A stretch of 63,878 bases of DNA, the filler included, from Collodictyon triciliatum (Eukaryota): assembly GCA_043381765.1 (NCBI GenBank). It is 27 parts of 27 records of this genome, joined end to end, with 100 filler letters (N's around TTAATTAATTAA, not from the genome) between each part and the next. Parts side by side here need not be neighbours in the genome. Positions count along the whole stretch, not along the records: positions 29,038 to 31,353 come from JBHJMP010009113.1; positions 31,454 to 33,767 come from JBHJMP010009114.1; positions 33,868 to 36,180 come from JBHJMP010009115.1; positions 36,281 to 38,592 come from JBHJMP010009116.1; positions 38,693 to 41,003 come from JBHJMP010009117.1; positions 41,104 to 43,414 come from JBHJMP010009118.1; positions 43,515 to 45,824 come from JBHJMP010009119.1; positions 45,925 to 48,233 come from JBHJMP010009120.1; 19 more parts are not named here. One strand, 5' to 3'. This document shows positions 1-63,878 of the stretch, piece by piece (the first letter of the stretch is position 1; each line of letters begins with the position of its first letter). A program made the translations under genes and the position numbers. The notes under the pieces were generated by a model. That model did not search any database. It worked only from the letters and a program-made list of their open reading frames with translations, and had not been told where the DNA came from.

Positions 1-86
<86 letters not shown>

Positions 87-307
87 AAAAAAAAGAAAAA
101 AAAGAAAAAAAAGGAAAAACAAATACAAATACAAAAAAACAAAAAATAAACAAATACAAAAACCATAAAATTATATATGGTGTGGGCGAATGAAAGAGAG
201 CTACACATCATAAAAAGCTTTTTTCGGGGTAGAGCGTTTGAGGGCACTGCAGAAAGTGAACCACCCAGACTGGCGACCCAATCAACATATAACCCTATTA
301 TTACAGA

Positions 308-2081
308 ATGAGCACGCTTCGGACCATCGCTGTAATCCCAGCACGGTTTGTTAGTCACTTAGAAGTTCCAATTGAATTCATTTGCACATACACAAGGAAG
401 AAAAAGAAGAACATATGTTTTATTATATCCCAATCGAATGAATGAGCTGTGTTGTCTTCGATATCATGTCACATAGAATGTTTATTTTATAATATTATAA
501 GCTGTACTCACATTAAGACGATAGATATGCCTCTACCAGACTCCCAGGAAAGCCTCTATGCGATATACTCGGGAAACCTATGATTCAGGTACAAAAAAAA
601 AAAATACTATAAGTCGATATATTTCATTTATAATTTTGAAAAACCAATATGGTCCCCTCAATCATTTCCATAATTTGTTGAGATACTTGCGGCAGCATGT
701 ATCGAATTATACAAGTATTCTCCCAGGCTAAATAAGAAAATTATATCATGACACTTGTCCAGCATACCTATCAAGCGTGCAAGAGGGCTAAAACATTGAA
801 CAAAATTGGTACGCTCTCAATTGCAATTTAATTATTTTATATAGAATATGTCGGCTTCGCACAAGCATTATTATATCCATTTTTACAATGTCGGGGTGGT
901 GGCAGTTTTAACTAGGATTTACATCTTCATATAGTCGTTGCAACTGATGACATGCGTATTATCGATGCTGTAAAAAGCTTTGGTGGTGAAGCAATTTTGA
1001 CCAGTGAAGATTGCGCTACTGGTATTTCACATCTACGGAGCGATTAATATGAACAATATATATATATATTCTGCCTTTTGAATGATTTCTTTTAAAAATA
1101 CTTGTACTATTTCTTTGAGTCGATTTGAAAAGCTACGATGGACAAGGACGTGCTCATTGTTAATTAACTAATTTAAGAATTCAAATTTGATATCGAGGAT
1201 TTTGTTATTTCTATGATACGAATTTCATTTCATTCTATTTCGGATTTTCTCTCTATTTCTCCCACGACGAGGCACCGACCGAATAATTCAATCACTCGAG
1301 TTGATGGGCGAAACTTTCGATATTGTCGTGAATGTCCAAGGTGATGAACCTTGCATAAATCCAGATCATATAGATGCAGTCACACAATGTCTAATGGATT
1401 CTCCCACGGCTGTCATGGGGTATTACCATTTCAACTGTCTTTCTTGCTTCGTCATCTGCGTAGCTTCTTTAGATATGCTGTCAATAAAGATATAATTTTA
1501 ATATAAACAACTAATTCGAATTTACATCATTTTTCTCTCATTTTTCTCATTTTTCTCGTCCTATTGTCTTGTTATATTTTCAGTTAAGCACACCCATATT
1601 TTTTACTTCGTTCGATTCAAAGAAGCACACTCATATATAACATTAGAACTGCAGCAACAAGATTATTTTCCGAAGCAGATGCATATGATAGAAACGTTGT
1701 AAAATGCGTTTTGAACCATAAAATGGATGCGATATATTTCTCTAGAGCCCTGATTCCACATTCAAAGTAATTTTACAATTTCATTTTTTTTAAAAAAAAA
1801 AAATTGAAGATATGAAACATGAAATTGAAAAAAAGTTTTTTTATGTGGTATTTATTCCCTCCAATACACCCACAAAAGAACTGTGCTAGTTCTTTTTTTG
1901 AATTAGTTATTTATACATGTTTAATTGTTTATTGAATTCTACGTTTGAGAGAATATCTATCTTGCAATACAGGTCTGGGAAATTCGACCCCGAGTACCCT
2001 TATCTTCGTCATTTGGGGCTATATGCCTTTCGCTGGGATTTCCTAACGAAATATGCGAAATTGCAAACAAAGACATTAGAG
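308..2081 (+). CDS. kdsB: 3-deoxy-manno-octulosonate cytidylyltransferase (CMP-Kdo synthetase), 7 exons visible, 3'-partial
   Basis: GT-AG exons 308-345, 525-588, 763-808, 935-1021, 1272-1419, 1647-1766 and 1973-2081 splice in frame to [34 protein letters not shown]...VVATDD...TGTDR...VVNVQGDEP...[32 protein letters not shown]...TLE. These are the KdsB motifs. The start codon is tentative. Confidence 0.95.
1586..1636 (-). mobile_element. Ultra-short TSD-flanked insertion, copy A (KdsB intron 5)
   Basis: Insert 1600-1622 (reverse complement CTTTGAATCGAACGAAGTAAAAA) lies between direct repeats AAGCACACCCATAT and AAGCACACTCATAT. Confidence 0.7.
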
Positions 2082-2236
2082 GTGTGCTCTCCATTAGAAT
2101 AATTTGTTTCATCGTATATGCACATAACTTTTATGCTACCTTCATTAAATATTGCGTATGTACATCTAAAAAATGAACAATATTGCCTTGAAGATTTTCC
2201 AATACTCATTACCTAAAAAATAATAATAATAAACGT

Positions 2237-2298
<62 letters not shown>

Positions 2299-2302
2299 AC
2301 AC

Positions 2303-2402
2303 NNNNNNNNNNNNNNNNNNNNNNNNNNNNNNNNNNNNNNNNNNNNTTAATTAATTAANNNNNNNNNNNNNNNNNNNNNNNNNNNNNNNNNNNNNNNNNN
2401 NN
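2303..2402. other. Artificial contig-joining linker N44-TTAATTAATTAA-N44 (first of 26; the others start at 4751, 7170, 9590, 12009, 14428, 16847, 19266, 21685, 24103, 26521, 28938, 31354, 33768, 36181, 38593, 41004, 43415, 45825, 48234, 50642, 53050, 55458, 57865, 60269, 62672)
   Basis: An identical 100-nt spacer carrying stops in all six frames recurs about every 2.4 kb; contig lengths fall from about 2.35 to 2.30 kb. Confidence 0.99.
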
Positions 2403-4550
2403 GTCCTCCACTGGTGTTGGGGCGATTTTCTGGATTGGCTGGGCTGATGGAATCATTTCTTTTTGAAGATATGAGAGCAGCATGGATGGCTTGTTGATCT
2501 CAATGTCTTTTTGAACGACCGGGACAGGCTCTTGGGTGTTGAGATCTACGACGTGTGTGGTATCCTTTCTTCTGAGACTTAACCTGTTTCTCTTGAAAAA
2601 AAAAACATTTTTTATCAATACTGTGATTCATTTCTATACTATATTATCATATAAAAAGATGAAAGGTTTTCACTTACTCTTGTGATAGGAGTGGTGGTGG
2701 GCTCTGTAGTGTATAAATATCAATGAGTTTGATTTTATATGACAGGTGAATGCAAATGGTGTCATAGATGATAGTTACCTTTTGATGGAGGAGGATGAGA
2801 GTCATCTTGTTTTTTGTTGTCGATATCCTTTTGGGCTTGCATCTCCTTTTCCTTTTGACGGTCTTTTTCCTTCTGGCGTTGCATTTCCCTTTCTTTTTCC
2901 TTTTCTCTTTCCTTTTCTCTTTCCTTTTCTCTTTCCTTTTCTCTTTCCTTTTCCTTTTCCTCCTCTTTTTCTTCTTGGCGTTCCTTTTCTTTTTGCTTTT
3001 CCTTTTCTCTTTCCTTTTCTCTTTCCTTTTCCTTTTCCTTTTCGATTTGCTTATCTTCTTCCTTATCCGTTTCCTTTTCTTTTTTTCTCTCGTTTTCTTT
3101 TTCTTTTTCGATTTCCATTTCTTTTTGTAATTCTTTTTGTCTCTCTTTTTCTTTTTCCGTTTCCATTTGCATTTGCATTTGCATTTCTCTTTGTGTGTCT
3201 ACTTGTTGAGAGTGTTCCACTTGTGATTGGAATTCTTTGTTTTTTGTATGCTGTTGCGTATATATATTAATGTTTCTCTTCACAAATCTATGATATTGTT
3301 TGTCATGAAGGAAGTATATGCATAATATTGAATAGAGATGAACTAACCCTTTTCACCATAGAATCCATTGATTCATTCGGAATCACGACAATTGGTTCAT
3401 CAGAGTCGCTCGATTCCAAGGAATTGTCCACCGCCTCGTCACCTTTTGAAATAAAACAAGCTTAAGTGCAATACAAGTGAACATAAATGTTGGGGTCTTT
3501 TATTTTTATTAATTATTAATATTTTGTCAAAAATAGCCTTAATGTGACATATTTAAACACATAGCTTCCTCTTATGTCGAATTATAAGTATTTGGTATAA
3601 TGATTACCATGCATACTACACATCAGCATGGGACTGCTTCTATCCTCATGCTCGATGACCTCTTTTTCGATAAACTGTACATTTTTTCGATATCATTAAT
3701 GTAATAGTTGTTATTGGTATAGTGTTTCTATTGATATGATTGATTCTACTTTATGAGATATACTTGAGCATTATTCAACCATACCATGTACTCGGAATAG
3801 TCAACAGCAGAAGAAACCAACAGATCATCTAAATAAAAGATTCATTAAACTTGAAATCAAAAAAAAAGGATCGTATGAGTGCAAGTTTAAGACTACCTTG
3901 GTCATGTTTAGGATTCGGATTATAGTAGAGAAACTGGGTTTGGATTCCTCTCTTTTTGACCACCGTGGCATCCTTATTGTTTTATTTCAATAAACATTTT
4001 TTTATTTATTTCATATGAAACATATGTCATAGAATAAAAAAAACATACAAAATCAGAAAAACCTTTCATAAGTTGTAAACAAAGAGGCAATCAAAATACA
4101 TACATTCTTTGAAGTGCTGGGCTGGGAATGCAGCTCTTGAGTGCTTTTCTTTTCATTCGCTGTTGTCTGTTTTACATAGTATTATTTATAATCACTGGGC
4201 TCTTTGGAAAGGTGTATTGTTATATATGTACCTCAGTGCGTGAGTCCATCGCTGTGGAAGAGTTGGTGGCTTGACAGTCGCCACGTTTTTCTTGTTTAGA
4301 GTTTTAAAAATAAGACATATGTTGAGAGCTTAAAGACAAGCATGGGAAATAATTAATACCTTGCGTTGACACGTTGGTGTTTACTCTTTCTTCCATCGGT
4401 TGATCAACTTGATCAACTTGCGTTTCGGGCTTGGATTTTTCCTGTTATTTTGTTTATGTTCAATTATTATTGATTTGAAAATGAAAGCGATATATTCTTC
4501 TAAATAATAAAGTGTATTTGTTACCGCTTCTCTTTGTTCCATTGTTTTGA
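2403..4550 (-). CDS. Multi-exon gene fragment, unknown protein with a long E/K/R-rich low-complexity segment
   Basis: Minus-strand open stretches bounded by GT/AG, including the ORF at 2762-3283 (KEKEREKE repeats) and an exon at about 2403-2584. No recognisable domain; bounds approximate. Confidence 0.5.
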
Positions 4551-7385
4551 TCGCTTTCCTGTACTATATAGAGAAAATAAGTTACAAACAAGTATTTTTC
4601 TTCTTTTTTTTGTTTTTTTTGTTTTGCTATGTTTGTTATGTTTCTGTCTGTGTTTTGTTTTGTTTTGTTTTGTTTTGTTTTGTTTTGTTTTGTTTTGTTT
4701 TGTTTTGTTTTGTTTTGTTTTGTTTTGTTTTGTTTTGTTTTGTTTTGTTTNNNNNNNNNNNNNNNNNNNNNNNNNNNNNNNNNNNNNNNNNNNNTTAATT
4801 AATTAANNNNNNNNNNNNNNNNNNNNNNNNNNNNNNNNNNNNNNNNNNNNGAGATTCTTATGATACTGATATATAAACACCTATTTTTGCTTAACAAATT
4901 TTCGATTGAATCAATTTTAAAAAATGATAAAAAAATGTGCTGTATTGAGCTATTATAATATTACCCAGATTAGCGATGGGGCATGAAACTGACATAAATT
5001 TATAAATCTTTTATTTTAATCACGTAAAAGAAAATGAGGTAAAATAAAAGCATTTGTTTAAAATAATCTTTTATTTCAGGTAACGTAATAGACCGTGAGA
5101 TACGCAACATGATAAGCAAACAAATTCATCTACTTTCGACTAAATTGGGTATTCAAATGCCTCCAACTGGTTCCTGCGTGGTATAAACAAATATTAAGTT
5201 TTGCTCATTAATGAAGGCATAATCATGAATACAACATTTTATATCAATATTACATTATTCAGAATGCAAGTAATTTAGTTGCGCAGTGGCTATAGTCATT
5301 TAAAGTTATTGAAATTGGACAAGAATAAACTGACGTAATCATTAAAGCCGACTAAATTCATATCGTCCCTGTATGAATCGACTTCCATGTGTGAGGTAAA
5401 AAAAAATACTTATCTAGAATAAAAAAAACCTCTGTCACTTTCGTTTACTTCAGCAGCAGTCCGTCAAGAGGCATATATTTAGTCATTCCTATATGAATAA
5501 AAATGCAAAAATAATACATCGAAATGATAAATAAAAAAGGTTGCTGCGTTGAAATAGTAGTTATCAGACTTTACGTTGACAATATCGACTTATATATGAT
5601 TACATAACCATATTGTCTATTCGCCTCCATGTAAAAATAGTAAATGTTCAAAATTGAATTAATGATATTCTAAAATATAAATTCTGAAATTATCGCTTCG
5701 TTATCAAAAATACTTGAATTTACTAACTTGTGTAGGCTCATCAAAACAATTCAATCATGTCATTTTTTTCATCAAAATGGCACAGCAGAATACAAGCAGC
5801 TCTAGTTGAATTAGCATCATTTTAAAAAATAGGTGGTCTAAATAAAATAAAAGGCATCGATTTCAGTAACCTCTCCAAAAAAGTGTGCGCTGCATAAAGA
5901 CAAGAGGAAATAAACATGGTATTTTATGGGATGAAGGTCAAAAGTAAACTAGTGAAATCTCGACATACCAAAGCGAATGATGAATCATTTCTCAAACAGC
6001 AGGATGTCTCTTCATACAACAGTTCTGTGCATGATTATAAATATTAGATACTGTGAATATGCACAAACGTTTTTTTTTTTATTCTTCCTTTCAATTTTGT
6101 GCAGGACCGTGGGGATGTTGGCTTTGGTTCGTGAACGATGTTGAAATTGAGTCCTTGGCGTTGTATCGTAAGCCCTAATATGCATACATTCATTTATGTA
6201 TTAAAATACTCTTATTTGACTGAAATGTACATGCCCCGTACTAAATGGATATAGTATTGACATATTTTGCATACTTTCATCATGAGCTTTTCATGTTATC
6301 AGAGCCCTGCTTCGTTACTCGATGTCCATGCTATCCCTTCATGAATCGAAACATCGACAGAACTCCAAAATGCTCCCAAATAATCCCTTTTTCAACATTT
6401 CTGTTATTTTTTCATTTGAATTTAGAAACTTTTCGAAACAAGCACAAATATATGAAGGAAATAGTTGTCACACGGATTGAAACATTACATTCTTAGATTG
6501 ATATTATCAACTTGAGAGACATTGTATGTTGTCGAAATGTAACGGGCGCTGCAGCCAACATAAGTGGTTTGCCTCCAATATCTTGTACAGAAAATTTAGC
6601 AGCCGCTTTGTGACATCAAAAACTTCACATTCTGACGGTTCTATGCCGCCAGCATATAGGTTACTCTTACACCTACATAATTAAAGGTATTTTGTTTTTA
6701 TCAAACTGCTTGAACAATATAAAAAAATTATCTAAAGCCGCCCGTCAAGTTGTTTGAATTGAAGAGAAACAATGTAGTCTAAATGTAATTTCATACTGGT
6801 TTATTTCTTAAGCGTCAGTAGAGAAAAGGTCAAATGTTATTAAAAAAAAAAGTGATTTCCTTCACACATACAGACCATTCAACTCGAGTGGCGAATTCCA
6901 ACGCGATTTTTGATTGTGTCCAAAGTGACAGGATACCAGTTATGCGGTCTCGTCCAGTGTTGGCAGTGGATGGCTCGAGTGTGAGAATTCTGAAGAGGAA
7001 CCGATATTTCCTTCCATGTCGCTGTCGCTGTCGCTGTATGCGCGTATCTGCTGTGAGCCTTGTGGACTCTGTTGTTGCCTGGCCTTGGCTTCCTTGACCC
7101 CGTTGCTGCTTGTCTGCTTGGCAGGTGTATTCTTTTGCGGGGCTTTTACTTGTCGTTCGTTGTTCGCGGNNNNNNNNNNNNNNNNNNNNNNNNNNNNNNN
7201 NNNNNNNNNNNNNTTAATTAATTAANNNNNNNNNNNNNNNNNNNNNNNNNNNNNNNNNNNNNNNNNNNNATGTATGTATGTATGTATGTATGTATGTATG
7301 TATGTATGTATGTATGTATGTATGTATGTATGTATGTATGTATGTATGTATGTATGTATGTATGTATGTATGTATGTGTCCCGAC

Positions 7386-9416
<2,031 letters not shown>

Positions 9417-10053
9417 CTAAAATATATAGGGAAAAATATAATCATTATACTCACATTTAGAAATGCAAAAGTATAGAGAATGTAATTAAAATATTGTAGA
9501 GTGAAGAAGAAGAAGAAGAAGAAGAAGAAGAAGAAGAAGAAGAAGAAGAAGAAGAAGAAGAAGAAGAAGAAGAAGAAGAAGAAGAAGAANNNNNNNNNNN
9601 NNNNNNNNNNNNNNNNNNNNNNNNNNNNNNNNNTTAATTAATTAANNNNNNNNNNNNNNNNNNNNNNNNNNNNNNNNNNNNNNNNNNNNAAAAAAGAAAA
9701 AGAAAAGAAATAGAAAAGAAATAGAAAAGAAAAAGAAAAGAAAAAGAAAAGAAAAAGAAAAGAAAAAGAAAAGAAAAAGAAAAGAAAAAGAAAAGAAAAA
9801 GAAATAGAAAAGAAATAGAAAAGAAATAGAAAAGAAATAGAAAAGAAAAAGAAAAGAAAAAGAAAAGAAAAGAAAAGAAAAAGAAAAGAAAAGAAAAAGA
9901 AAAGAAAAAGAAAAGAAAAAGAAAAGAAAAAGAAAAGAAAAAGAAAAAGAAAAGAAAAAGAAAAAGAAAAGAAAAAGAAAAGAAATAGAAAAGAATAGGA
10001 AAGAATATAAAAGAAAAGAAAATCGGAAAAATAAACAGACAGCAAGAAAATAC

Positions 10054-11870
10054 CTTTGGCCAAACGGTTTCGGAGTGCAGCAAGCTCGTTTGATGATACA
10101 GAAATCCGAAATAAACCGGGTACTTCGAGTCCTAAGAGATGATTGTAGTGAAATATTACTAATACACCGCACTGGATATTAGCATCGATAAAAAGGTCAA
10201 TTCTTTTTGATTCTTTTCAGTATTTCCATATATGAATCGCATACATACAAGCTTACCATTTTTCAAGAGAAAGGCTATGCATGTTTTTACCAATGGTTCA
10301 GGGTCATTCAACTTGACCTTGGATACTTCATCTGTGGAGAAATAGGAGATGAAATTCATGAAGTCTGATATTGCCATCGCACAATCTCATGGAGAAATAT
10401 TAACAAGTTGTGTTTTACAGTTATTTCCATGTATGTATTTGATAATAAAAGTATTTATTGAAACACCAGGCATTTAATCGGATGTGGAATAGGAAACCAT
10501 GACTGTGGGGAGCTGCTGCTTCTTTTTTTTTTTTTTAAAAAAAATGTTATGAAATAAATTAGATGCAAAATATTAGGTAATGAACTACTTATTTGAATCA
10601 GAAGAGATAGCATCAAAAAATTTTTTTATATAGATATCCTCAGTCAAACCTTGGGGTAGTTCATCAACAACTTTTAACTGGCTGAGCATTCCGGTGATCT
10701 GGGGTTGAGTTATAATTTTTTTTCAGTATAAGAGTTCCTATTTTACTTAATATTATTTCAGCAAACGAAGAATTGTGCCATATGCTAGAATACTTGTTCT
10801 TTAGGAATGCGTCTAGAAAGCCTTTGAGCCAGAGCCGATGCATCTCTTCCTGAAAGCGTTGGTCGGATAGATTCCTTCAAAAAATTGTTTGTATTCATCA
10901 ACATTTTAGCAGATTTATTATAATATGAAGTTAATGAAAAAAAAAAGATGATTACTTTGCGTCGCTGCTGTATTTTTGGTTCATCGAGGCCAGATATAGA
11001 CTCCATGCTGGTCCCCAAGCTATTTGAACTGCCGGAATTACTTGCGATATGCTCTTTACTCTCGCCTTCTAATAATGTAACATAAAAAGTTTATATCAGA
11101 TGTCTTTTATGGCAGCTCAATCCGACAATATATGTTTATTTTTAGTTTGCTATCGCATAAGGAGAACTACATGCAAAAAAAAAAAAAAAAGAAGATGAAG
11201 TTGATAGAATATCGATAGTTGATTATCTTCAGATAATTATCATAAAATGTATCATATTTTCGGAAGAATAGATAAAACAGACCATCATCAACGTACATAA
11301 CTTCTCCTGACAGAAGCTTCTCCAGCTGTATTTTTAGAGTGTCTTGCTCATCCTGCGACAGAACGTCATGCGTGTCATCTTCTGAAAGGAGAAAAATATA
11401 GACGGATTATTATTAGCTTTTCTGCTAGATGATGAAAACTGCAAGTAGATTAATTTTTAATCCCAATAAAAACTTACTGATGTTCACATCGCGCGTGAAT
11501 GAAGCAACTAGGTACCAAGAGCCGTTTGATTAGACAGTCTGACCAACACACCAATTGAAATAGATGCATATGTCCATAAAAATAAACATACAAATAAACA
11601 TACAAATAAACATACAAATAAACATACAAATAAACATACAAATAAACATACAAATAAACATACAAATATAAAAAATGTATGCATATGCAAAGAGTACAAT
11701 AAAAGCGGAACATAAACGCAAATCCATTACACATCATCGAATATCTTTTATGGGCAAAGTAAATACCGTATTCCTGCGACTCCACAATAGCACTTTCTTC
11801 GTTAGGGTCTCTCTCTGTAAGACACATTCCCGTGGAGAGCGGATGTAGTCCTTGCGCTTCCGCATTCTCT
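10054..11870 (-). CDS. RhoGAP-domain protein, partial, multi-exon
   Basis: Exons give EPLVKTCIAFLLKNG|LEVPGLFRISVSSNELAALRNRL (exon 10131-10054), with the GLFR arginine-finger motif. Upstream exons are low-complexity and their bounds are approximate. Confidence 0.8.
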
Positions 11871-12116
11871 GGATTTGAAAGGCCGGGAAAATTGAGAAAA
11901 GGCAAAGAAAAAGAAGAAGAAAGAAGAAGAAAGAAGAAGAAAGAAGAAGAAAGAAGAAGAAAGAAGAAGAAAGAAGAAGAAAGAAGAAGAAAGAAGAAGA
12001 AAGAAGAANNNNNNNNNNNNNNNNNNNNNNNNNNNNNNNNNNNNNNNNNNNNTTAATTAATTAANNNNNNNNNNNNNNNNNNNNNNNNNNNNNNNNNNNN
12101 NNNNNNNNAGCGAGCG

Positions 12117-12160
<44 letters not shown>

Positions 12161-12789
12161 AAAATTTTTAAAAAAAAAAAAAAAAAAAAAAGAGTGCGCT
12201 GTGATTGAGAAAAAATTGGGCATCGGAATCACACCCCTCCTAGTAAAAAAAAAAAAGAAGAAATATCGACAAGGCAGAGAAATGAGTTCTGTTGGAGCCG
12301 AACGCCGCGCAGAGGGCAGACACCCATGGCATCAATCACTCAAATCGAAAGCCACCACATGCCTATGTAACTCGTAAGATGCAGTGATTTGTCACATACC
12401 CGAGTAAACATGCCGGAGTAGGGACAGGGAGTTGGGGATCTATTTCCTTAATTGATTATACAAATGTGGATAGACCACTTGCAAGAGAGCCGATGATCAA
12501 TACTCCATCGCAGGAGCCTCGTTACCTTTCTCTGTAGAAGCGGCACAGGGAGAACAGCACCAGCGGAAAAACCCACCGGCCGTGACACAGAAACAGACGC
12601 GTAGCTTCAGCACAAGGTTATTCAATGGACGTTCACTCCAGCCAGGTTTGTACACCCGACATAGATGCTGCATGACTTGGCCTATATGTTAAATGAATGG
12701 AGACGAGTTTGTGTTGGGTTAGAAGGCAGGGTGCTTGACTGAACCAAGTTGTCCAAGCGCAGACTCTCGTGTGGACAGGACTGAGCCTG

Positions 12790-14285
12790 GAGGCTCTGCT
12801 GAGTTCGATCTTTCACAATCACCACTTCAACTACCAAGTAAGCTGCTGATCGAAGATTGCTCAAAGAATACCCCGAAAGCATTTATTTGTGTCTGACTTG
12901 TTTCACGACGGGGCATAGTCTATGCTTTTGCTATGTGACTACTCTGCACCTGGTGAGAAAGTTGAGTTTCCAACATTGGAGAATCCTGACGGAACGCCGT
13001 ACGCTGCGCCCACATCTTATGAATGCAGCGGCAAGGTTTCGTCTCTGCTGACAGAAGAGTTCCTGGCTGGATATGTGCGAAAGGGTAAATGATAATAACA
13101 TCATCGTGATTACTTTATCTATCATTTTTCTTAATTATAATGGTTCTTCCTCTAATATCTCATTCATCTTTGGTTCTATTTGTTTGGATTTGCCCTTTAC
13201 CAATGGGTATTTTGAATCCTGGGATTACTCCTTTTACTCCTATTTTTTTCTTGCTAATTCGCTTGACTTATTTGTATGATTTGTTCGTTTAGGGAAATTA
13301 TATATTTATTGTCTCAGTTCATGTTCGGATAGTGAAAGTAGCTTCTGTATTCTTCCAACAGGTTCCCAGTCATATGTTAAGACAATAGATGTATAGTTTT
13401 TTTCTAATATTATTTAAAGCAATCTTATGTGTTGAAAATTAGTTCTGGCCACCATCTGTGTATTTATTTATTTTCAAAATATTGCAGGGAAATTAATCCT
13501 TTCTCTGAACAAACCTGATTTTCAAAGAATGGGAATCGATGGCTCCAAATCACCATTTGACCCTAATTTCCACAATATCCTTTTATTCGAAGTTACACCA
13601 TTTTCCTTGCATTATTTTGATACAGCTCTCCTTCTAAACATGCAGATACTTACGTGTTTGATTGTTTTCCCCCCTTTATTCGATTCAATGGTGTTTGATT
13701 GCTTTTTAATGCCCCAGGGGGCCACACTAAAATATATAAAAGTTTGTCATCCTTAATCATAATCACTTTGCAAAATAGATATCGCATCAAAAGATTTCGT
13801 GCCGAGTAAGAGTATTTATGACCGTGTCTGTAGAGGATTGGACAAGGGCTTTTCTTCATCCAAATTCGTGGCTGTGTGGTTCAACGAAGGTAAAGCCGTA
13901 TGCAACGGAAGTTACTCTTTTTTTGTTCATCATACATTCCTCCATTTCCATCTTTGTCTAAATAGAGCAAAATTAAATTGAATTTAATAATATAAAGGAA
14001 AAATTGAATTTAATAATAAGATTACATAGATAGATAAGAAGTAAATGAGTATACCATTTACCGAGATTGAAACAATAGAAGGGAAAATCTTGCCTATAAA
14101 TTTCCCTGCAAACATCACATGCCAATCAAGAGTGGGCAATATGGCAAGCTCGCAGTACAATGACCCAAGTCTTCCGGATTTTAGTCAACTCGTCTCTCAA
14201 CTGTCTACTATAACCAGAAAAATTCCCAAGGATGAACAACACGATATTAACTTTCTTTTAGAATATATCGGATTATGTGCCCTGC
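12790..14285 (+). CDS. RPP40: Ribonuclease P/MRP subunit Rpp40, partial, containing one AT-AC intron
   Basis: Spliced peptides HHFNYQ|SMLLLCD...SLLTEEFLAGYVRKG|KLYIY...FCILPTG|KLILSLNKPDFQRMGIDGSKSPFDPNFH|ICKIDIASKDFVPSKSIYDRV...LLEYIGLCAL are collinear with Rpp40 as I recall it (LPNGKLILSLDKDTYEETGLQG). Confidence 0.8.
13575..13766 (+). other. U12-type (minor spliceosome) AT-AC intron
   Basis: 5' end ATATCCTTTT at 13575, branch-point-like TCCTTAAT at 13750-13757, 3' end AC at 13765-13766. Removing it joins the two exons in frame (CAC A|TT TGC AAA ATA GAT). Confidence 0.88.
13654..13701 (-). mobile_element. Ultra-short TSD-flanked insertion, copy B (inside the U12 intron)
   Basis: Insert 13665-13690 (reverse complement CATTGAATCGAATAAAGGGGGGAAAA) lies between perfect repeats GTGTTTGATTG. 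Confidence 0.8.
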
Positions 14286-15001
14286 GTATTGTGTATTTTT
14301 CTGATTCGTAGACCTTATATGTGTCGGTTGTTTGTTTGTTTGTTTGTTTGTTTGTTTGTTTGTTTGTTTGTTTGTTTGTTTGTTTGTTTGTTTGTTTGTT
14401 TGTTTGTTTGTTTGTTTGTTTGTTTGTNNNNNNNNNNNNNNNNNNNNNNNNNNNNNNNNNNNNNNNNNNNNTTAATTAATTAANNNNNNNNNNNNNNNNN
14501 NNNNNNNNNNNNNNNNNNNNNNNNNNNCAAAACATCAACGGTGGGGAGAAACACTGGGCATCACCCACACCCCGCTCACCGCGAGCTGGAGACAAGCGCG
14601 AACCCCGCAAGTCCTTCCAAATCACCGCTCTCTAATGCTTCATATCACCAATAGGGAGCTATGGATAGGCACACGCGCGACAAAAGCTGGCAAGGCCTCC
14701 CAAACAATTCACAATTTGCAGCAACGGTGATGAATCCATTGAGCACACATTTGTGAAATGTCCCTTCGCTCAAAACCTGCGCGAAATAACTGGTGATATT
14801 CTTCGACTGACACTCGATACGACTTTTGTTATATATTTGCACATCGTGACTTTGCGTACTCATGTCCTCTCTAGGATATGAGATCTATACATATCTATCC
14901 CGAGAATTTCATATCTATTCATATTTTAGGAACCATCGTATTTATTAATATCTGCTTGCTTGAAGTATAAAGAATCCGAGATAATTGTTCACATAATTAA
15001 T

Positions 15002-16143
15002 TCAACTTGGACAAATGTCGGTAACTTTTCTCGGTTCTTCGTTTATCCATAGCAAGGGGAGATCATTTATAGAAGACGCATTTTTGTTGATGATTTCATC
15101 TTGAACATACTTCCAGTATATGGTATTCCTTGTGTTCTCATTAAAGTGAATGAATGAAGGTCTTGATTTCGTAGGAACATACTCTAGATGGTCCTGATTT
15201 TTCCTCACCCAAGGACAATCAGGTTGGCAAACATCTTCGATCTTTAACATCACCATAGAAAACTCTACACAGTGATCTAGATAGATACCGTATTTACCCT
15301 TCAGGTGAGCTTCATGGAAGAACATCTGGTCGTCTGTGCCTAAATTTTTCAGACCAGCCATCTCCTCACACATGTCTCCTAACATTTCTTTCAAGACCCA
15401 GGCGTATGCGATATAAATACCCGAATTTATGAAGCGTGGCCTGAATAAAAAATGGCATGTTACGTTGCCTACTTCGTAGATTTATCAAATATTCATATTA
15501 AAAATTACCCTCTTTCCGAACATTTATTGAAGGACCCGATAGAGTCGTACAACATCGAGCAGCTACTTTCGCTGAGGATGGCATTTGGAATGAATCTTTG
15601 GACGAGCTCTGGGGGCCAACACACATATTCAACTGACATAACCATACTGACATTTTTTTGCCTGAATTTACGGACGATCTCGTCAAAATTTTCATTGAAT
15701 ACTACGTCAAGGCAATCGGCAAAAAGAATAATAGTGTTATTATTATAGTTCCGGACTTGTTTATTCATTTCAATAATTTTGTTTCTGTTATGAACCCATT
15801 TCGAACCGAATTTCAAGATATGTAATAGGACACCATTTGAATTAGCTGACTTTACAAAGTTGCAGAATCTATGCTTCGGGGAATCGCAAATAGATATTAC
15901 CACTGCATTATTTCTTGTCAATGCTTTATTGTACACATCCTTATAAATGCCCATATCTGATCCATGATATAATTCAATGCCAAGACCTTGGTTTTGATCT
16001 TGTCTAAGGTTTAACAGATCTCCTCTGAAAAAGCCAAATGACAATCTGACATCAAAGCCGTTGCATAAGTAATAAAAAAAAAACGACAGAATTATAATAA
16101 TTGTGAACCCTGAGTAGAGATATCCGGCACTAAATACCGCCAT
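15002..16143 (-). CDS. PLOD1-3-like glycosyltransferase (GT-A) domain protein with N-terminal membrane anchor; complete, 2 exons, 357 aa
   Basis: Exons 16143-15509 and 15440-15002 with a 68-nt GT-AG intron. Motifs IILFADCLDVVF, MSVEYVCWP, PRFINSGIYIAYA, TDDQMFF, IYLDH and FIHFN parallel PLOD GT motifs (FTDSYD, SAExxCWP, RFLNSG, DDDQLF, HGNG). Confidence 0.85.
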
Positions 16144-17231
16144 ATATGTACCCGCCTTAGATTAAATATTGAAAGATTTAGTGACACTAGACTTAATCCG
16201 AGTTCATTTGTGCATCACAATAAGATGTTTGGTATGGAATTTGTAATGTATTTGACTAATTCTCTCAGAAAGATGATCATGGACAACATGAGGAAACAGC
16301 TAGAGCCTGGCTCAATGTCTTATATCACCCACATCCCTATTGCAGAGTCCAACGCGATGACTAGTCACCAAAAGTAAGAATAAACTTTCCATCGATAAAT
16401 TTTGAAAATAGCACAAAATACCAATTTTTGTAAAACCAAGCAATTTGAAAGGATGAAATAAGTATCAATACACCACTACTATTTACTATTGACCCACCAT
16501 TCGGTATATAAACAAACTGAGCTCTGTGAATGTACATAATTAAAAAATTCTAAAACGACATGTTGCGTTTTTCCCAAAGTTTAATATTTAACAAACGAAT
16601 AGAACGTCACATTTTTTCCTTCCAATAACAAAAATTGCAAAATGGCGTTAAGAGATGAGAGAATTCCTGAATGAATATTTTTAGATAATTATTCCTTTCA
16701 GTTTTGTGCCGTTTGGTGGAAATGCTGGACTTGGTTTGGCTCATCATCGTTTGCATGGACGCTACTTGGTGGCCGAGTGGCGGAGAAGTAGTCGGTAATC
16801 AGGAATTGCATCCTGCGCTTTGGCCTGTAGCCTGGGTCTTGTGCTTNNNNNNNNNNNNNNNNNNNNNNNNNNNNNNNNNNNNNNNNNNNNTTAATTAATT
16901 AANNNNNNNNNNNNNNNNNNNNNNNNNNNNNNNNNNNNNNNNNNNNTATTTTATTCTATTTTATTCTATTTTATTCTATTTTATTCTATTTTATTCTATT
17001 TTATTCTATTTTATTCTATTTTATTCTATTTTATTCTATTTTATTCTATTTTATTCTATTTTATTCTATTTTATTCTATTTTATTCTATTTTATTCTATT
17101 TTATTCTATTTTATTCTTCTTCATATATTATTTTTCACTCTTTATAAATCCATTTAATTCTACTTTGTATGAATTATTCATTTATGCATATTGTTCTGTA
17201 GTAGTAATACTAAGTTTGTTTCCCCATCAAG

Positions 17232-19107
17232 TTGGTGGATGTCGATGAGAAACTCATCGATCGAATAAACGCCGTATGGGAAAGGGACAAAGAAAGACGC
17301 GAACATCGTCGCCACAACCAAAAGGACGAGCATGAAGAGCAGAATCACTCCGGAGTGTACGCATATTATATAAATTCCAAATGGTTCAAGCATATACCCT
17401 TCTCTTGTTATAGTTATGTAATCATAGCTATGATATTCGTGGATGGATATATCGATTTATATTATTTTATGCAACCAGTCATTAACGACATGATATTTGA
17501 TATAAGTACGATGCACCAAATCACTTTCTTTTTCCTATAAATTACAATGATGGCCTTTTACTTAAGTGTCATAGGCATGAGTGTCCTCGGCCCACCGAAG
17601 ACCACCTCTACCTACGACTTTGGCCCGGATGCTCTCAAACAGAAGGCACCCTTGGAAAGATTTACTACCGTTCCGTTTGAGTCTCTTCCCAATTTGAAAT
17701 CATGTAGTTGACTTTTATTTTTATATTTTTATTTTTTATTCTTTTATTTTTATTCTTTTATTTTTTATTCTTTTATTTTTTATTCTTTTATTTTTTATTC
17801 TTTTATTTTTTATTCTTTTATTTTTTATTCTTTTATTTTTTATTCTTTTATTTTTTGTTTTTTTGTTTTTTTGTTTTTTTGTTTTTTTGTTTTATTTTTA
17901 TTTTTATTTTTATAAAAATTAGAGTTACGAATGTCTGATAATTATGAATTACATGAGTTATCCACACATAATTTTATATTTAGCTCCTTACTCTGTAAAG
18001 AATGCATTCCCCACAAAAGAATATCAGGAAGCTAGGATGCGAGCTCGAAAAGCTCAAGTATTCATAATATTCACTTTATTCTTCCTGCATATACTTACGT
18101 ATATGTTCCAAGTTCTATCTTTACTTCATTTGTGTTATATTTTGAGTCGCATTCCGTTATCTATTAGACAGGCATCACTTTTTTCCAAGCAGACGAGGAA
18201 GAATCTACCCAAGCTTTTCCTGTTTTAATTGCAAAAGGTATAAATTATATTTACAACTAGAAGATGTATCTAAAAGAAAGAAGATAGAAAAATGATGCAG
18301 ATTACAATAACCAGTTTTGAATCGATATAGGCACTCCAAAGAAAAAGAAAACAGTGTAAGATGATCCCCCCTGAAACTTATTTGGCTAGGATGCATATAT
18401 TAGATTGAGCGCTTCTGAAATATTGATGTGCGCCATATTTGACTTGCGTTGTGTGTGAAGTATTTTTATATCAAAATAATCCAGCAAATTATGTCTAGAG
18501 GTCAAGCCCCCGGCAGCAGCTTTGCAATCTCTACAATATATGAGAGCAATTCTGAAACATCCAAGTGGGGACTTTCCACACCGGTGAAAACCCACGGTTG
18601 TCATATACTATCAGAGTTTCTTTCAAAATTGTTTTTTTTTTATTATTGATTTTATTATCGACCTCTTTGTTATAAATGCTTTCATAATTCTTTTTTTTAA
18701 AAAAAAAAAATACTAAACTATTATTAAAAGGGAATAAGATGACTTCTCAATCGTCTCTGTCTAATCTTGCGAGTCCGTATACTGATGGCACAGCCTATTC
18801 CACCCCTGCTTCGACTCCGTGCACGCTTTTTCTTGTATACAACTACAAAATATTCGTCTTGCCAATCTTCCCTTTTCCCTTACATTTGATTTAAAAACAT
18901 CCACGTTGTCAATTATTTTTCGCTGTTATAATTTCTTGGTAGTTTTTTATTTCAGTTATGAAGAATTGCTTTTATCTGACTATTAGTGATTATTCATGTT
19001 GATTCATAAAAATGCTGCTTTCGTCGATTATAAAATAATAATTTTTGTTAATAGGAATCCGAAACACCATCCCATGCATCCGCATCTCAGGATGGAAGAA
19101 AACCGGA
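17232..19107 (+). CDS. Multi-exon gene fragment, unknown protein
   Basis: A series of GT-AG-bounded open exons (e.g. LVDVDEKLIDRINAVWERDKERRE; GPPKTTSTYDFGPDALKQK; S/T-rich exons). No family recognised. Confidence 0.5.
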
Positions 19108-20102
19108 AGTAAAATTATTATTTTTATTTTTTATTATTATTATTTTATTATTATCATTATTTTATCATTATTATTTTATTATTATTATTTTATTATTATT
19201 ATTTTATTATTATTATTTTATTATTATTATTTTATTATTATTATTTTATTATTATTATTTTATTANNNNNNNNNNNNNNNNNNNNNNNNNNNNNNNNNNN
19301 NNNNNNNNNTTAATTAATTAANNNNNNNNNNNNNNNNNNNNNNNNNNNNNNNNNNNNNNNNNNNNGTCGTCACGATGGAATCGCTCGACCGGCTTTAGGA
19401 GTCGATTTGTCACCTTGTGAACACACTCGGCCCACCACAAGAAGCACTACCGAGTAGTCAACGTTCCAAACAACGGAACCCATGTGCTGTTTACCATTTC
19501 ATCTCTTTTTTTTTTCCCCCAACGCGCACTGTCTCGTCTTAAATCCTTCTTTTAACGCCTGAAGCCGACCCACCTACAAAGCATACAAAGAGGCCATAAA
19601 AAAAATAACCGCACAGATTTGAGCAGCGAAGAAGCTACACACCGCACATATTCACTCGTTATGTGTCTCATAATTCGCACCTGCACCCAAGTGATTGCAG
19701 AGTCTATGTCCTCTCTCTCTGACTCTGACTCTCTGACTCTCTTGCTTGCCGAGCCGCTGAGTTGGGGTGGACAGATATGGTATGAGTCCGACGTGATCAA
19801 GGCTACGACAGCCGTGAGAGATCAAACAAAATATCAGCTGACAGGTTGCTGGGTTATCAAATCATTCTTTCGCTTGGAGTCGCTTCGTCTCTCGACACAA
19901 GAGCCTGCCTCTATGTCTCGAGTTTTGCAAAAGTTCAAAGAAAGAGCCTTTTTTTTTCCCCCAAAGAGCAGCTTCGCGCTTGGAATCATCCGCGGAAGTA
20001 GAGAAGCCTTTGTCTCGCGACCAATCCCGATTTCCTTTTCTCATATCATCTAATTATTTCTCATATGTCATCTCCCTAATCCCCACCGGCAGACTGGGTA
20101 AT

Positions 20103-21497
20103 ATGACCCTAAGCAGTGATGAGCTGGTCATCTTACGAGCAACTCACTTTTCAACAAACGGGGTCTCCTTGATCAGCTCTATCATTGTGATATGCTCGTA
20201 CTGGCGCCAGAAACGAACTGCCGTGTTTCCCTTGCGACTTGCGTACTATGTGTCCGTGGCAGACTTCTTTACAGAGTTCTTTTCGCTATTCCCGTTGTTC
20301 TTTCTCACATCCCCGCTCACCCAAGACGTCGAGGAGATGAACCGCTTGGCTTGTTGGTTTCAAGGTTCATTCCACCATTCAAAGTCATATAATTTATCTC
20401 CCAACGGAGGACCATCACCATTAACTTCTGTGGGTTTGCAGCCACAGGGACGTACGCCTTCAACATAGCGGCTGGACTATGGACAACTTCCATAGCATTC
20501 ACAATTTATCGCATGATCATTCACTTCGACCATCAGGTAGAGCCTGGTCAAATAGCATAGCTGCATACACAGCAGCTTATCTCGCCAAATTATGAGTTTT
20601 TCTTGATATAAATTAAAAGTCAGTTATTTTTGACTGTACAATTGCATTATAGTGTGCCAGATTTGAGAAGTTCTTTCATATGTTCAACTGGGGGTTGCCG
20701 GCTATTCTTGTCACAATCATCACCTCCACGAACCAATTTGGTCCAACGAACCCCTTGTATGTAATGACATGGTCCAAAATTATATTGTATTTGTAGAATG
20801 TGAATACACATGATTCATTTGTACCATAGTTGCTACGTTTTCAAGGGAAATGCTCCGATGAGATTCCTGATGTTGTATACGTTCATCATTACTGCACTGG
20901 TTTATGACCTGGTCATGTACTATGCTGTATTCAAAGGAATCCGTCTTTACAAACAGGTAGGTATTCCATGTTCAAGTCTCCTTTATTTCGATCATAAAAT
21001 ATACTGACTATTTATTGCGAAAAATTAAGGTAACAAAATCAATCTAATCATTTCAATATATGCCGAAACATCAACAGGAAATATCTAGTGTCGTAGATAT
21101 CAAGGATAAGCAATATTTGGTTTTCGAGTCCAAGCTATCACGAAGGATGATGTCCGTTGTTTTAGTGTTTTTGTTTTCTTGGGCTTGGCCTATTGTTAAT
21201 AGAACATATGCCTTGTTCGAGCCTGAACAAGAGGTTGTTTCTCCAAAAAAAATTTTTTAAATTCTTTTACAGTTTTCTGTTTTTCAATATATCTGCTATC
21301 ACGAGTGCGCACTTGTTTTCAATTACTATTCTTATTATAAATATTAGTCATATATTTTTATTCTTTTCAAACTACAAGTATATAATTCTACTTATACCCC
21401 TCAGTTTTGGTTCTTTTGGTTGCATCACTTCTTCCTGCCACTAGAGGGATTATGGAACAGTTTGGTTTATTGGGATAACAAACGAATTCGCAGCAAA
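20103..21497 (+). CDS. 7-TM G-protein-coupled receptor of the cAMP-receptor/GCR1-like family, 3'-partial
   Basis: Six exons give seven hydrophobic helices with LRLAYYVSVADF, ACWFQ, LWTTSIAFTIY, EKFFHMFNWGLP, FCYV, VFLFSWAWPIVNR and LPLEGLWNSLVY. Confidence 0.85.
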
Positions 21498-21784
21498 GTC
21501 GGGTGCGATTTCTCCTCCTTTATCTTCGTCTTTGTCTTTGTCTTTGTATTTGTATTTGTCTTTGTCTTTGTATTTGTCTTTGTCTTTGTCTTTGTCTTTG
21601 TCTTTGTCTTTGTCTTTGTCTTTGTCTTTGTCTTTGTCTTTGTCTTTGTCTTTGTCTTTGTCTTTGTCTTTGTCTTTCAATATTNNNNNNNNNNNNNNNN
21701 NNNNNNNNNNNNNNNNNNNNNNNNNNNNTTAATTAATTAANNNNNNNNNNNNNNNNNNNNNNNNNNNNNNNNNNNNNNNNNNNN

Positions 21785-21847
<63 letters not shown>

Positions 21848-23699
21848 ACAATTATAAAACGAATGTACCACAATAGTGCAACAGCCTGCCTTCTTTCAAA
21901 ACGAATTGACTGATAATACGCGCCATCGGAAAACGTGTGTGCGTAGCGGCGTTAGTAGCTTAAATGAACAAAAATGAGAGAAAAACAAGGGTTTATAGGG
22001 ATGCAACGATACTATTATTTAGACTCTAGTTGTTCGACTATTTTCATAATAAACTACGTTGTTTTTATTTCACCGATACCCAACTCGCTGAGGTTGATAC
22101 ATAAAGTACATATCAATAGCAATGTTTGTTATTTTTTTACTCATACATAGTTTAGCCTATTTGTCAAAATCCGTGTTCTTGGAGTTATTGTGAGTCAAAG
22201 CAGTCCTCCTCTAGTTCCTTAACAAATAGAAGGTTGCTCTTTATCATCAAAGCTGATCGACTTAAATTGGTGGGTATAGGTGAGTTAAATATATACTCGT
22301 GGTGTGGATAAAAGAAAATCCTGCTTTCTTTCCAACCATGAAGAGGTTTAGCTGAATATTGGCGATTAAAATGTGAATTGAGATAGTTGGCATAAAGAAA
22401 GGAGATGAGTAAGGAGATGACACTATTGGGAGGTAACTGAAAGTGAGTTAGCCAGGCGACCAACCCAAGACTATTTGAGTTTTTAGTTTCGCGTATAACT
22501 TTTTGTATATATCCGATTCATAATTCAGCATTATCCACCACAGCTCGATGCCTCATAATGTACTGACTCCCATGGAGTGCAAAGGTCACTTAAAATAATT
22601 GGATAATGAATAGGAGGTGTTCTAAAATGGGCACAAACGTGAAAGGATGGAGAGAACTAATTCAAATATTCATTCAGCATTCATCATTTCTTTTAAGGAT
22701 TTCATAGGTATGTAGAGATGCTATTAGTATTCACACGCGGTCATCCTGGTATGCAGCGGCATTACTGATTAAATAGTTTGTGTCTTCAATTTCATTACAA
22801 TTTTATGTGATATGAGGCTATTTTGCTGTTATTTTATGCGACCATATGTGAAATTGAATTAATTGGTGGTATTACACACCAATATTGTTTTGCCTTTTGT
22901 AATTACTTTATGTATCGCACTACATTAGATTATGACCAGTCTTCATTTTGTATGGCTTTTATTCTGAATTTTATTAAAGGATGTGGTGATGCCTTTAAGA
23001 CTTTCATTATTGAGTATTTTTTAAAATAATACAAAGGAATTAATGAAACAGTTATATGAGTAAGTATTTTAGTTCCTCAAATGAGCTATTCCCATAATCA
23101 TGTGTTGATATCTGCTTGGAACGGAGAGTATATTCTTGAGGTAGGCATGAATACTTGCTGTCCTAATGGAGGCTGCGTGGAATGACCTTTTCTGTGTTTT
23201 TATGTCTCCTTTTTAATGTTATTTTATATAGAAAAATCAAAATCGTGCTTAAAATATTCATATATGAAAGTGGCGATTAGGGTGGTTTGTCTGCTGAGAT
23301 TATGGCTCCATCTGAAATTATAAATTATGAATATTATATAGTTATCATTGAAATTGAGTTTTTGTATATTATTTGATATATTTTTTATAATTCAGTGGGT
23401 ATTTAGTATTTTATCTGAGTATTTTGAATTCTTTATCACAATCATAATCTTTTATTTTGTACAAGTTGAAAGAAATCTTTTAAAAAAACATTTTCTATCA
23501 GAACGATTCATCCAGATGGCATCCCTGTGTCATAATGGATATTATTATTTAAAAAAGCTTAGTGTGATACATAAATAAATATTTAGTATTTCAAGGAATA
23601 CTTTAAAGTGTGAAATAATACAATCGAAGGGCTCTTCTGATTTAATCTAACCATTAATGACCTCCAGTCAGACCAGAAGTATGATGGCGCCAGCCAGCC

Positions 23700-24102
23700 C
23701 TGTGCATAACGGAACTTGCATCGGGAAGCGGAACCTCCAATCAACCATTTTTTTACATACGACGATTGAGGATTGCGATTTATAATAAGCTTTATAAAGA
23801 CTTCTTGCTTTATCAGTCTTCGTGGCAGGTTATGAAAAATCTTTTGCATTCACAAACTTCAAGAATATGTGCAAGCAACTGCGGGAGGTTATGGAAGCCC
23901 GAAAGTGCTACGAGAAGGACGTGACTCTAATAGTGGACAGCCCTGCCCTTGGACTCAGAATCGCCTTCCCAAAAAAAGAAAACACAGCTGCCTTCATTAA
24001 GGAGGGGTCGTTTAAGCTCCTCAATCACCAATACACTCCCATGCCAGCAAAAACTGTCACAAAGGTTGCGCACCTGTCTAACATACCGCTGGGGGTCAAC
24101 TG
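23700..24102 (+). mobile_element. Diverged second copy of the 5' part of ORF1 of the L1/Tx1-like element
   Basis: Aligns by eye to the reverse complement of about 28380-28790. Shared sequence includes GAACTTGCATCGGGAA-CGGAACCTCC and CACCAATACACTCCCATGCCAGCAAAAACTGTCACAAAGGTTGCGCACCTGTCTAACATACCGC. Confidence 0.85.
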
Positions 24103-24202
24103 NNNNNNNNNNNNNNNNNNNNNNNNNNNNNNNNNNNNNNNNNNNNTTAATTAATTAANNNNNNNNNNNNNNNNNNNNNNNNNNNNNNNNNNNNNNNNNN
24201 NN

Positions 24203-24247
<45 letters not shown>

Positions 24248-24339
24248 CTTTTTTCTTTTTTTCTTTTTTTCTTTTTTTCTTTTTTCTTTTTTCTTTTTTC
24301 TTTTTTTTTGTTCAAGGTATTGTGAAGTAGATAACAAAC

Positions 24340-25326
24340 CTGGAGTCGAGCACAAGAAGTTGGTTGACCTGATCGATTCTGCCTGACACGCGACTGTAAT
24401 TCGTCCAATTGATGATTGATGATTGATGATTGATGATTGATGATTGATGATTGATGATTGATGATTCATGATTGATGATTCATGATTGATGATTCATGAT
24501 TCATGATTCATGATTCATGATTGATGATTGATGATTGATGATTGATGATTCATGATTCATGATTCATGATTGATGATTGATGATTGATGATTGATGTAAT
24601 TTATGTGTGACCCACTTGTCCAGAATCATATCAACAAGAAGGGTCTCGACGTCGGGTTGTGGGATGTTCAGTTCCTGCAGCGTGTGATTCGTCTGATGAA
24701 GAGCGTTTTTTTCATGTGATTGATTGGTGATGTTGACTTACTTTGGAGATAAACTGCAGCGTGATTTTGGTGTATGGGCGAATAATGCGAATGAGGACTT
24801 GAGTTCTGTTCGTGTGATTTAATAATTGTTAAATATATATGTATATTGAAAAGACACATATTGTTCCGCACATAATATATAATGCAGCTCTATTTCTTTT
24901 TCTTTATTAAATTTTCATATTCAGGAAACTGAGGCTAGTGGCGATACATATAAAACACATCTTTGGTGTGGGTTGAGTGCAAATGTGTGAAGCTCAGTGA
25001 CTTGGCAAATTACCTAATGTTTCTGAGCAAATCTTCAATGTAGTTGCGGATGAACGGGTCTTCCATGATGGTGCGTTTGTTATCCTTGATGAAAATAAAA
25101 ATAAAAATAAAAATAAAAATGAGAATGAAAATAAAAATAAGAATAAGAATATGAGAATGAATATAAAGCATGCGATTTTGAAAAGTGGAAATATTTGCAT
25201 TATTTATGATTGAAAAATTAAAAGATTTACGGTCAGAATTTTCTCGAACTCTCGAATGTCGCCTCTCATGTATGAGCTTTAATGAATTTTGAGAGGTTGG
25301 CTTGGTTAAAAACATAGAGAAAAATA

Positions 25327-25398
<72 letters not shown>

Positions 25399-26315
25399 CC
25401 ACCCGAGCTTCGTCTTTGTGTATGAGGGGAACAAATTGAACGGAGTAATTAAAAAAAATAATACAAGAATTTGACACAAAGGATGAAGCTGCTTTTTTTT
25501 ATTCAAAGGAATCAACGAGTCGATAGATATTTAGCCTCACCCAACAAGGTTTGTCATCGCCAGAATTTCAGAGTCGTTCTTATACCTTTGAAAACCAAAA
25601 ATATAACAAAGACTTAAATACTGTAGAAGCTGTGCGCAATCTGGGTGAAGATGTAAAAAAAAAAAACGAGAATATGGAAAAAATACGGCTTCGCTTCTTG
25701 TGAGTCAAAAGGATCGATTTCAGACATCATCAGCATATTTGCGAGGACAAGGTATCTGTATAATTATCGGAGGAAAGCTCATCATCACAAAAGATAGAGG
25801 AAATAGGGAGAAATAATAACCGGCAAGCAAAATTAAACATTAACAATATGTATATAAAGATGGGTTAAAAAAAGTAAGCTTCAATTATTTCCATTAGTTT
25901 GTGATTATCATGAATTGATAAATGTGCTCTTTCGAAGACAGTGTTCGACCAGCAGAACATTCCTAAATATTACTTCAAGCATTGTATCCTTCGCGGGCTT
26001 CCACATTCATCATAATTCTTGAATGCTTCAAAAAAGTCTGTGTGAGCCTTCCTCTGTTAAAACGTCAAGTACACTGTGATTAGGCTCCATAGAAATCTCG
26101 AGGTAAAGACAATGTCATTTGAAATAGCCTCATTTGCACCGCACGATGGTTTATTGTATTTGTTGATTTAATCAGACTGTTAACCACATTTTAAAAAAAT
26201 AACAAACCCATTCTCGTTCCGACATATGCATTTTACCTCCGCACTCGCGAATAACACCCATGATTCTTGGGTGCGGAATGGCCGACTTGACAAGCAGAGA
26301 CCTTTGGTACAAGTC
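24340..26315 (-). CDS. CSN2: COP9 signalosome subunit 2, internal/C-terminal exons
   Basis: Spliced peptides: [102 protein letters not shown]. Confidence 0.95.
24409..24596. repeat. Intronic 7-mer tandem repeat with mixed TTGATGA/TTCATGA units
   Basis: Directly visible inside a CSN2 intron. Confidence 0.9.
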
Positions 26316-26440
26316 CTAAAGCCGCCGAATAGTGACGCAATTCGAATGATTTCAAGGAAGTACGAGAAAACAAAATTCCACATTTCTCATGGTCAGGCTA
26401 TTAATCGTTTTTTCTTTTTCTTTTTCTTTGTTTTTTTTTT

Positions 26441-26520
<80 letters not shown>

Positions 26521-26620
26521 NNNNNNNNNNNNNNNNNNNNNNNNNNNNNNNNNNNNNNNNNNNNTTAATTAATTAANNNNNNNNNNNNNNNNNNNNNNNN
26601 NNNNNNNNNNNNNNNNNNNN

Positions 26621-26857
26621 GGCTATCCATTTCTTGCATAAAAACGCTACACCTGCATGTCTCTGCTGGTTATCGTCACAGGACCACATTTGTGGACCTT
26701 TCCATATTTCATCATTGGTTAGATTATCAGGGCTGAGCCATGTTTCTTGGAGGCAGATGATGTCTGAATGAGAGAAAATAGCAGTGTTTAGAGCCTCTTT
26801 TCTTTTTTGGGGGTCATTAATCACCCTAACGTTCCACGACAGAACGTTAAAACGCAT
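26621..26857 (-). CDS. ORF2 N-terminal apurinic-endonuclease-like (APE/EEP) domain, truncated by the contig end
   Basis: MRFNVLSWNVR...DIICLQETWL...W...HAGVAFL are the N-terminal motifs of L1-type endonucleases. Confidence 0.9.
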
Positions 26858-28937
26858 GAATAATCTATTGGCTTTTGGAAGCAGTAGCCTCCGGTGGTTG
26901 GCCCTCTCCGCTGGAGCTGGGTTGCTCAGGGTGGGATGGTTTACTCGAGTAATCCTTCATTTGGCCGGTGTTATAATTGCTCGCGTTTCGGCCAGGATTT
27001 GTCGGATGGTCTTGGACTTTGGGCTGCACCCCCTTCGTAGCTGGTGTGTTGGGAGATGCACTCTGTCGGTCACTAGTAACCCTCGGTTCCAATTTTTCTC
27101 CCTCATCCACGCGGTAGGCAGAGCAACTATGTTTCCACTTTCATTCTGGCTTGCTTTCTGGCTCGCTATATTCGGTGATGTACTTGACTGATTCACTCTC
27201 TTTTCATCGGGCGAGGCTTTAACTTCGACGGTTTCGGTCTTTTTTTGGTGCGCCAGTGATTGCAGCATGAGTAACCGGTGTTTTGTGTTCATGAACATTT
27301 CTTTTTCTTGCATTGGAAGCCGATTCTCGCTGGGGAGTCGCAAGAGTTTCGACAGCAGGTCTGGTCCCATAAACAGTACTTGAGGAGTAGTTTGTCGTTC
27401 CCGAAGCTTCAAGGTGCTCACTTTCTTCTTCAGCAGAACCTTCTATGATGACGACAGGTTGGATGGACTGTTGTTCCTCCAATCCAGAGTCTGGGACGTC
27501 GCTTCTTATGGATTGCGCAGTACTTGCTGAAGAAAGAGTCTCTTGGGTGGTCCCAGGAGCCATGACCTCTAAGGAGGTAGGCGGGTGTGGTTTGCTGGGT
27601 GCCATTATGCTGATTCCCGATTCTGTTACCGAGTTGGCTTGGGCTTCCCTTTCCTCGGCATCTCTCCATGATTTGAAGGAGAGCTTGGTGAGATATCATT
27701 GGCTTGAGTAGGTTGGTAATCTTGGAGGTTATCGATGTTTCCTCCACTTTGAAGCCATTCCACGATTGATATTGCTTCCTCTGTGTTCATTGGCGAACTT
27801 GATGCACTTTCGGGAAAATCACCGGGTGTTTCGTCCATTTCTTGATTTTGGGGCCGCTCTTGAACCTTTGTCTTGATTGAGACTTCGAGCACTTCATCCA
27901 TGGGCGTCTTGTCACATTTTCTCCCTCTGGCATTAGAGGACGACGCGTGTTGCCTTTGGCCTTGTTTGTGGGCTCTGGGCTTGTTTTGCACAGACGATTC
28001 CTGCACGCTTGGCATGTCTTTAGCGCTGAAGTCGGCTACTTTTGTGTGGAAGCCTGAGAAGCGAGTGGCGGTGTTTTGTTTGTTGGTGGCTGCCTGATTG
28101 GTGGGCATCGGCTTGGCGGTAGTTTTTTTTTTTTGTGGTTTGACCTTTTTTGTCATTCCCTTATTTGTTGGGGAGAGTTGATGGGATGTCAGTCTCTTTG
28201 AGGGCGCGTATCTCCACGCGACAGCGTCTGCCATGAATGACGACAAAGGTTGGTTTTCCCATTTTTTCCTGTTCTTCGTCAAAAGTAACGAGTGCGTCAT
28301 TCATGCATATTCCTCCAGGCTTTGTCCAGTTGACTTTGATTGGGGTGAATTATTCACTGCAGGCTTCAAAAATGTCAGTCCAGCTGACCCCCGCGGTATG
28401 TTAGACAGGTGCGCAACCTTTGTGACAGTTTTTGCTGGCATGGGAGTGTATTGGTGGTTGAGGAGCTGGAAAGACCCCTGTTTAACGAAGGCAGCCGCGT
28501 TTTCTTTTCATGGGGACGGCGATTCTGAGTCTGAGGGCAGGGCTGTCCACCATAAGCGTCACGTCTTTCTCGTAACATTTTTGGGTTCTCATTACATCAC
28601 GCAGTTGCTTGCACATATTACTACGGTTTGCGAAAGAGAGAACCGGCCATTGCTTGCCCCGAAGGCGGACAAAGCAGTCTTTGTCTTTGAAGAGTTCATT
28701 ATGTATCGCACTTATTGATTCTGATACGTCAGCTGCAACAGTTCGATCGGGAGGTTCCGTTTCCCGATGCAAGTTCGACCGGTTGAAGTAGACCAGCCGG
28801 ATCAAAGAGAGAATGCTGCTTTCTTGGCGCAAGCTGTCGAAAAGGATGGTGAAAAGAGAAGTGAGGTTCGTTTGATAAGCACTAGGTCGAGTGCAAAGAG
28901 GACTTCTCTGCATGGTTGACTCACCTCCTTCCAGACC
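26621..28937 (-). mobile_element. L1/Tx1-like non-LTR retrotransposon: frameshifted ORF1 followed by the start of ORF2
   Basis: Intronless. ORF1 is broken into several frames (28913-26865), then a 7-nt spacer, then ORF2 begins with an APE endonuclease. A homologous copy sits at 23700-24102. Confidence 0.85.
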
Positions 28938-29044
28938 NNNNNNNNNNNNNNNNNNNNNNNNNNNNNNNNNNNNNNNNNNNNTTAATTAATTAANNNNNNN
29001 NNNNNNNNNNNNNNNNNNNNNNNNNNNNNNNNNNNNNAAAAATT

Positions 29045-29077
29045 AAAAAAAAGGGCCAGCCTGCTCTTTTTTTTTTT
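29045..29077. terminator. Stem-loop flanked by A and T runs, upstream of the decayed ORFan gene
   Basis: AAAAAAAAGGGC-CAGCCT-GCTCTTTTTTTTTTT: a 12-bp stem with one G-T pair. Function is inferred only. Confidence 0.4.
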
Positions 29078-29089
29078 CACTATATAATT

Positions 29090-31353
29090 ATATCATCAAT
29101 TGGATTGAGAAAAGTGAAACATATATACTTGAACAACTATGTTGAAACATACTATACCGACATTGCATTTACAGCTGGGACGGGAAACGGAATAGAATTA
29201 ATTAAAGCTGCTGTAGGTAGAAAAATAGACTTTGAAACATTTAGAAAACTAAGCAAGAATTTCTATTTGGATGTCATTTTTAATGTCTGGCGCACAGAAA
29301 CCAAAATAAATACGGAACACTAACAGACGACCAGGTGTATAATGAAATGAAAAACGATGCTAGAAAATATTTTAATTTTAAATTTGATACCGTTACAATT
29401 CTATCATTGTTTCAAAAAGCACAGTCGTTTTTGGGACTCAGTAAATTTGAAACTGCAAAAAAAAAAATTGATGCATACTATGAAGGTGTAATGCAAGGGA
29501 AAAAAATTTTAGAAAATGTGGAGGATTACAAAAATCTACGAAAAGAAAAAGAAAATTTTAAAAGAAATAGACTTAACCCGACATCTGGGTTTGTCAGCAG
29601 ACAGGAAAGAAGAGTTGGATAAAATAACAAGTGAAATAGCAAAATGACGAATATCTGTTGGCCCTGAAACGCCATGCAAAGACAAAGACACACCACGACC
29701 AAGTAAAAATATATTAAATTATGTTTACAGTGCAAAAACTGGTTTTTTGGATTCTATAACAGCCGGTGAAAAACAAAAATGTATAGAAAAATTGTGGATT
29801 GAAGTCAAGACTCAAAGTTTATATTGGACTAAGTTACAGTATGATCCAAATGAACCATATATTCATTTAATATATGCTTTTTTATTTGTTTTTAATGTTT
29901 ATGTAATGAGAAGAGAGCCAATAGCTCTACCAATTGTTAATTACACTTTTGTCTGGGATAAAGCAAATAAAGTTTATGTAATAAACTCTGTAAGTCTCGA
30001 TGGTATATATTTGAGAAATGAATTAAATTATTTGACAGCAAAAGGACTACCAGCACAGTATGCCAATTTAAAAGCTACTTTTAGCGATATATCGTTCACT
30101 AACAGACACAAAGAACATTTTTATAATGTTTTTATTGCTGATGCTGGTCGAACTTTTGTAGAACCCACACCAATAGAACTACCTCAACCACAACCTCCCA
30201 AAAAAAGCCAGCTGAATTTAAGCCTACAATAGGAGACAAAAGAATAGAAGCTGACATAGAAGCTGGAAAAATAACTAATATAGAATTATAAACAAAATTA
30301 CAGGGAAATTTACGAGATAAAATTAGTGAAGCTGAAAAACGTGAAAAAGAAAACGATGAAGCAAAAGAAAAATACTATGAAAAATTACTTTTTAAATTAA
30401 ATAGTACATTGATGGCTCGTATTGAAGATGAAACTCGGATAAATCCAACAAATCCAGAATTACCTCAAAGGCCAGTCACCCCTAAACGATTACTAAGTCA
30501 AATTACACCAATATCTGAACGAGAAGCAATTATAAATGACGAGCAACATGATATAGCAAATTTATACAATGAACTAAAAATACAATTTGATAAATTTAAA
30601 GAAATTGTAGGATATTGTGCAGATCCAGAATTGAAAAAACCTGATGTACTTTTTATATGATCAGAAAATTTAAAGCAGAATTGCGTGGTAATGTTGAAAA
30701 TATTCAAGGTCAGTTACCCGAATCAGTGGAAAGACTTATGATATTAGATAAATATGCTAGTTTATCAGCTAAAATAGGAGTTGTTGAAAAAAATATAACG
30801 GACTACAACCTGGAGAAATTTTTATGAATTCAGAAATAGAAAATCTAAAAAAAGACAACACAGATAGATTTGTTGCTCCTCAAACGCCTGTTTCAAAACT
30901 ACGGACGCCGGCAAAAACTCCTATTTCCATTTCTCCGTCACGACCTGAAACAGTTCTAACGCCTGGGCCCTCACCTCAAACAAGTCTAGCTCGAAATTTG
31001 TTTGCCAATGATAATTTAAAAATGGAAGAGTTTTATAATAGAATTTTTGAGACCTATGTTTCGAGATGATTTTAGAACATTTCAAGAAAGACTTTTGCAA
31101 CCAACAGAAAAATCAGGAAATTATTCTCTAGTTATGTTAGCAAATGGTGTGGATCAACTTTGGGATAAATATCTTCAGATTGTCTGGAATACAACTTCAG
31201 AAAAAGACCAAATAGCCAGAACAGAACTTGCTCTTATTCCATCTAGTTATAAAGAAGTAAAATATGGAACACTTGCACAATTTTTAGTTTTAATGGATAC
31301 AGTGCTACGCAAACCATAAAATCAAAGACGCTCAACATTTAGAACAGAATTAA
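29090..31353 (+). pseudogene. Decayed intronless gene (~750 codons visible), paralogue of the ORF at 48233-47025
   Basis: The ORF pieces join into one reading frame through about six 1-nt frameshifts, mostly in A/T runs, plus about three in-frame stops. The 3' ~130 codons match 48233-47840 (PSPQTSLARNLF, KSGNY, MLANGVDQLWDK-LQIVWNT-SEKDQ). Confidence 0.8.
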
Positions 31354-31453
31354 NNNNNNNNNNNNNNNNNNNNNNNNNNNNNNNNNNNNNNNNNNNNTTA
31401 ATTAATTAANNNNNNNNNNNNNNNNNNNNNNNNNNNNNNNNNNNNNNNNNNNN

Positions 31454-33622
31454 TGCATTCTCTTCTGCATTCTCTTCTGCATTCTCTTCTGCATTCTCTT
31501 CTGCATTCTCTTCTGCATTCTCTTCTGCATTCTCTTCTGCATTCTCTTCTGCATTCTCATTTGCACTCTCATTTGCATTCTCGTGATTCTCAGCATGGTT
31601 TTCGTCATCAATGGTTTCATTTAGCTTCTCTTCATCCTCATTAACAGGAGAGTCATCTGCTATTTTATTAGCATGGCTACTTTCGCAATTGCTATCTCCT
31701 GATTTTACATTCTTCAATTCCGCTTCTTCGCTGATGTGTGGTTCCCCATCTTTATTGGAGTAGTCTTGGTTTTCGTCTTGCTCCATGCAAAAATCTTTTT
31801 CTTTAGATAATGACTGCACCGAACCAATGTCTTCTTTGCCCTCTCCGTATTCATTACTGAAGTCCTCTTTTGCACCAGTATCTGTGTTATTCGGCTCGAC
31901 GCATGTTTGGTGTTCATCGTTTCCATTGTGGCTATCTTCATCTGCTTTGATGGGTGAGGTATTTGCAGTTTCTGTGGGATTCATTGATTTTTCATCATCG
32001 ACATCCCTGTTAACATCCTTAGTTTCCTCCTCTTTCAGTGATTCTTCCGTATTTGATGCATTTTCTACATGGGGTTCAAGGCTTGCTTCGTCTTCAATCG
32101 CCTCTTCTGTCATCTGATTCTCGATATTGATAGATTCGATAGTATGGATCTGATAACCATTATTCTGAATGACTTCCTCATTTTTCTGAGTGAGAGTACC
32201 TTTGGCAACCACGTTATCTTCAAATTCACTATCATCTTCTGTTTCGGTATTTTCTATGACTTCCTCATTCGTCTGAGTGGGGGTACCTTTCGTAATCTCG
32301 TTATCTTCAAATTCACTATCATCTTCTGTTTCGGTATTTTCTATGACTTCCGCATTTGCCTGAGTGAGAGTACCTTTCGTAATCTCGTTATCTTCAACTT
32401 CTTCATTTCCATCTTCTGTTTCGGTATTTTTTATGACTTCCTCATTCGTCTGAGTGGGGGTACCTTTCGTAATCACGTTATCTTCAAATTCACTATCATC
32501 TTCTGTTTCGGTATTTTCTATGACTTCCTCATTCGTCTGAGTGAGAGTACCTTTGGTAACCGCGTTATCTTCAACTTCTTCACTATCATCTTCTGTTTCG
32601 GTATTTTCTATGACTTCCTCATTCGTCTGAGTGGGGGTACCTTTCGTAATCTCGTTATCTTCAACTTCTTCATTTCCATCTTCTGTTTCAGTATTTTCTT
32701 TGACTTCCTCATTCGTCTGAGTGAGAGTACCTTTGGTAACCGCATTATCTTCAACTTCTTCACTATCATCTTCTGTTTCGGTATTTTCTATGACTTCCTC
32801 ATTTGCCTGAGTGAGAGTACCTTTGGTTACCACGTTATCTTCAAATTCACTATCATCTTCTGTTTCAGTATTTTCTATGTCTTCATCGTTTGTCTGGGTG
32901 AGAATCTCCTTCTTGACAACTTTATCATCATCATCTTCTTCTTCTGTATTGTTCCCAGTCTCCGCATCGTTTTCATCCGTCTCATCATAATCACTCTCTG
33001 ACAATCGACTTTCAATCTTGACAGGGACCAAGGACACCTCCGCCGAAACCCTTTCAGGTTCATCATCCACAGAGCCATCGCTATCATCATTTCGTCCAGT
33101 CTCCTGAAATGCATCACGAGTCTTTGTAATCTGATTTTCAGCGACCAGGGCGACGCTCTTTGTATCTGTGTCTGTGCTCCCTGGCGATTGCTTCCTATTC
33201 TTTGGTTGCACATGTTCGGCCACAACCAAGTGCTCGCTCTTTTCCTTTTGGGAAGTTGTCTTGGGCTCGTTCCTCGGTAGTTTTTTAGCCTCCGGCTTAG
33301 GTTCGGCATTTGGCTTGGGTTTGCTGGGGATCTTGGCCAGAGGAACACTCTTATTCAACTTCGTGTTAGGCGCAACATGGATGGGATCCGTCACAGCTAA
33401 TGTCTCAGGCTCGGATTCTCTGGCCATCTCCGATGGATACGTCTGATTCAGGGGCTCCAACCGTCTCGGTTTTGCATCTCGGCGATGCGCTGCAGCACGG
33501 ACGACGGCGCAGTTGCGTGCGTATCCCGCATATCGCTGGTACTCTTTTTCGGCTTCGACATGGTCGTAGTGCGACTTTTGGCCTTGTAGGCGTTTGAAGA
33601 GGGACTGTGTAAGAGCAATCAC
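31454..33622 (-). CDS. Large exon encoding a highly acidic repeat protein; its N-terminal segment resembles the C-terminal helix of CFAP97/KIAA1430-type proteins
   Basis: Open frame of more than 720 codons running off the contig end. SLFKRLQGQKSHYDHVEAEKEYQRYAGYARNC resembles the CFAP97 consensus as I recall it. The rest is an E/D/N/T-rich tail. Confidence 0.6.
32163..32905 (-). repeat. Coding minisatellite, 8 full units plus a partial unit of 87-90 bp (LTQTNEEVIENTETEDDSE(E)xEDNxxTKGT)
   Basis: Visible in both the DNA and the translation. Confidence 0.95.
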
Positions 33623-33871
33623 TGAGATGGGTAAATGTATTCGCGTCTTTATTTTACATGTGTGTTTCTGTGTGTTTCTGTGTGTTTCTGTGTGTTTCTG
33701 TGTGTTTCTGTGTGTTTCTGTGTGTTTCTGTGTGTTTCTGTGTGTTTCTGTGTGTTTCTGTGTGTTTNNNNNNNNNNNNNNNNNNNNNNNNNNNNNNNNN
33801 NNNNNNNNNNNTTAATTAATTAANNNNNNNNNNNNNNNNNNNNNNNNNNNNNNNNNNNNNNNNNNNNTGGT

Positions 33872-36180
33872 ATGTTGGAAATGCAAGACAAGAACGAAAT
33901 GGCCCGCAGTATGGACGCCGAGTATATCGCCAAGTTGCGAAATAAAATGTTAGAGTTGACACCTCGCCGCCCTGTGGCACCCGGCCGATTTATAAAACCT
34001 GCTCCGGTTGCGCAAACTCAGGCTGCTACTCAAACCTGGACACCGCTTCATGAAATCAGACGTCGAGAAGACCCTACTACACCCATGAAAAGTGGAGGTT
34101 GGATGATAAATACATCTCCCCGCAAGACAGACCGTGTCCCCCAGCAACTACGAATCGAAGGAGCCGAGTCACAACAAACAGCTGCCACACAGCGATCATT
34201 TACACCTATTAGACCCCCACTTGCACTTGACCAACCAGTGCTTCAACCACCAAGAAGTCCAGCGGCCCAAGAATTTATAGACAATTCAAAAGCCTTGACT
34301 GTCAGGATATCTCAGACGACCAGAAATCTAGCAGTGGCCAAGAGAATGACCCCCGGCAGATTAACAAACACACAAGGAGATTTCCTGGGGGCCCAGCAGC
34401 TGTATATTGAACAACTCCAAAATGAATTGAGACAATTAAGAGGACAATTGAATGGTCAACAACTAGCCATTCGAGACATTGACAAACCTGAAGCGCAGGG
34501 TAATATTGCGCAAGTCAGAAGTAATTTCTTGGCCCTTGAAGATAATCGTGCTGCTAGAGTTCAAGCCTTACAAAGCACAGTAATCGGCACACAATTAGCC
34601 CTCGTTGAAAGACGAGAAGAATTAACTCCTCAAGGCAATCGAGACCTCAATATAATGGAGAAGGCGTTAAGGGAAGCAGCCAACGACCTGGTTAAACTTG
34701 AGAAGCTGAGACTACAACAATTGGAATTCTATATGTCCCTTGATCAAGAGCGACAAGAACAAATCGAAGCACTCAAAGGAGCCGCTCCAAAAGCCCCAAG
34801 TAGGCTAGCCCAGGAAGCAGCTAAAAGAGCAAATGAAGAGCAGGCTAGGAATCAAGAGCTGCGACAACAAATGGCAGATTTACAGGGTCGACTCGATCTA
34901 TTGACACAACAACAACAGCAAACACAAGCTCAACCTACAAGCACAAACCCCGCTGAACTCAGACGACAACAAGAGTTACTCGCACAACAAACTGACCAGA
35001 TAAGAGACCTACAAAGACAACTAAATGAAAAAGAAGTTAAACTTAATGATGGAGTTGCCATTGAAGAAAAATTAAAAGCCGACTTAGAAGCAGCTATTGC
35101 CGCATCCAAGGCCACACCCAAAAGACTGAAACAAGCAATCAACCGCGCTAACGAGGAGCAAGCCAGAAACCAACAACTTCTACGAGAGATTGAAGAAGTA
35201 GGTAGAAAAAGACAAGAAGCAGAAAACAGACTAGAAGCTGTAAAACAAAGGCAAGCTAACAAACCCATAACGGAAGTATCCCCAGAAAAACAAAAACAAG
35301 TTGCTGAAAACCGTAAAAAAAGCATAGAGAATTTAGAAGGGAAACTTGCTCGACGAGAAAAAAAATATCAGGAAACAATAGCTCGATTAGAACAAAGTAA
35401 TCTTAAACTTGTGGAAGAATCAGACGCAGCACTTGCAAGATTACAAGCAGACAGGGAAACAGATGCTCAGACCATACGCAATTTAATGGCACAAACACAG
35501 GCGCAGGGCGAAACAATTCAATTCCAAGCCCGAGAAAGTAAAGAACGAGAACAAGAAATTCAAAGACTCGTTCAGGAAAATATTGACCTACGAGCAAATT
35601 TAGATAGACTGAGAGCACGCCTGAGACAAGGGGGTGCTACTACACCCAGAGAGGGAACCACAACCCCAATACAACCGCCAAATAATCTTCCCGGTACTGG
35701 TATGGGATCACGTTCGCAACAATCATTTACTGCCACTCAACGCGGCGCAGGTATCAATCCAGTTACACCTTCGTTTGTTGGAGCTACACCAAGTATGACA
35801 CCAGTCTTTGCACCAAACAGACCGCAAGTCAGAGATTCCCGAGACACATCCAACGCTAGCAGATTTGCTCAGAAAGTGTCCAGGTTCTTTGAAACAGCCG
35901 CCCCAGGTACCAACAACACCACATTCGCTTTTAATTCTTATGATACATTCTTAAATGCTATGGCAACGTATGGCATCGAAGCAGTTGATTTGACAAGCGA
36001 CACTAGTTATCTCGAAGATATTGTAACTTCATTTTATTCTGGGGGTGTTTCGAGACAGGACCTGAACACACTCATTGCCAGTGCGAGAGCAGCTGGAGCG
36101 TGGCCTCTCAAGTACCAACCAAAGTATGGAGAACAAACAAGTGTCAATACCCGCTCGGTTGCGTTCTTGAACTGGTCACT
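33872..36180 (+). CDS. Intronless ~770-codon ORF, coiled-coil/Q-rich protein of unknown family; truncated at the 3' end and possibly at the 5' end
   Basis: The frame is open across the whole contig. It has an internal repeat RANEEQARNQ (twice) and many S/T-P-x-K/R motifs. Confidence 0.8.
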
Positions 36181-36477
36181 NNNNNNNNNNNNNNNNNNNN
36201 NNNNNNNNNNNNNNNNNNNNNNNNTTAATTAATTAANNNNNNNNNNNNNNNNNNNNNNNNNNNNNNNNNNNNNNNNNNNNTATTATGTATTATTATTATG
36301 TATTATTATTATGTATTATTATTATGTATTATTATTATGTATTATTATTATGTATTATTATTATGTATTGTTATTATGTATTGTTATGTATTGTTATTAT
36401 TTATTTATTATCCCTATTCATGCTGCATCAAGTATGTATTTTAGATTGATGTTTTATAATCCACTTTGAACCGACAG

Positions 36478-38490
36478 TATCAAATCGGTGAACGAAAAAC
36501 TTGGAACGAGCTTTTACGCGCGAGTATTTCAATCTTGTTTAATCCATGCACGTACCTGCGCTGAATATGTAAGTATTTGCAAATGCACCTTGTTATATTG
36601 ATGCATAATACAATTTAATCATGTAGCTGGGACAAGATAAACTTCATGTTAGTGACCACCACCAAATTCCCACCAATGTGCTATTAAGATAATTTTCTGT
36701 CGACATTCAAATATTTAATAGGCAGACAAGGAACTTACGAAACAATATGATAAGCCGATCTACATGGAAATGATGGTGTCAAATCTTCGTAACTACCATT
36801 CTAAGGTCTGATCAACCTGCACAATACTCTTGATATTCTCAACTATTCCTTTAATATGCATGTATTCATTTCAATAAAAGAAAAATAGGATGATACTCGA
36901 GATTTACACACTTCTTAAAAAAAAAAATTTGTTTGTAAAAACACAGCTCAAGGAAATATATCCCAATCATCTGCTTTACTTTATGAACAATCAAATCCGA
37001 TTGCTTTTCAAGGTTGGATAACAAATCATCATATATTTGAAAAAAATAAACAAGAACTTATCTTCGTTTCATAAATATGGAATTAATCGTTTATTTTGTT
37101 TTTTTGTTTTTTTGTTTTGTTTGTTTGTTTGTTTGTTTGTTTGTTTGTTTGTTTGTTTGTTTGTTTGTTTGTTTGTTTGTTTGTTTGTTTGTTTGTTTGT
37201 TTTACTTAGGCGGGCATGTATGAAATGTGTGAACAAGCGTTCAAAAATATCACAGACGCATGCTACAAAGGCGGCGTGGACCATTTACCTCATTCCCAGA
37301 TTACTGAATACTATTATTACCTTGGAAAACTGAGCTGTCTGAACATGAAAGTTGAAGAAGTAATCAATCAACGTCATATATAATTCAATTACCGACCATA
37401 TTGTCTCACATATCGACACAAAATCGGTTTAGGCCGAGAAGCATCTTTACAAGGCATGGAGTCTGTGCCCCCCAAAGTATAAAAAAAATCGAAGGTAAGC
37501 TATCTTTTTCCTTCTCATGAATACTCCATGAGCATAATTTTTTTTATTTTTTTATTTTTTTATGCGATGCAGCTGGCATGAGAGATCGTTTATTCAAGAT
37601 TTTGATTGTAATAGGATGATAATGAATATGCTAGTTCCTTTATGGATATTGAAACAAAAGTATGTGTCGAAGGCTCACTTGAGGGAAAACAACTTGGAAG
37701 TTTTCATCGACCTAATCCACAGTATAAAGTCTGGGAACGTGTCTCGTTTTTCTGAAATTGTGGAGGTGATTATTGAATTATCTTTTTCTTTTAAAAATGT
37801 AGAAAACCATATCCCTATCATTATTATCATAGAGAAAGAAAATGCATGGTATGAAACATCTTAATTTAAAAAAAAAAAAAGAAAACAAATTTTAAATCCG
37901 AATCATCGTTTCAGAGAAATGAAGAGTATTTTATGCGGACGGGAATTTTGCTTACAGTACACGCAACAAAGAAAATAGCCATCCTAAACTTTTTTAAAAG
38001 AGGGTATCAATCCTATGATATTTCTTTTCTCTTGCGATGCCTTCATAATGACACTCAATGGTATTATAAATTTCTTGTTAAAATTCATCACACAATTAGA
38101 TATGAAATCATGAAGTCCATTCCGGGCTACTTGACGAAGCCAGTCCATGTCCACGTCTCGAATTACTTTGAGGTTGGTTGATATGTGCCTCTTTGTTATT
38201 GCCTATCTGACCTTTATTCTGATTTGTATAAAATTCAAAATAACCTTGTTTTTATTATTATGTTAATATTTTCGAAAACAAGTCTGCGTATATGCTGTGA
38301 CGTTATCTTGTCCCACTCCAGTATGAGCTTCTCTTAAAATATTGAGCTGCATCGTAGGCTTTGCGGCAGCACATACCAGATCTTGACCACGACGAACTCG
38401 AATGCTACATCGCAAACCTGATTGCCGAAAAGTACATCCTCGGCTGCATCGATGCTAGGCATAATGTGATGGCTCCGAGCAATATCTGGC
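36478..38490 (+). CDS. PCI-domain protein of the PCID2/Thp1/Csn12 family, multi-exon, partial
   Basis: Peptides: LLYFMNNQIRLLFK, PHSQITEYYYYLGKL, AEKHLYKAWSLCPPKYKKNRR, LVPLWILK, SIKSGNVSRF, LDHDELECYIANLIAEKYILGCI. Confidence 0.8.
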
Positions 38491-38973
38491 TTTTGTTTTT
38501 ATTCTTGTTTTTATTCTTGTTTTTATTCTTGTTTTTATTCTTGTTTTTATTCTTGTTTTTATTCTTGTTTTTATTCTTGTTTTTATTCTTGTNNNNNNNN
38601 NNNNNNNNNNNNNNNNNNNNNNNNNNNNNNNNNNNNTTAATTAATTAANNNNNNNNNNNNNNNNNNNNNNNNNNNNNNNNNNNNNNNNNNNNAAACAAAC
38701 AAACAAACAAACAAACAAACAAACAAACAAACAAACAAACAAACAAACAAACAAACAAACAAACAAACAAACAAACAAACAAACAAACAAACAAACAAAC
38801 AAACAGACAAACAGACAAACAGACAAACAGACAAACAGACAAACAGACAAACAGACAAAAATTTACCCATGAGAAATATATATGAAAAACAAACAGCCAA
38901 TTTCACATTTCACTATCGTTTGAGCCTTAAATATCTACGCATTTGTGGTACACATACTTACGAAATGTATTAG

Positions 38974-40804
<1,831 letters not shown>

Positions 40805-41725
40805 GTTTGTGTTTATACTATACTATTTCTACTTCTGTATTTTCGAGAGCACCTTGCAATAATATTCACTACACGTCTTTGCATTCTCACTCGAACAAAA
40901 GAAAATGAAAAGAAAATGAAAAGAAAATGAAAAGAAAATGAAAAGAAAATGAAAAGAAAATGAAAAGAAAATGAAAAGAAAATGAAAAGAAAATGAAAAG
41001 AAANNNNNNNNNNNNNNNNNNNNNNNNNNNNNNNNNNNNNNNNNNNNTTAATTAATTAANNNNNNNNNNNNNNNNNNNNNNNNNNNNNNNNNNNNNNNNN
41101 NNNTTTTTTGTTTTTTTGTTTTTTTGTTTTTTTGTTTTCTTTGTTTTTTTGTTTTTTGGTTTTTGTTTTTTGTTTTTATTCTCTCGCACTTTCCGTGTCA
41201 AGCTAAAGCCGTCCGGATTTACGGCCGCCTTCCACCCTTTTCCGCATATAGGCTAAATGCGCGGGGTGTTATGCCGGTCAAGTCTTCGCGAGATAAAAGA
41301 GCGCGAATGTGACGTGCGATATCTGGCAAATACTAATTTCATACACATGCACACTTTGTCATGGGTTCTGGGATATCGAGGCCTGTGGGAAAAGAGACAG
41401 GTCTGGAGCAGCCACAGAAGGCCGAAGGCACTTGGCAGTTCAAAAGCCGCCCTTCCTCATGCAAGAGGCGGCGAAGGAAAAAAAGAAAAAGTAAAAGAAA
41501 AAGAAAAAGAAAAAGAAAAAGAACAAAAAGAGAAAGAGAAAAAGAAAAGAGATCGAAATGTACCTCTGTTTGTCCACGCGGGTGGCGGAGCTCGTCGAAG
41601 GCACCCGTAGCCTGGGAACAAACAGTCTGTGATGATGATCTGGTAACTTTTGCGTTTAGAGTGTTGCAGCTGTAAATGAAAGAGTTTTGTGCGAATAGGT
41701 CAGAAAGTAGTTGAGGTCCTTGACG

Positions 41726-42628
41726 ATGAAGACATACAAGATTGTTGTGGTTGGAGCTGGTGGAGTTGGAAAGAGTGCCCTTACCGTGCAATTTGTGCAA
41801 GGATTGTTCGTCGAAAAGGTTTCTTTTTTCTCCTTTTTTTTTCTGTTTCTTTTTTCTATTTTTCTATTTTTCTTTTTTTCTTTTTTTCATTCTTTTCTTT
41901 TTTACTTTTAACAAAAAGATATAATTGCAACTCTTACTCCTCCTAGTATGATCCCACGATCGAAGACAGTTATCGTAAGCAACTGGACATCGATGGAGAA
42001 GCAAGTATGCTTGAAATCCTTGACACTGCTGGGCAGGTTTGATCCACCATTATTGTTCAACATGCATGATAAACTCCCTCCCTCATTTCATAAACGATCT
42101 CCATATACCGTGGTCTTGAAACAACTGACTCCGTCGGGTGGACGTTGTATTTTAGGAGGAACTTACCGCCATGCGAGATCAGTATATGCGAAGTGGACAA
42201 GGCTTTGTCCTTGTCTATAGCATCACATCCACCGCGTCCTTTAACGAGATTGCTGATCTGCGCAACCAGATCTGCCGCGTCAAAGACTCTGACAACGTAC
42301 CGTGGCAAGCCAATTATACTCTTGATCTCTCGTATAATTTCCTATTTGTTTTATTTTGTTTCACTTTTTTTTTCTCTTCCGTCTTATTGTCGCCGCACTT
42401 AAGGTTCCGATTGTGATCGTCGGAAACAAATGCGACTTGGAAGGTGACCGTCAGGTGACTGCTGACAAAGGACGCACACTTGCAAATCAGTTCAAATGTC
42501 CGTTCCTCGAGGCATCTGCAAAGAATCGCGTTAATGTCAATGAAGTCTTTGTTGAGTTGGTTCGTAAGGTCAATGCGTCATCACCAAAGGGTGGCAAGAA
42601 GGAGAAAAAAGGCTGCGTCGTGTGCTAA
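41726..42628 (+). CDS. Rap-like Ras-family small GTPase, complete, 4 exons
   Basis: Exons 41726-41818, 41947-42036, 42156-42296 and 42404-42628 give [41 protein letters not shown] and a C-terminal [10 protein letters not shown] (CaaX-type). Confidence 0.95.
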
Positions 42629-42974
42629 AGGAATCAGAGTGGCATCGGGACTAAAGGATGTTATCAAACTGCAAAACACGAAAAACATCGAGAAGAGAAA
42701 CAATGTTTGCACTCTACCACATATTCCTCATCTCTTTTCCCATTCTTTTGTCTCTTTCCCTCACATGAATATTGAGAAGTGCCGACTACATAAAATACTA
42801 TGTCATCGTATGCTGGACGCTGCTCATATTGCTGTGAATAGTGACGAAACGGAGAAAGGAGTGAACCTATTTTCTTCAAATTTTATATCATCATTTTTCA
42901 TCTCTAGTGCCAACAGAATAATGGAAAACAAGAGGCGAGGTAGGTGCACATGATAGAGAGCAAACGCGAGTAGG

Positions 42975-43414
42975 GGAAGACACTACCGTGGAGAGGGTAG
43001 CACTTGGTAGAAGTCAGTGATAGCGAGTTGGCCAAGTGGGCGTCTCAACTGGTTGGTTGGTTGCGTGGGTAGCAGGGGTTGGATATGCTGTGGGATATAT
43101 CTTATGACACATTCCCACATCTCTCTTCGCTTGCAGTCAGAGTAGCGAAGAATGCGGGCGTGTTTCAGCAGCTGTTCAAGAAGCTTTTTTACACGAGGCT
43201 TTCCAGCCTGGATACATTGATTTCTCGTTCGGGTGAATCATTGGAGCGAGAGAATGCACGCACGCTCCATAAGAACCACAGCATATGTCCCCTTGTGGTT
43301 GTCCAGAGTATTCTAGAGTCGTGGGTCATTTGGTATTGTGGGCCAAACAGGATGTCAGACGCGCTGAGTCGGTTGGGAGCATAATCAAGCTCAGAGAGCA
43401 TCTTGTGGGTAGAC
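42975..43414 (-). mobile_element. Probable decayed 3' end of an L1-like ORF2
   Basis: Intronless, higher-GC stretch at the contig end. It translates to DILFGP...LWTTTRGHMLWFLWSVR, resembling the W-x-x-W-x-x-R motif at L1/Tx1 ORF2 C-termini. Confidence 0.5.
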
Positions 43415-43514
43415 NNNNNNNNNNNNNNNNNNNNNNNNNNNNNNNNNNNNNNNNNNNNTTAATTAATTAANNNNNNNNNNNNNNNNNNNNNNNNNNNNNN
43501 NNNNNNNNNNNNNN

Positions 43515-43585
<71 letters not shown>

Positions 43586-43624
43586 GGTCTTACTTATCGC
43601 AATTTGACTCTAGAAGATTATAAT

Positions 43625-43680
43625 TACCTCAACGTCACTTTGAATCGAATAAAGGGAAAAAAAATACCTCAACATCACTT
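43625..43680 (+). mobile_element. Ultra-short TSD-flanked insertion, copy C (at a DMAP1 splice donor)
   Basis: Insert 43641-43664 TGAATCGAATAAAGGGAAAAAAAA lies between TACCTCAACGTCACTT and TACCTCAACATCACTT. Confidence 0.8.
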
Positions 43681-45611
43681 CTCCCACGAGACAGGAGTTT
43701 CTCAAACTGCTGTTTTCTCTCTGTCTCAAATTCTAGTCACATCCAAGTATATGAAAAGAAATATTTGAATGCATGAATGAATTTACAATATATAATTAAG
43801 AAAGTACGAATATAATGTGAAAATGGCTCGGTATAAAATCTCGATATGATTAATTTTCAAAACGCTTTATATTTTAAGTTTTCTCTTTCTAAATAACCTT
43901 CAACCGAATAAAGGATGAAAATCATTCGTAAATTTGCGTATTCGTGAGTTGGTGTATTCGTTTTTTAAAGGAAAGAAAAGGAAAGGTAAGAACGAATCGA
44001 TTGTGTATGAATAATTTACGTTTATCGTAAGGAAATTTAGTGATTGGATGCTTCGCGATGTCTTCGGGTGGTGTACGTAATTCCATGATTCTTTTTGAGC
44101 ACGAATAAAACCGATCCTTCAAATCCTTTTTATTATTTGTACTGTTATATTATCTAGACATATGAATATATTGCATGATAACCGCGGTAAATAATAAACA
44201 AGGATAATACAAAAGCCAAACAAAGAGTAAAAAAAAAAAAAAAAAAAAATTATTAATTGGATGGTTAGAATCACTATACTACCTCGACGGATTTTTGAGG
44301 CTCGAATCTATCAGCGACAACAATGAATCTGAGGTCAAACATTTCACATAGCTCAAACAATCTATCAGTTTCTTCCTTTGTCCAACTGTCATCTATGTGG
44401 ATAGGTATATATAATTGATTTCAACAAAAGAAAACAATCGGCGATAGCATGAAGAATTCGAATTTTCGTTTAATTATAAATGTCTGCATGAAATACCGCG
44501 AAGGTCATCATTGTATTGATATAAGTATAAAATAAAAAAAATATAATATCAAGAGATCTGATTAAGCAAACCTTGTAGATGTTTCTCGTATTCTTCATCT
44601 GTGTACCGAAACATTTTTATTTTCTTAGAAAACTTTGCGAACGGGTAATCTAATGGGTGATTTTTATATCCATGTAATAATTGAAAGTAACGAGACTCGA
44701 ACATAGTTAAGCTAAAAAAAAAAATTAATAATAGAGCGGACAAGTTCAACAGAAGGTAATTAGAAAAACGTGTGTTGAAGGACTTATATATAGATCTAAT
44801 ATCTGAGAGGTTTTCAAGTTCATAAGAAATCATAATTGCAATTCAAAATTAGCAGCTCCGTGAATATATATGTATATATCATTCGGTAGGACATTCATTT
44901 GAATACCAGCAATCATAGAATCGCTCGTCCTTTTCTTAGCCCAGTGATGGAAAACCATTCCATCTCCTCTACTAGGATGAATGAAGGGTTGCCACTCCCT
45001 AAAACCAGAAAATATGTATTATCAAGGATAGAGATGTAGCACCATGTCATAGTTGCCTCTAATTGACGACGAATTAAATTATCAAAATGAAAGAGGTGAT
45101 TAATTTTTTATGTTGACTATAAGCACTTAATATTGATGATAATTGGAATCGTTGGGTTGATTTTTTTATAAAAAAAAAAATCACATATTTTTTATATAGG
45201 TTGAATTTACGAATGAGTATTAGAAAAGAAATAAATCAAAATCCAAAAAAAAATACTATTAACCAACCAGAAGTCCCGTTGTGAGGATGCAAGTCGCTTT
45301 GCTTTGAATACTATATTGTTTTTCCGGTGATGCAATATAGTGAAATTACAAATTAAGAAGTCGGATAATAGTACATAGATAATACCAGCATCACATTATT
45401 TGAGTATTTCTTGAAACACATAACAGACATTAGTGGTTGTATATTCTCGTGGAAAGGTATGATTCTTGTTGATGTCGGCTCTGATACCACTGCAAATACA
45501 TCTTCTAAACGGAAAAAAAGAAAAGGAACCTGGCGTCACTGATTTTGTGAGCTGAATCGGGGGCAGCTGTCCTCCAGTAAGGGAATATACTTCTCTGTTC
45601 TTTGCCTCCAC
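43668..45611 (-). CDS. DMAP1: DMAP1/Swc4/Eaf2 (SANT-domain NuA4/SWR1 subunit), partial
   Basis: [84 protein letters not shown]. Confidence 0.93.
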
Positions 45612-45650
45612 TGGGATTTTAATTATAAATTACCCCGACGGAAAAGATAT

Positions 45651-45704
45651 AAGAATGGGGCAAAAAATTCCTCTATTCGACTCAATGAAGAATTAGGCAA
45701 AAAA
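45651..45704 (-). mobile_element. Ultra-short TSD-flanked insertion, copy D (degenerate)
   Basis: Insert 45668-45687 (reverse complement CATTGAGTCGAATAGAGGAA) lies between AAGAATGGGGCAAAAAA and AAGAATTAGGCAAAAAA. Confidence 0.65.
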
Positions 45705-45924
45705 TAATAATGAATTAAGGGCAGATAAAAAAAAATTTTATTCACGACAGACTTCGCTGTTGGCGCAAGGGCAGATAAGAATATGATAAAAAAAAAAAAA
45801 AAAAAAGGAAAAGGATAAGAAAAANNNNNNNNNNNNNNNNNNNNNNNNNNNNNNNNNNNNNNNNNNNNTTAATTAATTAANNNNNNNNNNNNNNNNNNNN
45901 NNNNNNNNNNNNNNNNNNNNNNNN

Positions 45925-47005
45925 CATACTTTTTTCCATTCTGTACACCATAATAACCACCATTGCCATCGGCATTGATAGTTATCTGCGAAATACCATT
46001 TGTAAATGCAATTACTTTACCGATTGGACTACCGTCTTTTGCCACGCCTGTAACTCTTTCTGACGCAAACGTGGATATTGGAGTGTGTCCAGCTGGAATT
46101 TTCTGCTGTCCAGCCATATATTCAGCCATAGCCCTGTTCTGCACTTGCAATTTTTTAATAATGTCAAGTCGTCTGATTAATTCTTTTTCGTCCTCATCCG
46201 CACTCTCAATATACTGTGCCCCAATTTTATCAAATTCTTTTACCAATTGTGGCTTTGTCATTTTTTTGTATTCTTGACCATAGTAGTACTCGAGTCCTTC
46301 TAGAGTCTTGACTTCAGGAATAAATGTTTCTGGAGCATATGTCTCAGGGTCTTCTGGGTCAAAGTCAGGGTTTATAGTCAACGGATTTATATTAAGTCCA
46401 TATTTCATATCTATTTGTCCAGTTCGTTCATATTGTTCAAGCATCGCTCTTTCCTCGGCATCAGTCAATCTTGAAAATCGTGGGTCTCTCTGCGGTCCTA
46501 GGGCATTATCAATCTGTATATTTCCAGCTTGAACTACAGGAGGTGGTCCTTGAGGGACATTGACAATAGGAGCCGGGACATTGACAACAGGCGCCGGTAG
46601 CCCAGCAATTCGTGCCACACCAGCAGCTACCGCCTGAATTTGAGCATTTTGTTGACCTATCTGAGTTCCAAGTGCCTGTATACTTCCAGTATTTCGTTCT
46701 AAATTTGTGTTTGTTTCTCCTAACCGGTTTTCTGTTGTTCTCAAGGCTTCTTTAAAAGCACCCTTCATTGCCTCCGTAAATTGTGATAGTCCCATTTCTA
46801 CACCCACACGCGGGTCAGCCGGACCTGCTGCTGCTTGCGCTGCTTGCGGTCTTGGAGGTCCACTAGCCTGTGAAGCAAGTTGTGATGAACTGGCTGCGCC
46901 TCCAGTTGAACTAGAACCGGATAATGTACCAGCTCCTGCTCTTGGTGCTAAAGATGATGCTGGTGCGCCTTGAATTGCTGGTTGTTTTCCTGGTGGTTGA
47001 CTCAT
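45925..47005 (-). CDS. Intronless ORF of unknown family (>360 aa; A/G/S/P/Q-rich N-terminus, short coiled coil), 3'-truncated
   Basis: The ATG at 47005 follows a 19-nt AT-only spacer, and the frame stays open to the contig end. Confidence 0.8.
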
Positions 47006-47024
47006 ATATTATTAAATAAAAAAA

Positions 47025-48233
47025 TTATTTATTGAGTCGAATATCTAAAAAAAATTTGTCTGGTACAACCCAAATCCTCAGAGTATTGTCCGGGATTTTC
47101 TTTGTGTACTTTTTTGTTTTCCACTGAAAGCTTTCCTCCTCTGTAAATGTTGGACCCCTACGCGGTTCTTGTTGCGTTTCATCCACATATTCATATTGAT
47201 AATCCGGTTCATCTAAATCTTGTGATTCTGAACGTACTATTTGAAAACCGCTAATATCAGGGTCATCTTCATCTTCTTTTTCATATTCCATTACTATCAA
47301 AGCTCGTTCATATTCATTTTCAATCATCGGCTCATATTCTAATAATAATAATGGTGGTGATTGAGTTTGTACTGTGGCCTGGGAGCTACTTGAGGAACCT
47401 GGTGGAAGTCGTAATTCTAATGGAACCATTTCATTGTAATACTCAGGACCTTTAATAGGTAGTCCTTTTTTTGATATATCTCTATAATTTTTTGTGTTGG
47501 TGCAATTGAAACATCATATGAGTATTTTTTTGTAACTAAAGTTCCTTTTTCATTTTCTCTTTCGTCTTCAATAACTTCAATAAAACGGTTTCGGATTGGC
47601 GCAGGTAATTGTTTTTCTATTATATATTCAAATCCAAAATTTAAATCATATTTTTCTAGTTTTACATCTTTTACACCATCTCTATAATTATATGGAGTTA
47701 TAAAATATTCATTTGATGGTAATTTTGATACATCTTCATCTAATAAATATATTCTAGGGTTATGTAATTTGTCATAAACAGCAGTAGCACTCATGCAAAT
47801 CTTATAAAAATCAACTGGCATACCTAGTTTTGCAATATGTAGTTCTTTTAAAAATTCAATGCGTCGTTCATTTTCTGGTTTTTTAAGGACTCTATCTATA
47901 AATGTCAAAAATTGGGGTATTGTTGAAAAAGTTACAGCATGTAAACTGCCAGGACCAAGTTTAAAATCGCTTATTGCTCTTTGGTCTTTTTCTGAAGGTG
48001 TATTCCATACAATCTGAAGAAATTTATCCCAAAGTTGGTCCACACCATTGGCTAACATACCGTGAGGATAATTTCCTGATTTTACTTGTGGTTTTTGAAT
48101 TCTATCTAGAAATGTAGCAAAATCATCATTAAATATAGGTCTCAAATATTTATTATAAAACTGTTCCATAGTTAAATTTTCATTGGGAAACAAATTTCGA
48201 GCTAGACTTGTTTGGGGTGAGGGTGTAGGCGTT
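47025..48233 (-). CDS. 3' part of a large intronless gene of unknown family, split by one frameshift at an A7 run
   Basis: ORFs 48233-47417 and 47429-47025 join into ...EIYQKKGLPIKGPEYYNEMVPLELRL... if one A is added at 47466-47472. Paralogous to 30958-31353. Confidence 0.75.
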
Positions 48234-48996
48234 NNNNNNNNNNNNNNNNNNNNNNNNNNNNNNNNNNNNNNNNNNNNTTAATTAATTAANNNNNNNNNNN
48301 NNNNNNNNNNNNNNNNNNNNNNNNNNNNNNNNNCATTTTTCATTTTTCATTTTTCATTTTTCATTTTTCATTTTTCATTTTTCATTTTTCATTTTTCATT
48401 TTTCATTTTTCATTTTTCTTTTTTCATTTTTCTTTTTTCATTTTTCTTTGGCACGTTGTTATATGACCTATGGCCATCCATTTACACACCCACACCAGAC
48501 ACCAGCGCCCAAACGCCGCACGTCTTGGGTTGCCAGCCGCCCATTTGGCCATTCCAAAATCACAAGAGGAATATTCCAGAATTGGCCGACGTTGTCTTGC
48601 CCTATCCGTGCAGCTTGATCGCGGATGAGAAGTTGATGGATCACCACAACGCGGGATATTCATCTTGCAGCCGATCGGCCTTGCGCAGGGAACAGGCTTG
48701 TTGGAGCTGCGTCGAGCTCCGGATCGAACTGCGCCAATATTCTCAAAACAAAGGGGCTGAAATATGAGAGAGAGGGAGAGAAAAAAACCAGAAACTAATC
48801 TTCTAGATCAATCATCAGTCTCTCTTCTTTTTTTTAATTATTATTCTTTATTTTTTTAATAATCTCTTCTTTTTTTATGTTTTCCTCTTTACAACTACAG
48901 CACCACGACCGGAAGCAGGCTTCTCTCGCACGTCTCCTTTTCACCACTGTCTTTTCTTTTTTTCTTTTTTTTTTTTTTGCCAGTATTTCAAAGTCG

Positions 48997-50454
48997 ATGG
49001 CGCACTCATACGTAGTGCGGGAGGATCACAACACCGCCGAGGTTGGTGCCCAGAAGGCCAGCAAAAACAACTGGTTCAACCTGCGCAAAACGCTTCCAGA
49101 CCCCAGAGAGGTGGACCAAAGTCTTATCCAGCCCGAAAATCAGGCACCTGTTGAAAATCGTGGACCTGAAGTATCTCTTGAAGCTCACTCCTCCTTCGCG
49201 TCTAAGCTTTTCTTGTGCGTTTTGTGGGCTGTGGGGAAGATTTCACACTTTAGAGTCTACCCCAATTCCAGCTGGCATGAGTCGTTTCTCTTGCTCCTGA
49301 TTATTTGTGCAATATACAATACAGTCACAATTCCGCTTCGCCTTGCATTCAAGTTGCACTCAGACATGTCTATTATGATTCTGGACTATGCCGTATCGGA
49401 TGTGGTTTACATCCTCGACATATTTTTTAACATGCGCTCGGCCTACCACGATGAAGGCTCCCTGCAAACATCAAAAAGAAGGCTCATGGAACGATATCGG
49501 AGATCTGGGGGCTACTATCTCCACCTAATCTCGACTTTCCCGCTGGAAATACTCTCTTTGGTGGTTGATCCTTCATACCGCACTTACTTTCGCTTGAATC
49601 GTGTACTGCGAATTTTTTCCATGCCAAAGGCCATAGAGCGCATCGAAAAGCTGATTAGCAAAAATATCAACGTCGTTCGATTGGTTGAATTATTCTTCTC
49701 CGTTATGATATATGTACATTGGGTAGCATGCTTGTGGATATTAATTGCTAGGCTGGAAGGGTTTGAAAAGTCAAACTGGGTCCGTCATTACGATGTGAAT
49801 GACTATGAAACCTTTGACCAATATATAATTGCATTGTATTGGGCTATGATTACTTTTGCCACTGTGGGCTACGGAGACATCGTTGCTACAACGCGTTACG
49901 AACGGGTTTGCAACTTCTCTTTCTTTTTTTTTTTTTTATCAAAATGATTCATTGTTATGATCAGTAAGCCAATTAAATGATTTTTTACAAAAAAAAAAAA
50001 AAAAATAGATATATACAATTCTGGTTGTGTTCATCGGAGCTGCCGTGTATGCCACTATCTTCGGTAATATGACAAATTTAATTGCATCTTTGAATTCTGA
50101 CAGTGCTCGCTACCGTGAAAAATTAGACATGCTCAATGAGTATATGAGGTAATCTGTTTGTTTACTCTTCTTGTTTTTTTCTGGAATTTTTCATGAAGAT
50201 GAAATTCATGATAATATCCTTGTCATCATATTCGCTGCAACACGACCTCAAAGAAAGTCATTGAATAAATATGAAGATACCGCGAACTTCCGCACTCGCT
50301 TCAAGAACGTATTCGTAACTACTACAATGTCATTTGGACCCGACACAAAGGACTTGATGAGTCTTCTATTTTGAATGACCTTCCTCCTTCTCTAAGGTCG
50401 GATGTCGCACTTTATTTGCATCATCATCTTGTACAGAAAGTTCCCCTTTTTCAG
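48997..50454 (+). CDS. Voltage-gated K+ channel of the cyclic-nucleotide-binding-domain (EAG/HCN/plant Shaker-like) family, partial
   Basis: S4 RTYFRLNRVLRI, HWVACLW, pore ALYWAMITFATVGYGD, C-linker LPHSLQERIRNYY and ILNDLPPSLRSDV...KVPLFQ. The start is tentative. Confidence 0.93.
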
Positions 50455-50984
50455 GTTCGTTACTGTCTAGCGTTTGTTATGTTGTCATATCAAATGGAGG
50501 CTGCTCTCCTTATGCCATGATTAACCTTTAATTGGTGTCTTGTTTTGTTTTGTTTTGTTTTGTTTTGTTTTGTTTTGTTTTGTTTTGTTTTGTTTTGTTT
50601 TGTTTTGTTTTGTTTTGTTTTGTTTTGTTTTGTTTTGTTTTNNNNNNNNNNNNNNNNNNNNNNNNNNNNNNNNNNNNNNNNNNNNTTAATTAATTAANNN
50701 NNNNNNNNNNNNNNNNNNNNNNNNNNNNNNNNNNNNNNNNNTTGTTTGTTTGTTTGTTTGTTTGTTTGTTTGTTTGTTTGTTTGTTTGTTTGTTTGTTTG
50801 TTTGTTTGTTTGTTTGTTTGTTTGTTTGTTTGTTAGTTTTGATATTTTATATGCACCTATGATTCAACACGTATAAAAGATGAACGCTTAAGAAATGGGA
50901 GAGATGATGAGGATATATTGAATCATAGTCTCAGCTGTATGCCATTTTTCAAATTCAAATATCTCTTATTCGTAAAAATCGAAG

Positions 50985-51550
50985 GTCTGACAGAGAGCAT
51001 GATGCCATGAGACGAATGAAAACAGAATTCCTTGTAATATGCGGATATTCTCCTATGCATTCCTCCTTTTTGCAATAACCATATTTTATTTTTCTTATTT
51101 TCTTCTGATTTTGTTTACTGCATCTGCTAGGTACAAATGGATGGTGTTGGCAGCAGCCCGCAAGACCATATTTTTGTGATGGGTATCTATAATTCTACCA
51201 CTTCATATTGAAGCGTGATAACTGGTGTCAATAAACCATGAATTAGAAGAAATTAAAAAAATATCTTATTCATAACACACGGTTGCCATAGGAGCTACAA
51301 ATAGGCCGTTTGACATAGATGAAGCTGCGCGAAGAAGACTCGTTTGTCTTACGTGCATTCATTTCATAATTTAAATGTGTTGTTCGGAATCTGTTCGTCC
51401 GATAAAGCATACTTTATTAATTTTTAAAATCATATTACAACCTTACACACTCAGAACTCACATACAGATACACACAGACAAAAAAAATGAAAGAAAAAAT
51501 GAAAGAAAAAATGAAAGAAAAAATGAAAGAAAAAATGAAAGAAAAAATGA

Positions 51551-51646
<96 letters not shown>

Positions 51647-52253
51647 GAAATACGGATAATAACCCTTTCATCCACACACCTTCCTTTGTCCATGAACAAT
51701 ATTTTTCAGGTCCACCGCATTTATGTCCCTCTACCAGACTATACTACTCGTCTCAGAATTCTGCAAAACATTCTTCGCCCAGTGGTCACGAGTCTGAGCG
51801 AGCAAGACTTCTCCTCCATCGCCAGAAGCCTTGAAGGTTCAATTCCTTTCCAACATGAAGCCAACCACCATTAATTAGAAGAAATGAAAATAGAGCACAA
51901 ATATATAAAGGAAATATTCGCATTCGTTTTCTTTTGAATCAGTTAACCACTTTTGATGCACAGGATATTCGGGAAGCGACATCGCTACGATATGCAAAGA
52001 CGCTGCATTCGCTCCTATCCGCGAAATCGGGTCAAAGGTCATCAGACTATTTCTCCATTTGCACGGTCATTTTTGTCGATATCTTCTCAATACACCCCTC
52101 ATGACGCAGCTGGATGCAATCTCCATTGGAGGAATCCGACCACTCCACTCAAGCGACTTTGACGCTGCCATCAAAAAGATTCGCCCTTCTGTCGATCCCG
52201 CCTCCATCGAGAGACTCGCACAGTGGAATACAGAGTTTGGCCAGGCGAAGTGA
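50985..52253 (+). CDS. Meiotic-clade AAA ATPase (spastin/fidgetin-like), C-terminal exons
   Basis: RRMKTEFLVQMDG, GATNRPFDIDEAARRRL, RIYVPLPD, GYSGSDI, KIRPSV...WNTEFG followed by a stop. Confidence 0.92.
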
Positions 52254-53505
52254 GGAGAAACAAAAAAAAGAAAAGAAAAAAAAAGGAAAAAAAGGAAAAA
52301 AAGATAAAGGCTTACACACGGAAAGTCCTCGGGCGACTGCGCAGTCCTCTTTTGGAAAATAAAATAAACCATATCAAAGTGAGACCTGAAAGCATTTAAA
52401 GTGGAACGTGTTGGTGAAATAACATAGTGGAATGTTGACAGATTGGCTGATTTGCAAATCTTGTCACAAGTTGAAGATTTGAAAGATATCAGACAAAGCC
52501 CGAGCATTTATTCCTGGCAGCTCTTCAAACCCACCTGGGATTCAGCCTGACAAGCCAGCCAGCTTCGTTGTCCCCTTTACTTCCAGTTCCGTTCATTGAG
52601 ACATACAAACGACGAAAACGCATTTTATTGCTAATTCTGGAGTTCATCCCTTATGTAGCTTGCCTTTCACCGCGCTGTGATATGTTTTTTTTTTAATTTT
52701 TTTTTTGTTTTTGGTCAAAGCAAATAATTGTGTTCTAATATGTGATTTTGAAGTATGGCCGGGCGTGATTCCGCCCAACAAAATACACTCCCTTTGAAAA
52801 CTGCTGTTTCTACTGCGATGGCTCTTCTCGCCTATGGCATAAGAGAACCTGAGAAAGGTTTGGCTGTGTTATCAGCATTCAGGCCTCCTTTCTGCAATCT
52901 TTTGAGGGCCGAGAGAAAACCGAAAGAACTGCGCTAAAGAGAGAAGAGCTGTTGCGCGGAATAGAGAGAGAAGAGAGAGAAGAGAGAGAAGAGAGAGAAG
53001 AGAGAGAAGAGAGAGAAGAGAGAGAAGAGAGAGAAGAGAGAGAAGAGAGNNNNNNNNNNNNNNNNNNNNNNNNNNNNNNNNNNNNNNNNNNNNTTAATTA
53101 ATTAANNNNNNNNNNNNNNNNNNNNNNNNNNNNNNNNNNNNNNNNNNNNTCTTTTCTTCTTCTTTTCTATTTCTTCTTTTCTATTTCTTCTTTTCTATTT
53201 CTTCTTTTCTATTTCTTCTTTTCTATTTCTTCTATTTCTTCTTTTCTATTTCTTCTTTTCTATTTCTTCTTTTCTATTTCTTCTTTTCTATTTCTTCTTT
53301 TCTATTTCTTCTTTTCTATTTCTTCTTTTCTTCTTTTCTTATTTTCTTATTTTCTTATTTTCTTATTTTCTTATTTTCTTATTTTCTTATTTTCTTATTT
53401 TTTTTCTTTTTTTATCTCGAGATAGTGATAAACGAGTATAAATGCGCGTACATCTTACATAAGCGATACTCTCGTCTATTTGTTTCATTTGTTTAAGATG
53501 ATTAC

Positions 53506-54905
53506 CTGCTCGGATGTAGCATTTAAGTAATCGTCTCGGATTTGGAAATACACACTCAGTTTATCCACGAATTCTGTGACATTACTATAAAAAAAAGTAC
53601 GTGGGGTCTAAGACAATGTCATTTTGGTTGTTCATAAACAAAATCTTCTCACCAATTTTGAACGCCTTTGTGTTGTAGAAGCCTTGTTGCAAGTCTGAAA
53701 AGACCCCCAGTTTCTAATATAGAACAACTCAATAAACTTATGTGTCTTGCATTAAAAGGGGAAGAAACACTCATACTGCCTTGAATCATCTCCACGTATT
53801 GGGCGACTGTGGGGCATATCAGAGTTTCTCTCCAATAAAGCTCTTGGCCTTGGCCTGTGTGAAGGCGTATCATCTCTTCTGCGAAATAATTCGGATTAGG
53901 ATGAGTTGTTATATGTCTTATTTTGTCTCAATGCTTTCAGTTTATATACCAGTGAATATTCGGAGCATATCTACATCACTCCAGTGTAATACGTCACGAA
54001 GGGCGATGAAATACATAAAGTTGGCAGAGTTTATGCTTTGTGGGATACCATACACAATGTGCGTTGCTGTTTAATCGCGTAAATTTATAATAATTAAAAA
54101 AACGAAAAAGATATGCTGTGTACTAAATCATAAGCATAACATCTGTGTTATCATATTAGAGCTCTATTAGTGTCGTAAAAATTCTCTTCAATCGCGTCAT
54201 ATTTTTTTTTCCTTTATTCGATTCAAAGACAATCAATCGCGTCATATTGAAAGGTATTTAAGCTACTTACCAGGAAATCCTCGACGAAGGGCTGAGTTAT
54301 CTTCAATGTCATCGATTCTTTACAAAACAAAATGGTATTGGTATTATTTGAGTTTTTAAAAAAAAACCTTGATTACATAAAGAATATGAAATATCGTGTC
54401 GCCCCCAATACAGATATACTTGATCTCGCTGCACTTTGAATCGAATAAAGGGGAAAAAATACAGATATACTTGATTTAAAGTATACATCAGGCTCGCATT
54501 GTGAAGCTTTGAAATAATTTCTTTGATAAGCGATGCATCTTGATCAGAGGCCTTCAACCAGACATTAATTCCCTGTATAAACAGACCTCGTGTATCTTTA
54601 CCTAAATGAAAAGTATTCTTTAATGATTGATACTTTACGCACGTATAGAATTTGCTGAAAATGTAGCAATAAATCATTTTCACCTGGATTCTTGCAAATA
54701 TATTCGAATGGCTTTCGATGTTTGAATGATGTTTTAAAACTTGTAAGTGGAATATGTATGTTTTATTATAACATTGGGTTCTTTGTAACTCAGAGTCCAT
54801 ACAAATTTTGGATTATAACGGCACCAAGATGCATAGAAATTTACAAAATTTTCAAACTACCTGGGTTATAGGAATGGCTTCATAGGCTTCCTCGGATGAC
54901 TGCAT
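53506..54905 (-). CDS. Geranylgeranyl diphosphate synthase (GGPS1-type), 3'-partial
   Basis: PFEYICKNPGKDTR, LHNASLIIDDIEDNSALRRGFP, YGIPQSINSANF, LHTGQGQELYWR, KTGGLFRLA, FQIRDDYLN. Confidence 0.93.
54188..54248 (-). mobile_element. Ultra-short TSD-flanked insertion, copy E (GGPS intron)
   Basis: Insert 54204-54232 (reverse complement TTGTCTTTGAATCGAATAAAGGAAAAAAA) lies between perfect 16-nt repeats TCAATCGCGTCATATT. Confidence 0.85.
54407..54475 (+). mobile_element. Ultra-short TSD-flanked insertion, copy F (GGPS intron; the longest copy)
   Basis: Insert 54425-54457 CTCGCTGCACTTTGAATCGAATAAAGGGGAAAA lies between perfect 18-nt repeats AATACAGATATACTTGAT. Confidence 0.85.
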
Positions 54906-55747
54906 TTCTGAATCGAACCAATATATGCTAATTCTGCTGCTATGTACGTTGCGCTAATTGAATCAAAGGCAATTCGATACACAATTTTTGGCTGTTGTTG
55001 TTATTATTATTTGTCAATCCTTACACCGAAACTTTTTTTTTTGTAATCGGAGAGCAATCTTTCTAATAACCTTGGAAATATCGGCTAATAGAAAACTGTG
55101 TATTCGCATTTATCGGATATCTTGATGACATCAAAGAACCTAAATTTAATTAGCTAGAGTATTTTTAACTCAAGCAATAAAGTTTATTACGGGTCGCATC
55201 CGATACAAGTTATGGCTATAAGCAAAAAAAAATAATGTATCCTTAAGTTCGCTTGAAATTACGTTTAGTCGGATACACACTTATGATGACCTGATAAATT
55301 AGTCTTATGGGATGAGTCGTAAAGAGGATACTACTCAATTGTTGTTGTTATTTTGTTTTTTTGTTTTTTGTTTTTTTGTTTTTTTGTTTTTTTGTTTTTT
55401 TGTTTTTTTGTTTTTTTGTTTTTTTGTTTTTTTGTTTTTTTGTTTTTTTGTTTTTTTNNNNNNNNNNNNNNNNNNNNNNNNNNNNNNNNNNNNNNNNNNN
55501 NTTAATTAATTAANNNNNNNNNNNNNNNNNNNNNNNNNNNNNNNNNNNNNNNNNNNNAAGAAGAAGAAGAAGAAGAAGAAGAAGAAGAAGAAGAAGAAGA
55601 AGAAGAAGAAGAAGAAGAAGAAGAAGAAGAAGAAGAAGAAGAAGAAGAAGAAGAAGAAGAAAGCAAAAATTGGTAATACGATCATAGAATAATTGGTGTG
55701 CATCGGTACCAGTCGATATTCATAATCACATAATTATGATCTATACT

Positions 55748-57850
55748 GTGTTCATCCAAATGCCTGTTTCAGCATCAGGCTCCCAAACGACCATAGTTCT
55801 ATCCATAGATGCAGACAGAAGAACTTGTGAAGTGACACCTAAGTCGAATGTTGAACTTGGTAAATGTCGCTATCTTCTAATCTTTCTTTTTAGATTTTTT
55901 TTTTTCTTGGAGGGGCAAGAACAAATTCATATGAATCTATGCCTGTCTCTGGGTTAGGAGGCTTCCAACAAATTGAATGTACCCAATCTTCATGTCCCTG
56001 TGACACAAAGTTCATATAGTAAAGAAAACTTTTGCGATGTTGGTCCCAAAATTTTAGGAAAGATTTTTTTTTTTAAAAAAAAGTATTCAAATGTGTACTA
56101 AACCTGAAGTACAGATTCTAAGAACATAGAGTAATAGAAGTGCCTTTCGCCGCGTTTGACAGACACTAAAGTACCCTTGGTACTCAAAGACAGGCTTTAA
56201 ATATATATATATATATTTGTGAGCGAAAAAAAATATTCGAGAATTGAAGTATGTGTGTGTATAAGCTCGTTTATAATATTTGCTCCATCAATAAGAGGTT
56301 TGACCCTATCGCATGCTTGATTCCACTCTTAATTTAAGAGGATTATGATTGCCTAAAATATTAGACTATTATTTGAGAAAAAACCTTCTTATATCTCCAT
56401 TATAGTTTGCTCCGCCAAATGATTGTACAAGTGGATTAGAATCATCCAAGGATTCCAACTTCCACAATCGTATGTGAGTGTCCTACGATCAGATTTTGTT
56501 TGATATTATTTTTAAAAGGTTTGAGGACAATTTAGAAACATAAGTATTCAATTACTCTATTTTCTGACAACAGGCGATAATAGTAAGATAAAATAATATA
56601 GAGAATAATACATCAAATCATTATAATAATAGTAGTAATAGTAACAGTAATAATGAGGACAGGATAGAGTTGCGGATTGCTATGATAAAATAAGTGAAGA
56701 AAATGGAGGGGAGGGAGCATAAATAGGGAGGTATAGAAGAATCTCTTTGGAGAAAAAAAAACCTGCGAGCTGCTAGCAAGTAAAGTGAAGCTCCCAAAAG
56801 GATTTGAGAAAGACAAGCTGTCAACCCAATCTGTATGCCCTCTAAGTGAAGGAATTTTCACAAACTAGGATGATTTTTTTTTAAAAAAAAAAAGGTTGAA
56901 ATTAATGTGTGATAGGGGAAAGAAGAGAACCTCTCGTATATACCAACATTTACATTTTAAAAAAAAAAAACAGAATTAAGTGGAGGTTATCTAACATGTT
57001 TTCTGCTGTTTTGAACAATAAGAAGTACCTTGGTGGACTCTGATTGAACATACATATGAATTGCGCCGTCCATACCACCAAAAGATACAAATACGGAATC
57101 CGAATCTATAGATAAAGCATAGAGGACGAACGTCTCGTTAGTACATGGTCGACAAAAAATATGCATGTAATCTTCGTGAAGGCGTGGTACAAGCTTCGGT
57201 AGTATGCACCATTCATGAGGTTCATATAATTATTGTTTAGAGAACCCATCTCGACATACCTTGAAGAATGGATAAACTTGTACATAGCATCATTTTGGGG
57301 AAGAAGGAGAATTCATCAAGACACAAAAATTTGTATACTGAGTGCTCCCCTTCATCTAATTAATTAAAAAATATGGTTGATGTCATGAATAAGACAAAGT
57401 AACTAACTTCATTATTTTTACCTGAAAATACTCTCCAGATTTTGACAGTAGAATCTGCACTCGTACTGTTCGAGTTTGGTTTGGATGCAGATGATAATTA
57501 TAACGACGCCAGTAGTGGTGATGATAATGATAATGAAAATGATTATGATTATGATAATGATAATGATAATGATAATGATAATGATAATGATAATGATAAT
57601 GATAATGATAATGATAATGATAATGATAATGATAATGATAACGATAATGATAATGATAACGATAATGATAATGATAATGATAATGATAATGATAATGATA
57701 ATGATAATGATAATGATAATGATAATGATAATGATAATGATAGTGGATGCAGCATGCATTTCTTGAAGTCCGTTAGAACTTCGATGTAACCAACAAGAGT
57801 GTAATATGAACCGAATAAAGAATAATAGTGACTATGTGAAAACATTACCT
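55748..57850 (-). CDS. ELP2: Elongator subunit 2 (WD40), internal exons
   Basis: [14 protein letters not shown]...[26 protein letters not shown] and [22 protein letters not shown] match Elp2 repeats. Confidence 0.85.
57527..57742. repeat. (GATAAT)n microsatellite, an example of the many intronic and contig-end simple repeats in the window
   Basis: Directly visible. Other arrays include (CA)n at 2238-2302, (TATG)n at 7270-7377, (ATTTTATTCT)n at 16947-17116 and (TCTTTG)n at 21529-21677. Confidence 0.95.
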
Positions 57851-58256
57851 TGATATGATTATATNNNNNNNNNNNNNNNNNNNNNNNNNNNNNNNNNNNN
57901 NNNNNNNNTTAATTAATTAANNNNNNNNNNNNNNNNNNNNNNNNNNNNNNNNNNNNNNNNNNNNAAACAAAAAAACAAAAAAACAAAAAAACAAAAAAAC
58001 AAAAAAACAAAAAAACAAAAAAACAAAAAAACAAAAAAACAAAAAAACAAAAAAACAAAAAAAGAATATAGAACTAGAGACCAAAAATGTACCAGCAAAA
58101 CACAAGATCTAAGGCATGCGAACAGTATTTGTTGGTTCCCTTTTTCTCAGAAATGGCTAAGAAATCTTGCGCTCAATTGAGCTCTTATCGTGCATTCATG
58201 AACCTTTGCTCTTACCCCTCTTTCTCTTAAAAAAAAACTCTATTCGAAACAGACAG

Positions 58257-60165
58257 GTTTGCGAGATTCATCGGAGGCGGAGACAGGAAGGATTTGGTGT
58301 ATCTACTAATGTCTTTGAACACGTAATAATTCTCTCTTTTTTTTTTGTATATACTGGAAAACAAGACAATAATACATATACGAATTTGTGATATTACTTT
58401 TCATTTACCTATTTATCGAGTTATTGGATTGATAAAAAATGATTATTTTTTCATGGAAAGATACCTTGTTTGCTAGTACATCACGTTCCTTCTTAAATTC
58501 GATTTAAACTGATGTGTTCCACCATAGTTACTCTCGCAATCCGTCTACACTTCTACCAGCGACCCATGCTTCTCGTAGCGAGGCTTTGCGCGTATTGGAG
58601 GACACAATGACCAGTATTATGGCTGGTTCGAAGAGTCAGTTGATTGTATCTCACATGAGACGATATTACGGTAATTTGACAAACCCTTTGATTGCGATAT
58701 TAGCATCCCAATTTAAGCTTATCTCCAATTTTATCTCCAATTACTCACGCATGTTTTTGTTTTCTCCTTCATATTTTGTTCCCATGAATTTTACCATAAC
58801 CAGATATGATCAGAACCGAGGCTGACCCATCCAAACTGTCAGTGATTAACGTTATTTACGTTCTTCAGCTTTCTTTCTTAAAAAATACACTTTTCTATCA
58901 CTGCTTGATCCACCAATTCACTAGCAAATCATATATGGTTATAGATTAATTAAAAAAAACCTAATAGAAAACAAGAATTTATATTCAATGCGCTTATCTT
59001 ATCAGTGGAGATGAACCGTTCGAAAATGTCTGACAAAATTCTGCGTTGTCTGCAGGTTTGCATCTTGAATCAAGTGAATTATAGCATAATGAGCCAAATT
59101 TTCGATAATCTATTAATATTTTTTTAAGGTCAGCACTATCCTCTCATCCTCTTATTGACGCTATTACTTTCAGATATACATATCATAATATCGGGATACT
59201 GAAAGTGTCTGTTTCATACAAAATCGACTCAACCCCTAAAAAAAAAAAAAATCACTGATAGAAATTAGTCGACCTGGGCGTGCTTCGTGTATCGCATGAT
59301 ATGGAGTTCTCCCCTGTGGCTGCGATGGCATCACCAGGTTAGACGCTGAATTCGCAAGGATCAGATATATTTTTTCTATCCTAAATTCGTCAAACAAAAG
59401 CTTACTTTAAATAACAAAAAAAAAATAAATAAAAATAACACCATATATTTTACTCTATTTCTTTTCAAATTTACTTAGCAATTATGTTGTATGACAGGAA
59501 GTAATCGCCTTGGAAGTTTTGTGACCCCCCAAATGTCTGGATCTCTTCCTCCTATCGTGACCTTGGATATATTTGTGGAATACTTGTGTAATTCCAGAAA
59601 AATAAGCACAGAATCAACCCAAATATCTCTTATTAAGGTCCTAGCCTCTTCCTTCTTCCTTCTTCCTTCTTCCTTCCTCCTTCTCTTCCGTTCGGTTTTC
59701 AACGAATGTCATAATCAGCATCCTTATATATATTCACCTTTTTATTCTTATTTTTACTCTTCCTTTCAATTTTGTATTCTTTTTTATTATTATAATAATA
59801 ATTCATATTAAATGCAAGTGATGTCGATTAATCGAGAGGTTTTCCAGTTTTAGTCATTCTATTTTTCACCACTCTTTAGTTCCTACATTGTCTTGTTGCG
59901 TCAAGTGAATGCGATATTCACGACTATGCCCTCATGAAGATTCTCCAAACTTTCTTTACTCTGGCGCATATCACAACAAAGTATCCGAATGTTCAAGCTG
60001 TCGCAAAAGAGAACTTGGATAGGGTTGTCTACTTGATTCAATATCGTCTTGACCGGCACCTCAGTAGCCTTTCTGTTCCCCTATCAAAGCAAATTGGTTC
60101 CTCGCATGTTGCTCCTTCTTTTACTGGAGAAGGTATTCAAAATAACGCCACAATTCGATTCGTCG
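58257..60165 (+). CDS. Multi-exon gene fragment, unknown probably alpha-helical protein
   Basis: Several GT-AG-bounded open exons (e.g. SEALRVLEDTMTSIMAG; PIVTLDIFVEYLCNS; LMKILQTFFTLAH...YLIQYRL). Family not recognised. Confidence 0.55.
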
Positions 60166-60174
60166 CTTTATTAA

Positions 60175-60268
<94 letters not shown>

Positions 60269-60561
60269 NNNNNNNNNNNNNNNNNNNNNNNNNNNNNNNN
60301 NNNNNNNNNNNNTTAATTAATTAANNNNNNNNNNNNNNNNNNNNNNNNNNNNNNNNNNNNNNNNNNNNAAAAGAAAAAAAAAAAAAAAAAGAAAAAAAAG
60401 AAAAAAAAGAAAAAAAAGAAAAAAAAGAAAAAAAAGAAAAAAAAGGAAAAAAGGAAAAAAGAAAAAAAGAAAAAAAGAAAAAAAAAGGAAAAAACAGAAA
60501 ACTGTAAAAAAAAAAACAAAACAAAAAACAAAAAAAACAGACCTAACAGAAAGGACTCTCG

Positions 60562-60975
60562 ATGGCGGACTCAACCGTGAAAGGTAGAACATTTGCTTCA
60601 CTAAAATCATCCTCCCCGCTTGAACCTCGATTCGCGTTCATCGTTTCTCTCCTCGTGAACTCTCTAGCCCATGCGGCAAAAAAAAGCTGCTTGCAGTGCT
60701 TCCCTCTTCATTTCTTTCCAGGGTTCCCTTTCTCTCTCGCCCGTCGCCTGTACACTTGTTTTCACTAATGTCTCTTTGTGCCCAGTTTCTGTAAAGTGGG
60801 GGAAGTTCAAGTATGACGACTTGGAGATCGGACTGGACGATGCGCTCGAAGTGTTTCAGCTGCAGCTTTACAGCCTGACAAACGTCCTGCCAGAGAAACA
60901 AAAGATCCTTACCAAAGGACAAATGGTGAAGGTGGGCGATCTTTCTCAATTTTCATGTAGCCTTATTCACACGTT

Positions 60976-61027
<52 letters not shown>

Positions 61028-62533
61028 CGAAAAAAAAAGCGTTTGTCTATTCATCGAAACTCATCATGTGTATTACACCAGCTGAAATGATAAGTGTCCA
61101 AGTGCATTGGACATATTTTACACACTCATCACCTTGATTCTGATCCTTTATGTGAATAATTGGGTTAACTTACTCACTTGTAAACACCCTCTGTCTATGC
61201 ATCACGCGCTAAACAGCCTACCACAAATTGGAGAACTTTGGGAGTCAAAAATGTAACAGCTTTTTTTTAAAACATCAGTATCTGATATACCTAACATATA
61301 TCATATCGAGATAAAGCGTTCATGTATACATCTTGCATGAGCTTACCAAACAGGAAAACCCCAGCAGATGCTTTCTCTCTACTTCCTACATATAACCAAT
61401 CAATCCCCGACTTTTTACCCTCTCATTGAACTACATCTCTGAGTGCAAAGTTTTGATTCATTTCCAGGGCCATCAATTCGTCCTGATGGGAACTGCAGAG
61501 TCTTCAGCAGCACCCGAGACAGCTCAGGCAGAGGCCAGCTCTGCGCCTGTCGTTGAAAAGCCGAGTGAAGTTGTGGAGGTCAGTTTTCCGTACTTTCTAG
61601 CGACCAATCAATACATCCCATGGAAGCTTTTGCCTGTTACCCTAAAGGAATTCTAGCATCTCAGGTAGAAGAGAAAAAATATCCTGTTGGTCTCATGAAT
61701 CTGGGAAACATGTGTTATGTGAACGCTACTCTTCAGTGCCTGGCTACAGTTCCGGAGTTGATTCAAGCTATGGCTAGGTTCACCAATAATTACGAGACTC
61801 TTTGTTGTTGCTGCGATTGATTGACTAGAATAGGAAGATAAGTTATACATATGGTCATTATTTTCGATTTAATGAAACACCTTAGCGGCATGCCCTGTAT
61901 ATTGGATGTAATATGCGTATTTGAGAGGGGTTTCTGTGTGCCCTAAATCACTCACTGTACAGAATGCCAGCCGATGCTCAGGGGCTCGATGGAAATACTC
62001 GCATTGTGGTCATGCAGTCTCAACTTTTCAGGTATATGAAAACTGCTCAAAATGCCATCCCTCCATTTGTTTTCTGGACGGTAAGAGTTTAAATCACCCC
62101 TTCATTTTTTTTTATTCTCGTTCTACTTTTAGTCGCCATCATTATGCCATAATTGTCTTCAACATCCATTAAAGTTATACTCGTGAAACATGCCACTCTC
62201 GAAATTTTACAGAAAAAATACACTCCTTCCATATTCTCTTGTCCCTATTTACCTTGCTTATTTTTCCCTCTTTCAAGAAATGGCAACTGCGTTAATTATG
62301 TGCGTATTTGCTACATAAGGGTTGCTTTGAGGCTCATATTGCTGTTCTTGTCCCAATTCCCATAGGCGTTGAAGCTTGTGTTCCCTCAATTTTCGCAAAC
62401 AACACCAGCCGGTCAGCCCATGCAGCAGGACGCAGAAGAATGCCGGAGTCAGCTCGTCACAATTGTGAAACAGCGCTTTGGCCAGTCAGTAGAAAACGCT
62501 GTCGATCGATTGTTTGGCGGCGAATTAGAAACA
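60562..62533 (+). CDS. USP14: Ubiquitin-specific protease USP14/Ubp6, 3'-partial
   Basis: N-terminal UBL (VSVKWGK...LYSLTNVLPEKQKI, LMGTAE), Cys box GLMNLGNMCYVNATLQCL, FPQF and MQQDAEEC. Confidence 0.93.
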
Positions 62534-63878
62534 GTAAATAGCCGATGCTTTTTGAACAGATGTCGGAGTTTTTGACCTTCCCATTTGAAATGAATGCGCA
62601 TGTGCTCAATGGATGTTTATGAGCAGGGTTGTTTGTACCGAAGGCAGTGAGGCTCCCCAAGCAGGTATCGANNNNNNNNNNNNNNNNNNNNNNNNNNNNN
62701 NNNNNNNNNNNNNNNTTAATTAATTAANNNNNNNNNNNNNNNNNNNNNNNNNNNNNNNNNNNNNNNNNNNNGACTGAACAGCCTCTTTAAAAATTGGACT
62801 TCATCTTTTTTTTTTTTTATTTAATTAAAAAAAAAAAAAAAAAAAAAAAAACAGTAGCAAAGCAGGATTTAATGCAAATGTAAGTCAAACAAAATAGGAT
62901 TAAAAATAGTTAACTAGAGAAAATCAACCTTTCTGGTTTGCAGTCTTTTCGGGCGCAGAGACCCTACAGGCAAGAAAAGCTGCTACTGCTGCTACTGCAG
63001 AGGAGGCGGCGGCAAATGCAGCAAACGTCGCTCGAGGACTCTTATCAGGCCCCGGGGAAGCAGAAAGGAGGCGAGTGGGTTGCGGTGACTTCCAGACGTG
63101 ACCGATCGTCACACGGGACTGGGAGAATGCGGCTCTGCAGGGAAGACGCAACACAACAGCCATCGTCCTCCTTTGGAAACAGTCACGTTTCAGAAGGGTA
63201 AAAAAAAAAGAAAAAAAGAAAAAAAGAAAAAAAAGAAAAAAAAAGAAAAAAAAGAAAAAAAAGAAAAAAGAAAAGGAGAAAAGAAGAAAAAAAGAAAAAA
63301 AGAAAAAAAAGAAAAAAAGAAAAAAAGAAAAAAGAAAAAAGAAAAAAAGAAAAAAAGAAAAAAAGGAAAAAAGAAAAAAAGAAAAAAAGAAAAGAAATAA
63401 TAAAAGTAAAGTATATCCCTGTCACTCAAGCGAGGGGGGCCATTCCAGTGATTCTCGGGTGTTGAACGGGCAGCTCTGTCGTTTGTTGTCTGTGACGTGG
63501 GTGCCGCGGTTGAGTAACACGTTTTCCGAGGTTTTGTTCGCTGACTTTGGCAACCAGAAAGTCACACGCATTGTACTTTCAGTGAAATGGTCCGAATGTG
63601 TCGCTTTATTCCAACACAATCAAGTGGCAGGGCGCGGGCCAAACAGCATTTTGCGAGGGCTGCGTAGATGTGGTTCGCCCAGCAAGATGCAAGGTGGGAT
63701 GATTGCGGAGTAGGAAGAGAAATGATGCGGGATTCTGACTTAAATTTTTCCTCTTTTCTTTTTACCATGTTGATATTGTTTTATTCGCTTTATCTTAAGA
63801 GGAGGGAATGTAGCGACCCTGACTCCTTGCGTTGCTCACTATTTTTTCGTATACTTCACTCGGGTTATCCACAAAAAA

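Follow-up and report, generated by a model that had tools for sequence, protein, structure and literature searches.

Two intron-free contigs of Collodictyon triciliatum as probable fragments of a Polinton-like virus

Protist genomes are filled with endogenous Polinton-like viruses (PLVs), whose genomes of 14–40 kb are bounded by terminal inverted repeats (TIRs) and, once integrated, by TSDs. Their characteristic genes encode an A32/FtsK-HerA packaging ATPase, a double jelly-roll capsid protein with a penton, and an integrase of the rve or tyrosine recombinase type, together with a replication module of pPolB, TVpol or primase-S3H; mavirus-type endogenous virophages combine an A32 ATPase with an rve integrase, and stand in multiple copies integrated in a protist genome. 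Endogenous PLVs of freshwater protists (cryptophyte and ochrophyte) are described in PMC12220804 and PMC10120064, and the Zora and Mriya-related groups of 10.64898/2026.06.19.733378 are PLV-sized, are filed as giant viruses by IMG/VR and often bear rve, an A32 ATPase and Tlr6F.

Here we analyze two contigs (c1 and c2) from a 63,878-nt window, the whole stretch of DNA under study, which an earlier note had proposed to come from a dsDNA virus of the Polinton-like or virophage type. We consider it likely that they are fragments of a PLV present in at least two diverged copies and most probably integrated in the sequenced AT-rich, microsatellite-rich eukaryote. They are best read as PLV pieces because environmental relatives of their gene pair stand beside a packaging ATPase, an integrase and a primase–helicase. 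Directly seen are the homology, the order of the genes and, on the relatives' contigs (L002 and L003, below), the hallmark genes; it is only through the relatives that the proposed virus type gains its support, the window itself carrying none of the hallmarks; as no host–virus junction, TIR or TSD is visible on c1 or c2, we can only infer integration in the host genome, which is probable. The kind of element is already well known; what is defined here is two orphan viral protein families, referred to as gene A and gene C.

Two compact contigs and their copies of gene A

The window consists of 27 short contigs (2.3 kb each), joined by N44-TTAATTAATTAA-N44 spacers, and 4.6 kb of it belongs to the element (Table 1). 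Both c1 and c2 are compact and free of introns; on c2 a second gene, gene C, follows gene A by 19 nt on the same strand, as the earlier note had described, and the compact intron-free genes and this short spacer were counted in favor of the PLV reading. Inspection of contig ends found a microsatellite or homopolymer at one end at least of 20 of the 27 contigs, and c1 and c2 are among the seven without a repeat end, in keeping with the non-SSR ends previously remarked upon (the start of c1 is A-rich). Non-repetitive sequence stands at both ends of c2 and at one end of c1, and no host sequence is found on either. The overall GC of c1 (0.314) lies inside the range of the host contigs; GC3 is 0.14–0.26 in the element versus 0.40–0.51 in two Pfam-recognizable host ORFs, a gap that was likewise counted for a PLV. 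Rfam and tRNA scans of the whole window returned no RNA genes.

Table 1. Features of the two contigs, in window coordinates.
Feature	Position	Strand	Evidence or remark
Contig c1	29038–31353	+	
AT-rich leader (T11 run and TATATAA) upstream of gene A copy 1	29038–29095	+	like the T-run upstream of L002 gene A
Gene A copy 1, residues 2–749 of ~1022 aa, disrupted	29096–31352	+	tblastn with P0007 and P0008; lesion contexts
27-nt stretch in homologous overlap of both copies	30977–31003	+	identical to 48188–48214 (-)
Contig c2	45925–48233	-	
Gene C, residues 1–360 of ~407 aa, leaves contig end	45925–47005	-	91% identity to P0001
Intergenic AT-rich spacer (gene A/gene C), 19 nt, ATAT end before ATG	47006–47024	-	
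Gene A copy 2, last ~404 residues (619–1022)	47025–48232	-	81% and 77% identity to P0007, two frame segments

The contigs carry diverged homologous copies of one gene, as the earlier note had observed: over the c1/c2 overlap 303 of 394 aligned bases are identical (~77% DNA identity), the shared peptide is found in both copies, and the exact 27-nt word occurs twice in the window with 0 mismatches (two matches in 0 of 100 shuffles). The claim of a multicopy element is thereby upheld for two copies within the window, and for two only. Differences between c1 and c2 are evenly spread over the three codon positions (28/131, 30/131 and 33/132), so that no clear purifying selection is seen in the overlap, a point counted against the PLV reading.

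These copies had further been described as standing at different stages of decay. Relative to P0007 and P0008 (tblastn), gene A of c1 has six frame changes and three in-frame stops (TGA at 29645–29647, TAA at 30289–30291 and TAA at 31317–31319), and the position of its start codon reads ATA with no ATG, giving some ten disabling lesions in all; gene A of c2 has a single frame change, at an A7 run (47466–47472) where an open frame requires A8, a run that has next to no coverage in metagenome assemblies. The lesions of c1 fit a dead genomic copy. When endogenous viruses with many copies are assembled from short reads, however, frameshifts and stops are often false-consensus artefacts (PMC10120064), and assembly may account for part of what looks like decay in c1; the copies differ in lesion number, and the reading of this as decay is uncertain. 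An alternative genetic code was rejected for the c1 stops (these face R, L/Q and E, and the six frame changes persist), as was a programmed frameshift in c2, because P0007 and P0008 run uninterrupted through that position.

Relatives' contigs and their hallmark genes

Distant homologues of gene A and gene C adjoin on a 7.3-kb metagenome contig (L002), in the order Pox_A32 ATPase, DUF5906 D5-like helicase, rve integrase, gene A homologue and gene C homologue, with the integrase directly upstream of gene A (Pfam matches of 3e-13 for Pox_A32, 6.9e-16 for the 785-aa DUF5906 D5-like primase–helicase and 6.6e-12 for rve). By tblastn against the window, these homologues match at 1e-22 (37% identity, gene A) and 4e-50 (60%, gene C); this distance of the hallmark-bearing relatives from the window's genes was counted against the PLV reading. 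The ATPase, helicase, integrase, 194-aa ORF and 97-aa ORF of L002 have no tblastn match in the window, in agreement with the earlier remark that no hallmark gene is visible there.

On contig L001 the gene A–gene C pair recurs, here with an HNH/NUMOD4 endonuclease after it. On L003, a 12.9-kb IMG/VR contig, gene C is separated by 27 nt from a downstream Pox_A32 ATPase (7.5e-15; the Pox_A32 matches on L002 and L003 are both above the Pfam cut-off), the contig also bearing D5_N, ThyX, GIY-YIG and Tlr6F/DUF5754 (2.6e-11); gene A is absent from L003. In all three relative contigs that were fetched, gene A/C has genes of virus type around it, and no cellular gene was recognized. The longest contig recorded is 12,670 nt for both P0007 and P0001, 10,102 nt for both P0008 and P0003, and 14,815 nt for both P0061 (a member of a gene C cluster) and P0044 (an ATPase sharing 89% identity with the one on L002); none of the proteins returned by the ATPase search is recorded on the 12,670-nt or 10,102-nt contigs. 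Across the relatives, longest contigs measure 10.1–15.4 kb.

No capsid gene was identified in the window or on the relatives' contigs; candidate ORFs of 589, 386 and 299 aa on L003 have no Pfam match, and the 589-aa capsid candidate has no match among PDB sequences. L002 and L003, both incomplete, gave no Pfam match to DNA_pol_B_2 or a protease, as would be looked for in a Maverick/Polinton (Polintoviricetes; a D5-like helicase stands instead), and none to a virophage-type capsid and cysteine protease, families for which Pfam is weak.

The cataloguing of L003 under a giant-virus MAG name, its ThyX and GIY-YIG genes, and the placement by IMG/VR of some PLV-sized groups, often with rve integrases, in Nucleocytoviricota (10.64898/2026.06.19.733378) would suit a small giant-virus-like (Nucleocytoviricota-related) element or an integrated giant-virus fragment, and not a classical PLV. 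We hold this to be very unlikely: the scanned ORFs of L003 and of the window had no Pfam match to NCLDV core genes (capsid, VLTF3, PolB etc.), contigs with relatives of the L002-type ATPase reach at most ~15 kb and those with gene A/C relatives at most 14.8 kb, and L002 resembles a typical PLV module.

A search of sequencing runs gave a best word share of 0.37, in freshwater metagenomes, and no RNA run was among those matched. In four runs from three studies, chosen among 20 runs with matches in 15 studies, c2 is matched at low depth in freshwater and subsurface metagenomes, by contigs identical to it over their full 110–270 nt and by one showing 4 differences across 415 nt. Such near-identical pieces, taken with the non-repetitive ends, the lack of host sequence on either contig and a GC3 unlike that of host ORFs, would also be in keeping with a free or episomal virus, or with another organism of the culture or sample, and so with an origin outside the sequenced genome. 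This we think unlikely, given that the relatives encode an rve integrase and that the GC of c1 falls within the host range; two ~77%-identical copies in one assembly, one of them with about ten lesions, would moreover be odd for a replicating virus unless the lesions are artefacts.

On the favored reading as an integrated PLV, gene A and gene C would be PLV genes particular to this lineage and would move together; the element would bear the same hallmark genes as its relatives and spread through its rve integrase, its copies decaying after spread. If integration is true, a sequenced eukaryote may become linked to a PLV lineage otherwise found only in metagenomes.

Proteins encoded by the gene pair

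Neither protein had been recognized in the earlier note, and both remain without a Pfam family: none of gene A, gene C, P0007, P0008 or P0001 has a match above the Pfam cut-off, and neither sequence nor profile searches of the PDB produced a hit under E = 0.1. IMG/VR scans with gene C alignments A1 and A5, gene A alignment A6 and P0010 returned no match, and those with alignment A4 and the ATPase alignment found only one contig (L003/L004). There was no match among prokaryote genome contigs, nor in the phage collection with the L002 ATPase as query.

Full-length gene A has 1022 aa in the relative P0007, in line with the protein of roughly 1000 aa that the earlier note had pieced together, and about 340 aa in other relatives. 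The protein is conserved at its N-terminus and fast-evolving over its C-terminal half (P0007–P0008 identity of 0.81 over residues 1–100 and 0.30–0.42 over residues 701–1000). AF2 models P0007 as a largely helical protein whose long central coiled coil spans ~residues 375–560, and the mean pLDDT of 43.7 is too poor for a fold search; queries of the ESM Atlas with P0007 and with the short form of gene A gave no usable match. Gene A may encode a virion-associated fiber or host-interaction protein.

Gene C has 407 aa in P0001 and 226–630 aa across its relatives, which form 30 representative clusters among 1.84 billion proteins. A variable, low-complexity, coiled-coil N-terminal part precedes a conserved α/β domain of ~170 residues that is always C-terminal and ends in FKARKL; the fragment on c2 reaches the beginning of this domain. 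The predicted structure of the domain (pLDDT >86) has five strands plus helices and, as modeled, is not a jelly roll. Foldseek with this model found 0 matches at E ≤ 0.001 among solved structures (PDB) and 0 among predicted viral folds (BFVD). We infer that gene C could be a morphogenesis or DNA-associated protein working with the packaging ATPase; either family is a candidate for a new function in the virion or in packaging.

An origin of gene A and gene C as host genes of one family, or as non-viral transposon cargo, with independent uptake by PLVs, we regard as barely credible. Neither protein shows a viral hallmark fold or family, and gene A is missing on L003, as such an origin would allow; against it, the neighbors on the three fetched contigs are of virus type, the gene C domain is C-terminal in 30/30 representative relatives with a cellular Pfam domain (E ≤ 1e-4) in none, and the two genes lack introns in an intron-rich genome. 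An extension of the PLV reading, tentative and rather doubtful, is that the pair represents an undescribed PLV lineage widespread in freshwater, in which gene C would be a new-fold partner of the ATPase, gene A a fast-evolving fiber or host-recognition protein, and c2 part of a reactivable provirus, serving for example in defense against giant viruses.

Likeness to known systems

Mavirus-type virophages share the rve integrase and A32 ATPase seen on the relatives' contigs; they differ in that these contigs have a D5-like primase–helicase and not pPolB, cysteine protease and virophage capsid being undetected. Compared with the Zora and Mriya groups, Mriya48, HUH endonuclease, VLTF2/3 and an NCLDV-like capsid are undetected on L002 and L003 (by Pfam only), whereas the filing of L003 under giant viruses in IMG/VR is the same. 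From the endogenous PLVs of freshwater protists the element differs in having no capsid gene identified, a gene A–gene C pair without a named family, and no TIRs or TSDs seen. It resembles them (PMC12220804 and PMC10120064) in its compact intron-free genes, in its several diverged copies on short, badly assembled contigs, in the A32 ATPase, rve integrase, primase/D5-S3H replicase, Tlr6F and homing endonucleases borne here by its relatives, and in the presence of related sequence in freshwater metagenomes.

Two diverged copies of an intron-free gene

The window is made up of 27 short contigs and not of one locus: 26 measure ~2.3 kb and the final one 1.1 kb, with spacers of the form N44-TTAATTAATTAA-N44 between them. 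A microsatellite or homopolymer occupies at least one end of 20 of these (ends read by eye); c1 (29038–31353) and c2 (45925–48233, read on the minus strand) belong to the other seven, in keeping with the non-repetitive ends ascribed to them in the earlier note, save that c1 opens with A-rich sequence. The identical 27-nt stretch noticed previously occurs exactly twice in the window, on opposite strands, and never in shuffled sequence. Alignment of the 3′ end of c1 with the 5′ end of reverse-complemented c2 gives 303 identical bases of 394 (~77%), bearing out the proposal of diverged homologous copies, as opposed to one locus split in two. The differences fall about equally often at the three codon positions (28/131, 30/131 and 33/132), a pattern compatible with relaxed constraint but also with a fast-evolving region of extreme third-position AT bias.

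On c2 the reading frame of gene A (copy 2) changes by one base within an A7 run and then continues to a stop, beyond which a second gene on the same strand (gene C) follows at the spacing originally described. The relative P0007 continues unbroken across the position of the frame change, which must therefore be a lesion or sequencing error and not a gene boundary; the four metagenome runs that we examined give next to no cover there. On c1, the gene A protein is matched in six successive frame segments, with three in-frame stops and ATA in place of the expected ATG; three or more of these frame changes lie in A-runs.

The gene C part of c2, used as a query, found six proteins, the best of which, P0001 (407 aa), matches the full query at 91% identity. 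The gene A part, in a search for longer proteins, found two, P0007 and P0008 (81% and 41% identical, respectively), both of 1022 aa and thus close to the ~1000 aa estimated beforehand.

Pfam families were found in just two host ORFs of those scanned (Ion_trans and PLOD glycosyltransferase). The ORFs of 154–224 aa on the most GC-rich contig have no Pfam match, and this contig may not belong to the AT-rich host. P0010, coiled-coil in appearance as judged by eye, has no Pfam family and no relative in IMG/VR; its contig (GC 0.45, GC3 0.34) is non-repetitive at both ends. P0010 may be a retrogene or a further mobile or viral gene. The 723-aa acidic frame, on a contig with 12-nt and 10-nt microsatellites at its ends, likewise has no Pfam family.

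Coordinates and scores of features in the window and on the contigs of relatives
Contig	Position	Strand	Feature	Score
c1	29645–29647		In-frame stop, gene A copy 1	
c1	30289–30291		In-frame stop, gene A copy 1	
c1	31317–31319		In-frame stop, gene A copy 1	
c2	contig end to 47470	minus	First open reading frame (gene A copy 2)	
c2	47466–47472	minus	A7 run with one-base frame change	
c2	47025–47027	minus	Gene A stop	
c2	from 47005, beyond contig end	minus	Second ORF (gene C), 19 nt past gene A stop	
c2	46480–46560	minus	N-terminal half of gene C, region noted for the insertion	
Window	48877–49947	plus	Ion_trans channel segment, resembles host gene	8.4e-22 (Pfam)
Window	15505–16143	minus	PLOD-type glycosyltransferase domain, resembles host gene	1.6e-14 (Pfam)
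Window	26621–28937		Contig of top GC among window contigs (0.485), ends non-repetitive	
Window	33868–36180	plus	Single intron-free ORF spanning contig (P0010, 769 aa, Q- and A-rich)	
Window	31454–33767	minus	723-aa open frame, acidic protein with tandem repeats	
Window	32169–32903		Tandem repeats, period 90/177 nt, 8.3/4.2 copies	
L001	1908–2477	minus	HNH_3 + NUMOD4 homing endonuclease	
L002			Pox_A32 packaging ATPase	3e-13, 50.2 bits vs cut-off 22.8 (Pfam)
L002			785-aa protein, DUF5906 (D5-type helicase region)	6.9e-16
L002			rve integrase	6.6e-12
L003	5287–5298, 6225–6236, 9212–9223		Examples of motif AATAATATATAA	
L003	11785–12246		GIY-YIG endonuclease	

Viral gene neighbourhoods of the relatives

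Two loci came from one scan of metagenomes with the gene C alignment. The genes of L002 (7,349 nt) run as follows: a C-terminal fragment of 97 aa, the Pox_A32 ATPase, the DUF5906 protein, a 194-aa ORF, the rve integrase, a 340-aa gene A homologue and, 16 nt further on, gene C. The gene A–gene C pair recurs on L001, directly followed by the homing endonuclease. A sub-alignment of the more remote relatives of gene C, scanned against IMG/VR, returned a sole contig, L003 (12,855 nt, catalogued under a giant-virus MAG name), on which a Pox_A32 ATPase (7.5e-15) lies 27 nt downstream of gene C, in company with D5_N, ThyX, GIY-YIG and Tlr6F/DUF5754 (2.6e-11) genes. A small glycine-rich protein is common to L002 and L003 (54% identical over 97 residues).

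The AT-rich motif AATAATATATAA stands 10–25 nt upstream of several L003 start codons (12 matches at up to one mismatch against 5.1 expected, a count reached in 1 of 200 shuffles) and may represent the short-leader promoter type of cytoplasmic DNA viruses. TATA(T/A) often directly precedes start codons on L002, L003 and c2.

Searching the window by tblastn with every L002 and L001 protein gave matches confined to c1 and c2 and to genes A and C; hallmark genes are absent from the window. Relatives that do carry hallmarks stand far from the window copies (37% identity over 147 residues for gene A and 60% over 136 for gene C). The longest contig recorded is 12,670 nt for P0007 and P0001 alike, 10,102 nt for P0008 and the gene C relative P0003 alike, and 14,815 nt for both P0061 (a gene C cluster member) and P0044, an ATPase sharing 89% identity with the L002 one. 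With the L002 ATPase as query, 22 proteins were found, none recorded on a 12,670-nt or 10,102-nt contig, which leaves the sub-lineage of the window with a so far indirect link to viruses. No capsid gene was identified; a 589-aa ORF of L003 is a candidate only by its size and position. The viral part of the earlier reading is supported through relatives of genes A and C, on contigs that carry an A32 ATPase, an integrase and a D5-type helicase.

Gene C and gene A proteins

Among 1.84 billion representatives, the gene C profile matched 30 proteins at E ≤ 0.001 (18 at E ≤ 1e-10), of 170–630 aa, all with a conserved C-terminal domain of ~170 residues that in most ends in FKARKL. Pfam assigned no family at E ≤ 1e-4 (0 of 32 aligned members), and nothing in the PDB fell below E = 0.6 with the profile. 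The AF2 model of the relative P0005 made with this alignment (pLDDT >86 for residues 110–260) comprises helices, a five-strand beta unit and three terminal helices, an arrangement other than a jelly roll; Foldseek found no match to the model in PDB or BFVD at E ≤ 0.001. Adjacency to the ATPase on L003 and a basic C-terminal tail weakly suggest a role in packaging, the virion or DNA association. The window's lineage carries a ~140-residue insertion, missing from short forms, with a heptad-like region and PAPVVNV repeats (two or three copies depending on the relative).

No search gave a family for gene A. When its 1022-aa forms are aligned with those of 340 and 282 aa, four features recur: a ~110-residue core (P0007 residues about 250–345), the motif P-x-T-P-x-R-x-P, a coiled-coil region and, at the C-terminus, a short RIW...Y.D motif. 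Some 215 N-terminal and 330 internal residues are extra in the window's lineage, the internal ones including the peptide ANGVDQLWDK. Between P0007 and P0008, identity drops from 0.81 at the N-terminus to 0.30–0.42 over residues 701–1000, and the AF2 model has low confidence (mean pLDDT 43.7) except for helices at about residues 375–560. Fibre or receptor-binding proteins typically combine a conserved anchor and a distal part that varies, and we infer that gene A could be one of these. Most Polinton-like viruses (PLVs) encode long fibre-like proteins (PMC12220804).

Probable integration and relation to Polinton-like viruses

The copies have probably integrated and decayed. A genomic copy is favoured by the presence of two ~77% identical copies in one assembly, by the ~10 disabling lesions of c1, by its host-like GC (0.314, inside the range of host contigs) and by the integrase that a relative encodes. 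In favour of a foreign origin are the GC3 of the element (0.14–0.26, below the 0.40 and 0.51 of the sole two Pfam-bearing host ORFs) and the intron-free state of both genes. Twenty listed runs from 15 studies, most of them freshwater metagenomes, contain related sequence (at most 0.37 of sampled words); in the four runs examined it consists of short, low-depth contigs, several with no differences from c2 over their full 110–270 nt and one with four over 415 nt.

The different stages of decay first proposed are uncertain, and the lesions of c1 should not be over-read, as they may partly be false consensus: when multicopy endogenous viruses are assembled from short reads, stop codons and frameshifts are frequently such artefacts (PMC10120064).

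Unless intact copies with host junctions are present in the source assembly, the interest of the element is modest. It fits the known class of endogenous PLVs, of which it would be a new member whose two visible genes come from unnamed families. The PLV gene set described in PMC12220804 and 10.64898/2026.06.19.733378 comprises an A32 ATPase, rve integrase, primase/D5-S3H replicase, Tlr6F and homing endonucleases, the same set as on the relatives' contigs L001–L003.
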